A stretch of DNA of 64,000 nucleotides from Patescibacteria group bacterium. Its GTDB lineage: Bacteria; Patescibacteriota; Patescibacteriia; UBA10025; JAHIVO01. The position numbers and the translations under genes are program-made. The notes under the pieces are model-generated. The model was given only the letters and a program-made list of their open reading frames with translations. It made no database searches and was not told where the DNA came from. Of this stretch, positions 1-64,000 are shown piece after piece; the first letter of the stretch is position 1, and each line of letters begins with the position of its first letter. Where the stretch lies: NCBI GenBank assembly GCA_043808365.1, contig JAZDEZ010000021.1:403-64402 (forward strand). The letters are read 5' to 3'.

Positions 1-1692
1 CGGGTGTATGTCGGCATTGAACAAGACGGCAGCCCAGACCTCAAATACGGCGACTATGTGGCATACGCGCCGCACCAGCAGCAATTCGAAACTTTTTTTC
101 ATGACCGGAATTTCGAAATAAAATTCATTAAACTCCTTAATCAGCTCCGCCATACATTGCCGAAACAGATTTCCGGAAAACTGTATGTTTTGTCCGAAGT
201 GCCGCGCGGCGCCGGCCTGAACCAATCCGGGGCCATCAATATTTCCATCGCCTCATTATTGGCACTGGAGACTGGCCTGGCCACACCGGCCAAACTCACT
301 CAATTAGCCGCCACCAAAACTCCCGATATCATGGCTGACGCCACCTTCCAAAAAATTCTACGCTTTGCCTGGAAGCTCGAATCATGCTCCCATGACGAGG
401 TCGGCAGCGCGTCCGCCCCTTTTGCCGCGTTCATCGAGTCCACTACGCCTATGATTTTCTTCTCTGAGCGCCGGTCCGGCAGCTACCGCCACCATCCGTA
501 CAGCCGGATGCCGTCTGACATCGAAGGTCATCATGAAATTTTCGACGGTATTGCCTGGAACGGCTACCGTCTGAAAGACCTGTGGCACTGGCAGAACGAC
601 CTGACCTGGCCGATAGACTACGGGCTCTTTTATCTCGGCCAACAGAAACATTCCGGGGTGTACTTGAAACCGATGCGAATCGTCAAGGAAAATCTCATGG
701 AGCTGGAAAAATTCGTGGCCGGCGACCTGAAAAAATTCTACCATGCTCCGGACGAAGCCATTCCCGCTTTCATTGACTTGGCAAATACCAACCACCAATA
801 CGGGTATTGGGAGCATTGCGTGGATTTCCTGATCATCCTCTCGGTCAAAGCCATCTCCGACCTGAAAAAACTCATCGAAAACGGCACCGCCGAATCGCTG
901 GACGAGCTGTGCGACACGGTCGCGCTCCAGGAAAAAGTTTACGAATTCTTCACTAAAGGACTGCCCTCATCAGGCGAACGGGATACGCTCCACCATATTA
1001 AACAGGTCTTGCGCGATAAAAACAATAACGGTTTACGGAGCATCCGCGTCCTGCCAGACCGGCCCGATGGCGGCGGCGACCTGCTCTTTATCGCCCCGCA
1101 AGGCTATCTCCAGGATAACCTGGAGCAGTTCCAAGGCTCGCTCCGGTCGCACGTCAGCCCATTGATACGCATTGATTATGCCTCATGGATAGACGGCGAA
1201 GAATCTGGCGGGATCGGCATCGAGCAGGACTTCCGCGATAATATTTTCTCCCCGTTCGTAACCCATGGCACTATCGGAGTCAAGGAATGGCAGGCGAACA
1301 CGGCGCCAATCCAGCGCGTCTACTCGCAAGAGGCTTTTGAAAAAAAACGCAAGGATATCGACCTGCTTCTCGATCCGTTCGAGCATAAAATTTATATCCA
1401 GGGCAAGCTCCTGACCTCAAAAAAAATAAAGTCAGCCAAGGGTACTATTGAAATATTAAAAATCCTCCTCAATCATCTCAATGAGGATGTCCGGGCGTCC
1501 GACCTGCCGCCGTCCGCTTACGTGGAAAGGAATGAAATGCAGAGCAAGATCATCACCCCGCTCTGCGCGGTATTCAAGGAAATTGCCGGCCATAAAATCC
1601 CCCTCCATTTACAAGGCGGCTTGCGCAAAAATTTCTCAATCAAGCTGGAAGCGCCGAATTTTGTCATTGGCTTGGTGGAAAAACAGATATAA
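1..1692 (+). CDS. GHMP-kinase-like protein with a C-terminal winged-helix (OmpR/PhoB-like) domain; the N-terminus may lie upstream of the window
   Basis: ORF 4..1692 is open to the window edge. PRGAGLNQSGA resembles GHMP motif II (PxGSGLGSSA). GGGDLLFIAP resembles the glycine-rich motif III. The last ~120 aa (KIYIQGKLLTSKKIKSAKGTIEILKILL..DVRASDL) resemble a trans_reg_C winged helix. Confidence 0.45.
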   Translation, partial: RVYVGIEQDGSPDLKYGDYVAYAPHQQQFETFFHDRNFEIKFIKLLNQLRHTLPKQISGKLYVLSEVPRGAGLNQSGAINISIASLLALETGLATPAKLTQLAATKTPDIMADATFQKILRFAWKLESCSHDEVGSASAPFAAFIESTTPMIFFSERRSGSYRHHPYSRMPSDIEGHHEIFDGIAWNGYRLKDLWHWQNDLTWPIDYGLFYLGQQKHSGVYLKPMRIVKENLMELEKFVAGDLKKFYHAPDEAIPAFIDLANTNHQYGYWEHCVDFLIILSVKAISDLKKLIENGTAESLDELCDTVALQEKVYEFFTKGLPSSGERDTLHHIKQVLRDKNNNGLRSIRVLPDRPDGGGDLLFIAPQGYLQDNLEQFQGSLRSHVSPLIRIDYASWIDGEESGGIGIEQDFRDNIFSPFVTHGTIGVKEWQANTAPIQRVYSQEAFEKKRKDIDLLLDPFEHKIYIQGKLLTSKKIKSAKGTIEILKILLNHLNEDVRASDLPPSAYVERNEMQSKIITPLCAVFKEIAGHKIPLHLQGGLRKNFSIKLEAPNFVIGLVEKQI

Positions 1693-1719
1693 ATTCACCG
1701 CCATTATCGGCGATACGCG

Positions 1720-1750
1720 CTCCGGAACTCTACCGGAGTTTTTCTTTTTT
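1720..1750 (+). terminator. Rho-independent terminator after the first CDS
   Basis: Stem CTCCGG / CCGGAG with a 7-nt loop, followed by TTTTTCTTTTTTT. Confidence 0.7.
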
Positions 1751-1754
1751 TCTC

Positions 1755-1786
1755 CCTTAGTTTTCGCTATGGCTCTGCTCTATGCT
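1755..1786 (+). promoter_or_regulatory. Shared upstream motif, copy 1 (CCTTAGTTTTCGC; TAGTTT-N17-TATGCT)
   Basis: A 13-mer identical to the copy at 3911 and 12/13 to the copy at 4171. A TAnnnT hexamer lies 17 nt after TAGTTT. Confidence 0.5.
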
Positions 1787-2020
1787 GAAAGCGCCGAAGA
1801 TACGCTTCTTTAAAAAAGCCTTAAACATCAAGCCATCGGCTGCCAGTCAAACCACATCGCACTGGCTTTCGCCTTTGGCGGATTAACGACATTCTCAACC
1901 CTGGAGCGATCTGGAGTTGAGACAACGAGGGGAGTCCCCCTCCCTTCTTGTCTAAATTTCAGAACAAATATGGCTGTTTGAAAACTTAATACCAATCTTG
2001 TAAAAGGAGGTTTCGAGAAC

Positions 2021-3097
2021 ATGAGTACATTAATGATTCTGCTGTTAGCCGTGGCTGGAATGGGGATAGTGCATTATTTCCAGTCATGCCGTCCAGACAT
2101 CGGCAAGAAAAACACTGCCGATTTTCTCAAGAGAGACAGGGAAAACAAGACTAAGGGGAATGAGGAGGATGTCCCCAAGAAACTGTGCGACACTGTAGAT
2201 AGCGTCATGCCATCATGCGAATATTCGGATACCGTAGTCACCAAACTGATAGTCGGCTTATTCCAGCTCATACTCATCCCACTACGACTGATCAACAATG
2301 CTTTCGTGTTGTTCATTGGCTTTTTACTGACTGCCATCGACGAAGCAAAACGTGCAATCCATGAACGATTCAAGAAACAGAATACCGCTAATGGTGAATA
2401 TTCACGCGGCCTCATGATTTCGTTCATTGCCCTGATTGCTCTGGTCGTATTAACCATGGCCAATTACCAGATCCTAAAAATAGGATTGCCGATCATCTGG
2501 CCAGTGGACAAAAGACCAATCATGAACATCTTCGGCATGGATGTATATGTTGTCAACCTGCTGGCCATCCTTATGATCGTTGCGGAATTCACCGCCAGCC
2601 TGCTGGCGTACGAATATCGTAGTTCAAAGGGTCTCATTGTAAAAAAAAGCAAGAGTACATCTGCCGTCATGTACCTCATCCTTATCATTTTATGTGCGGC
2701 TGAGGCCTTATTGGCAGTTTACCGTACTCAATACCAAACGAACTACAATAATAGCCTGCCGCTGTATGCCATTGGCTTCATCTCCTTCATCGTGCCGCTC
2801 CTCGCCGCCTTTTGCTTCGAGAAAATTAGCATGTACTTGGTCTGGATGCTGGCTGGTATCATGCTGATTGTCGTCGGTATCCTCTGGCTGCCGTTCCTAA
2901 TTGCCGAAATAATTGTCTCCTGGCTGCTATCACTGGCCCTCTACCTTTTGGAGGCCATATCAGCGCCTTTCCGCATGGCACACAAGGCGACTATAGACAT
3001 CCATGAATGGTCAACCGATGATGACGAATGCCAGGAAACGGAACCGAAACTGCTTAAACAAAAGATAAACGCACTCCAAACCAATGAAGGACGGTGA
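2021..3097 (+). CDS. Polytopic membrane protein of unknown function (about 7 predicted TM segments)
   Basis: 358-aa ORF. AGGAGG lies 10 nt upstream of the ATG. There are multiple long hydrophobic stretches and a charged N-proximal loop. No recognisable catalytic motif. Confidence 0.6.
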   Translation: MSTLMILLLAVAGMGIVHYFQSCRPDIGKKNTADFLKRDRENKTKGNEEDVPKKLCDTVDSVMPSCEYSDTVVTKLIVGLFQLILIPLRLINNAFVLFIGFLLTAIDEAKRAIHERFKKQNTANGEYSRGLMISFIALIALVVLTMANYQILKIGLPIIWPVDKRPIMNIFGMDVYVVNLLAILMIVAEFTASLLAYEYRSSKGLIVKKSKSTSAVMYLILIILCAAEALLAVYRTQYQTNYNNSLPLYAIGFISFIVPLLAAFCFEKISMYLVWMLAGIMLIVVGILWLPFLIAEIIVSWLLSLALYLLEAISAPFRMAHKATIDIHEWSTDDDECQETEPKLLKQKINALQTNEGR

Positions 3098-3102
3098 TCA
3101 CC

Positions 3103-3810
3103 ATGAAACGCCTACTGATCCTACTACTGCTTGGCTGCATAGTGATGGTTCTGGCGTCATGTTCAGAGCCCGTTCACCAGCAGCCAAAGTTCGTCATTGC
3201 CATTTTTGACGAACCGTCATCTATGAACGAACAGGCGCTGGAACAGGGGAAAGTGTTCATCGACAGCCGGATCGTCCCGTTGTTGGAGGGCGGCGACAAA
3301 TTCGGCATCATTTCTATCAGCGGCAACTCCTTTACCTGCCCGGACACTGGCCAACTATTCACGCTTGTATCGTCGCCAATAACCTGCGACAGGGAAATGG
3401 ACTCGATCAACTCCATAACGTTAAATCAGATCCATCGCCTGATCAGTGAAGTGCGCATCCGGCCAGAATTCACTGCCAGTGACATTCTAGGCGCCCTGGC
3501 CAGGGCCAGCACCTTCTTCGTCGAGGATACTCTGTCCGAAAAAATCCTGATCATCATCAGCGATATGGAAGAAAACGTCTGGCGACCGGGGATCACCGAC
3601 CTGATCAAGCTCAACGGCGTCCGCGTCTATGCCCTTTTCATCAGCCACAAGTTCAAAAACATCAAGGATGATGTCCAGGCATATACGGCCAAGAAACAGT
3701 ACTGGGAAAACCTCCTGCATTCTACCGGCACGGCCAATTCGTTCCTCTGGGACGACGACATCTCCCGCCTGAAAATGGATTGGTTAGTTGAGCAACTTGA
3801 GCAAAACTAA
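3103..3810 (+). CDS. Lipoprotein with a vWA-like domain
   Basis: The signal peptide ends in the lipobox LASC. FDEPSSM and ILIIISDMEEN resemble vWA/MIDAS-type strands. The gene is coupled to the upstream gene (its TGA stop lies at 3095-3097). The ATG at 3103 is preferred over the GTG at 3094. Confidence 0.5.
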   Translation: MKRLLILLLLGCIVMVLASCSEPVHQQPKFVIAIFDEPSSMNEQALEQGKVFIDSRIVPLLEGGDKFGIISISGNSFTCPDTGQLFTLVSSPITCDREMDSINSITLNQIHRLISEVRIRPEFTASDILGALARASTFFVEDTLSEKILIIISDMEENVWRPGITDLIKLNGVRVYALFISHKFKNIKDDVQAYTAKKQYWENLLHSTGTANSFLWDDDISRLKMDWLVEQLEQN

Positions 3811-3841
3811 CCTTCAGCACCTTGCGCCAATCGCACCCTTT

Positions 3842-3872
3842 CCCGCATGTATCCACCATGCGGGATTTTTTT
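3842..3872 (+). terminator. Rho-independent terminator
   Basis: Stem CCCGCATG / CATGCGGG followed by ATTTTTTT. Confidence 0.7.
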
Positions 3873-3910
3873 AATGAAAATGCACTTTTAATAATTTGAA
3901 AGATTTTTTT

Positions 3911-3942
3911 CCTTAGTTTTCGCCCGTAAAGCGAAATATAAT
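3911..3942 (+). promoter_or_regulatory. Shared upstream motif, copy 2 (CCTTAGTTTTCGC; TAGTTT-N17-TATAAT)
   Basis: The same 13-mer as at 1755. A perfect TATAAT lies at 3937-3942. AAAACAAAAAC lies exactly 26 nt after TAGTTTTCGCC. Confidence 0.55.
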
Positions 3943-3973
3943 TGAAACACAAAACAAAAACTGGAGGTGAGCC

Positions 3974-4114
3974 ATGAAAAATAGCTCTATAACCAAGCCT
4001 TCTGATACGGATAGTACAGATAAGGAAAAGCAACCGGAAGATCAGGACAACACTCCTGAACTTAAGTCACGTTATGATGACCCAAACTATTCACCAGATG
4101 GCACGGATTTCTAA
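3974..4114 (+). CDS. Small acidic hydrophilic protein (46 aa), not in the ORF track
   Basis: GGAGGTGA lies 3 nt upstream of the ATG (6 nt from the GGAGG core). Translation is MKNSSITKPSDTDSTDKEKQPEDQDNTPELKSRYDDPNYSPDGTDF. It has its own promoter-like motif upstream and a hairpin plus T-run downstream (about 4137-4165). Confidence 0.45.
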   Translation: MKNSSITKPSDTDSTDKEKQPEDQDNTPELKSRYDDPNYSPDGTDF

Positions 4115-4170
4115 CAATCCGGATCGATTATGCAAAAAAGCCTCGTCTTGCGGGGCTTTTTCTTTTACTT

Positions 4171-4202
4171 CCGTAGTTTTCGCCTACCCCACCCGATACC
4201 CT
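4171..4202 (+). promoter_or_regulatory. Shared upstream motif, copy 3 (CCGTAGTTTTCGC; TAGTTT-N17-TACCCT)
   Basis: 12/13 match to copies 1 and 2. AAAACAAAAAC again lies exactly 26 nt after TAGTTTTCGCC (4211-4221). Confidence 0.5.
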
Positions 4203-4413
4203 AAAGGTAGAAAACAAAAACCCTGTAAATAAAGGACTTTGACAACATAATAAGGAGGTGGTTATTGGCACTTCTGTTAACGTCGCGGAGTTGTTCGAAA
4301 AAACTAAAAAACCCCCATATTCCAGGAGGAAAATGTATGGAGGCTTTTTTATCCCCTCGCCAGCAATTAATAGTTTCTGAAATTCTCAACTTCAAAAAAT
4401 AGGAGAAAATGCC

Positions 4414-7014
4414 ATGAAAACGGCAAGATTCTTTTCTACGGTATTGCTTGCGGCATTTGTGTTCGTGGGCATCATGTCGGTTCAGCTCGGATGTGATAAA
4501 CACCAAAATCCAGTCGAACCGACAAAAGCACCTGACATAATCACAATGGTTGGCGGTTCCAATGGGGATTCTGCTACTCAGACTGAAATCGGTCCTGTTG
4601 CAGCATCCCTGAACCAGACACCAGTGGTCATTGGCCCCAACGACCTCATCACGGTCACTGATTACCAGCCAACGTACACCCAAACGGTTAACCTCACTAT
4701 GCCGGATGTGGTGCACCGGGGGGTCATTAACCGTACTGGCATAAAAGATGTGGTTGTACATGAGTTAAGCCGTGTTACTGGAAATCTTGTAACAATCAAT
4801 GAAATTGTCCAGTACCAGCCGCTAACAAACACCATAAAAGGTGTGAGTATCTATGCCAAGTATGGCGCGACGGGACTTGATATCCTAAACTCCATTGATA
4901 CGTACATGAATGGTCAGGAATGGGAATACTATGCGATAACAAAGAGCACCAAGACTGACTACTTCCTGTTACCCAAGAAAGCAGTGGCTATCCCGCCAGT
5001 CTTCGGACCTGGTAATATCGCCAATCTTTTGCCGAAATACCAGGAATTACCCAGTCCGATAACAGTACCCCAAATTGCTGGCAAAATAAAGGAAGTCATC
5101 CTCACTACTTCAAAGGGGTTATGCATTGCAATTGATGTTGGCATAGTCTTGAGTTTAGTGTCCGGGCCAGAAATAGTTGGTGTCGGTGCATTCGCGTGTG
5201 CGCTCGTTGCCACGGACGACTTGGCCCAGCAAGTTGTCGACATGATTAAGCAAAGTTCGAATGTCCGAGTGTACTTCAAACGAATTGAGTATGACGGGAC
5301 AACTGATCCACTCATTCTACTTATTTCCACGCCTATACCGAATCCGCAGCCGATTTTCCAGCTTGATATCTTACCGAATACTCAGGTTGAACTCATGCAA
5401 GGTGAAACGAAGCAATTCAACGCTTACCCACGTGATGCATCCGGGAACATTGTCGGTGCTCCCGTGAGTTGGTCAACAACCTTCGGCACTATTGATGCAA
5501 ATGGTTTGTATTCTGCTACTACGGTTGGTCAAGGGACCGTTACGGCAAGTTTAGGCAGTGCATGGCCTAACGTACCACCTGCTACTGTCAAAGTGGTCGT
5601 AACAGCCGTCATCGCCAACCGCCCGCCCATCGTCAGTGTGCCGGCTTCAGCCAGTGCGACCATTAACATGCCGATCACTATCAATATCACTAAGAGTGAT
5701 CCGGATGGAAATGCGGTACAGATTGCCGTTGACCCTGGAAACCAGACAGTTGAATGGGTACAGGGCACCAGCTACACTCACACATTTAACGTAGTGGGCG
5801 TCTATAATGTCCGTTTCACTGGGTATGATGGCAAGGCATGGTCGCCGACCGCCATCTGTGTCGTGACGGTAGCCGGTCCGGCTAATCGCCCGCCTGTGGT
5901 GAGCGTTCCTCCGACGGTTAATGCGACCATTAACGTGCCGGTCACCATCAATATCATTAAGAGTGATCCGGATGGAAATGTGGTACAGATTGCCGTTGAC
6001 CCTGGAGACCAGACAGGAATCGAGTGGGTGCAGGGCAATAGCTACATCCACACGTTTAAGGCCGCTGGCATGTATAATGTTCGCTTCACCGGGCACGACG
6101 GCAAGGCATGGAGCCCGACCGCCATCTGTGTTGTGACGGTAGCCGGTCCGGCTAATACTGCGCCGACAGCCTGCATGTCGGTTTCACCACAAAACGGCAG
6201 CGGCACAACTGCGTCAGTCTTCACCTTCACCTCATGCTCAACGGATCCCGAAACCCCGGTTGACGCCCTGCAGGTCCGCTGGCAAATCGACGGAGTCTGG
6301 ACAGCCTGGACCACGTTGAAAACGCAAACAAAACAGTGGACTACGGTTGGACAGAAGACGGTCGTTCTTGAAGTGAGGGACGCTGGTGGGTTGACAGCAC
6401 AGGCAACTAAAACGGTTATTGTGAACCCGCCGCTGAACAATCCGCCGACTGTAAGTGTCGCCAGCACGACTACGGGGCAGGTTGGTGCAACAACCGTAAT
6501 ACCGTATACGGCAAGCGATCGGGAAACACCTTCAGCTAATCTCTGTGTGGCGGTAGACTGGCTCGATGGATCAGCGGCCGTATACTTCTGGGGTGGAGCA
6601 CCAGCGACATACATCTTCAAATCGGCCGGCACGTATGATGTGCGATTCACAGCATGGGACGGGACTGACTGGTCGCCGACGGCGATTTGCAGAGTGACTG
6701 TCACCAGCGGGTGCTCCAACATGCCAACGCTCCTCGGGCCGATCAACGGGCAAACGGTCAGCTTGAGCGCAGGTTTCTCGTTCTACTGGACGAAGGTCTG
6801 CGACGGATTCGGCGAATACAACCTATACGTGATGACTGCGCCGAATTCAACCGGCAAAACTGTCTTCGCGGAAAGAATGACCCCGACTTATACGTCGCTC
6901 GGTTACTGGGGATCCGGCCTGCTGCCCAATACGACGTACTATTGGTGCCTGCAAATGGGCAACTTTGTAGGTGCGCCGCTGACACCGTTTGCCTCGTTTA
7001 GAACGGCGCCATAG
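4414..7014 (+). CDS. Large secreted/surface protein with Big_2-like, PKD/Ig-like repeat and FN3-like domains
   Basis: N-terminal signal peptide. VELMQGETKQFNAYPRD..GTVTASLG resembles a bacterial Ig-like (Big_2) domain. Two near-identical ~90-aa repeats and two further diverged copies are present. The C-terminus has a YYW-containing beta-sandwich-like segment. AGGAG lies 8 nt upstream of the ATG. Confidence 0.75.
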   Translation: MKTARFFSTVLLAAFVFVGIMSVQLGCDKHQNPVEPTKAPDIITMVGGSNGDSATQTEIGPVAASLNQTPVVIGPNDLITVTDYQPTYTQTVNLTMPDVVHRGVINRTGIKDVVVHELSRVTGNLVTINEIVQYQPLTNTIKGVSIYAKYGATGLDILNSIDTYMNGQEWEYYAITKSTKTDYFLLPKKAVAIPPVFGPGNIANLLPKYQELPSPITVPQIAGKIKEVILTTSKGLCIAIDVGIVLSLVSGPEIVGVGAFACALVATDDLAQQVVDMIKQSSNVRVYFKRIEYDGTTDPLILLISTPIPNPQPIFQLDILPNTQVELMQGETKQFNAYPRDASGNIVGAPVSWSTTFGTIDANGLYSATTVGQGTVTASLGSAWPNVPPATVKVVVTAVIANRPPIVSVPASASATINMPITINITKSDPDGNAVQIAVDPGNQTVEWVQGTSYTHTFNVVGVYNVRFTGYDGKAWSPTAICVVTVAGPANRPPVVSVPPTVNATINVPVTINIIKSDPDGNVVQIAVDPGDQTGIEWVQGNSYIHTFKAAGMYNVRFTGHDGKAWSPTAICVVTVAGPANTAPTACMSVSPQNGSGTTASVFTFTSCSTDPETPVDALQVRWQIDGVWTAWTTLKTQTKQWTTVGQKTVVLEVRDAGGLTAQATKTVIVNPPLNNPPTVSVASTTTGQVGATTVIPYTASDRETPSANLCVAVDWLDGSAAVYFWGGAPATYIFKSAGTYDVRFTAWDGTDWSPTAICRVTVTSGCSNMPTLLGPINGQTVSLSAGFSFYWTKVCDGFGEYNLYVMTAPNSTGKTVFAERMTPTYTSLGYWGSGLLPNTTYYWCLQMGNFVGAPLTPFASFRTAP
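5611..6150 (+). repeat. Tandem ~270-bp in-frame repeat (2 units) inside the surface protein gene
   Basis: Unit 1 starts at gccaaccgcccgcccatcgtc (5611) and unit 2 at gctaatcgcccgcctgtggtg (5881). Both end with ..gtgacggtagccggtccg. Long identical runs include agagtgatccggatggaaatg and gtacagattgccgttgaccctgga. Confidence 0.9.
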
Positions 7015-7036
7015 TATGTTTCTTGTTCTTTCTCAC

Positions 7037-7066
7037 GGCAGAAGCCTCTACTTCTGCCGTTTTTTT
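7037..7066 (+). terminator. Rho-independent terminator of the surface protein gene
   Basis: Stem GGCAGAAG / CTTCTGCC followed by GTTTTTTT. Confidence 0.8.
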
Positions 7067-7459
7067 ACAAAAAACGCCCTGGCAGAATGTCCAAGCCAGG
7101 GCGGTGAAGTTACACAAATAATCATATAGACGATTCGTCCAGCCAGACCCGAAAGCGACAGAAAATTCTGTCGGAACGAGGAATTCGCCACTGTTCACCT
7201 CTTCCCTTGACCGCGGTGAAAGGATGCACGCGGTTTGACCAAGCTACTCCGGTGATCATTCTCTCGCCCCGTATGCCTAACAGGGCCGTCTTCGAACCGT
7301 TGGGTTCGGTTCGCAGAGATAGTCTGTTTGACGTGGCGCCAGCGCCATCACTCCGTGATAGCCGCTGACCTTTGCTGGAGCGGACTCAGGACTCGCCCAA
7401 TTCTTTCAATTCGCATTCCTCTCATGCGAGGAACTTCGACTCTCCATATGATTATTGTG
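7067..7459 (-). ncRNA. rnpB: Independent structured ncRNA gene; candidate RNase P RNA (type A-like)
   Basis: - A 347-nt core (7113-7459) is closed by a ~15-bp terminal helix (CACAAATAATCATAT / ATATGATTATTGTG) and contains many internal hairpins.
- A minus-strand promoter-like TTGACG-N17-TACGCT lies at 7507-7479.
- A minus-strand terminator (CGCCCTGGC / GCCAGGGCG plus T-run) lies at 7103-7067.
- The minus-strand RNA contains, in the canonical order, AGUCCGCUCCA (cf. AGUCCGGGCUCCA), CAAACAGA, CAAGGGAAGAGGUG and CGACAGAA..CGCUUUCGGGUC (cf. CGACAGAA..GGCUUAUCGGUC). Confidence 0.5.
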
Positions 7460-7532
7460 TAAAAGAGCATCTGCCATAAGCGTACGCTTAATAGTCCCGT
7501 GCGTCAAAATGTTCAGAACAAATCATTAGGGA

Positions 7533-7538
7533 TATAAT
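7533..7538 (+). promoter_or_regulatory. TATAAT -10 box 6 nt upstream of the capA-like ATG (leaderless-type start)
   Basis: gatATAATagcagtATG. There is no Shine-Dalgarno sequence and no room for a leader. Confidence 0.5.
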
Positions 7539-7544
7539 AGCAGT

Positions 7545-8657
7545 ATGGAAAATGTCGCGGACAAACTACGGCCAAAACCGCGCCGTCCCGCCCGCTGGGC
7601 GGCAATTCTCACAATAACCATTGCCTGTCTTATCGCTGGCGCAGTCTGGATATGGCAATACAACAGTTCGCGATATGACAAACAGCCTGAATTAATATTA
7701 AACGCCCAACGCGCCATATCGCCCGATGCCGCCAACAGCAACAAAAATAGCGCTACCACGACGCTGATCGCCGTCGGCGACATTATGCTGTCGCGGGATG
7801 TTGAGCAAAAAATGATCAATAAAAAAGATTGGCGGTTCCCGTTTTTAGAAACAGCCGCTCTGACCTCGGCCGGCGATATTGTTTTCGGCAACCTCGAAAC
7901 GCCCCTCATCAACGGACCGAGGGTGCTGACCGGGGAAATGTCATTCCGCGCAGACACCCGATCAGTGGCCGGCTTAACGTATGCGGGATTTAATGTCCTG
8001 TCATTGGCGAACAATCATGTGAAAAATCAGGGCGAGGCGGGCATCGCTTCAACGATCGAAACGCTTGACCAGGTAAATATTTTACACGCTGGAGCCGGAT
8101 CAAATGATGCGGCCGCGCGCGAACCGGCCATTATGGAAAAAAACGGGCTCAAGTTCGGTTTTCTGGCGTATGTGGACAGCGCGTTCACGCCCGCATCGTA
8201 TGAAGCGACGCCAATTAGGGCTGGCTCGCCTTTTTTAAATGAAGCTGCTTTAGCGGACGACCTGGCTGGACTGAAACCGCGGGCTGACGTCATTATCGTC
8301 TCAATGCACGCCGGCACTGAATACCAGGACTCGCAAAACCAAAAACAAACCAGCTTCGCCCGGCGGGCCATTGACCTGGGCGCCCAGGTGGTGATCGGCC
8401 ACCATCCGCACGTCGTCGAGCCGGTCGAACAATACCGCGACGGCTATATTATGTATTCACTCGGCAATTTCGTCTTTGACCAGATGTGGTCGGCCAAGAC
8501 CCGCGCCGGCGCCGTAGCGACAATCACCTTCACCGGAACCAAACCTTCGGATATTAAAATAACTCCCATAAAAATATTTGAGTACGCCCAGCCGAGAGTG
8601 ATCGAGGGCACGGAAGCTGAGGCAATTTTGGCCAGGATGAATAGTTTTACAAAATAG
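7545..8657 (+). CDS. CapA/PGA-biosynthesis family metallophosphoesterase-like protein with an N-terminal membrane anchor
   Basis: Motifs seen: IAVGDIML, FGNLETPL, LSLANNH, VSMHAGTEY, VIGHHPHV, YSLGNFVFDQ. Confidence 0.8.
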   Translation: MENVADKLRPKPRRPARWAAILTITIACLIAGAVWIWQYNSSRYDKQPELILNAQRAISPDAANSNKNSATTTLIAVGDIMLSRDVEQKMINKKDWRFPFLETAALTSAGDIVFGNLETPLINGPRVLTGEMSFRADTRSVAGLTYAGFNVLSLANNHVKNQGEAGIASTIETLDQVNILHAGAGSNDAAAREPAIMEKNGLKFGFLAYVDSAFTPASYEATPIRAGSPFLNEAALADDLAGLKPRADVIIVSMHAGTEYQDSQNQKQTSFARRAIDLGAQVVIGHHPHVVEPVEQYRDGYIMYSLGNFVFDQMWSAKTRAGAVATITFTGTKPSDIKITPIKIFEYAQPRVIEGTEAEAILARMNSFTK

Positions 8658-8674
8658 ACGTTTTATGATATAAT
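8646..8674 (+). promoter_or_regulatory. Sigma70-type promoter TTTACA-N17-TATAAT with TG extension
   Basis: The 21-nt string cgttttatgatataatcaacg (8659-8679) is identical to 21784-21804. Confidence 0.6.
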
Positions 8675-8697
8675 CAACGCATCCTAAAACAACAAAA

Positions 8698-9582
8698 ATG
8701 AAAAAATCATTCCCAAAAATTACGAAAGTCATCATCCCGGCCGCCGGATTCGGGACGCGTTTTTTGCCGGTTACCAAAGCCATGCCGAAGGAAATGCTGC
8801 CGATCATCGATAAGCCGGTCATCCAATTCGTCGTGGAAGAGGCGGTGTCAGCCGGCATCAAAGACGTGATCATCGTCACCAGCTGGCAAAAACGCTCGCT
8901 CGAGGACCATTTCGACTATTCGCTCGAGCTCGAACGCCAACTGGAATCAACCGGCAAATTAGAACAACTGAAAGAAATCCGCCGCATCCCGGAGCTGGCC
9001 AACTTCATCTATATCAGGCAGAAAGGCCCCTACGGCAACGCCACGCCGGTCATTTCCGCGCGCCATCTGGTGGAGCACGAGGCTTTCGCGGTTTTATGGG
9101 GAGATGAATTTTTCCACAGCGACCCGCCCCGCCTGAAGCAGATGATGGCCGTGTACGAAAAATACGGCCATTCGGTCATCAGCGCGGTGCGCATCCCGAA
9201 CAAGAATGACGTCTCAAAATACGGCATCGCGGACATTGAGCCGGTAGAGGGAAACGTATTCCGGATTAAATCGCTGGTGGAAAAACCAAAACCGGAAGCA
9301 GCGCCGTCCAACCTCGCCACGCATGGAGCCTATATTCTGACCCCGGGCATTATCCAGTCGCTTCGCCAGCTCCAGCCCGGCAAGGACGGTGAGTTGTGGC
9401 TGGTCGACGCGATCAAGGACTTAATGACGCGCGAACCGGTGTATGCCTGTGAAATCAAAAACAGCACGTACTACGATACGGGCAATAAGCTGGAATACCT
9501 GAAAGCCAACATCGAATTCGCCCTCCTGAGGGACGACCTGTCACAGCCTCTGCGGGATTATCTAAAAACTCTTCCTCTATGA
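8698..9582 (+). CDS. galU: UTP--glucose-1-phosphate uridylyltransferase
   Basis: KVIIPAAGFGTRFLPVTKAMPKEMLPIIDKPVIQ at the N-terminus, with a typical length of 294 aa. Confidence 0.9.
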   Translation: MKKSFPKITKVIIPAAGFGTRFLPVTKAMPKEMLPIIDKPVIQFVVEEAVSAGIKDVIIVTSWQKRSLEDHFDYSLELERQLESTGKLEQLKEIRRIPELANFIYIRQKGPYGNATPVISARHLVEHEAFAVLWGDEFFHSDPPRLKQMMAVYEKYGHSVISAVRIPNKNDVSKYGIADIEPVEGNVFRIKSLVEKPKPEAAPSNLATHGAYILTPGIIQSLRQLQPGKDGELWLVDAIKDLMTREPVYACEIKNSTYYDTGNKLEYLKANIEFALLRDDLSQPLRDYLKTLPL

Positions 9583-10976
9583 CAAAACGCATGGCCGTAC
9601 GGCGCCATCAAAAAGGCATCTCGAAATTATTCATCCTGATCATTCTGGGCGGCATTGCGCTGGTCATTGGCGGGGTAGTTTTCATCATTTTCGGGCCAAA
9701 AGGCGCGCCAGATCCAAAACCGGTCAGCCTGGCTATTTGGGGCGTGTGGGACGAAAGCACTGACCTCGCGCCGATGACCAATGCCTACAGCCAAGCGCAC
9801 CCGTATGTAAAGATTACCTACGTAAAAAAACGGCTGGAAGAATACCCCGACGCGCTGCTCAATGGCTGGGCGACCGACACCGGCCCGGATATATTCGTTA
9901 TTAACAATACCTGGATCAACAAATACGGTTCGGAATTCATCGCGCCGATGCCGAAGTCAACTACCGTATACACCTACACTACCAAGAAAACTCTATTCAA
10001 AACTGACACGAAAATTACGGCCACGCCGACCGCGTCCATTACCACTGCTGACATCAAGCGCAATTACGTCACGGCAGTGTATGACGACGTTATATTTGAC
10101 GGAAAAATATACGGCCTCCCCTTGAGCGTCAATACGCTCGTGATGTATTACAATCGCGATCTCTTGAGCCAGGCCCATATCGTGAATCCCCCGAAAACGT
10201 GGGTTGAATTCGCCAATATCCTGCCGAAAATAACCCTCCTCGATGATCAGAATAATATTGTCCGGGGCGGGGCGGCGCTCGGAACCTATGACAACATCCC
10301 CGGCGCCAATGACATTGCCACCATTTTGATGATGCAGAACGGCACCGTGATGGCGAGCGGCTCAAAAATAACTCTTGGCGCCAGCGCGACGGGCGATCCC
10401 GCGTATGTCCCCGGCGTGCAAGCCCTCCGATTTTATACTGATTTTGCCAGCCCGAACAAAACCGTCTACACCTGGAACAAAGACATGCCTAATGCCCTGG
10501 ATTATTTCGCGGCCGGCAAGCTGGCATTTTTCTTCGGCTATAAATACCAGGAAGCGGACATCAAGGCGAAAAGCCGCGGCATCGACTACGCCATTGCCCC
10601 TCTGCCGCAAGTAAATTTGGAAAATGAGGTGAACTTTGCTAATTACAGCGTATTTACCGTCTCGAAAAAAACAAAAAATTCCGCCGTGGCCTGGAATTTC
10701 ATTCAATTCGCGAATGACAAAAAATTGAATGCCGCCTACACAAAAACTACCAGCCAAACCAGCGCCCTCCGGGCCGTCCTCAATGACCAAATAAGCGACC
10801 CCGACCTGGGGATCCTGGCCCAGCAGGCACTGACCGCGACGAGCTGGTACCATGGCCGCGATCCTGAAAGCGCCGCGGCGGCGTTTAGGGAAATGATCCA
10901 GACCGCGTCAGCCGATCCCAACGACATAAAAAAAGCTCTTGACGCGGCGGCGGTAAAAATCCAGCAGACATATTAA
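9579..10976 (+). CDS. ABC-transporter-type extracellular solute-binding protein (sugar family), membrane anchored
   Basis: N-terminal TM anchor. An SBP family 1-like pattern is present (LAIWGVWDE.., GPDIFVINNTW, YGLPLSVNTLVMYYN). The start overlaps the galU stop as ATGA. Confidence 0.7.
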   Translation: MTKRMAVRRHQKGISKLFILIILGGIALVIGGVVFIIFGPKGAPDPKPVSLAIWGVWDESTDLAPMTNAYSQAHPYVKITYVKKRLEEYPDALLNGWATDTGPDIFVINNTWINKYGSEFIAPMPKSTTVYTYTTKKTLFKTDTKITATPTASITTADIKRNYVTAVYDDVIFDGKIYGLPLSVNTLVMYYNRDLLSQAHIVNPPKTWVEFANILPKITLLDDQNNIVRGGAALGTYDNIPGANDIATILMMQNGTVMASGSKITLGASATGDPAYVPGVQALRFYTDFASPNKTVYTWNKDMPNALDYFAAGKLAFFFGYKYQEADIKAKSRGIDYAIAPLPQVNLENEVNFANYSVFTVSKKTKNSAVAWNFIQFANDKKLNAAYTKTTSQTSALRAVLNDQISDPDLGILAQQALTATSWYHGRDPESAAAAFREMIQTASADPNDIKKALDAAAVKIQQTY

Positions 10977-10985
10977 TTCCTCACC

Positions 10986-12986
10986 ATGAACGCTCAGAAA
11001 AAAAACCTACTGCTCATTTCCATTTTCTCTCTCATTTTTATTGTCGGCGTGTCATTGCCTTTCCTGACCCATGCGGCTGACGATACGGGCAGTGGTTTTG
11101 AATTTATCCCTCAGGAATGCACCGGCAACCAAGGCCCAGATGACCCTCCTTGCGATTTGAACTCCTTTGTTAATTTATTCGTCAACCTGGCGCAGGTGGC
11201 GCTCAAAGTCCTGCCCTTCCTGGCCATGCTCATGATGATCTGGGCCGGATTCAACCTGATTACCGCCGGCGGCAGCCCGGAAAAAATCCAGCAGGGCAAA
11301 AAAATGGTCACCTCCGTCGTGATTGGCGTCGTTATCGTCATTTTCCTGGCCTGGGGATTCGCCGCATTCGTTGTATCTACGCTGACATGTAATCCCCAGG
11401 ATCTGGCAGCAGGGAAGACATGCCTCGGTACAGTATTCCCAGGCTACGGCACCCCATTTGAAAAAGACTGGTGGGGCGGCGGCGAAGCTAACCCCAAACC
11501 CCCGAACTCCGGCTGCTGCGTCGTGGAATTCAGCGGGTGCAAAGAAGTCACGCAAACCGAGTGCACTTCCTGGAGTACGCTTTACGACGACGAGGTCCAG
11601 TTTATGGGCGAAAACGTATTCTGCTCCGAAGCCAAGGCAGTCTGTGAAAATTATACCAAAGGCTGCTGCGTACCGAACGATCCCACTGAAAAAACATGCT
11701 ACTGGCCGGACGCAAAGACGGGCTGTATCCCCTATCCGACGACTCAACATGACCCCACGGCCTGCAAGTATCTTGGCCAAAAATGCGACAAGGATAAAAT
11801 CCAAGGTGAAGGAACGGCAGACGAGGGCGTCACCGGCTGCTGCGTCCAGCTTTCAACCTGCTCCATGACAAAAATTGGCGACTGCCAGTCCGGAGGCACA
11901 TTCTTGCAGGGCAAAGACTGCTCTACTTCAGACGAGGGCAAGGACTCATGCGGCTCTGGCTGCTGTATCGGCAAGAATAGCTGTACAAAGGGCAAGGTCG
12001 GCTGTGACAGCAAACTCTGGGATCCTCAGGAATGCTCCAGCCTGACTAATGATTGTGAAACCAACTGTTGCGTTCAAGATCCGGGTGGCAATAACAACTG
12101 CTATGACAACACTACCCGGAGTTATTGCGGCTCCGTGCTCCAAGGTAATACGCAAGCTGTGCCTTGTTCATCAGTTCCTGTATGCACAAACGGATGTTGT
12201 GCAGAAACTTGTACCCCAGGAAATATTGATGGCGCTTGCACTGATTATACATATGTCAGCGGTACTGCCTGTAATGTCCTGCCAGAATGCCAAGGCGTCT
12301 GCTGCCTGTACGCCAACTCTCTTTCATGCTCATCGAATATTTTGACGAGGGATTGCCAGGATGCCGGTGATGTGATCATCCCCGGAGGTGCTCAATGCCC
12401 AACGGCCACTGACGAAACATGTGAGCAAGTCACCTGCTTAGAATCTGACAATGGCACCTGTCTGACAAAAGCAAGAAGGCTATGCGTAGCTCCAGACGTA
12501 ATAAACCCCGGGGGTGGCCTCTGCGATACCGGCTGCTGCTTTATCCCGAATGACGTCGCTTGCCACGACCAATATACCCGTGACCAATGCGGCCGAGCTA
12601 GTGGAACTTTTTCCCATAACACCTCCTGTTCAAAAGTCGATAACTGTAACGGCTGCTGCGTGAAAAAACATGACACCTACTCCTGTTCCGAGTCCTGGAC
12701 GCGCGGCCAATGTACGGCCGATAATGTCGCCAACACGTTTTATCCCGGAGACAAATGCACTGACGTCACTGAAGCTGGCCAAAAAGTGTGCACCGTCGGC
12801 TGCTGCCACTACTGCCTGAATAATGACTGCGTGGCCAATCCGGACATCTGCACCATGCTCTCGACGCAACAATATTGCTCAACCAGAGGCCCGGTGGTCG
12901 AATTCGTCCCCAATGATCCAGCCTGCTATGTCCTGCGGCATCGGGAGATAAACCCCATTCAATGCGATGTCGTAAACTCAAATTAA
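10986..12986 (+). CDS. TrbC/VirB2-like (T4SS-pilin-like) membrane protein fused to a ~490-aa cysteine-rich repeat domain
   Basis: Signal peptide. The pilin-like core is LPFLAMLMMIWAGFNLITAGGSPEKIQQGKKMVTSVVIGVVIVIFLAWGF. This is followed by 10 CC-containing modules (GCCV x4, GCCI, NCCV, GCCA, VCCL, GCCF, GCCH), each with downstream spaced single Cys residues. Confidence 0.7.
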   Translation: MNAQKKNLLLISIFSLIFIVGVSLPFLTHAADDTGSGFEFIPQECTGNQGPDDPPCDLNSFVNLFVNLAQVALKVLPFLAMLMMIWAGFNLITAGGSPEKIQQGKKMVTSVVIGVVIVIFLAWGFAAFVVSTLTCNPQDLAAGKTCLGTVFPGYGTPFEKDWWGGGEANPKPPNSGCCVVEFSGCKEVTQTECTSWSTLYDDEVQFMGENVFCSEAKAVCENYTKGCCVPNDPTEKTCYWPDAKTGCIPYPTTQHDPTACKYLGQKCDKDKIQGEGTADEGVTGCCVQLSTCSMTKIGDCQSGGTFLQGKDCSTSDEGKDSCGSGCCIGKNSCTKGKVGCDSKLWDPQECSSLTNDCETNCCVQDPGGNNNCYDNTTRSYCGSVLQGNTQAVPCSSVPVCTNGCCAETCTPGNIDGACTDYTYVSGTACNVLPECQGVCCLYANSLSCSSNILTRDCQDAGDVIIPGGAQCPTATDETCEQVTCLESDNGTCLTKARRLCVAPDVINPGGGLCDTGCCFIPNDVACHDQYTRDQCGRASGTFSHNTSCSKVDNCNGCCVKKHDTYSCSESWTRGQCTADNVANTFYPGDKCTDVTEAGQKVCTVGCCHYCLNNDCVANPDICTMLSTQQYCSTRGPVVEFVPNDPACYVLRHREINPIQCDVVNSN

Positions 12987-13028
12987 TATTGAATTATATT
13001 TTTATTTGATTATTTCCGGCCTAACTAT

Positions 13029-13415
13029 ATGAAAAAAAACATCCTGCTTCTCGCCGTCATCTTCACCCTGACCGCCATCTGGTCGGCCTCCGTCTTATTG
13101 TACCCCGTCCACGTGCAGGCCCAAGAATCCGAAACAACTGCGACCACGCCGTCATTGCCGAACCCTCTGGGTAAAAACGTCAATTTGGTAAAGGTAATAT
13201 TGCGCGTACTCCAGATCATCCTGGCCGCGGTGGATATTTTTGCCCTGTTCATGGTCATCCTGGGCGGGTTTGAATTCTTGATCTCCGCCGGCAACCCAAA
13301 CCTGGTAAAGAAAGCAAAAGACACGCTAGTCTGGGCGATTGTCGGAATTCTGGTCATTACGCTGAGCTATTCCATTTTAAAATTTATTTTCGAAGAAATT
13401 CAGAAAAAACTTTAA
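13029..13415 (+). CDS. TrbC/VirB2-like pilin-family small membrane protein
   Basis: Signal peptide plus the core IFALFMVILGGFEFLISAGNPNLVKKAKDTLVWAIVGILVITL. It is a paralogue of the N-terminal part of 10986..12986. Confidence 0.7.
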   Translation: MKKNILLLAVIFTLTAIWSASVLLYPVHVQAQESETTATTPSLPNPLGKNVNLVKVILRVLQIILAAVDIFALFMVILGGFEFLISAGNPNLVKKAKDTLVWAIVGILVITLSYSILKFIFEEIQKKL

Positions 13416-13421
13416 TGGCGG

Positions 13422-13450
13422 TTGACAAACAGAATGAAAAAAGGTATAAT
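13422..13450 (+). promoter_or_regulatory. Perfect consensus sigma70 promoter TTGACA-N17-TATAAT
   Basis: ggTTGACAaacagaatgaaaaaaggTATAATg lies upstream of the third pilin-like gene. Confidence 0.75.
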
Positions 13451-13526
13451 GCCGACAGTCGTCTATTTGATTGCTAATAACAGATACTTCCAGTATCTTT
13501 TCAATATGGAAGGGGGTGAGAATTGA

Positions 13527-13880
13527 ATGAATAAAAAATTATCTGTCGGTTTATTAACTATCGCGGCAGTCGCCCTGCCATTTGTCGCATCAGCAGTTAC
13601 GGTCGATCCAGTCCTCGGCTCAACTTTAACATTGGGCACAGCAGACCTCGAATCAACAGTCATTAAGATCGTGCAATGGGCGCTCGGATTCCTCGGTCTC
13701 GTCGCCGTGATCATGATCTTGATTGGTGGCTTCCAATGGATGACCGCCGGCGGCAACGAAGAGAAAGTTGCTGGAGCTAAGAAAATTATCTCCGCGGCTG
13801 TTATCGGCTTAATCGTCATATTGCTGGCCTGGGCTATCGTCATCTTCGTCGTCACGCAGACCAACAAGGTCACGACCTAA
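13527..13880 (+). CDS. TrbC/VirB2-like pilin-family small membrane protein
   Basis: Signal peptide plus the core LVAVIMILIGGFQWMTAGGNEEKVAGAKKIISAAVIGLIVILLAWA. A GGGGGTGA RBS is present. Confidence 0.7.
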   Translation: MNKKLSVGLLTIAAVALPFVASAVTVDPVLGSTLTLGTADLESTVIKIVQWALGFLGLVAVIMILIGGFQWMTAGGNEEKVAGAKKIISAAVIGLIVILLAWAIVIFVVTQTNKVTT

Positions 13881-13913
13881 TACCGCCTATTAACGTAGTT
13901 AATACATATTCAT

Positions 13914-13948
13914 CCCCCGCACTGTTAACAGTGCGGGGGTTTGTTTTT
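13914..13948 (+). terminator. Strong rho-independent terminator
   Basis: An 11-bp stem CCCCCGCACTG / CAGTGCGGGGG with loop TTAA, followed by TTTGTTTTT. Confidence 0.9.
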
Positions 13949-15940
13949 ATGGGTCACCTCGGATACAATATATTCATGCTACCAATAGAAAAATCAATTG
14001 CCTGGGTTGAAAAAAACCGGCCGCTGCTCGTCTGGGGAGCGATTCTGCTTGTATCGACGGTAATGATATGCGGCGTGGCGGTGAAATACATCCATCTTGG
14101 TTATAACGCAATGGATCTGGGCATCTATAACCAGGTTTTTTATAATACGGCGCATGGCCGGCTATTCGAGTTCAGCGTCCACCCTCACTCATACTTGGGG
14201 GATCATTTTGAGCTGTTCATACTTGGCCTGTCGTTTCTCTACGCGATATATCAATCCCCAATCACCCTATTGATCCTGCAAGTGCTGGCCCTGACCGTCG
14301 CGGCGTGGCCATTGTACCTGATCGCGAAAAAAATCCTGCCCGGCGCGTTCCCCTGGCTGGCGGCGCTGGCATGGCTCATCAACCCCTTCATGTGGAACAT
14401 GGCTTTTTTTGAATTCCATATTCTCCCGTTTGCCGTCATCCTGATACTGTTCGCGTATTATTTTTACGAACAAAAAAAATTCTGGCCTTTTGTACTATGC
14501 TCTTTCCTGGCCATGACGGTGCGCGAGGATGTGGCTTTGGTAATTATTATGTTTGGGTTTTTGTCCTTGATCCAGCGCCGGTCATGGCCATGGGTCCTCC
14601 TGCCAATTATTTCCGGCGGCTTATGGTTTATCGCGGCCATGCAACTGACCGGCTATTTCAATATGTACGGCTCATATAAATTTTTATCCATGTACCCATG
14701 GCTAGGCGCTACGCTGGCCGGCGCGCTTAAAACAATACTGATAAAACCATGGCTGGTTATCACCCACCTGATCACTTTCAAAAACTTGCTTTTAGCCATT
14801 GGCCTGCTGCTTCCACTGGCCGCGCTGCCGATCCTAAAACCAAAAACGCTGATTTTGGGCGCGCTCATTGCCGTCCAGCTTTTTTTATCAAGCTTCAGCC
14901 CGACGGTAGTTCTGGAAACGCATTATACCGCCCTGATCCTGCCGTTATTATTTATATCAGCCATCTCCGGACTGTCCTATCTTGTGGCCAATCCTACCCC
15001 CGAAAACCGCAAAAAACCGTTTATTCTGCGCTATCGCGGGCTTTATGGGATTATTATCGCTAGTGCCATAATCTACTCATTTATCATCATCAGTCCCATT
15101 GCCGCGCTTGGGCGCTCAATTTTTTCTGATGCCTGGAATGAAAATTCTATAAAAACTAAAAAAGCTGCGGCGCAACAAATTTCACCTCGCGACGCGGTGG
15201 CGGCAGGATATGATTTCTTGGCCCCACTATCCAATCGGGAGCGTCTCTATTCATTGAATTACGCGTTCCTGGGGAAAAAACAATATTCAGGCCAGGAGTA
15301 CCGCCTGCCGCAGGATACAAGCCGCATCATCATGGACGCGTCAGATTTCATCGCGTACCAGCTCCAATACAGCGACAAGCCTGAATACCGCACGGGCGCG
15401 GCCAGGATCGTCGCATATATCCGGGACTTCAATCTCAGGATCGATTCGGTTCATGATTCAATCGTGACGTTTTCAAAAAATGGCAACCCTGAAATAAAGC
15501 TTTTTGAATTCATTGACACGTTGCCAACAGATGTGAGAATTGCCAGCCAGCCAATTAATCAACAATTAACTCTTATTGGCTGGAATAAAAAAAACTACCT
15601 TGATGAAAAATCCGGCGCCCAGGAAATTGCACTAATGATGTACTGGAGGCTGTCCGCGACAGTCTCGGAAAATTTTGACATCATGTTCAGTATCAAAGGC
15701 GGCGATGGGAAAAAAATCTATGAAAAAATATTCCCATTCGGATATGGGCTGGCGCCGACGTTCAACTGGCCGGATGACAAAATCGTTGCCACGTATTTCT
15801 GGCTGTCAGCGCCCCAAATGAACTCATCCATTACTGCTTCTGTAATAGACATCAGCGGATACCTCGACCTGGATGGATGGCGGTCGGCAAAAACCGTCTT
15901 TACGAAAAAAAATATTGTCGGGCCTGAAATTCCATTATAA
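13949..15940 (+). CDS. DUF2079-like polytopic membrane protein (GT-C-like putative glycosyltransferase)
   Basis: YNAMDLGIYNQVFYNTAHGRLFEFSVHPHSYLGDHFELF resembles the DUF2079 signature. Many TM segments are followed by a C-terminal soluble domain. The start is moved to ATG 13949 (or 13976) because the track's GTG at 13931 lies inside the terminator stem. Confidence 0.6.
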   Translation: MGHLGYNIFMLPIEKSIAWVEKNRPLLVWGAILLVSTVMICGVAVKYIHLGYNAMDLGIYNQVFYNTAHGRLFEFSVHPHSYLGDHFELFILGLSFLYAIYQSPITLLILQVLALTVAAWPLYLIAKKILPGAFPWLAALAWLINPFMWNMAFFEFHILPFAVILILFAYYFYEQKKFWPFVLCSFLAMTVREDVALVIIMFGFLSLIQRRSWPWVLLPIISGGLWFIAAMQLTGYFNMYGSYKFLSMYPWLGATLAGALKTILIKPWLVITHLITFKNLLLAIGLLLPLAALPILKPKTLILGALIAVQLFLSSFSPTVVLETHYTALILPLLFISAISGLSYLVANPTPENRKKPFILRYRGLYGIIIASAIIYSFIIISPIAALGRSIFSDAWNENSIKTKKAAAQQISPRDAVAAGYDFLAPLSNRERLYSLNYAFLGKKQYSGQEYRLPQDTSRIIMDASDFIAYQLQYSDKPEYRTGAARIVAYIRDFNLRIDSVHDSIVTFSKNGNPEIKLFEFIDTLPTDVRIASQPINQQLTLIGWNKKNYLDEKSGAQEIALMMYWRLSATVSENFDIMFSIKGGDGKKIYEKIFPFGYGLAPTFNWPDDKIVATYFWLSAPQMNSSITASVIDISGYLDLDGWRSAKTVFTKKNIVGPEIPL

Positions 15941-17563
15941 TCACTCCACGCGGAAAATCGTAACGTCGGGGTTAGAGTAAACTTTTTTTAAATATGATTT
16001 GGACGCGGGATCATATGTGCCCGCTTTTTTTTCGTATTGGCCGTACCATACGTACGTCGCCCGACTGTCTTTCAGTAAAGTGTATTTCTCATCAGCGTCA
16101 CTGTCGTTGCCCCAAAACCATATTGACTTCTTGAATTTTTCCTCGATATTTATGGTCTGCGGCCCATGGCCCAGCCACACCACGCGTCCGGAATACGCCG
16201 GTATGAAATTGCCGATTTCATACGTTGAAAAAATAACGTCAGCCAGTGAGGCATTGTCTTTCAGCCACGCCATTGCCTCGACTTCAGTCCTGTCCATATA
16301 ATAGGGATATTTTTTTTCTGTCTGGTAATTGTACGCGTCTTGCCCCATGATCTGGAAATTCGAGAGCGGCAGAAGAATTATGAGAGAAATCACTAGCGCG
16401 CTTAACTTTATTTGCCAGCTTGACGGCGATGGACTCCGGAGCCGATCAGCTAACGCGATAATTCCGACCGTGGCTAATATGGCTATGGGGATATGCAGCC
16501 CCTCGGACAGCCGGCGCTGGAAATATATGGGGAAATACAACAATAATGATGAGGCAACTAGCCAGGCCACGATAAAAATACCCTTATTTTTCGCGATTTT
16601 CAGAGTTATCCACAGGCCATACAGCGCGAAAGGAACCAAGATCCCATAACCGATAATATACATCCACGCTGTTGGCGATGGCAGGAGATTTTGTTCATTC
16701 CACTTACGGATCACCCAATCTGCATTGCTCATATAATACATATAAGCCACGACTGGAACGGGGAAAACGCACAAAATAAAAAAATGTTTTATATACTGCC
16801 AATAAATTTTCCTGTCCCGCAAAAATATTATGAGCATATAGGTAATCAAAACGCCAAAAATGGTCGGGCCGTTGAATGGATGGAACCACAGCAGGAAAAA
16901 ACAGGCAATACCCGCGCCAAGCGAGTAGCGGTATTTATCGCGGTCAAACGCCAGGAGCATCAACAAGAAAATTAGGATGATCAGCGTCAATGAGGCAATC
17001 AAGTGCGGCGAATGGTATAAAGTCAGCCACGTCACGCTTTCCGGCACCCACATGTCGGTCGGGTGCTCGTAGATTTTACTTACATCAAACAAAAACGGGT
17101 TGAAAAACAGGCCAAGGCCGGAGGCGGCGCAGATCACCAGCATCATCCATATCCTGCGTTTTGGATCCGAAAAGATGTATGCGAGGAAAAGATACATCAC
17201 GCCGGCAAAAATTAAAATCAAGAGCGAGCGGGCGGCATGAAATGCCAGCAGGTTTGGTAAATGGAAAATTTTTGCCATCCACCCGACGCCCAGCCAAAAT
17301 GGGTTGAGATAGATCCGGCGCTGCGGCTCGGACGTATACGGATTGATGAAAATGTTCTGACCCTGTTTCACCTGCTCGATGTTGGACAGCATCACATTAG
17401 TATCGCCGGGCGTCAAGTAGTGTATGCCCGTGAAGACCTTCCCTGACGGCGCGGTGAAATACCCGTACAGATACGGGATGGCGGTAACGGCTACCATGAC
17501 GCCGGCCAAAACCAACACCAGCCGCCATTCTTTTTTTGTAATCGATCGCCACAGCTCCTGCAT
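15941..17563 (-). CDS. Polytopic membrane protein, GT-C-like (ArnT/PMT-like) putative glycosyltransferase
   Basis: 540 aa with more than 10 hydrophobic segments followed by a ~130-aa C-terminal soluble domain. This is the architecture of lipid-linked-sugar transferases. No precise family was recognised. Confidence 0.45.
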   Translation of the reverse strand: MQELWRSITKKEWRLVLVLAGVMVAVTAIPYLYGYFTAPSGKVFTGIHYLTPGDTNVMLSNIEQVKQGQNIFINPYTSEPQRRIYLNPFWLGVGWMAKIFHLPNLLAFHAARSLLILIFAGVMYLFLAYIFSDPKRRIWMMLVICAASGLGLFFNPFLFDVSKIYEHPTDMWVPESVTWLTLYHSPHLIASLTLIILIFLLMLLAFDRDKYRYSLGAGIACFFLLWFHPFNGPTIFGVLITYMLIIFLRDRKIYWQYIKHFFILCVFPVPVVAYMYYMSNADWVIRKWNEQNLLPSPTAWMYIIGYGILVPFALYGLWITLKIAKNKGIFIVAWLVASSLLLYFPIYFQRRLSEGLHIPIAILATVGIIALADRLRSPSPSSWQIKLSALVISLIILLPLSNFQIMGQDAYNYQTEKKYPYYMDRTEVEAMAWLKDNASLADVIFSTYEIGNFIPAYSGRVVWLGHGPQTINIEEKFKKSIWFWGNDSDADEKYTLLKDSRATYVWYGQYEKKAGTYDPASKSYLKKVYSNPDVTIFRVE

Positions 17564-17564
17564 A

Positions 17565-18824
17565 CTATTCCTTATTAACCTCCGGCATTAAATTGTTCTT
17601 GGTGGCATACGGCTTCATTTGCTGGCTGACAATTACCAACATCCCGACTAACAGCACCGTCCGCAGCAGGACAAGCATATTATAATGGATCGAATCAAAG
17701 CCAAAAATATTTATTGCCACCGGATACTCCAAATACCCGCTCAGGCCATACGCTATTACAAACAAAGCGGCCAGCCTGGTCGGCTGCCAGACCATCAGCA
17801 ATGGCACGAGCCATAAAAGCCATTGCGGCGAATAATACGGGGAGAAAAGAATATATATGAGAATGACAATTATTGACCAATTTATCACATTTTCGGGTTT
17901 TGCGATAAATCGCTTAAAAAAAGCATGCCCGCCGAATATCAGCGCCGGCAAGACGAATTGGATGAGAATCATTACCTTCGTCGAAATATGCATGATGGCA
18001 TTCACCGCGCCGACACCAACCATTGACCAAATCCCAACGATAAAAATCGTATATATAGATCCAAAGGCAAAACTGCGCGTTGATTGGAAATAATACGGAA
18101 ATATTCCGTTCTTGAATCCGGCGAGCATAATACTGATCAGTACTCCGGCAATAACCGTACCGACAGTCAGCCACAGAACTTTATTTTTCCATATTATATT
18201 TTTTGTACTTCCGGTCTGGTTCAGCCAATATATGAAAAAAATCGGGAATAACAATACAGCATACCCTTTTGCCAGGACGCTCAGTCCCAGAAAGAAAAAA
18301 GACCAATTCCATCGCTTGGTGAATAATAAGAGCAGGCTCACCTGAACAAGCAAAGCCGGCAATATGTCAAAGCGGTTAAGCGTAAAATATACCGCTCCTG
18401 GTAAAAAAAATAGCCACAATAATGAAGCTGGTCTATTAAACCATACTAACAGGCGATACGTGACATACAGTAAAACGGCTCCTACTACGCTGTTAAGGAT
18501 CATGAGTCCCAGCGAAAACCCGGACTGGCCAGAGGCGAATAACGCCGGAATAGCCACATACATCGCCCCGAGCAGCGGGTATTCGATGCGGCTTTGTGCA
18601 TACGGGGCTGTATGCTGATAAATAAAACTTGCCCGTTCATGATACACGGAAAGTTCCTGCCCATCACGAAAAAGATTTACCCCGCCGCCAGGCAAATACG
18701 TCGCGAATTTTGCCGGGCCATGGTTGGCGACCAGTATCGCTGCCGTCATAATACACGCATACGCAACCAAGACAATTACGAATACTGACCGTGTTTGTTT
18801 TTTAGGCTGTTCAATAGTCGTCAT
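17565..18824 (-). CDS. Polytopic membrane protein, GT-C-like (DUF2029/GT87-like)
   Basis: 419 aa and all-membrane. The EYPLLGAMYV loop motif resembles the YPP-type loop of DUF2029 proteins. It lies 1 nt from the neighbouring gene. Confidence 0.4.
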   Translation of the reverse strand: MTTIEQPKKQTRSVFVIVLVAYACIMTAAILVANHGPAKFATYLPGGGVNLFRDGQELSVYHERASFIYQHTAPYAQSRIEYPLLGAMYVAIPALFASGQSGFSLGLMILNSVVGAVLLYVTYRLLVWFNRPASLLWLFFLPGAVYFTLNRFDILPALLVQVSLLLLFTKRWNWSFFFLGLSVLAKGYAVLLFPIFFIYWLNQTGSTKNIIWKNKVLWLTVGTVIAGVLISIMLAGFKNGIFPYYFQSTRSFAFGSIYTIFIVGIWSMVGVGAVNAIMHISTKVMILIQFVLPALIFGGHAFFKRFIAKPENVINWSIIVILIYILFSPYYSPQWLLWLVPLLMVWQPTRLAALFVIAYGLSGYLEYPVAINIFGFDSIHYNMLVLLRTVLLVGMLVIVSQQMKPYATKNNLMPEVNKE

Positions 18825-18829
18825 GCGGT

Positions 18830-20404
18830 TTATTGGACCTGGTAAAGCGTGGCGTCTGCGTCTTTATACGCCTCCGTAAAGCCAGAGCTGGACCGGATGT
18901 TAGTGTTCATTTTAAAATGGTTCGCCTCAACCAAGACATACGTAGCGTGAAAATTCTGGCTGATCAGCTTGTGCAGGTCGGTGGTCTGGTTCCCGACGGT
19001 GATATCAACCATCTGCCGGTATAACGACTGGCTGTATTCATACGTAAACGTCGGATCCAGCCCGGCAATATAATAATCCTTGCTATTGTGGTAAAAAAGC
19101 ACGGGGAACTCGTCCCAACTCGAGTGGAAAACAATATCGCCTTGCCGTGAATTGTTGCGCAACCACGCACTAACTCCGCTGAATCGCGTTACGGGAATGC
19201 CCGACGTAAAATCATGGTGGGTGCTGTTGATATCCTTGATGATAACGGTCGGGATGGTAGTCAGGAAATACACGACCAAAATGGTGCCGACAACTCTGTG
19301 GCGGAAATACAGATCCATCCCTTTTGACCAGACCTTGTGCCAGTCTAAATGGTAGAGGTGCTGGCCCAAGGCAAAAGCAGAGAATAAAATCCCAAACGGC
19401 ACATAATACTCGACATACCGGCGTGATTTCAGCGTAAAGGCAAAAAATAAAAGATAAATAAGGAAAAGGGTGATTGTTTTTTTCGTCGGGACGCGCCACT
19501 TTATTATTGAGGCGAGCACCGCCACAAGCACTAAGATGGTGACGAGGGGCGTATTCGCCGTCAGGTCAAAAAAAGAATATGAGTACCATTCGTTGCCCAC
19601 CGGAATAATGGAACGGTAATTTATGATGCCGATCTGCACCAGCTGGTGCCAGTAAAAACTTAAGTTATTCGGGAAATACGGGTTAATTATCAGTCCGGCA
19701 ATGACTCCGAGCACCGAGACGACGAGGAGCCGCACTTCCCGATTATGGGTTATGACCAGGAATAATGCGCCAAAATCGCGCGTCCGCATCCAGTCATACG
19801 CCACTGAAACAAAGGCATAGAGACCGGCAAAAATGATGATCAATATAAAACCGCCGTATGCCCACACAAAAACGAACGACAATAAAAACAACAGTTTATA
19901 ACGGTGTTTGAACAGCAGATAGAGGCCGATAATCAGCAGAATGATAGACGCCACCGGCGCTTTTACCAGATTGATGCGGAAAACAAATGGCATAGTGGCC
20001 AGCAAGGCCAAGGTGAAACCAAAGGCGAATTTGATTTTTTGCGAGCGCAATAGCCAATAAAACAGCGCTACCAGGCCCGATCCCAAGAAAACTGTGGCCA
20101 GCTTTGCGCCCTGGATCGGGTTCATGAGGTGGGTAAAAGGCGCCAAAAAAACATGATACAGAAAATGCTGGTCAATGAACGAATCTTTCAGGATGGTGGC
20201 CTGCAGCCATGGGAATGTCGTTTGGATCCCGTCCGATGGGATCAGCAGGGACATTTTGGCATGATAAAAAGAATCCGGGTCAGGAAATGCCGCCGGCGCC
20301 TGCAGCCACGTGAAAAAGACGAAGGCAATAATGAATATGCCCAGGTAGCTTATCCAGGACCAATGGTTATAAAAAAATTGGCTAATCTTAGGTGACTCTT
20401 GCAT
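18830..20404 (-). CDS. Polytopic membrane protein, GT-C-like putative glycosyltransferase
   Basis: 524 aa. The first extracytoplasmic loop carries an acidic DPD motif (FPDPDSFYHAKMS). More than 10 TM segments are followed by a C-terminal soluble domain. Confidence 0.45.
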   Translation of the reverse strand: MQESPKISQFFYNHWSWISYLGIFIIAFVFFTWLQAPAAFPDPDSFYHAKMSLLIPSDGIQTTFPWLQATILKDSFIDQHFLYHVFLAPFTHLMNPIQGAKLATVFLGSGLVALFYWLLRSQKIKFAFGFTLALLATMPFVFRINLVKAPVASIILLIIGLYLLFKHRYKLLFLLSFVFVWAYGGFILIIIFAGLYAFVSVAYDWMRTRDFGALFLVITHNREVRLLVVSVLGVIAGLIINPYFPNNLSFYWHQLVQIGIINYRSIIPVGNEWYSYSFFDLTANTPLVTILVLVAVLASIIKWRVPTKKTITLFLIYLLFFAFTLKSRRYVEYYVPFGILFSAFALGQHLYHLDWHKVWSKGMDLYFRHRVVGTILVVYFLTTIPTVIIKDINSTHHDFTSGIPVTRFSGVSAWLRNNSRQGDIVFHSSWDEFPVLFYHNSKDYYIAGLDPTFTYEYSQSLYRQMVDITVGNQTTDLHKLISQNFHATYVLVEANHFKMNTNIRSSSGFTEAYKDADATLYQVQ

Positions 20405-20430
20405 GGGTACATTATATCAGCCATTCATCC

Positions 20431-20467
20431 AAACACAAAAGTCTCCACCAAGCATGGCTGTGGAGAC
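20431..20467 (-). terminator. Rho-independent terminator downstream of the isomerase gene
   Basis: Stem GTCTCCAC / GTGGAGAC. A T-rich run follows on the minus strand (plus-strand aaacacaaaa). Confidence 0.65.
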
Positions 20468-20526
20468 ATGTGTATACTACGCAAACGTCGGGAAAGCGTC
20501 AATACCTAATAAATTAAAAACGCATG

Positions 20527-21597
20527 TTACCGCTTCAGTGCGGCCTTGAAATAATCCACAAACAGTATGGGTGACGGGTCTAGTTTATTGGCGAGCGCCA
20601 GGTAATAATTGGCGTAACTGCCGAACAGCAGCGCCTCCATCACCTCAGCTAGTGGTGTCTGGCCTTGCGTTTTATAAGTGAAAAATTTAATGCCGTTTTT
20701 CTGCAGGACTTTCTTGGTGATGGCAAAGCGCTTGGTCATGCTCGGCAAATATCCACTAGATTCCAGGGAAACAAAATGCAGCATTTTCCGGTTAGCCCGC
20801 GGGAAGTGGAGCCCCTCCATGAGGTGGTGGTTAAGTTCGGAGAGGAGATAATATGCGGAAAACGTCTTGGCATTTTCATTGATTTGGTTAGCCAGGATAT
20901 GCGCATTACCCGATAAATGCTCCGCGGCCATGATGATCGGGATTCGGCCAGCCAATTCCACGGCCAATTTCTTGGCCGGATTCTTTTTAAGCAGGGTTTT
21001 GGCGCCAAATTTCTTATGCCAAACATGGACGGCGCCGACCGCGCACTGGAAATCGTTTTCGGTGATTGATAAAAGTCCGCATTGCTTTAATAAGGCGACC
21101 TGGCCAATGATCGAATACCCCAGTCCCATGCGCGGCTGGTTGCAGGGATTGAACCGCGGTTCAAAAATATATGCGGGAATTTTGTATTTCTTTGCCAATT
21201 TAGCCAGCTGGCCTCCGGCGCAAATAATAAGCAACTTAGTATGGCGCCGGCGCGCTTCATTAAATGTGGCCAATACTTCTTCAGTAGTCCCGGAATAGCT
21301 CGAGAGGACGTACAGCGTATCGCGATTGACCCAGCCGGGGAGCGTATAACTGTTTATCACGTGAAAGGGTACGCGCAATTGCTTATGAAATATGGCGGCA
21401 ATAACATGACCGCCAAGGGCAGAACCGCCCATGCCGTTGATGACGATATTTTTTACCCGGCGGCAGGTTAGCGGTATTTTTACCTTCTTCACTTCTGACC
21501 AGGCCTGCTGGCATTGCAGGCCGACCGACTCGATAGAACCGAGCATGTTTGACCGGTCTAATTTTTTCATTGCCTTTTGGTCATCTAAAATGTTCAT
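20527..21597 (-). CDS. Bifunctional phosphoglucose/phosphomannose isomerase (SIS domain)
   Basis: VINGMGGSALGGHV and the SYSGTTEE SIS motifs, with a length of 356 aa typical of the PGI/PMI family. Confidence 0.7.
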   Translation of the reverse strand: MNILDDQKAMKKLDRSNMLGSIESVGLQCQQAWSEVKKVKIPLTCRRVKNIVINGMGGSALGGHVIAAIFHKQLRVPFHVINSYTLPGWVNRDTLYVLSSYSGTTEEVLATFNEARRRHTKLLIICAGGQLAKLAKKYKIPAYIFEPRFNPCNQPRMGLGYSIIGQVALLKQCGLLSITENDFQCAVGAVHVWHKKFGAKTLLKKNPAKKLAVELAGRIPIIMAAEHLSGNAHILANQINENAKTFSAYYLLSELNHHLMEGLHFPRANRKMLHFVSLESSGYLPSMTKRFAITKKVLQKNGIKFFTYKTQGQTPLAEVMEALLFGSYANYYLALANKLDPSPILFVDYFKAALKR

Positions 21598-21659
21598 AAG
21601 AAAATAATTAAACTGATGAATATACTGCCATTAGTATACGTAATTAATGCGGAAATAAC

Positions 21660-21777
21660 AAATCAACCCCGTTAGAAAATGCATAAAGAATCATTGCCTG
21701 ATAGAAGGACAGTAATTGATATTAACTTCCTTTATTGTATTAACAAAAATTATACAATTTCTAACGGGGATTGATTT
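21660..21777. repeat. 19-20-bp inverted repeat separated by ~80 bp in a divergent intergenic region
   Basis: AAATCAACCCCGTTAGAAA (21660-21678) pairs with TTTCTAACGGGGATTGATTT (21758-21777). The right arm overlaps the -35 of the downstream promoter. Confidence 0.85.
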
Positions 21778-21799
21778 TTCGTTCGTTTTATGATATAAT
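21771..21799 (+). promoter_or_regulatory. Sigma70-type promoter TTGATT-N17-TATAAT with TG extension
   Basis: It contains the 21-nt string identical to 8659-8679. Confidence 0.6.
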
Positions 21800-21838
21800 C
21801 AACGTTGAAATTGATTATATTTTTCATCCCAGATTCAC

Positions 21839-22564
21839 ATGTCCGGGCATTCCAAATGGACACAAATTAAAAGGCAAAAAGCGGTCACTGACCAGCGGCG
21901 GGGAAATTTATTTACCAAGATGGCCAATACGATCAGTGCCATTGCCCGGCAGGGCGGGAAAGATCCGTCCATGAATTTCCGCTTGCGGATGGCCATTGAT
22001 AAGGCCAGAGAATCAAACATGCCCAATGAAAATATTGAGCGTGCCATCGCGCGAGGGTCTGGTGAGATCGAGGGAGTTACAATTGAAGAAGTAATGTATG
22101 AAGGATTCGGGCCGCATGGGACAGCGCTTATTATTGACGTGACAACTGATAATAAAAATCGGACAGCCTCGGAAATTCGTTCAATTTTAGCCAAATATCA
22201 CGGCTCACTCGGAAATACCGGAAGCGTAGCCTATATGTTCACCAGGAAAGGGGTTATCCGAATCCCAAAAACCAGCGTAAAGGACAAGGATGAATTCACC
22301 TTAAAAATGATTGATTCCGGTGCCGATGACATTGCCGACGAAGAAGAGGGATTTACCATCTATACGGCACCACATGAGCTGCAAAAAGTCAGCCAGGCAG
22401 TCGGGCAGGCCGGACTAATATTGGCTTCAACGGGCCTGGAAATGGTACCGACGTCCCGCGTGACATTGCCCGATGAGCCGGCTAAAAAACAATTGAGCAC
22501 CTTGCTGGAAGAGCTCGAGGCTAATGATGACGTAAGCGATTATTTCACCAATGCCGAACTCTAA
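21839..22564 (+). CDS. yebC: YebC/PmpR family DNA-binding transcriptional regulator
   Basis: MSGHSKWTQIKRQKAVTDQRRGNLFTK..NMPNENIERAI is the canonical family N-terminus. Confidence 0.9.
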   Translation: MSGHSKWTQIKRQKAVTDQRRGNLFTKMANTISAIARQGGKDPSMNFRLRMAIDKARESNMPNENIERAIARGSGEIEGVTIEEVMYEGFGPHGTALIIDVTTDNKNRTASEIRSILAKYHGSLGNTGSVAYMFTRKGVIRIPKTSVKDKDEFTLKMIDSGADDIADEEEGFTIYTAPHELQKVSQAVGQAGLILASTGLEMVPTSRVTLPDEPAKKQLSTLLEELEANDDVSDYFTNAEL

Positions 22565-23042
22565 AAATTCATTTTTAATATTAGGCATCGATCCCGGCTA
22601 TGCCATTACCGGTTACGGGATAGTCCGACATGACAGGCAAAAAGTGGCGGCTGTCGCACAGGGAGCGATCATGTCAAAACCAGCCGTGCCGTATGAAGAA
22701 CGGCTGAAAAAAATCTTCGTGGGGCTGACCCAGCTTATCAAGAAATACCGGCCTGACGCCATGGCCATAGAAAAGCTTTTTTTCGCGGCAAATACGGCAA
22801 CAGTGATGCGCGTTGGCGAAGCGCGCGGCGTGGCCATCCTGGCCGCCGGCATCGCCGGCATTCCCGTGCGGGAATTCACGCCGCTCCAGATCAAGCAGGC
22901 CATTACCGGCGACGGGCGGGCGGACAAGCTACAAATGCAGCGCATGGTCAAAGTCCTCCTTAAGCTCCCGGCCGTCCCCCGGCCGGACGACGTGGCTGAC
23001 GCATTGGCGGTCGGCATCTGCGGCGGCATTAAAAATTTCTAA
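22551..23042 (+). CDS. ruvC: Crossover junction endodeoxyribonuclease RuvC
   Basis: ILGIDPGYAITGYGIV (the first catalytic Asp region), 163 aa, with DDVADALAVGIC at the C-terminus. Confidence 0.85.
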   Translation: MPNSKNSFLILGIDPGYAITGYGIVRHDRQKVAAVAQGAIMSKPAVPYEERLKKIFVGLTQLIKKYRPDAMAIEKLFFAANTATVMRVGEARGVAILAAGIAGIPVREFTPLQIKQAITGDGRADKLQMQRMVKVLLKLPAVPRPDDVADALAVGICGGIKNF

Positions 23043-24131
23043 ATGGGCATGACAACCGACAAAAAAATCCAAAAAATCCTGGCCACCTCGCGCGAAGTCA
23101 TCCGGGACTGCTCGCTGGAAAACGGCGCTATCGTGGCGGCCAATACCGACGAACCCTATACGCCGAAAGAAGGGTCTGACTACCGGTACGTCTGGATACG
23201 CGACGCGGCCTTTATTTGCGTCGCCGCGGAAATCCTCCAATTGCCCGTCCAAGAAAAATTCTTTGCCTGGGTCACTGAACGGCCGGAAGATTTTGAGATT
23301 ACCAAATTACTGTACTCGAACTACTCGACCAACGGCCGGATCGCCACCATGGGCAAGCAATTCCAGGCTGACCAGACGGGCACGCTCCTGTGGGCTATCC
23401 ATCATTTTTATGAGAAGGACCTGAAGGCATCCGTAAAATTCCGGCCACTGGTCGAACGGCTGGCCGAAGGGCTGTCCAGTTATTGGGAAAAAGACCATTT
23501 TTCAGAGCCGACCGCCGATATCTGGGAATCTTTCGAGCGGAAAACTTCCACCCGCCTGAAGAACAACTTCACCTATTCATTAGCGGCCTGCGCGCGCGGC
23601 CTTTTTTGCGCGAATGAGATCGTCCCCAATCACATCTGGAAAGAAGCGGCCCACCAGATGGTCATGGTCATGAATGAGTCCTATGACCCGACGCGCCGCT
23701 TTTTTTATCGGAATAAGGGCGTTATCTCTGACCCGAATATTGACGCCTCATTGCTCGGGCTCGTGTACCCATTTGACCTGATCGAAGCCACTGACGAACG
23801 GATGGTCAATACTGTAAAAAAAATGGAAGAACATTTGGTTATCAATGGCGGCGTGCATCGCTTCCAGTTTGACTACTTTGACAGTGAAGGTTCAGCGCAG
23901 GAAGGCGGAGGCGCCTGGCCGGTATTGAACTGCTGGATGGCCATCTACTGGCATCTAAACGGGCAAAAAGCCAAAGCGTTGCAATATTACCATTGGGTAG
24001 TTGAACGCGCTGAAAAATTCAATTACTACTTGCCGGAACAATTTTTTGAAGACGTGCGCGTGGGCATTTACCCGCTGGCCTGGAGCCACGCCATGTTTGT
24101 CATTGCCAGCCGTTATTTAGGAATGTTGTAA
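23043..24131 (+). CDS. Glycoside hydrolase family 15 (glucoamylase-like)
   Basis: YRYVWIRDAAF plus an (alpha/alpha)6-type pattern with WPVLNCWMAIY and the PEQF motif. Confidence 0.75.
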   Translation: MGMTTDKKIQKILATSREVIRDCSLENGAIVAANTDEPYTPKEGSDYRYVWIRDAAFICVAAEILQLPVQEKFFAWVTERPEDFEITKLLYSNYSTNGRIATMGKQFQADQTGTLLWAIHHFYEKDLKASVKFRPLVERLAEGLSSYWEKDHFSEPTADIWESFERKTSTRLKNNFTYSLAACARGLFCANEIVPNHIWKEAAHQMVMVMNESYDPTRRFFYRNKGVISDPNIDASLLGLVYPFDLIEATDERMVNTVKKMEEHLVINGGVHRFQFDYFDSEGSAQEGGGAWPVLNCWMAIYWHLNGQKAKALQYYHWVVERAEKFNYYLPEQFFEDVRVGIYPLAWSHAMFVIASRYLGML

Positions 24132-24137
24132 CATCAT

Positions 24138-25625
24138 ATGCCAAACCTAACCAGACCATTGCGCATCGCTAGTGTCTCCTCTGAGGTCGCCCCGTATTCA
24201 AAAACAGGCGGGTTGGCTGATGTGGCAAAATCTCTGCCAAAAGCCCTGGCGGAAATGGGGCATCATATCGCGCTGATCACTCCATATTACGGATTCATCC
24301 ATAAACAACAGCTCGATCTAAAAAAGATCGAAGGCAAGGCGACAGTTGAAATCGGCAGGCAAAAACATGACCTAACCTTTTTACGGCTCGATTTCAATGA
24401 CCATCTAAAAATATACTTTATCGTAAACCAGGAGCTTTTTGGCCAGCATTCGCGGGTGTACAATTACGCGGATGATAATGTCCGCTTCCTGGCCCTTGAT
24501 TACGCCGCCCTCCAGCTGCTGGAAATCATCAAATTCAACCCGCATGTCATCCACTGCCAGGATTGGCAGTCCGGACTCATCCCCAATTTCCTTGTTAAAC
24601 GGGCTGGCGAATTTCCGTCCCTCGCAAAAGCCGCGACAGTATTCACCATCCATAACCTCGCCTACCAGTTGAGCTGCGACTGGTGGACCGTTCCGCCAGA
24701 CCGCGTTGATGACGGGAAATGCGACCCCATGAAGCGGCTCAAGGACATCAACTACTTCAATTTCGCCAAACGGGGGATTTTTTATTCCAACATCATCAGC
24801 ACGGTCAGTGAGCGCTATGCCGAGGAAATTACCACGCCGGAACACGGACAGGGCCTGGATCGATATTTGCGCCATAGGAAAAAAGACCTCTATGGAATCA
24901 TCAACGGCATAGACTACACGGTGAATAACCCCGCATTTGATGACAATATAAAATACAAATACGACTGGAACACGTTGCGGCGTAAAAAAAAGAACAAGAT
25001 CGAGCTCCAGCGCATCGTCAAGCTCGAACGCAATCCCGACATCCCTCTGATTGGCGTCGTCAACCGGCTGACCGAGCAGAAAGGCTTTAACCTGATCATG
25101 GAAACCATTGACGCCCTGCTCCGGCTGCAAATGCAGATGGTGATTATCGGCACCGGGCATAAGGAATATGTCGATTTCTTCAAAAAAATCGCCCGGAAAC
25201 ATCCAAAAAAAATCGGCTTCTATACGCCCTTTACCGAGGATATGGAATCGAAAATTTATGCCGGCTCGGACATGTTCCTGATGCCATCACGCTTCGAGCC
25301 GTGCGGCATTTCCCAGCTGAAAAGCCTGCGCTATGGGTCAATCCCCATTGTCCACGAAACCGGGGGACTGTCGGACACGATCACCAACTTCAGCCCCAAG
25401 ACGCGCAAGGGCAATGGTTTTACGTTTAAAATCTACAGCCGCGAAGACTTCCTGATTGCCCTGACTCGCGCCCTGGAAAACTACAAATATCCCCAAGTAT
25501 GGGAATTCATGACCTGGAATGCCATGCGCCAGACGTATTCGTGGCAGCTGCCGGCCAAAAAATACATCCAGCTCTTCCGGATCGCGATCAATAGCAAGCG
25601 CAAATACCTGCAACAACGCCACTAA
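24138..25625 (+). CDS. glgA: Glycogen/starch synthase (GT5), copy 1
   Basis: RIASVSSEVAPYSKTGGLADVAKSLPKAL, HCQDWQSG, FLMPSRFEPCGISQL. Confidence 0.9.
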   Translation: MPNLTRPLRIASVSSEVAPYSKTGGLADVAKSLPKALAEMGHHIALITPYYGFIHKQQLDLKKIEGKATVEIGRQKHDLTFLRLDFNDHLKIYFIVNQELFGQHSRVYNYADDNVRFLALDYAALQLLEIIKFNPHVIHCQDWQSGLIPNFLVKRAGEFPSLAKAATVFTIHNLAYQLSCDWWTVPPDRVDDGKCDPMKRLKDINYFNFAKRGIFYSNIISTVSERYAEEITTPEHGQGLDRYLRHRKKDLYGIINGIDYTVNNPAFDDNIKYKYDWNTLRRKKKNKIELQRIVKLERNPDIPLIGVVNRLTEQKGFNLIMETIDALLRLQMQMVIIGTGHKEYVDFFKKIARKHPKKIGFYTPFTEDMESKIYAGSDMFLMPSRFEPCGISQLKSLRYGSIPIVHETGGLSDTITNFSPKTRKGNGFTFKIYSREDFLIALTRALENYKYPQVWEFMTWNAMRQTYSWQLPAKKYIQLFRIAINSKRKYLQQRH

Positions 25626-25656
25626 TGGCTAATTTACTAACTACTAGCTACTAACC

Positions 25657-26883
25657 ATGCTGTGGGCGAATTTTTTCCATATTTACCAGCCGCCAGGCTG
25701 GCCGAAAAAAATCATTGACAAGGTCGTTCGCGAAAGCTATCGGCCAATATTGGCCATCCTCAAGAAATACCCCCGGCTAAAAATTACGCTCAATATAACC
25801 GGTTCACTGACCGAGCAGTTGGCCGCGCATGGTTTTCAGGACGTTATTAAAAACATACGCCAGCTCTCCCAGCAAGGCAAAATCGAACTGGTGGGGAGCG
25901 CCATGTATCACCCCATCCTGCCATTACTGCCGGAGCATGAGATCGAACGGCAAATCAGGCTCAATGACCAAATTAACGGAAAATACTTCGGTCCAATCTA
26001 TCGGCCAACGGGCTTCTTCCCCCCGGAAATGGCGTACGGCCCGGTGCTGAATAAAATAATTAAAAGGCACGGTTACCGCTGGCTCATCATTGACGAAATT
26101 GCATCGAATGGTTTCTTGGGGCAAGCCAGCTTTGATCGGACTCACTCGATCAAAGGTTCATCACTGCAGGTAATCTTCCGAAACCGGAAAGTAAGCGATT
26201 TCCTTTCATTCCAAAGCCATTTGGGGTCGACTGCCCATTTTTGGAAGACCGTGTCCGCTGATAACCGCAGCCGCATCGTCCTGGTCACGGGCATGGACGG
26301 CGAAAATCTCGGCCACCACCGGCCCGGGCTGGACTCCTACTGGGCCAAGCTGGCAACTCACGGCAGCGTGACCACGGTCACGGTAAGCGAATTGCTCAAG
26401 CAGATCGACCGGCGCCGTATTGTGGCTCCGCGCCAATGCTCCTGGTCCTCGCAAGAACGCGAGTTGAAACACCGTAACCCGTTCAGTTTGTGGCAGGACC
26501 CGACCAACCCGATCCACAAACTCCAGTGGAAAATGATCTATAATTTAATTAGCATCATCGAACAGCACAAATCCCACCCAAAATACGCCGAAGCCCGCCA
26601 AAACCTGGATAAGCAGCTGGCCTCAGACCAGATGTGGTGGGCCTCCGCCAAACCGTGGTGGAGCCTGGACATCATCACCAGGAAGACTAATGAGCTCTTC
26701 CAAACCGCGCTTTTCATGGAGCCGGGGAATCGCAGCTTAATCAGCCTGGCAGAAAAAATAATCAAGCAAGCAGCCGCCTGGCAGAAAAAAAATACTTACC
26801 TAACCATCGCCACAAAATATCTAGCTACAAACCGCCATGACAACATCCGCTACATTGGCGGGAAGAAGATCACCATAAGCTAG
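25657..26883 (+). CDS. Glycoside hydrolase family 57 protein, copy 1
   Basis: WANFFHIYQPP, the AMYHPILPLL pattern, and MDGENLGHH. Confidence 0.75.
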   Translation: MLWANFFHIYQPPGWPKKIIDKVVRESYRPILAILKKYPRLKITLNITGSLTEQLAAHGFQDVIKNIRQLSQQGKIELVGSAMYHPILPLLPEHEIERQIRLNDQINGKYFGPIYRPTGFFPPEMAYGPVLNKIIKRHGYRWLIIDEIASNGFLGQASFDRTHSIKGSSLQVIFRNRKVSDFLSFQSHLGSTAHFWKTVSADNRSRIVLVTGMDGENLGHHRPGLDSYWAKLATHGSVTTVTVSELLKQIDRRRIVAPRQCSWSSQERELKHRNPFSLWQDPTNPIHKLQWKMIYNLISIIEQHKSHPKYAEARQNLDKQLASDQMWWASAKPWWSLDIITRKTNELFQTALFMEPGNRSLISLAEKIIKQAAAWQKKNTYLTIATKYLATNRHDNIRYIGGKKITIS

Positions 26884-26953
26884 TAGATAGTAATTAGTAA
26901 ATTAGTAACTAGTGAGTGAGTCAATTTCAGTGCCAACTGCAAACCTAATACCT

Positions 26954-27316
26954 ATGACCATAACTTCGTACAAAGACCTCATAGTATGGCAAAAATCAGT
27001 TGAGTTAGTTACGCAGATTTATCACATAACTAAAGGTTTCCCCAAATCGGAACAGTTTGGGTTAACGTCACAAATCAGGAGGGCAGCAATTTCCATACCC
27101 TCTAACATCGCAGAAGGTTGTGCCAGAAAATCACGACTTGAATACGCTCACTTTATTAGAATTGCATCTGGCTCCGGTGCTGAGCTTGAGACACAACTAT
27201 ATATTGCCCTGCAACTGAATTTTATCGATAAAAATACTTATAACACCGCCGAATCCTTATTAAATGAAATAATGAGAATGCTGAATAAACTGAACCTTTC
27301 TCTAAAATATCACTAA
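26954..27316 (+). CDS. Four-helix-bundle protein (23S rRNA intervening-sequence protein family)
   Basis: YKDLIVWQKSVELV..FPKSEQFGLTSQIRRAAISIPSNIAEG is the family signature. The ATG at 26954 is preferred to the GTG at 26912. Confidence 0.85.
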   Translation: MTITSYKDLIVWQKSVELVTQIYHITKGFPKSEQFGLTSQIRRAAISIPSNIAEGCARKSRLEYAHFIRIASGSGAELETQLYIALQLNFIDKNTYNTAESLLNEIMRMLNKLNLSLKYH

Positions 27317-27369
27317 CGTACTAATTACTAAACTACTAACTACTAACTTACTAATAACTAACTACTAAC

Positions 27370-28752
27370 ATGTACTGGGCAAACTTCCTCCACATTTACC
27401 AGCCGCCGACACAGAAAAAAATCTGGGTGAAAAAAATCGCCGAGGAAAGCTACCGCAAAATCCTCCGCGGCATGAAAGCCAATCCGCGCGCCAAGATGAC
27501 GCTGAATATTAACGCCGTCCTGACCGAGCTGTTTGACCGGTTCGGATGCCTCGATGTCATTGCTGACATCAAGCTGCTCGCTGAACGAGGGCAAATCGAA
27601 CTCACTGCCAGCGCCAAATACCATCCGTTCCTGCCGATGATACCGAAAGAGGAAATCATCAGGCAGATTGAGCTGAACACCGTCACGAACCTGAAATATT
27701 TCGGGCCAAAAGCATACCACCCGAACGGGTTTTTCCCGCCGGAAATGGCTTACAGCCGACAGGTCGGAGAGATCATCGCCCAGCAAGGCTACAAATGGCT
27801 GATCCTGGACGAACTCGCCTACTCCGGAAAAATAAAGGATATTGACTGGACCCAGCTGTACACGCTCAAAGGGTATCCGGACTTTTTCGTCTACTTCCGC
27901 GAACGGGAAGCCAGCTTCCGCATCCTCTCGGCCCAGATCGGCATGAGCGTCTTTTCCGGCAGTATGCTGGTCAAACTGCTCGGTGACCGCGTCAACCGCG
28001 ACGAATACCTGATCACTGCCATGGACGGCGAAACATTCGGCCACCACCGGCCGGGACTGGAAGATCTCCTGTTTGATATGTACAACACGGAAGAACTGAA
28101 ATCAGTGACCCTGTCAGAACTGCCGGCCATCTTTACCAAGCACGCCGCCATCGACCCGCGCTCGTCATCCTGGGCGCTCATGAAGAAAGACATAGAAGAC
28201 AACACCCCGTTCTCCCGCTGGATGGACAAGGACAATGTCATCCAAACCATGCAATGGGAGCTGACCAACCTGGCGATTAATGCCATTAAGCTCATTAAAC
28301 CGACTGACCCGATCTACGCAAAAATCCGCGGTGAACTGGACGAAGCCATCCATTCTGACCAGTACTGGTGGGCTTCGGCCATGCCATGGTGGAGCATAGA
28401 AATGATTGAGATGGGCGCCAAAGATTTGAAAGGCGTGGTGCAGGACTCCCCCGTACCGCCGGACATAAAACAAAAAGCCCAAGAACTGTACCAAAACATA
28501 ATCTTCACCGCATTTGAGTGGCAGCGCAGCGGCAAAGTGGATGTCATGGCCAAGTCGGCGGATGAAGACGTTACCCAGCGCATTACCACCGACATGCCGT
28601 ACATCCCCGAATCGGAATTCAATAAGATTGTCGGCAACCTAGCCAAACAGATGCTGGAAGCGGCCAAAGCGCAGGAATACGAGCGCGCCGCCCAGATCCG
28701 CAATCGGGTGAAGGAATTGAACGATAAAAAAGACCAAATTACAAGAAAATAA
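27370..28752 (+). CDS. Glycoside hydrolase family 57 protein, copy 2, with a C-terminal UVR-like motif
   Basis: WANFLHIYQPP and MDGETFGHH. The C-terminal LAKQMLEAAKAQEYERAAQIRNRVKEL matches the UvrB/UvrC UVR helix pattern. Confidence 0.75.
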   Translation: MYWANFLHIYQPPTQKKIWVKKIAEESYRKILRGMKANPRAKMTLNINAVLTELFDRFGCLDVIADIKLLAERGQIELTASAKYHPFLPMIPKEEIIRQIELNTVTNLKYFGPKAYHPNGFFPPEMAYSRQVGEIIAQQGYKWLILDELAYSGKIKDIDWTQLYTLKGYPDFFVYFREREASFRILSAQIGMSVFSGSMLVKLLGDRVNRDEYLITAMDGETFGHHRPGLEDLLFDMYNTEELKSVTLSELPAIFTKHAAIDPRSSSWALMKKDIEDNTPFSRWMDKDNVIQTMQWELTNLAINAIKLIKPTDPIYAKIRGELDEAIHSDQYWWASAMPWWSIEMIEMGAKDLKGVVQDSPVPPDIKQKAQELYQNIIFTAFEWQRSGKVDVMAKSADEDVTQRITTDMPYIPESEFNKIVGNLAKQMLEAAKAQEYERAAQIRNRVKELNDKKDQITRK

Positions 28753-28753
28753 T

Positions 28754-29761
28754 ATGGCCAGGCAAATCCAAGAAGTCGGTCGGGCTGCCTACATGCGCCG
28801 GTTTTTTAGCCGGCATATGAAGGAATTCTGGCCAGGCGCGAAAAAAATCACCTTCTTCTACAGCAAATACATGCGTTTCCTGTCAGAGGAAAGCTACACT
28901 ATGAAATACGAAATTGACCTGCTGATGAACAACGGGCAGGTCAAACGCAAATCCATCCGCGGCAACCGCGTGCAAAAGCCGACCTACGAGCTCATGAAGG
29001 CGTATTACCCGTATTTCCAAAAAAACGGGCAGCATGTCATTGCCCGTCCGCTCTATTACATGGACAATCTCGGTTTTATTTTATACGAGGAATACGAGGG
29101 GTGGGTGCTCAGGGAATTCGATCACCAACTGCCGATCCTGCAAAAGGCCGTTCCTGCCATCGCCCGAAGGCTTGCTGAAATCCACAATCGCCAGCTGCGA
29201 ATCAGCCCATTACGCACCTGGCGGGATGAGGAAGCATACTTCAACTTGTCTGAAAAAAAAGTGGCCAAATACATGCCTTTTGTTCGGCGCAAATTTTCCA
29301 GCCTGAAAAATCAGTACCTGCGGGGTTTGAAAAAAATATACAGCGAACGGGAAGCCATCTCGATCCATGGCGACTTCCAGGCCAGCAATATCATCTATGA
29401 CCTGCGCACCGGGGACATCGGTATCATTGATTTCTCCTCCACTTCCCAGTTTTCCCCGGCCAATGACGTGGCCACGTTCATGACCCATCTCCGGGCCATG
29501 GAATGCTTCATTTATCCTGACCATGAAATTACCCGGATGGAAAAAACATTTCTGGCCCGCTACTTGCGACATGCAAACCAACCGATAATGTTATTGGTAA
29601 AAAACCAACTACCGCTCTATCAGGCACGGATCAGCCTGGACATCATCACCACTACGGCAGTCTTTACGGAATACAATAAAAGCCCGCACTACTGGAAAAT
29701 CATCAATACCATGTTTGATCGGGCGGCTAGCAATCTTAAAAAATTAGCCAACCAAACATGA
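28754..29761 (+). CDS. APH/ChoK-family phosphotransferase (kinase-like); possibly sugar (malto-)kinase-like
   Basis: The IHGDFQASNIIYD..IGIIDFS catalytic-loop and DFS motifs are typical of the aminoglycoside phosphotransferase fold. The gene is embedded in the glucan operon. Confidence 0.55.
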   Translation: MARQIQEVGRAAYMRRFFSRHMKEFWPGAKKITFFYSKYMRFLSEESYTMKYEIDLLMNNGQVKRKSIRGNRVQKPTYELMKAYYPYFQKNGQHVIARPLYYMDNLGFILYEEYEGWVLREFDHQLPILQKAVPAIARRLAEIHNRQLRISPLRTWRDEEAYFNLSEKKVAKYMPFVRRKFSSLKNQYLRGLKKIYSEREAISIHGDFQASNIIYDLRTGDIGIIDFSSTSQFSPANDVATFMTHLRAMECFIYPDHEITRMEKTFLARYLRHANQPIMLLVKNQLPLYQARISLDIITTTAVFTEYNKSPHYWKIINTMFDRAASNLKKLANQT

Positions 29762-31230
29762 CTAACCCACTCAAAATCCTATTCGTTGCCGCTGAACTGA
29801 ACCCGATCGCTAAAGTCGGCGGCCTGGCTGACGTGACCGGCGCCCTGCCGATTGCCCTGAAAAAATTAGGCGTTGATGTCCGCATCGTCATCCCGAAATA
29901 CGGCATTGTCGACGAAAAAAAATATCCGTTTACCAAAGTCGCAGACAACGTCGAGGTGCCATTTAATCATGCCGTAGAAAAAATATCCATTTACTCCACA
30001 CCGCTCCCCGGCACGAACATCCCCGTTTACCTTCTCGACCATCCGGAATACCTGGGTGGCGGCGGCATCTATATCGAACCGGATGCCTCCTCGAACGGCT
30101 CAATCAAGGAAGCCCACAGATTCTTATTTTTATCCCGTGCCTGCTTAGCGATATGCGATCCGCTTGATTGGTACCCGGACGTCATCCATAGCCATGACTG
30201 GCATGTCGGCATGGTGCCGGTCTTGGTAAAAATCCTCGGCCGCAAAAACAAGCGGTTAGCATCTGCAAAAACAATCCTCACTATCCACAACCTGGAATAC
30301 CAGGGCTGGTATCCAACAGAGGTGATTATGGACGCGCTTGGTTTGGCTGGCGGAGAGTACCCGACGCTGGCAGAACGCCGTAACGCCCACATGTCCACCC
30401 TCCAACAAGCCATCCTGGCCTGCGACCTCATGACGACGGTCAGCCCGTCATATGCCAAAGAGATCCTTACCCCCGAATACGGATCGACGCTTGATCCGCT
30501 CCTGGCGCCGCGGCGCGATAAATTGATCGGGGTTTTGAATGGCATTGACGTCGCTCGTTTCAATCCGGCGACAGATAAGGATATTATTGCGAATTTTTCC
30601 GCTGACGACCCGACCAACAAGCTGCCATGCAAAGCCGACTTGCAGAAAGTCTGTGGACTCTCGGTCAATCCAAAAATCCCCATCCTCGGCGTCGTCACCC
30701 GCTTTGCCGAACAAAAAGGCATGGACCTAATCTGTTCCCTGAGTGAAGAATTGGCCGCATTCGATATCCAATTAATCATGCTGGGCACCGGCCTGCCGCC
30801 GATCGAAGCCGCGGTCAAAAAAATGGTGGCTGCCCATCCGGATATCTTCTATGCGAAAATAGCTTTTGACGCGCCATTAGCCCAAAAAATTTATGCCGGA
30901 TCGGACCTGTTTCTGATGCCGTCGAAATTCGAGCCGTGCGGCTTGGCCCAGATGATTTCCATGCGTTACGGCACTGTCCCGGTAGTCCGCGCCACCGGCG
31001 GGCTGATTGATACGGTCAAGGATTTCAACCCCGAATCGAAAGAAGGCGATGGCTTTGTTTTCAACGCCTTTGACGCCAAAGAACTGTCGGCCGCCATAAA
31101 AAGGGGGCTGGCGCTTTATCAGGACTCTGAAACGTGGTATAAAATAGTCAGGCGCATCATGCAAAATGATTTTTCCTGGAACAATTCCGCTGAAAAATAT
31201 CTCAAATTATATCAACAATTAGCCCCATAA
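29758..31230 (+). CDS. glgA: Glycogen/starch synthase (GT5), copy 2
   Basis: KILFVAAELNPIAKVGGLADVTGALPIAL, HSHDWHVG, FLMPSKFEPCGLAQM. Confidence 0.9.
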   Translation: MTNPLKILFVAAELNPIAKVGGLADVTGALPIALKKLGVDVRIVIPKYGIVDEKKYPFTKVADNVEVPFNHAVEKISIYSTPLPGTNIPVYLLDHPEYLGGGGIYIEPDASSNGSIKEAHRFLFLSRACLAICDPLDWYPDVIHSHDWHVGMVPVLVKILGRKNKRLASAKTILTIHNLEYQGWYPTEVIMDALGLAGGEYPTLAERRNAHMSTLQQAILACDLMTTVSPSYAKEILTPEYGSTLDPLLAPRRDKLIGVLNGIDVARFNPATDKDIIANFSADDPTNKLPCKADLQKVCGLSVNPKIPILGVVTRFAEQKGMDLICSLSEELAAFDIQLIMLGTGLPPIEAAVKKMVAAHPDIFYAKIAFDAPLAQKIYAGSDLFLMPSKFEPCGLAQMISMRYGTVPVVRATGGLIDTVKDFNPESKEGDGFVFNAFDAKELSAAIKRGLALYQDSETWYKIVRRIMQNDFSWNNSAEKYLKLYQQLAP

Positions 31231-31232
31231 CC

Positions 31233-32177
31233 ATGGTCAGGATCCCACCGGTCAAAAGCGAGATACGCGAGGACTACATCCATAACCGCTTCGTCATCAT
31301 CGCCCCGAAGCGCGCCAAACGGCCGCATGACGTGGCGGAACACCGCGACACGCCGGTCAAATCAAAAGACTGCCCGTTTTGCCGCGAACGCGAGCACGCG
31401 TCCCAGCGCCCGCTATACCAAGTCGGGCCGGACCAATGGTGGGAAATCAAGGTCATAAAAAATATCTTCCCTGTCGTCAGCACCCAGACCCCAAAAACAT
31501 ATGGCACCCAGGAAGTGATCATCGAAACGCCGCACCATAACAAGGAGCTGGCTGATTTTTCCGAAGCGCACATCGTACGGCTGCTGAAGGCGTATGCCAA
31601 CCGGACGGAAGAAATCAGCCGAGACAAGAAAATGAAGTACATCCTCATTTTCAAAAACCATGGCGGTAAAGCCGGTGCTTCGCTGGTCCACGCGCACTCC
31701 CAGATATTTGCGTCAGGTTTCATGCCACCCCATATCGTCAACAAACTGACCCGCGCTGAACAGCACCAGCTGAATTTCGGCGCGTGCTACTATTGCCAAT
31801 TGGCCAGGAGGGAATCAAGAGGCCCCCGCCGGATCGGCAGCGACCGGTACATGGCCGCTTTCACGCCGTACGCTTCCACGTACAATTACGAAGCTTGGAT
31901 CATGCCGAAGCGTCATGTGGACAACATCAGCTTACTGAATGATGCCGAGCTGACCTCGCTCGCCCACTATATGCAGCTGATCATCAAACGCTTGAACAAG
32001 CTCCAACTGCCGTATAACTATTACCTCCACCAGGCTATTACCGAGAAGCACGAACACCTCTACATTCGCATCTGTCCGCGACGCGACGTCTGGGCCGGCG
32101 TGGAAATGGGCTCGCGGCTGGTCATCAACTCCGTGGCTCCGGAAGCGGCGGCAAAGTTCTACCGCGGGGGAAAATAA
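31233..32177 (+). CDS. GalT-like HIT-family nucleotidyltransferase (hexose-1-phosphate uridylyltransferase / NDP-glucose phosphorylase-like)
   Basis: The CPFC zinc motif, and VHAHSQIF (HxHxQ active site). Confidence 0.7.
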   Translation: MVRIPPVKSEIREDYIHNRFVIIAPKRAKRPHDVAEHRDTPVKSKDCPFCREREHASQRPLYQVGPDQWWEIKVIKNIFPVVSTQTPKTYGTQEVIIETPHHNKELADFSEAHIVRLLKAYANRTEEISRDKKMKYILIFKNHGGKAGASLVHAHSQIFASGFMPPHIVNKLTRAEQHQLNFGACYYCQLARRESRGPRRIGSDRYMAAFTPYASTYNYEAWIMPKRHVDNISLLNDAELTSLAHYMQLIIKRLNKLQLPYNYYLHQAITEKHEHLYIRICPRRDVWAGVEMGSRLVINSVAPEAAAKFYRGGK

Positions 32178-32186
32178 TTCTAAATA

Positions 32187-32218
32187 AAACAACATGAGTA
32201 GTTTTATGTTGTTTTTTA
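32187..32218. terminator. Bidirectional terminator hairpin between convergent genes
   Basis: Stem AAAACAACAT / ATGTTGTTTT with A/T runs on both sides. Confidence 0.6.
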
Positions 32219-32220
32219 AT

Positions 32221-33399
32221 CTATTTTTTTAAAGGTTTTCGAAAGTATGTCAGCTTGCCAACTTTATACACTCCTGGCTTGGCCTCTTCATTCGGGTCTT
32301 TAACAATTTCGCCATCATGACTGACTGCTCCTTGTTCGACCAACCTTCGAGCCTCTGATTTTGATTTCTTTAAAACATCAGCCACTGTAGCTACGACTGT
32401 GCCAGCAGAACCAGAATAATTAATAATTTCTGACGGAAACTCTTTTTTTGAAAAAACTTTCTCAAACTCCTTTTCCGCGGCGATGGCGTCATGCTTGGTG
32501 TGGTAGAGTTCCACGATTTCCTTGGCCAATCGAGCCTTGAAGTCGCGCGGGTTGGCGCCTTTTTTCATGGCCAGGTCGAACCCGGCAATGTCTACGAGAG
32601 GCACATCGGTCAGTAAAGTATAATATTTAATGATCAAATTATCGGGAATCGACATGAGTTTGCCGAACATTTCTTTGGGCGAATCGTTTAAATTTACCGT
32701 ATTGCCGACGCTCTTTGACATCTTTTCTTTGCCGTCCAGCCCGACAAGCAATGGGACGGTCAAAATATCCTGCGGATCCTGCTTGTACGCCGGTTGGATG
32801 ACCCGGCCCGCGAGGACGTTGAACGTCTGGTCAGTGCCGCCAAGCTCAATGTCCGCGCGCAAAGCGACGGAATCGTACCCCTGCATCAGCGGGTACATGA
32901 GTTCATGTATCCAGAGGGGTTTTTTTGCGGCCAGGCGTTTCTGGAACATGTCGCGTTCCAGCATCTGGTTGACGGAAAACAGGCTGGCCAGCTGGAAAAA
33001 TTCCGCCAGGTCCATATTCTTATGCCATTCGGAATTGTACCGGAACTCCACTTTTGACAGGTCCAAAATTTTCCCGACCTGCTCGCGATAGGTGGCGACG
33101 TTTTCCTGAATATCCATATGGGTGAGCGGCTGCCTCGCCGAGACCTTGTCGGACGGATCCCCGATCCGGGCGGTAAAATCACCGACCAAAAAAATAGCCT
33201 GGTGCCCGAGGTCCTGGAACTGCTTGAGCTTGCGCAGGACGACCGTATGGCCGAGATGGAGAAGGGGGGACGTCGGGTCAACGCCCAGCTTAACTCGAAG
33301 CTTGGCGCCGCTATCCAGGCGTTTGACCAGGTTACTTTTAACAATAACCTGCTCTACCCCCCGCTCCAGGATTTCCTTGTTTTTTCCGTGTCGTAGCAT
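32221..33399 (-). CDS. tyrS: Tyrosine--tRNA ligase
   Basis: HLGH (HIGH motif), KMSKS, and a C-terminal S4-like domain (ARRLVEQGAVSHDGEIV). Confidence 0.9.
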   Translation of the reverse strand: MLRHGKNKEILERGVEQVIVKSNLVKRLDSGAKLRVKLGVDPTSPLLHLGHTVVLRKLKQFQDLGHQAIFLVGDFTARIGDPSDKVSARQPLTHMDIQENVATYREQVGKILDLSKVEFRYNSEWHKNMDLAEFFQLASLFSVNQMLERDMFQKRLAAKKPLWIHELMYPLMQGYDSVALRADIELGGTDQTFNVLAGRVIQPAYKQDPQDILTVPLLVGLDGKEKMSKSVGNTVNLNDSPKEMFGKLMSIPDNLIIKYYTLLTDVPLVDIAGFDLAMKKGANPRDFKARLAKEIVELYHTKHDAIAAEKEFEKVFSKKEFPSEIINYSGSAGTVVATVADVLKKSKSEARRLVEQGAVSHDGEIVKDPNEEAKPGVYKVGKLTYFRKPLKK

Positions 33400-33466
33400 A
33401 AGTCGTTTATATTATACCTTATTTTTGGTATACTAATAAAGCGAATTTGACTATTTTGCGCTATTT

Positions 33467-34363
33467 ATGGCTAGATATACGCTCGGAGTAGATATCGGGG
33501 GCACTAAAATCCAGACCGGTCTCGTAAACCGGCATGGCCGGGTTTCGGCCAGTAAAAAATTTCCTCTGGACCGGCGGAATAAAACCACAGCCCTGGACAG
33601 CATTATTGAGAGCATCCGATCAACCTTTATCAGGCACAAAGTGACTGCAATCGGCATCGGCATTACCGGACTGGTTGATTATAAAAAAGGCGTGGTCGAA
33701 GCCAGCCCCAACCTGCCCCGCTCGTGGAAAAAAGTCCCGCTTAAAAAAATTATCGGGCGGTTATTCCATGTGCCGGTATATGTTGATAATGACGCGCACT
33801 GCTTTTCGCTAGGCGCGGCCCATACGGGCATCGGTAAAAAATACCCGGTCGTGATGGCGCTAACGCTGGGAACGGGCATCGGCGCCGGGCTGGTGATAAA
33901 CGGCCGGTTGTACCGAGGCAAGCTTAACGTCACGGAATTCGGCCACACGACGGTCGCCGACCATTCGCCTCGGTGCAGTTGCGGACGTACCGGCCACCTG
34001 GAAGCGCTGATCTCGGGACAGGCGATGAGCGCGCTATACAGGCAATTCAGCGGGCGGCGCTTAGACGCATTCGCGATCGAAGCCGCGGCAAAACACGGCA
34101 ACCGGGCCGCGCGGCGAACCATCGGCACCATGTCCCATTTCTTGGCCATCGGGCTGGCTAACGCGATCCATTCGTATAATCCGGATTTGCTTGTTATCGG
34201 CGGAGGACTCTCCAGAGTCAAACTATTGACCAGGCCGTCTATCCGGAAGGCCCGCTCCCTCCTGCTGTACCCGCCGCTCAAAGAAACGAAAATAGTTACC
34301 GTAAAAGACCTAACGGAAGCGAACGTGGCCGGCGCCGCCCTTATTTGCACCCACTCATCGTAA
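33467..34363 (+). CDS. ROK family kinase (glucokinase-like)
   Basis: LGVDIGGTKI, VDNDAHC, and a Cys-rich zinc motif GHTTVADHSPRCSCGRTGHLE. Confidence 0.85.
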   Translation: MARYTLGVDIGGTKIQTGLVNRHGRVSASKKFPLDRRNKTTALDSIIESIRSTFIRHKVTAIGIGITGLVDYKKGVVEASPNLPRSWKKVPLKKIIGRLFHVPVYVDNDAHCFSLGAAHTGIGKKYPVVMALTLGTGIGAGLVINGRLYRGKLNVTEFGHTTVADHSPRCSCGRTGHLEALISGQAMSALYRQFSGRRLDAFAIEAAAKHGNRAARRTIGTMSHFLAIGLANAIHSYNPDLLVIGGGLSRVKLLTRPSIRKARSLLLYPPLKETKIVTVKDLTEANVAGAALICTHSS

Positions 34364-34365
34364 CT

Positions 34366-36981
34366 ATGCCCATCCCACCCTTGCGCGAACCGAATTTCCG
34401 CATAAAAAGAATTGGCGCCCGGGTAGTCGACACTATCCGCTCTCAGCACCGCCATCCCAAACGCTGGCGCCGAATCATCGCTCGCCTGTGGCCGATAGCG
34501 GGCGTCTTGGTCGTGCTTGGGGTTGTTGGCATGGTCATTATGTTTGCCATAATATCCAGGGACTTGCCAGACCCAAACAAGGTCATTGACAGGACCGTCG
34601 CCCAAAGTACGAAGATTTACGCCCGGGACGGCACCACGCTGCTCTACGACATCCACGGCGAGCAAAAAAGGACGGTAATCCAATTATCGGACATTCCAGA
34701 CGACATGAAGCACGCCACCATCGCGATTGAGGACAAAGATTTCTATAACCACCACGGATTCTCGCTGGGCGGCATTGCCAAAGCGGTCTGCCACGAGGTA
34801 ATCGGCAATTTCGGCGGCCTGTGCCCGCCGCGCGGCGGATCAACCATCACCCAGCAATTCGTCAAGAATTCCATCTTGACCTCGCAACGCTCTTATATCC
34901 GAAAAATTAAAGAATTGGTGCTGTCATACCAGCTGGAAAAAAGGTTTTCCAAAGACCAGATCCTCCAGCTCTACCTCAACGAGATCCCTTATGGATCCAA
35001 TTCCTACGGCATCGAATCGGCCAGTCAGACATTTTTTAACAAGCGAGCCAAGGACCTGACATTGGCCGAGTCCGCATTGCTGGCGGCCATGCCGCAGTCA
35101 CCGTCATATTACTCGCCGTACGGCAACCATACCGAAGACCTCGTCAGCCGGCAGCACCTGGTTCTGAAAGTAATGGTTGAGCAGAACTACGTCACCCAGG
35201 AGCAGGCCGACGCGGCAAAAGCGGTGGATATATTGGCGCAAGTCAAACCGAAAAGCGACAATATCGTGGCCCCCCACTTCGTCATGTATGTCAAAGAGTT
35301 GCTGGCGGCAAAATTCGGGGAAAAAGAAGCTGAACAAGGGGGGTTCAAGATCATCACCACCATAAATATCGACAAGCAACGCGTCGCCGAAGAGGTGGTG
35401 ACGAAATACGCCGACAAGAACGCCGCGAAGTACAACGCTTCCAATGCCGCCCTGGTATCACTGGATACGAAGACTGGCCAAATCCTGGCCATGGTCGGTT
35501 CAAAAGATTATTTCAACACGGAAATTGACGGCAACGTCAACGTCACCCTGCGCCCGCGCCAGCCTGGGTCGTCATTCAAGCCGATCGTGTACGCGACGGC
35601 CTTTAAACAGGGTTACACGCCGGAAACGGTTCTCTTTGACCTGGTCACGAACTTTGCCACTGATTCAGGCAAAGACTACACCCCGCATAATTACGATTCA
35701 AAAGAACATGGCCCCGTATCGATTCGCCAAGCACTGGCCGGATCACTGAACATCCCAGCTGTTAAAACCTTGTATCTGACGGGAATAAAAAACGTCTTGG
35801 CGACGGCAAAGGATCTCGGCTACACCACCCTGAACGATCCGAGTCGGTTTGGCCTTTCGCTGGTCTTGGGCGGCGGGGAAGTGACGCTCCTGGAGCATAC
35901 CTCGGCATTTGCCACATTCGCCCGGGAAGGCATCAGGCATCCGGTCGCGGCCATATTGCGCATTGAAGATAACAAGGGCAAGGTGCTGGAACAGTTCCAA
36001 AACCGCGAAGAAAAAGTTCTGGACGAAAACGTCGTCCGGCTGCTTAACAGCGTCTTATCGGATAACGAAGCGCGCGCGTATATTTTCGGGTCGAAAAACT
36101 ACCTCACCCTGCCGGACCGGCCGGTCGCCGCGAAAACCGGCACGACCAACGACTACCGCGACGCCTGGACCATCGGGTACACGCCGTCAATCGCTACCGG
36201 CGTCTGGGTCGGCAACAATGACAACTCGGAAATGAAGCGCGGGGCCGACGGCTCAATCGTGGCCGCGCCGATATGGAACGAGTACATGAAACGCACCGTC
36301 GGCGGCCCGTCCGAACCTTTCAAAGCGCCAAAACCCAACTCATCCGCCAAGCCGATCCTGCAGGGGAAAATCGGCAGCGACATCAAATACTCGGTTGATT
36401 TATTCACCGGAAAAATTATTCCAGATAAATGCCTGGAAACTTACCCGGAAGCGTTTGTTACGCAAAAATCTTTCAAGATCGTCCACGACATCCTTTTCTA
36501 CGTCAATAAAGACGAACCAGCCGGTCCAGCGCCCGCTGACCCGACAAAAGATCCCCAATACGCGCGCTGGGAAGAGCCGGTCCAGCGCTGGGCTGTGGCC
36601 AACAAATACCTGGATAGCGCCCTGCAGTACGAGTCGTGCGACCTGCGCTCGTCCGCGAATTCGCCGGTCGTGACATTTACGTCTCCGGTTTCGGGCACGA
36701 CTGTCTCCTCCAGTACGTTTACGATTGAAGCTGCGGCTACCGGACCGCAAACCATAAAGTCAATGACGTACTATCTTGACGACGTCCAAATCGGTACGGT
36801 CAGCGCCTCACCGTTCATATTCACGTATACGGCAACTACGGAATTAATCAGCGGCTTCCACGACCTCAAAGCCGTGGCCTCAGACGCGATTGCCAATACC
36901 GGGTCAACGACTGTAACGATCAACTACCTGCCGCCGCAAGCCCCGGCTCCCGTTGATACGAACACTGCTCCGGCGCAATAG
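34366..36981 (+). CDS. Class A penicillin-binding protein (transglycosylase/transpeptidase) with a C-terminal Ig-like domain
   Basis: IAIEDKDFYNHHGF and GGSTITQQFVKN (GT51). The SSFKP and KTGTT motifs (transpeptidase). The ATG at 34366 is preferred to the TTG at 34345. Confidence 0.9.
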   Translation: MPIPPLREPNFRIKRIGARVVDTIRSQHRHPKRWRRIIARLWPIAGVLVVLGVVGMVIMFAIISRDLPDPNKVIDRTVAQSTKIYARDGTTLLYDIHGEQKRTVIQLSDIPDDMKHATIAIEDKDFYNHHGFSLGGIAKAVCHEVIGNFGGLCPPRGGSTITQQFVKNSILTSQRSYIRKIKELVLSYQLEKRFSKDQILQLYLNEIPYGSNSYGIESASQTFFNKRAKDLTLAESALLAAMPQSPSYYSPYGNHTEDLVSRQHLVLKVMVEQNYVTQEQADAAKAVDILAQVKPKSDNIVAPHFVMYVKELLAAKFGEKEAEQGGFKIITTINIDKQRVAEEVVTKYADKNAAKYNASNAALVSLDTKTGQILAMVGSKDYFNTEIDGNVNVTLRPRQPGSSFKPIVYATAFKQGYTPETVLFDLVTNFATDSGKDYTPHNYDSKEHGPVSIRQALAGSLNIPAVKTLYLTGIKNVLATAKDLGYTTLNDPSRFGLSLVLGGGEVTLLEHTSAFATFAREGIRHPVAAILRIEDNKGKVLEQFQNREEKVLDENVVRLLNSVLSDNEARAYIFGSKNYLTLPDRPVAAKTGTTNDYRDAWTIGYTPSIATGVWVGNNDNSEMKRGADGSIVAAPIWNEYMKRTVGGPSEPFKAPKPNSSAKPILQGKIGSDIKYSVDLFTGKIIPDKCLETYPEAFVTQKSFKIVHDILFYVNKDEPAGPAPADPTKDPQYARWEEPVQRWAVANKYLDSALQYESCDLRSSANSPVVTFTSPVSGTTVSSSTFTIEAAATGPQTIKSMTYYLDDVQIGTVSASPFIFTYTATTELISGFHDLKAVASDAIANTGSTTVTINYLPPQAPAPVDTNTAPAQ

Positions 36982-37150
36982 TTTTCTCGCTTAATGACTG
37001 ACTGTAATTGGTGGGAGTAAAGCGAATATTTAACGTCGCCAAACACAATATAAAAAACCATCTTGTTCGTATAATAAACAGTTTTGTGCAATATTACTCA
37101 GAGCCTTCTTTATACGAAAGAATTAAATACTTTATAACTAATCTAAAATC

Positions 37151-37429
37151 ATGGAACCCCCGTATATTTTAATTTCAATATTAGCCTTGTTAATAATTTT
37201 GATTGTAGTCTATTTTGTGATAGGTAAAAAAAGACGTTTAAAGGATAATCCATGGAGCTATCTTAATAAGATTCAATTTATAGCGGGAATTTGTATTGCA
37301 CTAATTGGAGCTGGAATAATGTTTTATGGAAACATCTTTGGAGAAAGGAACTCTGGCATTGCTACAATTATAGGAATAATTGGAATAGGATTGATAGCTA
37401 CATCTTATAGATTCAGATTGCTTAAATAA
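37151..37429 (+). CDS. Small membrane protein (3 predicted TM segments), AT-rich
   Basis: 92-aa ORF with three hydrophobic stretches. No clear RBS. It lies in a visibly AT-rich stretch. Confidence 0.4.
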   Translation: MEPPYILISILALLIILIVVYFVIGKKRRLKDNPWSYLNKIQFIAGICIALIGAGIMFYGNIFGERNSGIATIIGIIGIGLIATSYRFRLLK

Positions 37430-37489
37430 AAAAGGCACCTGCGTCATACTGTCGGTCGCTTCGCTCCCTCGTTCGCCTTGCAGGCTCAC

Positions 37490-37556
37490 CACATAACAGC
37501 GTCTATACGCCATTCCACTTCGCTCCACAGCGCATGAGACGCGGACGTTGTATGGC
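37490..37556 (+). repeat. Direct repeat copy A (internally palindromic ~70-80-bp element)
   Basis: It shares exact blocks with copy B: AACAGCGTCTATACGCCAT (37495-37513), CTTCGCT, ACAGCGCATGAGACGC (37527-37542) and ACGTT. GCGTCT and AGACGC form an internal inverted repeat. Confidence 0.85.
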
Positions 37557-37642
37557 ATGCATTTTTATTAATAATAATTTACCATTACGCTTGCTTTGGA
37601 TTTTAACTTCTCCAAAACCAATACTCTTTCCTTTTTTTGAGA

Positions 37643-37690
37643 TAAAAAAATCCCCCGCACCAACTCTTTTTGTAGAGAGCCAGTGCGGGG
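37643..37690 (-). terminator. Rho-independent terminator of the 153-aa gene
   Basis: Stem CCCCGCAC / GTGCGGGG. A minus-strand T-run follows (plus-strand aaaaaaat at 37644-37651). Confidence 0.7.
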
Positions 37691-37742
37691 ATACGAACCT
37701 GACTGCCGTCAGGCAGGCTAAGTGGCAAAGCGCCGAAGCGCT

Positions 37743-38204
37743 TTATATGCGGTGAAGCACCTGAAGGGCGGCGCGCCAGTTGTTGAGAGTCCAGTCCCAG
37801 AGCTGAACCCAGCGGTCATCTTTCCAGTAGACACAAGCCATGCCCCCGGGATCATTAGGGAAGCGCCAGTCCGTGAAGACGAATACGACCTTGCCCCGCA
37901 GAACTTCCGGGATTTCTTCCTGGTGATCCAGGAGGTGCTGGCCATCGTCCTGGCCCAAATTCGCCTGCATCTCCTTCACGTGCTCAATTATCGTTGATCT
38001 TGGCACTTTTTTCTCGTCTCCCCGCAGGAAGCCAAGAATCTCGTACGTGCGGCCGGCGATGGTCATAGTGGTTGGTAATCCGTCTTTCACTAAGCCACTG
38101 GCGAATTGACGAACGGCTTCGGTGTTATCGGAGCTGACCAATGCGTTGAAAAGATTATCTCCTAGCTCGCGCTGTAAATGCGACGCTGATCGAAGAGTGT
38201 CCAT
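37743..38204 (-). CDS. Hypothetical cytoplasmic protein (153 aa)
   Basis: GAGGAGG lies 7 nt upstream of the ATG, and the gene has its own terminator. No recognisable motifs. Confidence 0.6.
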   Translation of the reverse strand: MDTLRSASHLQRELGDNLFNALVSSDNTEAVRQFASGLVKDGLPTTMTIAGRTYEILGFLRGDEKKVPRSTIIEHVKEMQANLGQDDGQHLLDHQEEIPEVLRGKVVFVFTDWRFPNDPGGMACVYWKDDRWVQLWDWTLNNWRAALQVLHRI

Positions 38205-38447
38205 TGCTCTACCTCCTCATATGAGAAAGAGTTCTCCTCGCCGGTATTGGCAAAGAGGAAAGCCGATCTGTTTATGGCCTTCTCCGTATGTGTATTTAAT
38301 GTATTAATACAAAGCACGGAAAAAGCCACAAACAACTGAAAAGAACTAATGCAACAGTATATCACTTCCGACAGAAATGTCAAGCGTTGCTCGAAAGTGA
38401 TTTACTTACTGTAAGCGTATTGGTAAAATATATATAGGATAAATGCA

Positions 38448-38530
38448 CATCATACAACAGCGTCTATACGCCATCATCCTTCGCTAAAGCTTCGGACGAC
38501 AGCGCATGAGACGCAAACGTTAGACGTTAC
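38448..38530 (+). repeat. Direct repeat copy B
   Basis: The same exact blocks as copy A, at 38456-38474 and 38499-38514. The central part is longer. Confidence 0.85.
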
Positions 38531-38585
38531 GCAACTTACACACAAGAGCCAAATCAAACATACATTGCGACAAGGCAACAATATT

Positions 38586-38627
38586 CAAAAACAAAACAGG
38601 ACGGAATCTCTTCCGCCCTGTTTTTTA
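38586..38627 (-). terminator. dnaN terminator (bidirectional-looking hairpin)
   Basis: Stem CAGGGCGGA / UCCGUCCUG (a G-U pair occurs only in the minus-strand RNA), with T-runs on both strands. Confidence 0.75.
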
Positions 38628-38664
38628 TATTTCTCACTAATTACAAATCACTAACTACTAGTGG

Positions 38665-39768
38665 CTATTGCTTAATCGGCATGATAATGTAGACATAGTC
38701 GCCGTCCTTTTCCGGCTTGATCAGGCCTGGGCTGAGGTTTGAATTTATTTCAATGACGCAGTTAGATGAGTTAAGGTTTTGCAGGCCGTCAAGCAAGAAC
38801 CGGTAATTGAACACGATATGGTTTTCATCGCCCTCGATAGTCGCTTCCTGCACCGCTTCGCTTTCGCCAACCTGGGCGTTAGTGGTATTCACCGTGATCT
38901 GTCCGGCTGATTTTTCGAACTTCAAGACAATGTCATTGCCGCCCGGCTTGCAAAACAGGCTGGCCCGTTTGACGGTATTAATAAACTCCTGGGTATCGAC
39001 GGTGATCTTCGTCCGGTACTCTTTGGGGATGATTTGCTGATAATCAGGGTATTGGCCCTCGATGACGCGCGAGGTCAGTTTGGTCTCGCCTAGGTCAAAT
39101 AATATTTGATTTTCATTGCAGACAATAGCGACGGGGTCATTATAATCACCCAAGATTCGCACTAATTCCTGGATGGTCCGGATTGGAACGATGACATTGT
39201 GCTGGCTGGCCGCCGGCTTGGATAGAGCGACTTTCTTCTCCGCCAGACGGTAGCTGTCCGTCGCCACCGCAACGAGATTGCCTCCCTCAAAATTAAAATA
39301 TACGCCGCTGATTTCCGGCCGCGTCTCGTCATACGCCACGGCAAATGCCACGTTTGACAGCGCCCGGCGCAAGGTTTCGGCGGGAATTTCAAATTTTTGC
39401 TTGGCATCAACCTCGGGAATCAAGGGGAATTCCGAAGCCTCCAGGCCCTTCATGACCGTCTTGGACTTCTTCCCCTTTATCTTCATGCTTTGGTCAACCA
39501 CCTCGATTTCAATATTTTCTTTTGGCAGTAAATTCACGTAATCACTCAGGGTCTTGGCCTGCACGGTAAAGGCCCCTTCTTTTTCCACTTTGCCGCGCAC
39601 CTGGCAAATAATGCCAATTTCAAGGTTTGTGGTGAGAAGTTTAATAACACCCTGCTCGGCGCGGATCAAAACATTGTTTAAAATCGGCAGGGTAATATTT
39701 TTGCTGGCCACATGACTGACCAAAGAAAGGCCTTTTGTTAAATTTTCCTGCGTGCATATTACTTTCAT
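38665..39768 (-). CDS. dnaN: DNA polymerase III beta sliding clamp
   Basis: 367 aa. MKVICTQENLTKGLSLVSHVAS..LPILNNVLI is a typical N-terminus. The gene lies directly downstream of dnaA. Confidence 0.9.
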   Translation of the reverse strand: MKVICTQENLTKGLSLVSHVASKNITLPILNNVLIRAEQGVIKLLTTNLEIGIICQVRGKVEKEGAFTVQAKTLSDYVNLLPKENIEIEVVDQSMKIKGKKSKTVMKGLEASEFPLIPEVDAKQKFEIPAETLRRALSNVAFAVAYDETRPEISGVYFNFEGGNLVAVATDSYRLAEKKVALSKPAASQHNVIVPIRTIQELVRILGDYNDPVAIVCNENQILFDLGETKLTSRVIEGQYPDYQQIIPKEYRTKITVDTQEFINTVKRASLFCKPGGNDIVLKFEKSAGQITVNTTNAQVGESEAVQEATIEGDENHIVFNYRFLLDGLQNLNSSNCVIEINSNLSPGLIKPEKDGDYVYIIMPIKQ

Positions 39769-40057
39769 AGTATCTTTATAAATAAATTAATAAATAATAG
39801 TAATAGGGAGGTGGATATGTGGATGAAAATATTTTTTTAAACAAACCAGCTTGCTTTGATTGGATGTTTTTTATGAAATTGTTTTTTATCGGGAGTGAAT
39901 AAGATTTGCAGTAACGGTGGGTGGGGTGTGCGTAAGACTATGTCCGGAAGCAAATGAATTTTTTACGGCTTCAGAAAAGGTTTTTATTCACAATGCGAGC
40001 GTGTGCATGTCCACATATTAGGCGGTGTTCAGAGGCCGGCTATCAACATCTTCCTCA
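39769..40057. other. Candidate oriC segment (dnaA-dnaN intergenic): AT-rich stretch plus DnaA-box-like 9-mers
   Basis: TTATTCACA at 39984-39992 fits TTATNCACA. TGTGGATGA at 39818-39826 is the reverse complement of TCATCCACA. ATGTCCACA lies at 40007-40015. An AT-rich run (tatctttataaataaattaataaataatagtaatag) lies at 39771-39806. Confidence 0.55.
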
Positions 40058-41416
40058 CTAGTTATACAGCCGCTGCCGGATTAATAAAATGTCCTGGCGG
40101 ATTTTTTCGTCTTCATCGAGCGCCCTTTTAATTTTTTCGTATGCGTGCATGGCGGTAGTATGGTCGCGTCCGCCCAATTCTTGGCCAATCGCCGGGTAAG
40201 AGGCCTTTGCTTCTTCGCGCATGAGAAACATGGAGATTTGGCGCGGCACGACAAGCTCTTTTTTGCGGCTCGCGCCCAGTAAATCGCCTGAAGAAATTTC
40301 AAAAAAACTGGCCACCACAGAAATAATTTGCTTGATGGTGATGGCGCCATCGCGTTTTTGGTAGCGAGACAGGCTGGTGATGACGTTTTTCACCGATTCG
40401 ACGGTGGGGGGCGCATGATTGAGCTGGTGATAGGCCATAATGCGGTTCAGGGCGCCCTCAAGTTCGCGGACGTTGCTCTGGACGCTGGTCGAGATGGCGG
40501 TCACGATATCGCTGGCGAGGGGGTAGTTTTTTTCCTTGCATTTGGCGTTAAGGATAGCCACGCGGGTTTCAAAGTCAGGCTGGGCGATGTCGGCAATCAT
40601 GCCCCATTCGAAGCGCGAAATAAGCCTGTTCTCCAGCGCCGGGATGGCTTTAGGCGGCCGGTCTGAGGTGATGACAATCTGATTGTTTTGCTGGTGCAGG
40701 GCGTTGAAAGTATGGAAAAATTCTTCCTGGGTACCCTCCTTGCCGGCCAGGAACTGGATGTCGTCAATCAGCAGGAGGTCGGCGTTTCGGTAATGGTCTT
40801 TGAAGCTCTCCCCGTTCCCCTGGGTGATTGCCCGGATAAATTCATTAGTGAACTTTTCGCACGTGACATAGACTATTTTCTTTTTTGGGGAATTTTTCAA
40901 AACCTCATGGGCAATAGCCTGTAAAAGATGAGTCTTCCCCAGCCCGGCCCCGCCATAAATAAAGAGCGGGTTATACACTTCTCCCGGACGCTGAGCCACG
41001 GCCAGGCAGGCGGCGTGAGCCAGTTCGCTGGATTTGCCGACAACAAAATTCTCAAACGTATATCGCGCATTGAGGCCGTAACTATTTTGCGGATCTTTCG
41101 TACGCGCGGCGGCTGGCCCGGCCATGTTCTGAGTTTGGGGGGCGGCGATTGACTGTCCGGCCCGACGAGTTGATTCAACTTTGTATGCCACTTCTTTCAC
41201 TTGGTTGCCGGTGGCGTTTTGCAGGCTTTTCAGAATTTCCTTGTGATATTTGGTTTCCAGCCAGGTTTTTGTGAAGGTATTTGGCACGCCAATAGCAACT
41301 TTTCCATCGCCGTATTGGGAGATGAAAGTGTTTTTGAACCATGTCGTGAAGTTGGCCTTGCTGATCGACAATTCTAACTCGCCGAGGGCGGCCTGCCACA
41401 GTTGCTCCTTGTCCAT
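40058..41416 (-). CDS. dnaA: Chromosomal replication initiator protein DnaA
   Basis: NPLFIYGGAGLGKTHLL (Walker A), LLIDDIQFL, and the C-terminal HTH region HTTAMHAYEKI. Confidence 0.95.
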   Translation of the reverse strand: MDKEQLWQAALGELELSISKANFTTWFKNTFISQYGDGKVAIGVPNTFTKTWLETKYHKEILKSLQNATGNQVKEVAYKVESTRRAGQSIAAPQTQNMAGPAAARTKDPQNSYGLNARYTFENFVVGKSSELAHAACLAVAQRPGEVYNPLFIYGGAGLGKTHLLQAIAHEVLKNSPKKKIVYVTCEKFTNEFIRAITQGNGESFKDHYRNADLLLIDDIQFLAGKEGTQEEFFHTFNALHQQNNQIVITSDRPPKAIPALENRLISRFEWGMIADIAQPDFETRVAILNAKCKEKNYPLASDIVTAISTSVQSNVRELEGALNRIMAYHQLNHAPPTVESVKNVITSLSRYQKRDGAITIKQIISVVASFFEISSGDLLGASRKKELVVPRQISMFLMREEAKASYPAIGQELGGRDHTTAMHAYEKIKRALDEDEKIRQDILLIRQRLYN

Positions 41417-41600
41417 ATGAGAAGGATTTTTTATGAGTAGTATTTATACTACCATACAATAGGATCCAAAAAAACGATTAAAATCGCCTCTTTTGTGCAT
41501 AAACTGTGACTAATATGAGGATAGTCATTTTTAATTGACCAATGAGGGTTTTTCCAGTATACTTTAAAAAGATTTTTTATCAGTTGAAAAGCCAGGTATT

Positions 41601-41738
41601 ATGCCAAAACGAACATATCAACCCAAGAAACGGCAGCGTGCAAAGGAGCATGGTTTCCGCAAACGGATGAAAACCAGGAATGGCCGAAAAGTGCTGGCTC
41701 GCCGCCGTAAAAAGGGCCGTCATGTACTCAGTTATTAA
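41601..41738 (+). CDS. rpmH: 50S ribosomal protein L34 (not in the ORF track)
   Basis: Translation is [45 protein letters not shown]. It lies upstream of rnpA as usual. Confidence 0.95.
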
Positions 41739-41751
41739 TTTCTAGGACGCC

Positions 41752-42096
41752 ATGCTGTCGGCGAAACATCGGGTCGTTACTGACCGGGATTGGCACAACC
41801 TTCATCGGCGCGGCCTAACCTATCATGAGGCCGACGCTGTGTTAAAAATACTCCCCCAGCAAAGGCCAGTTACGCGGTTTGGTTTCAGCATCGGCTTGAA
41901 AGTCCACAAAAAATCCACGCAGCGCAACCTCCTTAAGCGCCGACTCAGAGCCATTGCCGCGTCCCTGCTCCCCAAAATGAAGCCGGGCTACGACATCGCG
42001 ATAATTGCGAAACCACCATTGAAGGACCTGACGTTTTTAGACTTAAGAGCACATATTATTAGCTTGTTTATTCGGGCAAAACTACTACAAAAATGA
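41752..42096 (+). CDS. rnpA: Ribonuclease P protein component
   Basis: 114 aa and basic. [24 protein letters not shown] contains the RNR-like motif. Position is conserved after rpmH. Confidence 0.85.
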
Positions 42097-42353
42097 ATCT
42101 TCCGCGATATTTTGCAAAAATTATTTTAGGGCTGATTAGGGCTTACCAACGAACCCTGTCCCCGGACCATGGGCTGTTGGCGTATCGGCACCCTTATGGG
42201 TACTGCCGTTATCACCCGACCTGCTCTGAATACGGATACCGCGCTATTGAGAAGCACGGCGTACTGAAAGGCGGATTTTTAACCATTAAACGGATCGGCC
42301 GCTGCCATCCCTGGTCCCGCGGCGGCTATGACCCAGTCCCTAAAAACATATGA
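42093..42353 (+). CDS. yidD: Membrane protein insertion efficiency factor YidD
   Basis: [32 protein letters not shown]...RI.RCHPW signature. Confidence 0.9.
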
Positions 42354-43123
42354 TCGGCGACATATTTAATGTAGCGCTATTTCAGCCGTTATTGAACGCG
42401 CTTGTTTTGATTTACAAGTACATCCCTGATCTGGGGGTAGCGATTATTTTGCTGACATTAGTGATAAAATTGATACTGTATATCCCTTCACGATCCTCTA
42501 TCCGGTCGCAAAAAATCCTCCAGGATACCCAGCCGAAACTCCAGGCCATACAAAAACAATACAAGGATAACAAAGAGGAGCTTGGCCGTCAGCTGATGAG
42601 GTTTTATAAGGAAAATAAAGTAAACCCATTCTCATCCTGTCTCCCCCTCTTGATCCAGCTGCCCATCTTGATCGCCTTGTACCGGGCGTTTTTAGCCGTA
42701 GCGCAAACCGACCCATCTACCCACATTTTGCTGGCAGACCAGCTCAAGCACCTGTATGAACCGTTACGCGCGATATTCTCTGCGCACTCGATCAGTCCGA
42801 TGTTTTTGGGGTTCGTTGACCTGGCAAAAAAGGGGAATTACATTTTAGCCATCCTAGCCGGCGCGGCGCAATTTTGGCAGACCAAGATGCTGATGGCCAA
42901 GCAGCCGCCCAAAGTGCCCGGTGCCAAGGATGAGGGCATGATGGCGGGCATGAACAAGCAGATGATGTATTTCATGCCTGTCCTGACGGTCATTTTCGGC
43001 CTTCAGTTTCCGGCCGGCCTGACCCTTTATTGGCTTTTCTCCACGCTCTTTACCGTGGCGCAGCAGTATTATATATTCAAACGGGATAAGGTCGTAAACA
43101 ATACCCTAGTCGTCAAACAATGA
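42350..43123 (+). CDS. yidC: Membrane protein insertase YidC (short form)
   Basis: [49 protein letters not shown] is the family core. Confidence 0.9.
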
Positions 43124-43404
43124 GCCTTACGGCAAAACAGCTGATCGGCTTACCGGTATATACGCAGTCCGGCGAGCACCTGGGCAAGGTCTCGGATTTT
43201 GTGGTTGACCAGGAATCACAAAGCATCAGACAGTACTCCGTCCGCAGCCGCGACCTAATCGGCGAACTGCTCCAGCGCGATTTACTCATCAGCCGTGATC
43301 AAGTGCTTCAGGTAACAGAAGAAAAAATGACTGTCGAGGATTCCGTTTTAGCCGAAGCTGAGTTAAAAAAACAGCCGGCCAATAAACCGGTGCCGGCTAT
43401 TTAG
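43120..43404 (+). CDS. PRC-barrel domain protein
   Basis: LIGLPVYTQSGEHLGKVSDFVVDQESQSIRQY resembles the PRC-barrel (YlmC/YmxH-like) pattern. Confidence 0.55.
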   Translation: MSLTAKQLIGLPVYTQSGEHLGKVSDFVVDQESQSIRQYSVRSRDLIGELLQRDLLISRDQVLQVTEEKMTVEDSVLAEAELKKQPANKPVPAI

Positions 43405-43426
43405 CAATCTGCCAGGATAAGACGGG

Positions 43427-43870
43427 CTATTTCCATAATGCCCGTTTTTGTATGGAGATTTTCCTGACTGTCGGGCTCACATAAGTGAAACGGACAACAG
43501 TTAAAGGGAGCCCCTTGAGCAGGGGCCGGAGCTTGTCCGCCCATTCGATAATACAGACCGTGTCCGAACGCCGCAGGTATTCCAGGAGGCCAATTTCGCG
43601 AATTTCATCAATCCGCCTGAGGCGGTAGGCGTCAACATGGCAAAAAGTTTTCAGCCCTGGCCTGTGCAATTTGTATACTTTCATTAATACAAATGTCGGA
43701 CTGTTGATGGCAGTCCGTAAGCCTAAGCCTTTGGCAAAGCCTTTGGCAAAATAGGTCTTGCCGCCGCCCATATCGCCGACCAGGGCAAGAATCCCGCCTT
43801 TTTTGACTTTTTTTGCCAAGGTTAGCCCAATTTTAATGGTAGCGTTTGGATGCCTGGATATGAAGTTCAT
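43427..43870 (-). CDS. tsaE: tRNA t6A37 biosynthesis ATPase TsaE
   Basis: LVGDMGGGKTYFAKGFAKGLG P-loop, SPTFVLMKVY, HVDAYRL. Confidence 0.85.
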   Translation of the reverse strand: MNFISRHPNATIKIGLTLAKKVKKGGILALVGDMGGGKTYFAKGFAKGLGLRTAINSPTFVLMKVYKLHRPGLKTFCHVDAYRLRRIDEIREIGLLEYLRRSDTVCIIEWADKLRPLLKGLPLTVVRFTYVSPTVRKISIQKRALWK

Positions 43871-43939
43871 GCCAGTATTTTAAGCTATTCCCGGGGTATC
43901 TACAAATAAATAACATTTTTTAATTTAATGCCAATTCTC

Positions 43940-43968
43940 TTGACAGGCTGGCCGGGGTATTTTATACT
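43940..43968 (+). promoter_or_regulatory. Sigma70-type promoter TTGACA-N17-TATACT
   Basis: cTTGACAggctggccggggtatttTATACTc lies upstream of the DHH-family gene. Confidence 0.7.
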
Positions 43969-44001
43969 CACCTATCACGTTTTTTAGGAATATCCCGACA
44001 T

Positions 44002-45147
44002 ATGGAACGCTCACCAATCCAACAGGCTATTGACCAAATTGAAAAAAGCGGCAACATTGTCATTGCGTTGCCGTGCCACCCCTCAACCGACGCTATTGCC
44101 TCCAGCCTGGGATTGTTTTTGGTTTTGGAAAAGATTGGCAAAAAAGTGAAAGTGGTGTGCAATGAATTCGATTTGCCCGTATCGCACCAGTTCCTGCCGA
44201 AAAGCAACGAGATCAATTCTGACCTGACGGCACTGCGGAAATTCATCATTTCTTTGGATCTCTCGCGGACAAAAGTCCAGGAGCTTTCATATGACATCAG
44301 CGACAAGAAACGGCTGAATATTTTCATCACGCCGAAGGATGGTTTTTTTGAAGCGCGGGACGTTTCCACGTCAGCTTCATCCTATGAATATGACCTGATT
44401 ATCGTCATTGACGCGCCTGAACTCGAGGCGCTCGGGAAAATCTACGACGACAACACGGAATTCTTTTATCATACCCCAATAATCAATATCGATCATTCCG
44501 CGGTCAATGAGTATTTCGGCCAGATCAATATCGTTGATTTGGTGGCAACGTCAACTTCTGAGATAGTCTACGAGATGGCCAAGGGGTTCAAAGAAAATGT
44601 ATTGGATGAGTATATCGCTACCAGCCTCCTGACCGGCATCATTTCAAAAACAAAGAGCTTCCAAAGCGCCAGCGTCACCCCGAAGTCATTGGCTATCAGC
44701 AGTTTGCTGATTGAAAATGGAGCCAGACGGGATGACATCATCAAGCATCTGTACCGGACTAAATCCATCAATACGTTGAAATTATGGGGCCGCGCGTTAG
44801 CCCGCCTGAAAACAGAATCGGGCGGCCGCATCGTCTGGTCGCTCCTCAATCAGCAGGATTTCGTGAAATCCGGCGCCGGCGAAACGGAACTGGAAGGCGT
44901 CGTGGACGAGCTGATGGTCAATACGCCGAATGCGGAAATAATCAGCCTGCTGTTTGAGAGCAATGACCGCACCATCAAGGCAATCGTCACCACGGGGCGT
45001 TCAATTGACGCGCTTAACATTTTCCGCGAATACAAGCCTACCGGTACGCGGAATTTCATCCGATTTACCCTGACCGCCCCCGATATCCTGGCCGCCGAAA
45101 AAGCCGTGGTAGAGATGAGTAAAAAATATCTCACAAACGCCGTCTAA
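44002..45147 (+). CDS. DHH/DHHA1-family phosphoesterase-like protein (NrnA-like) with altered catalytic motifs
   Basis: NrnA-like architecture. Motif I reads CHPSTDAIAS instead of HxxPDGDxxGS, and the DHH motif reads DHS (NIDHSAVN). Confidence 0.6.
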   Translation: MERSPIQQAIDQIEKSGNIVIALPCHPSTDAIASSLGLFLVLEKIGKKVKVVCNEFDLPVSHQFLPKSNEINSDLTALRKFIISLDLSRTKVQELSYDISDKKRLNIFITPKDGFFEARDVSTSASSYEYDLIIVIDAPELEALGKIYDDNTEFFYHTPIINIDHSAVNEYFGQINIVDLVATSTSEIVYEMAKGFKENVLDEYIATSLLTGIISKTKSFQSASVTPKSLAISSLLIENGARRDDIIKHLYRTKSINTLKLWGRALARLKTESGGRIVWSLLNQQDFVKSGAGETELEGVVDELMVNTPNAEIISLLFESNDRTIKAIVTTGRSIDALNIFREYKPTGTRNFIRFTLTAPDILAAEKAVVEMSKKYLTNAV

Positions 45148-45216
45148 GTAGCGGGGCATTATGCGCTTTAGGCTTGCATGTCTAGGGCGTTTTTTATTTA
45201 CTCGGGCCATTATTAC

Positions 45217-45225
45217 TGTTATAAT
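45217..45225 (+). promoter_or_regulatory. Extended -10 TGTTATAAT 9 nt upstream of the pilB-type ATG (leaderless-type start)
   Basis: ctgTTATAATcagcatagtATG. No Shine-Dalgarno sequence. Confidence 0.5.
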
Positions 45226-45234
45226 CAGCATAGT

Positions 45235-47016
45235 ATGAATGACGATATTACCAGCCAAAACGAAAAAAGCATCGACGACCTGATCGGCGCGGTGCGGGCT
45301 AACCAAAGCGGCAAGATACGCGTGAGTACCGATGAAGTCGAAGAAAAGCTGAAGAGCAAGATACGCGAGATCGCCACAAGGAAAAAGGAAGCAGACACGA
45401 GAGAGCGGGCCAGCTCAAGCGGCGCCGGTTATATTTTTCTCAAGGGTTTTCCGGTCAGTTCGGACGCCTTATCGTTGTTGCCGGAAGAAGAGGCGCGGCG
45501 CTTGAAGGCGGTCTGTTTTTTTAAGACAGATACGGAAATCCGCATCGGTGCGATTGCACCGGAGGATCCGGAAGTTCTGGCATTAGTGGAGCGTTTGTCG
45601 TCAGAGAGCCGGGCCCGCGGCGGCATCTACCAGATTTCCCGGGAAAGTTTTGACGCGGTCATGAAGCTGTATGAGACGTTGCCACGGCCGCGGAAATTCG
45701 TGGCAGGCATTGAATTAAAGGCGGAGGATTTGGAAAAATTTTCCGGCCAATTGAAATCATTCCGAGATTTGGCAGAAAAAATCCAACACGTTTCCATCAC
45801 AGACGTATTTACCATCATCATGGCCGGCGGCATCCAGGCCCGCGCTTCGGATGTCCACATTGAGGCCCAGCAGGAAGACATCAAGATACGCTATCGGATA
45901 GACGGCGCCCTGTATGACGTGGCGGCATTGCCGAAAAAGATGTGGCCGCAGGTCATTAACCGCGCCAAGCTGATCGCCAAACTAAAGATCAATGTCGTAG
46001 ATGAGCCCCAGGATGGCCGTTTTACGATTTATCTGGGGAAAGATTTTATTGATGTCCGCGTGTCCACTGTGCCGAGCGCTTTTGGCGAAAGCATTGTCAT
46101 GCGTCTGCTCATGTCTTCCGCGACAAGCTTAACCCTGGACGATCTTGGCCTGGTCGGCGTGGCCTATGACATCATGAAAAAAGAAATCGACCGGCCAAAT
46201 GGCATGATCCTGACCACCGGCCCGACCGGTTCCGGCAAAACGACAACGCTCTATGCCATCTTGAAGAAGCTGAATACAAGCGAGTCGAAAATAATTACTT
46301 TAGAAAATCCGATTGAGTACCGGATCAAGGGGATTACCCAAAGCCAGGTGCAATCTAGCGAACAATCGGAAGGAGATCAAAAAACCGGAAGCGTAAAAAA
46401 ACATTATACGTATGCCAGCGGATTGCGCGCCGTCCTGCGGCAGGACCCGGATATCGTCATGGTCGGCGAGATTCGCGACCATGAGACCGCGGAAATCGCC
46501 ATCCAGGCCGCGCTGACCGGCCATCTGATGCTCTCCACATTGCATACGAACAGCGCGGCCGGCGCAGTCCCCCGTTTGATGTCCATGGAAGTGAAGCCGT
46601 TCCTTTTAGCGCCGTCATTGAATGTCCTCATCGGCCAGCGCCTGACGCGGAAAGTCTGCCCGGATTGCAAGGAGGAATATACCCCTGACGCTGAAACATT
46701 GGCGCATGTCCAGGAGGTGCTGAAGTCTGTCCCGGACGATAAGAAACAGAATGTTGACATTAACGATCTGCATTTTTATCACGGCAAAGGCTGCGAAAAA
46801 TGCAGCGACATCGGGTTCAAAGGCCGGATCGGCATTTTCGAGATCGTGACCATGAACCAGGATATCGAGAAGCTCATCCTGACCGGCCAGGTGTCAGAAT
46901 ACCAGATCAAGGATATCGCTAAGAAGCACGGCATGCTGACCATGGTCCAGGACGGCATACTGAAGAGCTTGACCGGCATCACCACGCCGGAGGAAGTATT
47001 CAAAGTAACTGAATAA
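45235..47016 (+). CDS. Type II/IV secretion / type IV pilus assembly ATPase (GspE/PilB family)
   Basis: [13 protein letters not shown] (Walker A), [12 protein letters not shown] (Walker B), the Asp and His boxes, and tetracysteine CPDC..CEKC. The ATG at 45235 is preferred to the ATG at 45178 because of the promoter position. Confidence 0.85.
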
Positions 47017-47041
47017 TTTTTACAGGGGGGAGTTTTGGGAT

Positions 47042-47779
47042 ATGGAAAAAGCGGAAATTTCTGCGCGATATGTGCATACCATTGAAAAAGAGCTTGGCGA
47101 GTCCGGACGGGAAGAGCTCGTACGGCGGGTTTTGGCGTTTGCCGAACGTCAGTTTGAAATAAAAAAAAATCTTGGCCGGGGCAAAGCCGCAGACGTATGG
47201 CAGGGAGACTCTCCGGATTTCAAACGGTGCGTTTGCATAAAAACAAATTACAATCCCGGGGCCTCAGTGAATACTTTGGAAAAGGAATTTCATCTCCAAG
47301 AGAAATTTCTAGCGGCGGGCGTGCGGGCGCCGCAAGCGATTATGTTTGCACAGGGTGATAACGAGGCAAACTCGGTCCAGCACGGCATTTTGGTGATGGA
47401 AGCCCTGAGCGGCCAGAATGTTGAGGAATATTTCATGAGTCTCAAAAAAGACGGTCAACAGCTGGGCTTCGAACAGTACCGCCAGCTCGTCGACGGCATC
47501 AAAGAACAGATCGAGATAGCGCACCAGCACCAGCTCTACCACCGTGATTTGCATCTGCGAAACATTATGATTGGCCGAGATGGAAAGTCTTATTTGATAG
47601 ATTTTGGGGATGCGGTTGAGGCGCTCGGGACTGAAGACGAGGGGGAAATCTACCGCCAAAAAGTAACCAGAGATGGGAGTGAAGCCGTGGTCGTATTCAA
47701 TCGGGATGAAAATGTAATTGCCAGCTTAGCCAAGACCGCCGCAGAACTTGATCTTATTTCCAAGCCCATTCGGGCTTGA
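47042..47779 (+). CDS. Minimal protein-kinase-like protein (ePK/RIO-size)
   Basis: LGRGKAADVW (G-loop), CIK (Lys), YHRDLHLRNIMI (catalytic loop) and IDFGDA (DFG). At 245 aa it has no evident substrate-binding lobe extension. Confidence 0.7.
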   Translation: MEKAEISARYVHTIEKELGESGREELVRRVLAFAERQFEIKKNLGRGKAADVWQGDSPDFKRCVCIKTNYNPGASVNTLEKEFHLQEKFLAAGVRAPQAIMFAQGDNEANSVQHGILVMEALSGQNVEEYFMSLKKDGQQLGFEQYRQLVDGIKEQIEIAHQHQLYHRDLHLRNIMIGRDGKSYLIDFGDAVEALGTEDEGEIYRQKVTRDGSEAVVVFNRDENVIASLAKTAAELDLISKPIRA

Positions 47780-47803
47780 CAATCGCATCCGCCTATGTTA
47801 ATG
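47775..47803 (+). promoter_or_regulatory. Sigma70-type promoter TTGACA-N17-TAATGT
   Basis: gcTTGACAatcgcatccgcctatgtTAATGTg overlaps the kinase gene's stop. Confidence 0.6.
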
Positions 47804-47868
47804 TGTGCCAACGATATACATAATAGATTTCCGTTCTTTCATTGTCCCATAGGAAGGAGGATGCTTGT

Positions 47869-48141
47869 ATGGCAGTAATTATCTCCTCAGTGGAAGCTGT
47901 ACGCATTGCCACCCGGGCACTCGAAGTCAACGAGGTTATAAAGCGGACTGATACGTTCACGCTTTATCGATTGCCGCTCGCCGCTGGCCGTCCACTGAGC
48001 AATTACGTGCTCATGCTGTTCAACCCCGGAAGTGATTTGCCAGCGGGAAAGATTCCTGCCGGACTCATTATCCCGGTAGACATCAATGGCAGCAACGGCT
48101 ATCTCGTGGAGGAGAGCGTCGCTCAGCAATTCCAGGCCTAA
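47869..48141 (+). CDS. Hypothetical protein (90 aa)
   Basis: AGGAAGGAGG lies 8 nt upstream of the ATG at 47869. A terminator follows. No recognisable motif. Confidence 0.55.
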   Translation: MAVIISSVEAVRIATRALEVNEVIKRTDTFTLYRLPLAAGRPLSNYVLMLFNPGSDLPAGKIPAGLIIPVDINGSNGYLVEESVAQQFQA

Positions 48142-48146
48142 AGCCG

Positions 48147-48183
48147 CCCCGGATCAATGGATTGGTTCGGGGGTCTTTTTTTA
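48147..48183 (+). terminator. Rho-independent terminator overlapping the valS 3' end
   Basis: Stem CCCCGGA / UUCGGGG followed by TCTTTTTTT. Confidence 0.6.
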
Positions 48184-51120
48184 GATGATTTTTTTCAGCT
48201 TGGCCTGCGCTTCAGCCAGTTTCTGCCGTTCCTTTTCCACCACTTCTTTCGGCGCGCGCTCGGTGAAATTCTTATTGGACAGCTTTTCCCCCAGCTTTTG
48301 GATATAGGCAGAGATTTCAGTAACATCACGTTGTTGTTTGGCGGTGTCGACCTTAGCTTCGATAAAAAAGTCCAAGCCCGGCAGGGAGCCAGTCGGTTTG
48401 GCGATTGTTTGCCGTTCAAGTCTGGATAAACGCGCCAGTGTTTTAATTATTTCCAGATTTTCAGTAATCAGTTTTATCTGCTCGCCCGCAATTGTAATGT
48501 TTAAAAATTCAGTTGGCGGGATTGCGTGATTTGACCGGAAATTACGGATTGCGGCGATAAATTGCTGTAATAATTCAAATTTTTTTTCAGCCGGATTGTT
48601 TATGACTTTTTTATCTGCAATCGGCCAGGGCTGGATAATCAGCATGTTATTCTTGCCGGCCGGAGCCAGTTGCGACCATATTTCTTCCGTCACGAATGGG
48701 ATAAACGGATGCGCCAGCTTGAGCCAGACGGATAAAACATAACGTAGCACGGCTTGGTTCTTTTCCCGCTTGGAAATTTCCAGGTACCAGTCGGCAAAGT
48801 CGTGCCAGAGAAAGTCGTATAAGGCGGAACCTGCTTCGGAGAATTTAAAGTCCTCAATGTTTTTTGTAACGGACGCAATGAGCTGGTTCAGCCGGCCGAT
48901 GATCCATTTGTCAGCCAGAGTTTTTATTTCAAGTTTTCCTTTTGAAACTGGTTGGGATAGAGTGAAGCGGGCCACGTTCCACAGCTTGTTGATGAAGTTG
49001 CGGTAGCCGGCGATTTTTTCTTCGTACAGGCGATAGTCCAATCCGGCCGAAGTGCCCAGCACTACCGAAAGCCGTATAGCGTCAGTACCGTACTTCTCCG
49101 TCATGGGGATAGGGTCTATCCCTGTGCCTTTTGACTTGGACATCTTTTTGCCGTCCTTATCCAGCACCAAACCATGGATATATACAGTTCTGAACGGCAC
49201 CTGCTTCATGAATTTCAGCGAGAACATGATCATGCGCGCTACCCAGAAGAAGAGGATGTCCCAGCTGGTTTCCATGACTGACGTCGGGTGGAACAGTTTG
49301 AGGTCCTTGGTTTTTTTCGGCCAGCCAAGCGTCGAGAATGTCCAAAGTCCGGAGGAGAACCAGGTGTCTAAGGTATCTTCTTCCTGCCGTAAGAATGCGG
49401 AACGATGGCAGATTGGACAGCGCTTCGGCTGTTCTGATGAGGCCAGTACGGTACCGCAACCCTCTTTTGTATTGAGCGGTGTAAAGGAGTACGTATAGAT
49501 CCACGCAGGCGTACTATTGGTTATCCGTTTATGAGGGTGGTGCTTGTGGAAGCGGGCAACCAATTCTTCGCGCCGGACATAGGTGGCAAAGTGCGCCTTG
49601 TCTTCAAGCGGCAGCGTACCGACCGTGACGCGCTGAATGCCGGTGATCGTGCCGATACCAAAAAGTTCGTCCGTGGCGCTATTCTCGAAGGCGATACGAT
49701 CCCCCAGCGAAAGATGGTGGTCGCGTAAGCGATAGGTGACGGTTTTCCCTTTGAAAACCTGAGGGACGACCGCTTCGGCAAATCCCATTTTTTCTTTAGG
49801 GGCATCAATTTGTTGTCCACAATACCAGATCGGGATCTGATGGCCCCACCACAGCTGGCGGGAAATGCACCAGTCGTGGATGTTATTCATCCAATGAAAA
49901 TAGACTTTGGCAAAGCGTTTGGGGATAATAGTAACCTTGCCTGATTTCATGGCGGCAATGGCCGGTTTGGCCAGCGGCGCAATTTTCAGGAACCATTGTT
50001 TGGAAATCAGCGGCTCGATCGGCGTACTGCAACGGTCGCACCGCGCTTGCTGGTGGACGTAGTCAATGGTTTTTTCGATCAACTCTTCATTTTCCAGCCG
50101 GATAAAAATATCGTGGCGCGCGTCCTGCACGCTTTTGCCGTAATACTCGCCCGCCGCTTTCGTCATTTTGTTGCCCTGCCCGATAACATTGATAACCGGT
50201 AAATGGTGAGTCAGCCCAATGTCATAGTCAGCGGCGTCATGGGCCGGCGTGACTTTTACCGCGCCAGTGCCGAAGGCCATATCCACGCGCGAGTCAGCCA
50301 CAATCGGAATGGCCCTGTTCATGATCGGCAGGATGATTTTCTGGCCGATGTATTGGGTGTAGCGTTTGTCTTTCGGATTGACGGCCACGGCCGTATCACC
50401 GAGCATGGTTTCCGGCCGGGTGGTGGCCACGACAATGTATTTGGTAGTGCCGGCCAGCGGGTAGCGGATGAACCAGAGTTTGCTCGCGGTTTCCACGTGC
50501 TTCACTTCCAGGTCAGACAGCGCGGTGGCACAGCGCGGGCACCAGTTGACGATGCGCGTGCCGCGGTAAATCAGCCCCTCATTGAATAACGCAATGAAAG
50601 CCTTGTGCACGGCGGCGGTGAGCGCCGGATCCATGGTGAAATGTTCGCGCGACCAGTCGCATGACGCCCCAAGCTGGCGGACCTGCGTGGTAATTCGCGA
50701 ACCGTATTTCTTTTTCCATTGCCAGACGCGTTTCAGAAATTCCGCCCGGCCGAGGCTGTGGCGGTCCACCCCCTCGGAAGCGATTAAACGTTCGACCATC
50801 ACTTGAGTAGATATGCCGGCATGGTCTGTTCCGGGCAGATAAAGTGCCCGATCCCCCTTCATGCGGTGGTAGCGGGTCATGATGTCTTGGATGGTCAAGC
50901 CCGTGGCGTGTCCGAGATGCAGTTCGCCCGTTACGTTCGGCGGCGGCATGGAAATGGTAAATGACGTTTTTCGTTTACCTGGGAGTCCCGCCTGCTTCGC
51001 CTTGCGGCCACGCACGGCGGGCAGGTTGTCAGGATTAAAAAAGCCCGACCGCTCCCATTTTTGGTAAATGGCCGATTCAATGTCTTTCGGTTGGTAGGTT
51101 TTATCTAATGTTTTAGGCAT
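48181..51120 (-). CDS. valS: Valine--tRNA ligase with a ~110-aa insertion (ASCH/PUA-like by pattern)
   Basis: PPPNVTGELHLGHA (HIGH), KMSKSKGT, the editing domain TTRPETMLGDTAVAV, and a C-terminal coiled coil. An extra segment lies between IPIWY and EDTLDTWFSS. Confidence 0.95.
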   Translation of the reverse strand: MPKTLDKTYQPKDIESAIYQKWERSGFFNPDNLPAVRGRKAKQAGLPGKRKTSFTISMPPPNVTGELHLGHATGLTIQDIMTRYHRMKGDRALYLPGTDHAGISTQVMVERLIASEGVDRHSLGRAEFLKRVWQWKKKYGSRITTQVRQLGASCDWSREHFTMDPALTAAVHKAFIALFNEGLIYRGTRIVNWCPRCATALSDLEVKHVETASKLWFIRYPLAGTTKYIVVATTRPETMLGDTAVAVNPKDKRYTQYIGQKIILPIMNRAIPIVADSRVDMAFGTGAVKVTPAHDAADYDIGLTHHLPVINVIGQGNKMTKAAGEYYGKSVQDARHDIFIRLENEELIEKTIDYVHQQARCDRCSTPIEPLISKQWFLKIAPLAKPAIAAMKSGKVTIIPKRFAKVYFHWMNNIHDWCISRQLWWGHQIPIWYCGQQIDAPKEKMGFAEAVVPQVFKGKTVTYRLRDHHLSLGDRIAFENSATDELFGIGTITGIQRVTVGTLPLEDKAHFATYVRREELVARFHKHHPHKRITNSTPAWIYTYSFTPLNTKEGCGTVLASSEQPKRCPICHRSAFLRQEEDTLDTWFSSGLWTFSTLGWPKKTKDLKLFHPTSVMETSWDILFFWVARMIMFSLKFMKQVPFRTVYIHGLVLDKDGKKMSKSKGTGIDPIPMTEKYGTDAIRLSVVLGTSAGLDYRLYEEKIAGYRNFINKLWNVARFTLSQPVSKGKLEIKTLADKWIIGRLNQLIASVTKNIEDFKFSEAGSALYDFLWHDFADWYLEISKREKNQAVLRYVLSVWLKLAHPFIPFVTEEIWSQLAPAGKNNMLIIQPWPIADKKVINNPAEKKFELLQQFIAAIRNFRSNHAIPPTEFLNITIAGEQIKLITENLEIIKTLARLSRLERQTIAKPTGSLPGLDFFIEAKVDTAKQQRDVTEISAYIQKLGEKLSNKNFTERAPKEVVEKERQKLAEAQAKLKKII

Positions 51121-51139
51121 GATTTAGGGTGATTTGTTG

Positions 51140-51290
51140 AATTTCTAGTGACGAATTCTTAATTTCTAATCCCCGAACAGTTGCTCGTTACCCTCGCAAC
51201 TTACGGGGCAGGCAAATCCCAATGCATTAATGACCAATTGGGCATTCGGACATTAGACATTGGTTAGAAATTCGACATTAGAAATTAGTA
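51140..51290. repeat. Imperfect ~23-bp inverted repeat enclosing a ~100-bp hairpin-rich core, upstream of valS
   Basis: The left arm AATTTCTAGTGACGAATTCTTAATTTCTAA pairs with the right arm TTAGAAATTCGACATTAGAAATT. The 8-9-mer TTAGAAAT(T)/(A)ATTTCTAA occurs three times (51161, 51264, 51278), plus a one-mismatch fourth copy at 51140 (AATTTCTAG). The core has the nested stems CCCCG..GTTGC..GCAAC..CGGGG and CCCAAT..ATTGGG. Confidence 0.8.
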
Positions 51291-51399
51291 ATTTATGAGC
51301 CGCTATATTGTTGACAGTATTACCCTTTGGGTAATATAGTACGCTAATACAGTTCTATTGTAGCATTTGTCCCTTGATAGTCCAGACAGGAGGTTTCCT

Positions 51400-51783
51400 A
51401 TGTATAAGTTCGTGTATTGGGTGCGGAGGAATTTAATCGTGGCGCTGCTGCTTTTCATCGCTTTCGCGTGGTCGCTGCGTGACACCGTGGCTATCCTTCC
51501 CCCGACCGTGTGGCGTTTTTTAGTGATCGGCGCGGTCGCCATTGTAATGCTCGTTTTGGCGGGCTGGTTTGCGGCCGTGTACTTACGGCAGATCCGGACA
51601 GAGCGGCGCGGTCGCCACCTGAGCGGGAGGATGGCGGGCCGGAACGAGTGTTCATATGAGTGCCCCGCGTGTGGCGGTGAGTGGCGGGAAGATAAGCTGC
51701 CGAAAGACTGTCTCTGCCCCCTGGACCATATTCCTTTGCACAGCCGCGATCCGGTGGAGGATCGCAATTGCGAACGCCTCTAA
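51400..51783 (+). CDS. Membrane-anchored zinc-ribbon protein (127 aa)
   Basis: GGAGG lies 7 nt upstream of the ATG at 51400. Two TM segments are followed by CPACGGEW..CLCPLDH (a four-ligand Cys/His pattern). Confidence 0.55.
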   Translation: MYKFVYWVRRNLIVALLLFIAFAWSLRDTVAILPPTVWRFLVIGAVAIVMLVLAGWFAAVYLRQIRTERRGRHLSGRMAGRNECSYECPACGGEWREDKLPKDCLCPLDHIPLHSRDPVEDRNCERL

Positions 51784-51793
51784 ATTCAAGATT

Positions 51794-51823
51794 ACCCCGC
51801 TTTTAAGAAGTGGGGTATTTTTT
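51794..51823 (+). terminator. Rho-independent terminator
   Basis: Stem ACCCCGC / GUGGGGU followed by ATTTTTT. Confidence 0.7.
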
Positions 51824-51856
51824 AGTTTAATCCCCAGTTCAGGTTCGAGTGTTTAT

Positions 51857-51896
51857 TAAAAATAAAAATCCCCGTCCTATTTTAATAGAAACGGGG
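51857..51896 (-). terminator. Rho-independent terminator of the small membrane protein gene
   Basis: Stem CCCCGT / ACGGGG with a minus-strand T-run (plus-strand aaaataaaaat). Confidence 0.65.
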
Positions 51897-51921
51897 ACAA
51901 TTGATTAGCTCAGGGAAAGAG

Positions 51922-52110
51922 TCAGACCAGATGGCTAACTAAGCTGGCTATGTAGCAGAGAACGAGTATGATGACAGAGCTGAAAACGGCCAGTAATCCA
52001 TTAGTTGCGTTGCGAGAATCAATATCACCTAAAAACACCAACATTATTCCAATAATAAAACATATTACGGCAAATATTGGCACAATCCACAGAAAAATAA
52101 CTTCCAGCAT
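51922..52110 (-). CDS. Small membrane protein (62 aa, 2 TM)
   Basis: AGGAGG lies 5 nt upstream of the ATG on the minus strand. Two hydrophobic helices. The gene has its own terminator. Confidence 0.6.
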   Translation of the reverse strand: MLEVIFLWIVPIFAVICFIIGIMLVFLGDIDSRNATNGLLAVFSSVIILVLCYIASLVSHLV

Positions 52111-52326
52111 GTTTACCTCCTATAAAAGAGCAAGAATTAATTCAATCTGTGTATTAAAGACTAAGTAGAACAGTTTGTCAAGGCAACGGGGTAATGCCCG
52201 AATTCTAAACATATCGAAATTAACCTTCTCCAAAAAAGCCAAAATACGTCCTCAGAGGTAGAAATTTTAAGAATAAAGCAATTGGGCCTCCTAACGCCGT
52301 CATTTCGAGGAACCCACCTTTTGTAT

Positions 52327-53346
52327 TTACCTCACCAGTTCCCAGTTCGGATCCGGCTCCAGTGTATGGAAGTCATCGAAATCCTTTTTCCTGGCGCGGA
52401 AATAGCCGGCCGCGGCGATCATGCTGGCATTATCCGTACAAAGTGACAGCGGCGGTGTGAAAAAATTAACTCGTTTCAATTCACGTACTTTTTTTTCCAA
52501 TGTCTGCCGTAATGGTTGGTTAGCGGCCACGCCGCCGGCCAACAGCACTGTTTTCACTTTGAGTTCTTTGGCCGCCCGGATGGTTTTACCGACCAGCACG
52601 TCCACTATTGCCTGCTGAAAACTGGCGCAGAGGTCGGCCTTGGCATTCCTGATGACCTCTGGATGTTTTTTTACGAAGTACAGGACGGACGTCTTCAGCC
52701 CGGAAAAGCTGAAGTTGTAATTTGCGCTGTTCAGCATCGGCCGGGGGAAATCAAAAGCCGCCGGGTTGCCTTGTTCAGCCAGTTTTTGTATCTTTGGTCC
52801 ACCAGGATATTGGATATTCAATAACTTCGCCACTTTATCAAACGCCTCGCCGGCCGCGTCATCCAGAGTATTCCCGATCAGATGGTAGTCGCCGTGTTTT
52901 TTCATCAGGATAAGCTCGGTATGCCCGCCTGAAACTACCAAGCATAAAGCCGGCAGTTTGATCGTTTTTTTAATAAACCAATTAGCCAGGATGTGCCCTT
53001 CGATATGGTTCACGCCGAGCAAGGGTTTTTTCCAGGCGTAAGACAAGGTCTTCGCCGCCTGAGTTCCTACCCTTAATGCGGTAATTAGGCCAGGACCTGA
53101 CGTTACGGCAATTGCGTCAAGTTTTTCCGGTTTAATTCTAGATTGAAGCAGGGCGGCATTCAGCGTCGGGATCATGGCGATCATGTGTTCGCGCGCGGCC
53201 ACTTCCGGCACCACGCCGCCGTATTTCAGGTGCGTCTTGACCTGCGAGGCGACGACATGTGATAGCGCTTTGACGCGTTCACCCTTGCCTTCGACTACGC
53301 TGACCGCGGTTTCGTCGCAGGATGTCTCAATCCCTAATATAATCAT
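52327..53346 (-). CDS. tsaD: tRNA N6-adenosine threonylcarbamoyltransferase TsaD
   Basis: ILGIETSCDETAVSVV, VNHIEGHI, and the GGVAAN pattern. Confidence 0.95.
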   Translation of the reverse strand: MIILGIETSCDETAVSVVEGKGERVKALSHVVASQVKTHLKYGGVVPEVAAREHMIAMIPTLNAALLQSRIKPEKLDAIAVTSGPGLITALRVGTQAAKTLSYAWKKPLLGVNHIEGHILANWFIKKTIKLPALCLVVSGGHTELILMKKHGDYHLIGNTLDDAAGEAFDKVAKLLNIQYPGGPKIQKLAEQGNPAAFDFPRPMLNSANYNFSFSGLKTSVLYFVKKHPEVIRNAKADLCASFQQAIVDVLVGKTIRAAKELKVKTVLLAGGVAANQPLRQTLEKKVRELKRVNFFTPPLSLCTDNASMIAAAGYFRARKKDFDDFHTLEPDPNWELVR

Positions 53347-53457
53347 TTAATATTATATAAGTTGGTTTGTGCATTTGCGCTTTCGGTTTTCCCGCCGCAT
53401 GGCGGGGCGATGCCTAAGATGATCATATTGAAGGATGTTAGAATAGTTATGAATATT

Positions 53458-53566
53458 GTCGCCCCTCTTACTCTTCCACTGTCATTCTGAGCGTAGCGAA
53501 GAATCTTTATTCTGTTTTACTATAGGATCCTTCGACTTCGCTCAGGATGACAAAGAGAGGGGCGAC
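53458..53566. repeat. Long imperfect palindrome (REP-like element / terminator) downstream of the HAD gene
   Basis: The left arm GTCGCCCCTCT..TGTCATTCTGAGCGTAGCGAAGAATC pairs with the right arm GATCCTTCGACTTCGCTCAGGATGACA..AGAGGGGCGAC. The outer 11 bp are perfect. Confidence 0.85.
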
Positions 53567-53586
53567 GAGGTTTGAGCTATTGAGGG

Positions 53587-54186
53587 TTACTTATTGACAA
53601 AGAAATCGTTGATATCTTTAATAACCTGTTGATTGTTGAGAAAAACGATGGTATTAACTCCATGTTTTCGGGCGACAGCTGTGTACTGTTCTTTATTATC
53701 AATGAAAAGAAGTTCTGCGGGTTTATACGGGAGTTTAAATAAAATCCCTGGCCACATGTTGTCGTCAACTTTACTCATATTCAACTGATGTGACAACAGC
53801 AATTCAGTGAAGTAATCTTCGAGTCGGATCATTTTTTCATAATTCGGAAAAACCGGACCAAAATTGTTGGACAGCAGGTAGGTGGGGTAGCGCTGTTTAA
53901 GACTTTTAATGTAATCGAGCAGTTCGTGGTTGAGCTCCGGAAGCGTACTGAAGAGGAAAGCAAACTGTTTAGGGTCGGCATCCGGTAGGAGCGGTGTAAT
54001 TAACTGTTTAAGAAATTCGTCGGGAGTCAGATCGTTTCTAGCGAAGGGTTGGAGTAATGGGTTGAAAGCTTTTCTGAATTCTTGTTCGCCAATGCCGAAG
54101 TCTGTGTGCATTTTTCTGACCATGCAATCACTCCAGTTTTCTTTAGTGGAGACGCCGAACCAATCGAATATTAGAACCTTGATCAT
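53587..54186 (-). CDS. HAD-superfamily hydrolase-like protein
   Basis: The N-terminal VLIFDWFGV resembles HAD motif I but with only the first Asp. LLSN resembles motif II. The size and pattern fit HAD-IA. Confidence 0.5.
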   Translation of the reverse strand: MIKVLIFDWFGVSTKENWSDCMVRKMHTDFGIGEQEFRKAFNPLLQPFARNDLTPDEFLKQLITPLLPDADPKQFAFLFSTLPELNHELLDYIKSLKQRYPTYLLSNNFGPVFPNYEKMIRLEDYFTELLLSHQLNMSKVDDNMWPGILFKLPYKPAELLFIDNKEQYTAVARKHGVNTIVFLNNQQVIKDINDFFVNK

Positions 54187-54218
54187 ACTATGTCCATTGT
54201 ACCATCAGAATGCCACCC

Positions 54219-54247
54219 TTGACACTAGGAGCCGTTGGTGCTACAGT
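54219..54247 (+). promoter_or_regulatory. Sigma70-type promoter TTGACA-N17-TACAGT
   Basis: ccTTGACActaggagccgttggtgcTACAGTa. Confidence 0.65.
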
Positions 54248-54310
54248 ATCTTGAATATAAACTGTATCGAAATAAACATTGTACTATCGCCGCAACCATA
54301 AGGAGGTACT

Positions 54311-54931
54311 ATGCGGACGTTTAACAATCTGTTTCTGGTAATCATCGCGATTGCCATACTGCTCTCGGTCAACGTGTTGGCCCAGCCGGATGAGGTCGAA
54401 TGGGATCAGTCGCCGCTGTTACCGCCGCCAATTAAGGGATCGACGTTAGTTGATTTCGAAAAGATGTGGCCTAACCTGCCGGATTCATTTCGCGTGATCC
54501 ATGAGTACGCTGTGCCTGACGGGGACGGCGATAGCGTTTGGCTGCAAACCGTCCTGACTGTCCAGGTGAACCGGCCGCTGACCAGGCAGATGCAGCTTCG
54601 GATCCTCGAGGGACAGTGCATGGAGTATTTTTGGGCGCAGTGCGATTCAGCCGGGTGGTACCAGAGATTCTCGCCTATCCAGGCAGACGGATCCTTGGAT
54701 TCATTTTGGACTGAGGCCGGGCATTCTCTACTGCCGCCCTACACCTACCCTGACGACGAGGACGGTCGGCGCTGGTTTCGCGCGTATGTAGAGGAGATTT
54801 TTAATTTAATCGATGATGAATGCATGGAGGACTTTCAGTCTCTTTACACGTCACTGCCCGATGATTCGGTTTCCTCCAAATTCATTGACTACCCATGGGG
54901 GGGAGCAGTCATGACCGTTACTATAAAGTGA
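54311..54931 (+). CDS. Secreted hypothetical protein (206 aa)
   Basis: AAGGAGG RBS. The signal peptide is MRTFNNLFLVIIAIAILLSVNVLAQP. No recognisable domain. Confidence 0.6.
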   Translation: MRTFNNLFLVIIAIAILLSVNVLAQPDEVEWDQSPLLPPPIKGSTLVDFEKMWPNLPDSFRVIHEYAVPDGDGDSVWLQTVLTVQVNRPLTRQMQLRILEGQCMEYFWAQCDSAGWYQRFSPIQADGSLDSFWTEAGHSLLPPYTYPDDEDGRRWFRAYVEEIFNLIDDECMEDFQSLYTSLPDDSVSSKFIDYPWGGAVMTVTIK

Positions 54932-55023
54932 CGGTACGCGATCTTTGATCAGACAAACAAGCCCTTGGCATACTAGCCCGGGGCTGTTTTTTTTATTGCA
55001 GAAGGTTTTTATATTACCAGTCG

Positions 55024-55827
55024 CTAAACGGCGATATCTCGTTTCTTGAAATACCAGGCGCCGATGACGGTGCAAGCTATTGATACGACGCTAAAAATTA
55101 CTAAGGGCAATATTTTGATCATTGAATTGATCAGGCCGTCGTTGCCGTTAAAGTAGTGAAAGAATGATACGTATTGCAGCCAATCGAACCTCTCGACCAG
55201 CGAGGCGACTATTTTCAGAACGTACATGGCGATGGCCGTACCGCCTATGGTCATGGCCACGCGGCTTTTTTCCGAAGACATGGCTGAGATCATCATGGCC
55301 ATGCTGAAAAAGGCCCAGCCGAAGAAAAATCCAGACAGGCCGGTCTTCAGGTAGTTTACGAACTGATAGTCAATAGAATGCAATTCAGCCAGCGGGGCCA
55401 CGGTCACAGTAGACAGGACGGTAAACATCAGCAGAATTGTGATACCAGCCAAGTAGCGCCCGAAAAATATTTTCAGGCGGGAGATCGGACGCGACAGGAG
55501 GATTTCAGCGGTGCCTTTTTCCACTTCGCGCGCCAGGCTGTTCGATGCGAAAGCCACCATCAGGAAAATGACCATGATCGGCCAGATGATGCTGAACTGC
55601 TCCATGGCGAGAAAATTTTCTAGATGTGAAAAATCCATCAGCTCAATGCCCATTGCTTTCATCACGGCTTGGGGGTAGTTTTTGAACGCCTCGGTAAACG
55701 AAGCGGCCTGTTTGGCGATCGACGGATACATGGCGACGTACATCCACATCAGGGCAATGGCGGCCGCGCAATACACAATGATGGATATCCGCCGGTCCTT
55801 GATTATTTTCCAGAAGATAATTCCCAT
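55024..55827 (-). CDS. ABC-2 type transporter permease
   Basis: Six hydrophobic segments. The gene is coupled to the upstream ATPase (TAAcATG junction). The start is moved to ATG 55827. Confidence 0.7.
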   Translation of the reverse strand: MGIIFWKIIKDRRISIIVYCAAAIALMWMYVAMYPSIAKQAASFTEAFKNYPQAVMKAMGIELMDFSHLENFLAMEQFSIIWPIMVIFLMVAFASNSLAREVEKGTAEILLSRPISRLKIFFGRYLAGITILLMFTVLSTVTVAPLAELHSIDYQFVNYLKTGLSGFFFGWAFFSMAMMISAMSSEKSRVAMTIGGTAIAMYVLKIVASLVERFDWLQYVSFFHYFNGNDGLINSMIKILPLVIFSVVSIACTVIGAWYFKKRDIAV

Positions 55828-55828
55828 G

Positions 55829-56701
55829 TTATTTGTAATATTCCATAAAAATGTCTTCAAGCGTGGCGTGCTCGATGGCCAGGTCATGGACGGTGTATTT
55901 CGCCAGTTTCTTGATCAATGGGTCCAGATCGCCTTTCACCTTGAGGATCAATTCTCCGTCTGATGATGGCGCGGCCAGTTCAACTCCCGGAAGCTGGAAT
56001 GTGCTGGCGTCGAATTTTCCTTCGATATGCGCCCTGACCGTATAGATTCGTTTGTGCTTCATGTCGTGGATTTTTTCCACGGCCACCATCTTGCCCTGCC
56101 GGATGACCCCGACCCGCGAGCAGACGTGGTCGACTTCGGCCAGGTTGTGTGAGGACATGAAAATGGTCGTGCCTTTTTTCTGCGCTTCCAGCAGTAGTTT
56201 ATATACCTCCCGTTGTAGTAAAGGATCAAGGGCATTTGTCGGTTCGTCCAGTATCAATATTTCCGGTTCGGTCATGAGGGCCATAATAATGCCGAGCTTC
56301 TGGCGGTTGCCGGACGAGAGTTGTTTTGTTTTCAAGCTCGGGTCTAGTCCCATTCGCTCAATTAGTTGGGCCGATTGGTCATTCTTTCCGTTCAGATTTC
56401 TGATGAAGTTAATATGATCTTGGCCAGTCCATTTGCCGTACAGGTGGACGTAGCCGGATAAATACCCGATATGTTTTTTCAGCTCAACAGTTTCTTTTTG
56501 TGCATCTTTTCCGAGCATGGAGATTGACCCGCCCGAAGGCCGGATGAAGTCCATCATACACCGGATGGTGGTGGTTTTGCCGGCGCCGTTCGGGCCGAGG
56601 AACCCGAAAACTTCCCCTTTTTCCACAGCAAAGGAAATGCCGTCCACCGCTTTGGTGTGGCCGAAATGCTTAGATAAATTTTGTACTTCTATGGCTGGCA
56701 T
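55829..56701 (-). CDS. ABC transporter ATP-binding protein
   Basis: GPNGAGKTTT (Walker A), LSSGNRQKLGI (signature), ILILDEPT (Walker B). Confidence 0.9.
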   Translation of the reverse strand: MPAIEVQNLSKHFGHTKAVDGISFAVEKGEVFGFLGPNGAGKTTTIRCMMDFIRPSGGSISMLGKDAQKETVELKKHIGYLSGYVHLYGKWTGQDHINFIRNLNGKNDQSAQLIERMGLDPSLKTKQLSSGNRQKLGIIMALMTEPEILILDEPTNALDPLLQREVYKLLLEAQKKGTTIFMSSHNLAEVDHVCSRVGVIRQGKMVAVEKIHDMKHKRIYTVRAHIEGKFDASTFQLPGVELAAPSSDGELILKVKGDLDPLIKKLAKYTVHDLAIEHATLEDIFMEYYK

Positions 56702-56745
56702 ATTTTAATTAATTGTACGGCAGTGAATTATGTGCGTCAAATAAC

Positions 56746-56925
56746 TCATCCATCTGATTTCCGTTTAGGCGACTCAAGCCGGCCGCGCCTGCGTAAAGCG
56801 TCACGGAGGATCCATTCGATCTGCCCGTTCAAGCTGCGGAGTTCGTCATTAGCCCAGTGCTGCAGGGCGGCCAGAGTGCCCGCATCAATGCGCAAGAGAA
56901 ATGGTTTGTTGCGTCCTGATCCCAC
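56746..56925 (-). CDS. Arc/ribbon-helix-helix family DNA-binding protein
   Basis: KPFLLRIDAGTLAALQHWANDELRSLNGQIEWILRDALRRRGR matches the Arc-type RHH pattern. The GTG at 56925 (4 nt after the upstream stop) is preferred to the overlapping ATG starts. Confidence 0.65.
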   Translation of the reverse strand: MGSGRNKPFLLRIDAGTLAALQHWANDELRSLNGQIEWILRDALRRRGRLESPKRKSDG

Positions 56926-56929
56926 GCGA

Positions 56930-57796
56930 TTATTGATAAAGAGTGCCGGCATTAACAACCGGTTGGGCGTCACGGTCGCTGGTCAGTACGACCAGCAGAT
57001 TGCTGACCATGGTCGCTTTTCGTTCTTCGTCGAGTTTCACGATGTGGTCTTTCTCCAGTTTTTCCAGGGCCATCTGTACCATACTGACCGCGCCCTCTAC
57101 GATTTTTTGCCGGGCGGCGATGATGGCGCTGGCCTGCTGTCTGCGGAGCATGGCACCGGCGATTTCCGGGGCGTAAGCTAGATGGGAAATGCGCGCTTCG
57201 ATGACTTCCACGCCGGCTTTAGCCAAACGGTCATGGATTTCCCCTTTCATTTTTTCGGCGATTTCCGCCGTGTTGCCGCGCAGGGACACCTCGCCCTCGA
57301 TATGCGTGTCATAGGGGTATGAAGTCGCAAGATTGCGGATGGCCGCTTCGCTCTGGACATGCACGTAGTTTTCGTAACTATCGACATTAAACATCGCTTC
57401 GGCGGTTTCTACGACTTTCCACACGACGATGGCGGCGATCTCGATCGGGTTTCCTTCCTTGTCATTCACTTTCAGGTGGCCGCTCTCGAAATTTCTGATT
57501 TTTAAGGAGATGTGTTTTTTCTTCGCGAACGGGTTCATCCACCAGAAACCAGGCTCTTTGACTGAGCCGGCGTATTTACCGAAAACAGTGGCTACCGCCG
57601 CTTCGGTCGGATTGACGATAAAAAGACCCTGCAGGCAAAAACCGGTCGCTGCCAGCAAGAAAATCGGCAGTACTGTCAGGCCGCTGTTTTTTGAGCCTAG
57701 CCAGGCTGTAACAAGCCCCTCAATGATTGCCAGGATGATTAGGAGGATGAGCGCGGTCCAACCATTGGTTGAACGCGCAGTTTTTTCTTGGATCAT
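56930..57796 (-). CDS. SPFH/band 7 domain membrane protein
   Basis: N-terminal TM segments. SPFH pattern: [39 protein letters not shown]. Confidence 0.8.
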
Positions 57797-57926
57797 AGTT
57801 TTTAAAGTTAATGATATCGTTATGATATCATCATAGCTTACCTCTAAAAATTGTCAAGGGCGTACCCACGGTTACCATAAAAAGCACCGCAATATTTTTC
57901 CGGTATAGCCCTTGGTTTTGTGCGAC

Positions 57927-60626
57927 CTATGAAATCTGCGGTTCAAAAACCGCGGAGCGTTTCTTTATCTGCCATAATCCAGCGGTACAAACCCCAATCA
58001 TGAAAAGTATAATTGCCCAGGTGGCGAGCGAGGGTATGACTAAGCCAAAAAATTCTCGCAAAGCTGGAGAGCCGACGGTATAGCACATGCCAGCCAGTAA
58101 TCCGGAATAAAATATTTTTTGCCAAATTGTTTTCGGCCGGGCAAGGAAAATGAGCATCGCCAGTCCGCTGCCAAAAAGCGTCAAGGTGGCTGCTGTCCGA
58201 GCCAACTCAATACGGCTAGGCTCAAATTCTCGAGCCAGCGCAAAAGTAATAAGGGTCAATGCCGCGATCATGGCCCCAGAGGGCAGTGAAAAACGAAATA
58301 CTCGTGTCACAAATCCGGGTCGCGCCCGGTCAGTATTTTTCATAAAGGACAGGAATATTGATGGCAGTCCGATGGTAAAGAACGCGATGGCCGTGAGGTG
58401 TCGGGGCAGGAACGGGAACGGGGTCCTGGCGAGGCCGACGGCCAAAGCCATGGTGATGATATATGCCGCTTTCGTAATGAATAGGTTGGCTGTCCGCTCC
58501 ATGTTGCCGATAATGCGCCGCCCCTCGGCGATGACGTCCGGCAATGCGGAAAAATTATTGTCCAAGAGGACCAGTTGGGCAGTACCGCGGCTGGCTTCCG
58601 TGCCCGAGCCCATGGCAATGCTAAAGTCCGATTCTTTAATGGCCAGGACGTCATTGATGCCGTCGCCAACCATAGCCACGACATGGCCGCGCTGGTGCAG
58701 GGCGCGGACCATTGATTTTTTTTGTTCAGGCAGGATCCTGCCGAATACCGCTTGTTCTTCAACCAGCTCACCCAACCTATCCTGATCTGACGGGAGATCT
58801 TGCCCGTTTTGCGGTTGGCCGGTAATGATTCCAGCCCGTGCCGCCACTGAGGCCACTGTTTTAGGGTTGTCGCCGGAAATTATTTTTATCGCCACGCCCT
58901 GTTCTCTGAAATACTGCAGTGTTGCGGCCACGCCGTCGCGGAGCTGTTCCTGGAGCGCGATGAAAGCCACTGGCAATGGCTTATGAATGGCCATCGTTGA
59001 TTTGCCTGGTTGGTGCTGTATGGTTTTTTCAGAGTAAGCCAGGAGTAATACCCGTTTGCCGCTTGAGGAGAATTGGTCTGATAATAATTGCAGTTCCTGG
59101 GGGAGGCTCGCCTTTGGCACAATCATGTCCATGGCGCCAAGGATCCAGGTGCCTTGGCGCTTAAAGGTCAGCGCGCTCCATTTTCTGGCAGATGAAAAGG
59201 GTATGTTTTCCCGAATATCCCATTGCCCCCGCGTTGGATAGGGGCACATGCGGCCAATCGCTTGCAGGGTTGATGTTTGCTCCTGTTTATTGGCAAAGAC
59301 GCCCAGGACATCTCGCGTGACAGCTGGGAGTTTTATTTTTGGGTCGGAGAATGGGATGATTTCTTCCACCACCATAGCGCCCTCGGTCAGCGTTCCGGTC
59401 TTGTCCAGACAAAGCGTATCAACACGCGCCAGCATTTCTACAGACGGCAATTCCTGAATCAGTACTCGCCGTTTGGCTAGTCGGACGACCGCTATCGCCA
59501 TCACCACGCTGGTTAGCAGTACCAAGCCATCGGGTACCATATTTACCACGCCCCCAGCTGATGATGACAATGCGTCTCGCCAGCCGTGTTGCATGGATAG
59601 CAGTTGGGTGGCGAAAAGGAGAAACCCAGCCGGTACGAGAACCCAGGTGATATATCGTAATATTTTATTGATACCCATGCGCAGTTCTGATTTGGCCAGT
59701 GTAAATTCACGGACGGCGTTGGCTAACCGGCGGGCGTAAGCATGCTCGCCGATATGCACGGCCTGCATCCGGCAATTTCCCGCGGCGACGAAACTGCCCG
59801 AGTAGACCGCGCCCCCGACATTTTTTATGACCGGCTCAGATTCGCCCGTTACGAGCGATTCATTTATTTCCACGTTTGTACCCTCGGTGATTATCCCGTC
59901 TACGGGCGCCTGTTCGCCGGCTTTGAGCTCGATAATATCATCCAGAACGATCCGGTTTGTTGGGATAGTTTGTGCAGACCCATTACGTACCACGTGCGAC
60001 TGTGACGCCAGGACCAGCGCCAGACGGTCCAGGGTCCATTTGGCGCGCAGTTCCTGGATAATGCCGATCAGGGCATTAAATATGATAATCATCCCGAACA
60101 ATGAATCCTGCGGCGCACCGACCCAAAGGATGATGATATACAGCCCGCCCAACAAAGCATTGAACCGGGTAAAAATATTGGCAAATAGGATATGGCGGTA
60201 GCTTCTGCTGGTCCGTGGGCGCGAACTATTTACCTGGTAGGCGGCTTCCCGCTCTGTAACCTGCGCGCCAGTCAGCCCCTCGCGCCCTATTATCAGACGG
60301 CGGGCAATTGTCGGCAAGGTTACATCAGAGGCATCTTTTGTGGCAGTGGCGGTTGCCTGGTAGCCGGTAATGAATGAGCGCGCCCATGGAAATCTGCGCC
60401 ACCACCTGGCAAATGCCTTCCGTCGGTTTGGGTCAATGGTTATCCATTCGGCAATGATGCCGGTGATGACTATACATATGGCCAGGGTGATCAGGACGTA
60501 GTTCGACGCGCCGGTATCGTGCTGGGTGTTGCGGACAGCAAAGAGCCACGCGCTCATGCGTGAAAATATGGAATTGACGTAATCAATAAGGCTGTCAAAT
60601 GCCATAATCAGAGTTATTACTATCAC
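57927..60626 (-). CDS. Cation-transporting P-type ATPase
   Basis: LCLDKTGTLTEG (phosphorylation site), TGESEPV, MVGDGINDVLAIK. The start may be the ATG at 60605 instead of the GTG at 60626. Confidence 0.9.
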   Translation of the reverse strand: MIVITLIMAFDSLIDYVNSIFSRMSAWLFAVRNTQHDTGASNYVLITLAICIVITGIIAEWITIDPNRRKAFARWWRRFPWARSFITGYQATATATKDASDVTLPTIARRLIIGREGLTGAQVTEREAAYQVNSSRPRTSRSYRHILFANIFTRFNALLGGLYIIILWVGAPQDSLFGMIIIFNALIGIIQELRAKWTLDRLALVLASQSHVVRNGSAQTIPTNRIVLDDIIELKAGEQAPVDGIITEGTNVEINESLVTGESEPVIKNVGGAVYSGSFVAAGNCRMQAVHIGEHAYARRLANAVREFTLAKSELRMGINKILRYITWVLVPAGFLLFATQLLSMQHGWRDALSSSAGGVVNMVPDGLVLLTSVVMAIAVVRLAKRRVLIQELPSVEMLARVDTLCLDKTGTLTEGAMVVEEIIPFSDPKIKLPAVTRDVLGVFANKQEQTSTLQAIGRMCPYPTRGQWDIRENIPFSSARKWSALTFKRQGTWILGAMDMIVPKASLPQELQLLSDQFSSSGKRVLLLAYSEKTIQHQPGKSTMAIHKPLPVAFIALQEQLRDGVAATLQYFREQGVAIKIISGDNPKTVASVAARAGIITGQPQNGQDLPSDQDRLGELVEEQAVFGRILPEQKKSMVRALHQRGHVVAMVGDGINDVLAIKESDFSIAMGSGTEASRGTAQLVLLDNNFSALPDVIAEGRRIIGNMERTANLFITKAAYIITMALAVGLARTPFPFLPRHLTAIAFFTIGLPSIFLSFMKNTDRARPGFVTRVFRFSLPSGAMIAALTLITFALAREFEPSRIELARTAATLTLFGSGLAMLIFLARPKTIWQKIFYSGLLAGMCYTVGSPALREFFGLVIPSLATWAIILFMIGVCTAGLWQIKKRSAVFEPQIS

Positions 60627-60931
60627 TCAGTATAGCCGTATTTATGGGAAAAATATATAACTCAAACAGATCCCTATGAAATATCATGGGGGAATGGCCA
60701 GCCAGAGCGCCAGAGAGAAAATCGGTCAAATTTCTGATTGTCAGATTATGGTATGGCTTTACAACGAAGTACGAACCTATTTTAAGGAGAATTATTGATT
60801 TGATTGCGGGGCGGAAGGGGGGTTTGGGGGGAATTCCGCCCCGCCCTCTTTCCGAAAATTCATTTGGGGGGTTTCTTGAAAAAAGCCAGAGATTTTTCGT
60901 TGCGCCGATTACGGCGCGCGCCGCGGGGAAA

Positions 60932-61366
60932 TTATTCCTTATTAGGGTTGATTGATGCGTGAATATTTTTATCGGCACCTACCTCATTATCTTGCCTATC
61001 AACCCATACTGATACTTCAGTAAAACCTGTGGTATTACTCGGTAATTGTATCATGTTAGAGTATCCGAGGGGAGTCCATATTACTCCGTGCGGTGAATTT
61101 GGCGCTTTTTGCCAACCGTACCAATATCCCTGAAAATTAGCATCTTTTACTCCATCAACGTACATTGCAATCACCTTTGCTTTTTGGTTTTGAAAAGATA
61201 TTTCCAGCTTTCTAACATCCAACTTGGTTTTATTCTTGAGTTCTGTTTGATATATATTTCTATCGCCGATTTGATTGCTTTTACCAAAATTCAAACCGAT
61301 ATTTTTTAATCCAATTTTTATAAAAAATCTATCAGTAATTTTACCTATAATGTCAAAAAATTTCAT
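60932..61366 (-). CDS. Hypothetical protein (144 aa), AT-rich, last gene of the repressor-protease operon
   Basis: The ORF lies 4 nt downstream of the protease gene. No TM segment, signal peptide or recognisable motif. Trp/Tyr/Gly-rich segment QGYWYGWQKAPNSPHGVIWTPLGY. Confidence 0.55.
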   Translation of the reverse strand: MKFFDIIGKITDRFFIKIGLKNIGLNFGKSNQIGDRNIYQTELKNKTKLDVRKLEISFQNQKAKVIAMYVDGVKDANFQGYWYGWQKAPNSPHGVIWTPLGYSNMIQLPSNTTGFTEVSVWVDRQDNEVGADKNIHASINPNKE

Positions 61367-61370
61367 ATTT

Positions 61371-62240
61371 TTAAGTCATTATTTTGTGATGCCTAAGTGT
61401 ATCTAACAACGTTGGCGTGGCAAAACCGTAGGAATATATTGCATGTAGCGATTCAATGTAAGATTTTTCTTTATACTCTTTAAGCTGTTTATTAACTCCT
61501 TCGGGGATAATATTTTCTTTCAAATTGATTAAATGTGCACGATAGCCTTTGACTATTGAAATTAAACGACCGGTACGCAGATCAAATATTGGGCCGCCAC
61601 TATTTCCTGGGTTAAATGCTAGCGTAAATTCATATACAGATGTTGTTTCTGAAGTTTTGTATCTACAATTGATCACCCCTTTATCCGCTCGTAATAGAAT
61701 ATTTGCAATTTTTGGTTGGGAGAAGTCACGATTATTAAATTCAAGTTTGCTAAGCGGGTATCCTAACACTCCAATTTCTGATCCTATCGGTAGAAATTCT
61801 TTTGAGACCCTGATAAAGTCTGTTTCGTTTACGAAAATTTTATCTCCATCGTGGTAGAATTTCTCATCTAAATAAATTATTCCTAGATCAATTTCGGGAT
61901 ATATGAAAATATCGCTATTTAGCTTTGGTTCAAATATCCGACAATGCCAATTATTGTCGTCATCGTGTCGCAACAAATAATATTTATCGCCATCTTGGTG
62001 CTTCATAAAATCGCCCTTTGATGGGTCGTTTAAAACATGTGCGGCTGTTAGCATTCTTTTTGGTGCGGCAACAAATGCAGAACCTAGTGTTATCCAATTA
62101 ATAGCTTCGTTTCCCTCAATCTTTTGTTTTCTACCTCTTACGATAATGTAGACAGATTTTTTCAGCCAAGTTAAACATTCAGAAAATTTTGTGAATTTTT
62201 CTGGGCGTTTTGGGTCCTTAATTTTATTTTCTTTTGGCAT
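61371..62240 (-). CDS. Trypsin-like (S1/Trypsin_2-type) serine protease, cytoplasmic
   Basis: Catalytic triad context: LTAAHVL (His), EIDLGIIYL (Asp), NPGNSGGPIFD (Ser). No signal peptide. Confidence 0.75.
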   Translation of the reverse strand: MPKENKIKDPKRPEKFTKFSECLTWLKKSVYIIVRGRKQKIEGNEAINWITLGSAFVAAPKRMLTAAHVLNDPSKGDFMKHQDGDKYYLLRHDDDNNWHCRIFEPKLNSDIFIYPEIDLGIIYLDEKFYHDGDKIFVNETDFIRVSKEFLPIGSEIGVLGYPLSKLEFNNRDFSQPKIANILLRADKGVINCRYKTSETTSVYEFTLAFNPGNSGGPIFDLRTGRLISIVKGYRAHLINLKENIIPEGVNKQLKEYKEKSYIESLHAIYSYGFATPTLLDTLRHHKIMT

Positions 62241-62244
62241 AATT

Positions 62245-62904
62245 TTATGTATTTTTAACTATACCTATCACTTTACCGTTGATGATGAATGAATCGGCGC
62301 TGTGTAAATAAATCGGCTCATAATCAAAAGAAGAGTCGGCTTTCAAAATTATCTGATCATTTTTACGGTCTTCAATGAATCTTTTAATTGTTGCCTTATC
62401 ATCTATAATTGCTAATACAACATCCTTAGTTCTTGGAGAGCAATCCTCGCTGTTGATAATCACATAATCACCATCCTCAACTTTTTTCCCATTTATTTCT
62501 GCGCGATTCATTGACGAACCATCAGCCCTTATCGCAAAAAGACCTTTTGGCGTTGAGCGTCCGATTAATCGGCTAGATACTTTTAAAAATCCTTTAAAAT
62601 TTTGTTCTGCAAAAATCGTAGCAGGTCCACAATTTGCAGTGCCAACAATCGGTATAGAAAAGAGGGGCGAGGTTTTTTTCACTAAACCGCTGGCTACTCC
62701 AGATTTTGTACTGGAACGTGCCATAAGGCCACGGCTTTTATCAATAGTCAAAAATCCCTTTTTCTGAACTTGAAGAAGGTGGTGTTTTATCATTTGTGGG
62801 GACGCTTTGTGTAACCCAATAGCGCTTGCCATGCCACGAAGCGTCATTTTGGCAAGATTTTGCTTTTTGGCTAGTTCTATTAGCTTGCTTTGGATAGTGT
62901 GCAT
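62245..62904 (-). CDS. LexA-like repressor (winged HTH plus S24 self-cleaving peptidase domain)
   Basis: The N-terminal LexA_DNA_bind-like wHTH (LRGMASAIGLHKASPQMIKHHLLQVQKKGFLTI). The linker IPIVGTANCGPATIF parallels the LexA cleavage region LPLVGRVAAGEP. S24 Ser (RADGSSM) and Lys (ATIKRF). Confidence 0.8.
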   Translation of the reverse strand: MHTIQSKLIELAKKQNLAKMTLRGMASAIGLHKASPQMIKHHLLQVQKKGFLTIDKSRGLMARSSTKSGVASGLVKKTSPLFSIPIVGTANCGPATIFAEQNFKGFLKVSSRLIGRSTPKGLFAIRADGSSMNRAEINGKKVEDGDYVIINSEDCSPRTKDVVLAIIDDKATIKRFIEDRKNDQIILKADSSFDYEPIYLHSADSFIINGKVIGIVKNT

Positions 62905-62912
62905 ATGTCTGG

Positions 62913-62983
62913 AATATAGCAGGTCTTATTATGCTTGTCAATAAGTCCGTAAAACTTGACAAGAACAGCAGGGGGCATATACT
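62913..62983. promoter_or_regulatory. Divergent face-to-face promoters sharing an inverted repeat (candidate operator)
   Basis: - The inverted repeat is CTTGTCAA (62934-62941) and TTGACAAG (62956-62963).
- Plus strand: TTGACA-N16-TATACT.
- Minus strand: TTGACA-N17-TATATT (62941 to 62913), ending 8 nt before the repressor ATG at 62904, a leaderless-type start. Confidence 0.65.
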
Positions 62984-63022
62984 TAATAATGATTAAGGGC
63001 GCATGAGTGCTCATTTTCGGGC

Positions 63023-63403
63023 ATGGTCGACATGCTAACCCTGCAATCTCCTAATCAACTAAAAGGCGTTATTTCCATGATTCGCGATTACCAGGGCAAC
63101 TACGTTTACAGCCAGAAGGTCATTTCTGAGTGGAATTCCACTGCAATAGGGGTTTACTACTGCGGTATTCCTACTCAGCCTGGCAACCTCAAACCGCTTT
63201 ATATCGGTAAAGGAACGGGCGAGGGCGGAATGCGTGCACGATTGTTGACGCATCTCCGTAATGATAACTGGCCTGACGTTACCCATTTTGGGTACCGTAT
63301 CTGTGATTCCGTCAAAGAAGCTGACGACTTTGAGGCATCAGAGATCAAACGTTGCCAACCCAAATACAACCAGGTCGGGAAGACTTTTGGTCGTACTTGG
63401 TAG
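63023..63403 (+). CDS. GIY-YIG nuclease domain protein (126 aa)
   Basis: GVYYCGI..LYIGKG..MRARL..H..EASEIKRCQPKYN matches the order GIY / YIG / Arg / Glu / Asn. Confidence 0.7.
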   Translation: MVDMLTLQSPNQLKGVISMIRDYQGNYVYSQKVISEWNSTAIGVYYCGIPTQPGNLKPLYIGKGTGEGGMRARLLTHLRNDNWPDVTHFGYRICDSVKEADDFEASEIKRCQPKYNQVGKTFGRTW

Positions 63404-63415
63404 TTTTCAGTGAGG

Positions 63416-63447
63416 AGAGGGGAGTTATTACACACTCCCCTCTTTTC
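63416..63447 (+). terminator. Rho-independent terminator after the GIY-YIG gene
   Basis: Stem AGAGGGGAG / CTCCCCTCT followed by TTT. Confidence 0.65.
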
Positions 63448-63520
63448 CGCAGTTGCACAATAAGTATAACACATGTATACTATAGTTAGCAACGATAAAA
63501 CAAGCATTTATACTCAAGAT

Positions 63521-64000
63521 ATGCAATATCTTAATTCAAATAAAATTTATCATGGACGCTCGGAAGAGCTAATGAAAAGAATTGCACCCGGTTCAGTAGC
63601 ACTTAGCTTTTGGTCACCACCCTACTTCGTAGGGAAAGATTACGAGAAGGACGAGACTTTTAACAGCTGGCAAACAATGCTGAAATCTGTCATCCAGAGA
63701 CATTTTGATGTTTTGAAACCTGGTGGCTTCATGGTTATAAATATTGCTGACATTCTCTGTTTTGAGGATGAAAATATTCCTCGCTTCCAGGCAATGAATA
63801 TATCCGCTCAAAAATCTAAAGTAACGCGAGAAATGGTATTAGAGGCTAAGACAAAACATCCAGGTTATGACAAGTATCAGCTTGCGGAGTTGTTAGGCTG
63901 TAGTGAGCAAACAATAGATCGACGTTTGAATGGAAATAATATTCGCGGTGGTAAGTATCTGAACCAAACTAGGGTAAAGTTGGTCGGAGGCAATCTTGAA
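63521..64000 (+). CDS. N4/N6 DNA methyltransferase (beta-class, SPPY motif), 3' end beyond the window; not in the ORF track
   Basis: The ATG at 63521 opens a frame that runs to the window end. Translation begins MQYLNSNKIYHGRSEELMKRIAPGSVALSFWSPPYFVGKDY..LKPGGFMVINI. An HTH-like segment QLAELLGCSEQTIDRRL is present. Confidence 0.7.
   Translation, partial: MQYLNSNKIYHGRSEELMKRIAPGSVALSFWSPPYFVGKDYEKDETFNSWQTMLKSVIQRHFDVLKPGGFMVINIADILCFEDENIPRFQAMNISAQKSKVTREMVLEAKTKHPGYDKYQLAELLGCSEQTIDRRLNGNNIRGGKYLNQTRVKLVGGNLE

Follow-up and report, generated by a model that had tools for sequence, protein, structure and literature searches.

Why is the gene for a penicillin-binding protein separated by 1683 bp from dnaN in this Patescibacteria bacterium, and what are the two similar repeats that lie in between? 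The window, namely the entire 64,000-nucleotide stretch of DNA that we analyzed, contains the two genes in convergent orientation: a PBP1A-type penicillin-binding protein gene (PBP; 34345-36981, + strand; Pfam Transgly, Transpeptidase and Big_7) as the ancestral left flank and dnaN (38665-39768, - strand; Pfam DNA_pol3_beta domains) as the ancestral right flank. In five relatives, including one with a DnaN that is 96% identical, the same gap spans just 53-64 bp around a single terminator (64 bp in L065, L066 and L067, the loci with the 96% identical DnaN; 55 bp in L068; 53 bp in L069-L071), and therefore the 1.6-kb stretch in the window is an insertion. Homology to the relatives' empty site extends to the stop codon of the PBP gene, and the inserted island accordingly begins at 36982; its right end, given here as 38575, is uncertain within 38520-38575. 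The bidirectional terminator that PBP and dnaN have in common (38593-38624) aligns with the empty-site terminator of L065 and L066 and is ancestral, lying outside the insertion. An earlier note on this DNA, based on the letters alone, had proposed to look for such a near-empty gap in related genomes, and this is what we find, with no conservation of the cassette at that position in the relatives. The same note had called the island AT-rich, which holds for the 92-aa ORF (GC 0.28) and for this ORF together with the spacers (0.28-0.40), but not for the 153-aa ORF (0.55-0.58). It is, in our opinion, highly probable that the repeats are attC-like sites of an integron-like cassette system of Patescibacteria, and that the window carries two ectopic cassettes of this system.

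A repeat search placed the direct repeats at 37484-37549 and 38445-38521, both on the + strand. They share the 19-mer AACAGCGTCTATACGCCAT, which occurs exactly twice in the window vs. 0.01 times expected, the 16-mer ACAGCGCATGAGACGC, likewise with two exact occurrences vs. 0.38 expected, and the 7-mer CTTCGCT. In other words, the two same-orientation repeats around an ORF, with their exact 19-, 16- and 7-nt blocks, are as the earlier note had described them. In terms of the site pattern discussed below, site 1 (copy 1) covers 37489-37555 on the + strand and reads CCACATAAC-A-GCGTCTATACGCC...GCGCATGAGACGC-GGAC-GTTGTATGG, while site 2 (copy 2) covers 38450-38527 on the same strand and reads TCATACAAC-A-GCGTCTATACGCC...GCGCATGAGACGC-AAAC-GTTAGACGT, the distance between the two being 961 bp. 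There is no third copy within the 64-kb window, and what had been taken for a related element at 53.5 kb is a chance occurrence of the 7-mer only.

The claim that each copy is internally complementary is also confirmed: GCGTCT pairs with AGACGC, CGC with GCG, and AAC with GTT. Judged from folding energy alone, this internal symmetry is weak, with a z-score of about 0 for copy 1 and of -2.8 for the bottom strand of copy 2. What is more, a 46-nt segment on the right side of copy 1 (37547-37592, + strand) has its complement in a segment of equal length on the left side of copy 2 (38413-38458, + strand), forming an inverted repeat with 76% matches that is absent from the earlier note and that provides the right and left arms, respectively, of an extended palindrome of cassette 2. 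Outside of the 8-nt box, 27 of the 38 positions match, while the null distribution has a mean of 10.5 and a maximum of 25 in 200,000 draws (empirical p < 5e-6). When the ends of cassette 2 are joined, they give a hairpin of approximately 150 nt, with a folding energy of -37 kcal/mol for the bottom strand (z = -6.4) and of -29.1 kcal/mol for the top strand (z = -4.0). The window junction points in the same direction. Namely, site 2 begins with TCATACAAC, which when reverse-complemented shares 8 of 9 positions with GTTGTATGG, the last 9 nt of site 1, and over the 8-nt box this pairing is complete (8/8), while the cis pairings within the sites reach only 6/8 and 5/8.

The two copies belong to a family of sites in other Patescibacteria, with the general architecture TC-N4-AAC-A-(11-bp stem, central TAT)-(variable loop)-(stem)-(3-5 nt)-GTT-N4-GA. 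The inner stem has 11-12 bp with a conserved central TAT/ATA and a terminal loop that varies, the four N of the outer box TC-N4-AAC/GTT-N4-GA are specific to each cassette, and outer box and inner stem are separated by an asymmetric loop that contains 1 nt in the 5' arm and 3-5 nt in the 3' arm. The AAC (5') and GTT (3') ends of the box are present in both window copies and in all family members except L010 and L016. Copy 2 fits the pattern save for its last base (GT for GA), copy 1 has CC for TC and GG for GA, and both contain the central TAT together with ATGA, i.e., one inserted G, for ATA. The sub-family of the window has a single bulged base, which is G in the top and C in the bottom strand, and one A.C/T.G position. 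In both copies, a single A in the 5' arm faces 4 nt in the 3' arm (GGAC or AAAC), after which pairing resumes directly; what separates the R and L boxes is a 1 x 4-nt loop and not an unpaired spacer of approximately 5 x 5 nt. In the broader family, most sites have perfect 11-bp stems and no extrahelical bases. The sequence of the inner stem changes between members with pairing retained, as in GCGTCT/AGACGC, CGGCATATCTG/CAGATATGCCG, CCGAGTATGCG/CGCATACTCGG, AAGTATATGAG/CTCATATACTT and others; within the 19-mer sub-family, however, such covariation carries no information, as the 5' half was prescribed by the pattern used in the search.

How are these sites arranged? The members of the 19-mer family (L009, L010, L012/L017, L014 and L016) each lie directly 3' of a co-oriented ORF. 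In particular, the 9.5-kb contig L012 holds seven co-oriented sites with one ORF per interval, and the cargo of the arrays is diverse, including GNAT, methyltransferase, PALP and Fic genes among others. The arrays obey a simple neighbour rule: when the 9 nt at the start of site n+1 are reverse-complemented, they give the last 9 nt of site n. The agreement is 9/9 at five of the six junctions in L012, at both junctions of the three-site array L014, at two in L072 (between the first and second attC-like sites, and between an attI-like site and the first site) and at two in L079, one of which again begins at the attI-like site. This makes 11 junctions at 9/9, with the window at 8/9; L075 contributes one more junction at 9/9 and three at 8/9. 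Since six positions are free, each 9/9 junction has a probability of approximately 2.4e-4. We read the neighbour rule as a signature of cassettes that circularize and recombine at G|TT. Variation between strains is in line with this reading, as the variants break exactly at GTTA. Namely, L072 and L073 are identical up to ...GCCGAAACGTTA and unrelated beyond, while L076-L079, which encode the same recombinase protein, are identical up to ...CGTATAAAAACGAGTTAT and then continue with different cassettes, L079 having one extra cassette inserted beside its ...CGTATAAAAACGAGTTAT site.

The family model R2, for which both window copies are training sequences, gives them 80.6 bits (site 1) and 76.2 bits (site 2). 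Model R3, trained only on sites outside the 19-mer family, still puts the two copies at ranks one and two within the 64 kb, though each is marginal when taken singly (site 1, 15.2 bits, E 0.16; site 2, 15.1 bits, E 0.17) and the alignment on site 2 is local, covering 38492-38527 only, i.e., its 3' half. Among the 19-mer members, the same model finds L012 with E = 3e-5 and L014 with E = 3e-4. The strict pattern scanner returned 13 sites vs. 0-6 in shuffled sequence, while loose scanners, which permitted 6-bp stems or G-T pairs, returned about as many matches in shuffled sequence as in the real one and were dropped as evidence. In addition, a 15-mer scan gave 36 matches on viral contigs, all of which lack the rest of the element and were rejected as chance.

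Could the repeats be REP/BIME-like or terminator-like palindromes, having no role in recombination and flanking the ORF by chance? They are indeed short palindromes located 3' of genes, and copy 1 folds no better than shuffled sequence. Nevertheless, we regard this as highly improbable. There are only two copies in 64 kb, both of them within the island, and model searches of approximately 40 kb of syntenic core DNA in L065, L068 and L069 gave no sites. The scattered intergenic copies that the earlier note had associated with a REP family were thus seen neither in the 64 kb nor in the syntenic DNA of the relatives, the copies being confined to the inserted island or to cassette arrays. Such palindromes would also leave aside the 9/9 agreement at 11 junctions and the strain breaks exactly at GTTA, and independent copies of a repeat cannot account for the complementarity of the 46-nt flanks.

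Another option is that the repeats act as structured RNA, e.g., with copy 2 being the 5' part of a small RNA that starts at a promoter in 38401-38429 and ends at the terminator in 38593-38624, or with the elements serving as stabilizers in 3'-UTRs. Copy 2 does lie between a terminator and a promoter-like site that matches at 9 of 12 positions, in L010, L012 and L014 the elements point in the same direction as the genes that flank them, and a variable terminal hairpin lies between conserved blocks. However, a scan against Rfam 15 yielded no family at gathering thresholds, and even at E <= 10 the repeats were free of matches except for a chance P26 (17.6 bits). Moreover, the downstream genes are mutually unrelated, the antisense (bottom) strand folds better than the sense strand, and the neighbour rule, the strain breakpoints and the insertion itself would be left unexplained. 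An RNA function of this kind is consequently, in our view, exceedingly unlikely.

In the window, the order of ORF and site in the first cassette is the same as in the arrays L012 and L014. Namely, the 92-aa ORF (37151-37429, + strand, from the ORF list), a predicted membrane protein with weak transmembrane-type matches only in Pfam, is followed by the co-oriented site 1, which begins 59 nt past its stop codon. Assuming crossover at G|TT, the second cassette, a self-contained unit, begins with the TT of site 1 and ends with the G of site 2 (37548-38519), i.e., it spans 972 bp, which bears out the earlier suggestion that the pair delimits a single cassette, and its 153-aa gene (37743-38204, - strand) runs antisense to the sites. 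This gene is equipped with a promoter-like site (38356-38383, - strand; TTGACA, 16 nt, TGnTATACT; 11 of 12 consensus positions), a conserved structured 5' leader with two hairpins (38234-38344, - strand) and an intrinsic terminator (37652-37691, - strand) with a 16-bp stem followed by a T run. The first leader hairpin is CTCTTTGCC-loop-GGCGAGGAG at 38234-38257 and the second is a long AT-rich hairpin at 38262-38344, both on the - strand, and the leader motif TTCCTCTTTGCC...GGCGAGGAG is invariant across five homologous loci.

The 153-aa protein is not an orphan, as had been supposed, but has 115 homologues, and all those with an organism label come from Patescibacteria/CPR or plain 'bacterium'. 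There is no family match in Pfam or NCBIfam. In L072, two paralogues carry 124-nt C-terminal variable repeats (VRs) that match a template repeat (TR) located beside bAvd and a reverse transcriptase (RT), and the differences between TR and VR fall on TR adenines in 9 of 11 and 15 of 16 cases, respectively. The window protein is a member of a variable (target) protein family of diversity-generating retroelements (DGRs) in Patescibacteria. The likeness to known DGR targets, which concerns the cargo gene only, lies in substitutions at almost only template adenines in the L072 paralogues; the difference is that neither RT nor bAvd nor a template repeat accompanies the window copy in the 64 kb. The AlphaFold model of the protein (pLDDT 88) gave weak Foldseek matches in the PDB to C-type-lectin-like folds, and there was no significant match in fold or sequence to solved DGR targets.

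Two similar hairpin elements in the same orientation around an ORF of about 150 aa, combined with inverted 46-nt arms, may also bring to mind the ends of a small transposon, either hairpins of the IS200/IS605 type or a 46-bp TIR, with the 153-aa protein as its transposase. We consider this extremely improbable: the protein belongs to the DGR variable protein family and matches no Y1/HUH or other transposase family in Pfam or NCBIfam, its homologues in L004 and L005 are found without the repeat elements, and the sites occur in arrays with unrelated cargo (GNAT, methyltransferase, PALP and Fic). The 153-aa gene as a mobile unit in itself was likewise rejected, as homologous loci have the gene, the leader and the 3' UTR while the repeats and the inverted arms are missing. 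Two other candidates at the island did not stand up either. As for a target duplication of the 3' end of PBP, the identity between 38553-38580 and 36954-36981 is only approximately 60%, with no identical core, and a tRNA-fragment att site was suggested by a T-arm-like sequence near 37690, where ARAGORN detects no tRNA.

Returning to the attC-like sites of a cassette system, the most likely course of events would be as follows. A cassette would be excised as a circle, whereby its two ends would rebuild one complete palindrome, and it would then be re-inserted through site-specific recombination with crossover at G|TT, a folded single strand being the presumed substrate. In the window, a first cassette, made of the 92-aa membrane protein gene followed by site 1, and a second one of 972 bp, made of a DGR-family gene with its own promoter followed by site 2, are both inserted ectopically between the convergent PBP and dnaN genes. 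The likely catalyst is a 270-aa IntI/Xer-like recombinase, which the window does not encode, and it is this enzyme that would carry out the chemistry. That said, several points count against this account, among them that the 5' boundary of the first cassette breaks the neighbour rule, the expected GTTATGTGG being absent near 36982-37150, and that approximately 35-55 nt to the right of site 2 are not accounted for.

The proposed recombinase is known to us from the arrays in other genomes. These begin approximately 110 nt upstream of a divergent gene for a 270-aa tyrosine recombinase, at a conserved attI-like motif, ATARAAACGA|GTT, which in L072, L075 and L076-L079, i.e., in three distinct genomes, is located 108-125 nt upstream of the start codon (ATG) of the recombinase. 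The protein obtains 231 bits on NF040815 ('tyrosine recombinase/integron integrase'), which is above the cut-off, and 231 bits on TIGR02249 (integron integrase), which is below it, while the XerC and XerD models give 187 and 184 bits, respectively. It is 34% identical to IntI1, with a gap of 49 residues at the extra domain of the latter. There is no tyrosine recombinase in the 64-kb window, and a tblastn search of the window with IntI1 gave no match, in agreement with the earlier note, which saw no integrase and spoke of a CALIN-like remnant. CALINs are clusters of at least two attC sites within 4 kb without an integrase. Because the window has no recombinase, CALIN-like is a fair description of its cluster, although two sites 961 bp apart without an integrase would make a CALIN in the strict sense only if the sites are equivalents of attC. 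Clusters of this kind were defined by IntegronFinder (PMC4889954).

To what extent, then, do these sites resemble those of integrons? As in integrons, the arrays are co-oriented and have an imperfect palindromic site after each ORF, the sites end in AAC...GTT with an outer box that is specific to the cassette, each site can pair at its start with the end of the site before it as a result of crossover at G|TT, new cassettes appear beside a fixed site next to a divergent, IntI-related tyrosine recombinase, and clusters of sites also occur without an integrase. The differences are equally clear. The loop of the Patescibacteria sites is 1 x 3-5 nt, in contrast to the unpaired spacer of approximately 5 x 5 nt in integrons (5 x 5-6 nt in the attCs of aadA1, aac(6')-Ib, arr-3, blaPSE and blaVIM); their inner stem of 11-12 bp is usually perfect and devoid of the extrahelical bases that, in the L box of attC, mark the recombined (bottom) strand, apart from the one bulged base and one mismatch of the window sub-family; their outer box has 9 bp with fixed TC/GA; and the 270-aa recombinase is without the I2 insertion. 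Lastly, the class-1 attC model is blind to them. This model, R1, was home-made from six class-1 plasmid attCs and is an over-fitted and weak test, which missed the dfrA16 attC and scored blaPSE weakly, while giving 38-59 bits to attCs of the training type. It gives no match at the window copies, where an attC covariance-model check had been proposed (the best match in the window, 10.2 bits, lies elsewhere), or at the sites of L012, L014, L072, L075 and L079. A plasmid search with IntI1 for other integron classes was saturated by IntI1 itself.

One might still argue that the repeats are canonical attC sites, and the window a true CALIN left by a classical integron with an I2-bearing IntI. The AAC...GTT ends and the cassette logic are those of canonical attC; the R' box of copy 2, GTTAGAC, fits GTTRRRY, as do the ends GTTAGAC, GTTAGAT and GTTAGGC of three family members, and a 3' end ...CAAACGTTAG is like that of the aac(6')-Ib attC. 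The fit is less complete for the R' box GTTGTAT of copy 1 and for the R'' boxes ACATAAC and ATACAAC, each of which is one position off RYYYAAC. Given that R1, itself weak in having missed dfrA16, is blank at the window copies and the arrays, that the spacer is paired down to a 1 x 4 loop and most sites have no extrahelical bases, and that the recombinases adjacent to the arrays have no IntI insertion while IntI1 finds nothing in the window, we think such an origin very unlikely. The earlier interpretation is thus supported in part: the geometry is attC-like in function, while membership among canonical attCs is not shown. The sites appear to work in the manner of attC yet to be non-canonical, because the class-1 model does not detect them.

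Integrons are defined by IntI with an I2 domain and by attC with extrahelical bases, and the question of how they arose is directly affected by arrays that follow integron logic while using bulge-free hairpins and a recombinase without I2. The cassette system appears to be so far undescribed and widespread in the ultra-small Patescibacteria (CPR); full-text searches of the literature, subscription-only papers aside, turned up no account of integrons or of cassette arrays for this phylum. With somewhat less than even confidence, we would go further and propose that Patescibacteria broadly carry a distinct, hitherto unrecognized class of chromosomal integron, with the I2-less 270-aa recombinase, the conserved attI-like site ATARAAACGA|GTT, and attC-like hairpins that have neither extrahelical bases nor an unpaired spacer. 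If true, this class would capture single-gene cassettes, and even a whole DGR, while being missed by current integron finders, and it may represent either an ancestral state of the integron before I2 or an independent invention from the Xer recombinase of the phylum. Much of bacterial diversity is accounted for by the CPR bacteria, which have tiny genomes, and few mobile elements, to our knowledge, have been described in them; the arrays would supply them with a system of gene capture. What is more, the site pattern and the attI-like motif together would allow mining of the CPR accessory gene pool from metagenomes.

The Xer recombinases offer a second point of comparison. The I2 insertion, which recognizes the extrahelical bases, is regarded as what made single-strand recombination possible, and in attP(+) of the CTX phage a folded single-stranded hairpin mimics the duplex core site for XerCD (PMC7790495). 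Use of a hairpin in the CTX manner would fit the Patescibacteria sites, which have no extrahelical bases, and the Patescibacteria recombinase is itself short, arm-less, Xer-like and highly conserved in the phylum. In contrast, a dif-like 11-6-11 site is not recognized here, and the integron-integrase model gives the recombinase a higher score than the XerC and XerD models do. IMEX elements, for their part, use one chromosomal target, the dif site, and are not organized as arrays of exchangeable single-gene cassettes. The recombinase family, with more than 6000 homologues, is very conserved, identity across CPR phyla being 60-65%, and for this reason the protein may be, or may also be, the housekeeping dimer resolvase. 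The family may correspond to the 'Cand' subgroup of Xer-related recombinases from candidate phyla described by Smyshlyaev et al. 2021 (PMC8138268). Some sources label the 270-aa recombinase XerD.

The two direct copies that lie on either side of the 153-aa ORF, of about 70-80 nt each (37489-37555 and 38450-38527, both on the forward strand), are genuine elements with attC-like function, and are best filed in a new integron-like variant that appears to be widespread in Patescibacteria; we found no description of such a variant in the searchable literature. The repeats themselves, first pointed out in the earlier note, were confirmed. Namely, an exact 19-mer and an exact 16-mer are common to both copies, each occurring twice in the window where 0.01 and 0.38 occurrences, respectively, are expected, and no further copy was found elsewhere in the 64 kb. 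The internal symmetry of each copy is also present as described there, but it is weak when judged by folding energy alone. Two features go beyond the earlier note. Pairing is better between the copies than inside either one (6/8 and 5/8): reverse-complementing the 8 nt with which copy 2 opens, CATACAAC, gives exactly the 8 nt with which copy 1 closes, GTTGTATG. This complementarity extends outward over 46 nt and, outside the 8-nt box, the arms match at 27 of 38 positions, a value reached by none of 200,000 random AT-rich pairs. What is more, the circular junction presumed for the 972-bp unit at 37548-38519, which contains the 153-aa ORF and runs from the TT of site 1 to the G of site 2, folds to a hairpin of approximately 150 nt, with -37 kcal/mol on the bottom strand (z = -6.4) and -29.1 kcal/mol on the top strand (z = -4.0). 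Rfam held nothing resembling the repeats or their relatives. A proposed link to a palindrome at 53.5 kb did not hold up, as the two have only a 7-mer in common and are otherwise unrelated. This large palindrome (53465-53565), the arms of which carry GTCATTCTGAGCGTAGCGAAGAATC and GATCCTTCGACTTCGCTCAGGATGAC, is of a motif type common in metagenomic and CPR genomes.

When public genomes and metagenomes were scanned for the 19-mer and an 18-mer, further members of this sub-family came up in loci L009, L010, L012 (= L017), L014 and L016. These keep both conserved blocks and differ in the central hairpin, and each sub-family member lies directly 3' of a co-oriented ORF. A scan of viral sequences yielded chance matches only. 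Weak matches to R2, a covariance model of the sub-family, led upon inspection to divergent sites with identical architecture: TC-N4-AAC, a single A and an 11-bp stem with a central TAT, then a loop ranging in length from 6 nt to about 150 nt and the complementary stem, and finally 3-5 nt (mostly NAAC or ATAC) followed by GTT-N4-GA. The stem sequence varies between sites, with base pairing preserved. The window repeats belong to one sub-family within a larger family of cassette-array sites. One clear member (L009, CAZJUO010000053.1) and one partial member (L011, CAJOHU010000011.1) belong to contigs that binning assigned to a Gammaproteobacteria and an Alphaproteobacteria MAG, respectively; either these contigs are mis-binned or the sites are present outside Patescibacteria.

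To place the window copies in this family, we used a further model, R3, which was trained on ten array sites, none of them from the 19-mer sub-family, and was run on the window with filters off. The two copies are its two top matches across the whole window (15.2 and 15.1 bits), each marginal singly (E ~0.17) and that on copy 2 being a local alignment over the 3' half only (38492-38527). Sub-family members in L012 and L014 were matched at E = 3e-5 and 3e-4, and there was no match on the syntenic core DNA of relatives.

The arrays follow a simple neighbour rule, according to which the closing 9-mer of each site, once reverse-complemented, gives the opening 9-mer of the following site, and this is also the behaviour of integron cassettes. 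L012, a 9.5-kb contig, has seven sites, all on the same strand, and a single co-oriented ORF in each interval, its cargo comprising 129-aa, 87-aa and 240-aa proteins, a GNAT and a 653-aa methyltransferase; the L014 array has three sites and that of L072 at least three. The rule holds at 9/9 for five of the six L012 junctions, for both L014 junctions and between sites one and two of L072, where the following junction gives 7/9. Only six of the nine positions are free to vary, which gives each 9/9 match a chance probability of approximately 2.4e-4. The window junction from site 1 to site 2 fits the rule as well, with 8/9 and the 46-nt extension. Mechanistically, the crossover would fall between G and TT, and for this reason the TT-N4-GA found after a site would belong to the next cassette, pairing with that cassette's own site in the circle. 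Judged from sequence comparison, two sets of loci give direct evidence of cassette exchange. Namely, the strain variants L072 and L073 are 100% identical through ...GCCGAAACGTTA and unrelated thereafter, while four contigs (L076-L079) encode an identical recombinase, have the murD side in common and, on the other side, are identical only as far as ...CATCGTATAAAAACGAGTTAT, with different genes beyond. A PALP cassette adjoins this point in L077 and L078, and in L079 an extra 259-aa cassette, whose own site fits the rule at 9/9, is interposed there. In L076, two sites (684-876 and 2762-2849, +) are on the strand opposite to that expected, the attI-like junction lies near 4340 (-), and the 9-mer GTTATACGC is inverted at both ends of the intervening segment, an arrangement that suggests inversion through recombination between inverted sites.

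The arrays are adjoined by a divergently transcribed 270-aa tyrosine recombinase, and sites of the same architecture were present on its divergent side in all five independent recombinase loci examined. It scores 231 bits against NCBIfam NF040815 ('site-specific tyrosine recombinase/integron integrase'), above the cut-off, 231 bits in two stretches against the integron integrase model TIGR02249, below the cut-off, and 187 and 184 bits against the XerC and XerD models. It is 34% identical to IntI1 over the full length, with a 49-residue gap exactly at the IntI1-specific insertion. At E < 1e-40 the family numbers over 6000 homologues, and sequence identity between CPR phyla is 60-65%; it may correspond to the 'Cand' group that Smyshlyaev et al. 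(PMC8138268) described among Xer-related recombinases of candidate phyla. Three different genomes carry a conserved motif, ATA(A/G)AAACGA|GTT, 108-125 nt upstream of the recombinase start codon, and in L072 the sequence following this attI-like motif, GTTGTACGA, pairs 9/9 with the first site. Within the 64-kb window no recombinase gene was found, in agreement with the earlier note.

While the attC-like reading is right in function, the sites fall outside the definition of a canonical attC. R1, a covariance model built from plasmid-integron attCs (aadA1, aadA2, aac(6')-Ib, arr-3, blaPSE and blaVIM-4), scores its own attCs at 38-59 bits and also detects, at E = 0.01, one site from outside its training set; this narrow model, which missed dfrA16, gave no match at either window copy or at the Patescibacteria array sites. 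R2 and R3 likewise gave no match to real attCs. Where canonical attCs have an unpaired spacer (about 5 x 5-6 nt), the Patescibacteria sites have a 1 x 3-5-nt loop, and unlike canonical attCs they are mostly without extrahelical bases. One bulge and one mismatch are present in the window sub-family and make its bottom strand fold better. In IntI, the I2 helix reads extrahelical bases, and single-strand recombination is considered to have become possible when this helix was gained (PMC7790495); given this role of I2, the pairing of an I2-less recombinase with bulge-free hairpins would be coherent. Recombination at the Patescibacteria sites may act on a folded single strand, in the way of attC and the CTX phage, or on duplex DNA.

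In the window, which stems from a Patescibacteria (CPR) MAG, 1683 bp separate the PBP1A gene (34345-36981, +) from dnaN (38665-39768, -), and this gap holds a 92-aa membrane ORF (37151-37429, +) and the 153-aa ORF (37743-38204, -). In relatives, chosen via a DnaN homologue look-up, it measures only 53-64 bp: three contigs whose DnaN is 96% identical have the two genes in convergent orientation with 64 bp between them, the spacing in less closely related contigs (67-69% identity) is 53-55 bp, and one terminator is common to both genes in every relative compared. Homology between window and relatives ends at the PBP stop codon and restarts just before the terminator at 38593-38624, so that, on this alignment, approximately 1.6 kb, from 36982 to about 38555-38575, is an insertion in the window's lineage. 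The 5' boundary of the first cassette (the 92-aa ORF with site 1) departs from the neighbour rule, and an extra 35-55 nt, beyond the two cassettes, follow site 2 on its right. At its right end (38553-38580) the island is about 60% identical to 36954-36981, the last ~25 nt of the PBP gene, a similarity that may be due either to chance or to an ancient duplication of the target. In the AT-rich left part, a hairpin at 37060-37117 (TCGTATAAT, 34 nt, TTTATACGA) is weakly matched by R3 (8.7 bits); except for one change in each, its arms look like the outer box TC-N4-AAC / GTT-N4-GA, its TTATACGA is identical to a cassette start in L072, and it may be a decayed site.

The 153-aa ORF has a 100% identical counterpart among NCBI proteins, from a 'Patescibacteria group bacterium', and belongs to a family of 115 members. 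It forms a self-contained unit with promoter, structured leader, Shine-Dalgarno sequence and terminator. A near-consensus promoter-like site runs from 38383 to 38356 (-), and the 5' leader (38234-38344, -), conserved in the family, consists of two hairpins, first a long AT-rich one and then TTCCTCTTTGCC-loop-GGCGAGGAG, the latter a motif invariant in five loci (including L001 3972-3999 and 4776-4803, and L004 and L005, both ~3940-3965). A second pairing, TTTCTC...GAGGAG, is close to the Shine-Dalgarno sequence, and the 3' UTR of the family has conserved CTTGG-type repeats. In L072, the C-terminal 124-nt repeats of two tandem 153-aa paralogues match a third copy that neighbours the bAvd and reverse transcriptase genes, with 9/11 and 15/16 of the differences at adenines of the third copy. 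Such adenine-specific differences next to these genes identify the family, at the level of sequence, as variable proteins of diversity-generating retroelements (DGRs), and the leader may represent a cis-regulatory RNA, so far undescribed, of genes that DGRs target. The complete DGR (L072 10001-13201 = L001 4001-7201) comprises bAvd, reverse transcriptase, template repeat (L072 11673-11796) and two targets, and together with a Fic gene it sits in one 5-kb cassette with an attC-like site at either end, so that here a DGR would move in the form of an integron-like cassette. Reverse transcriptase, bAvd and template repeat were not found in the 64-kb window. The AlphaFold model of the 153-aa protein is confident (pLDDT 88) and has no significant neighbour in the PDB, the top weak matches being C-type-lectin-like domains. 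At L004 3600-4741, where no attC-like site was detected, a homologue with leader and terminator lies between the genes for the NiFe hydrogenase small and large subunits, an unusual location for an independent transcription unit.

The window holds other repeats as well. Internal tandem repeats at 5614-6156 (~135 nt and a 267-270-nt period, 82-84% identity) sit inside an 866-aa ORF (4414-7014), and paralogous segments across 24138-31230 (e.g. 25251-25421 vs 30886-31056, and 25656-25694 vs 27369-27407) indicate a duplicated-gene cluster.
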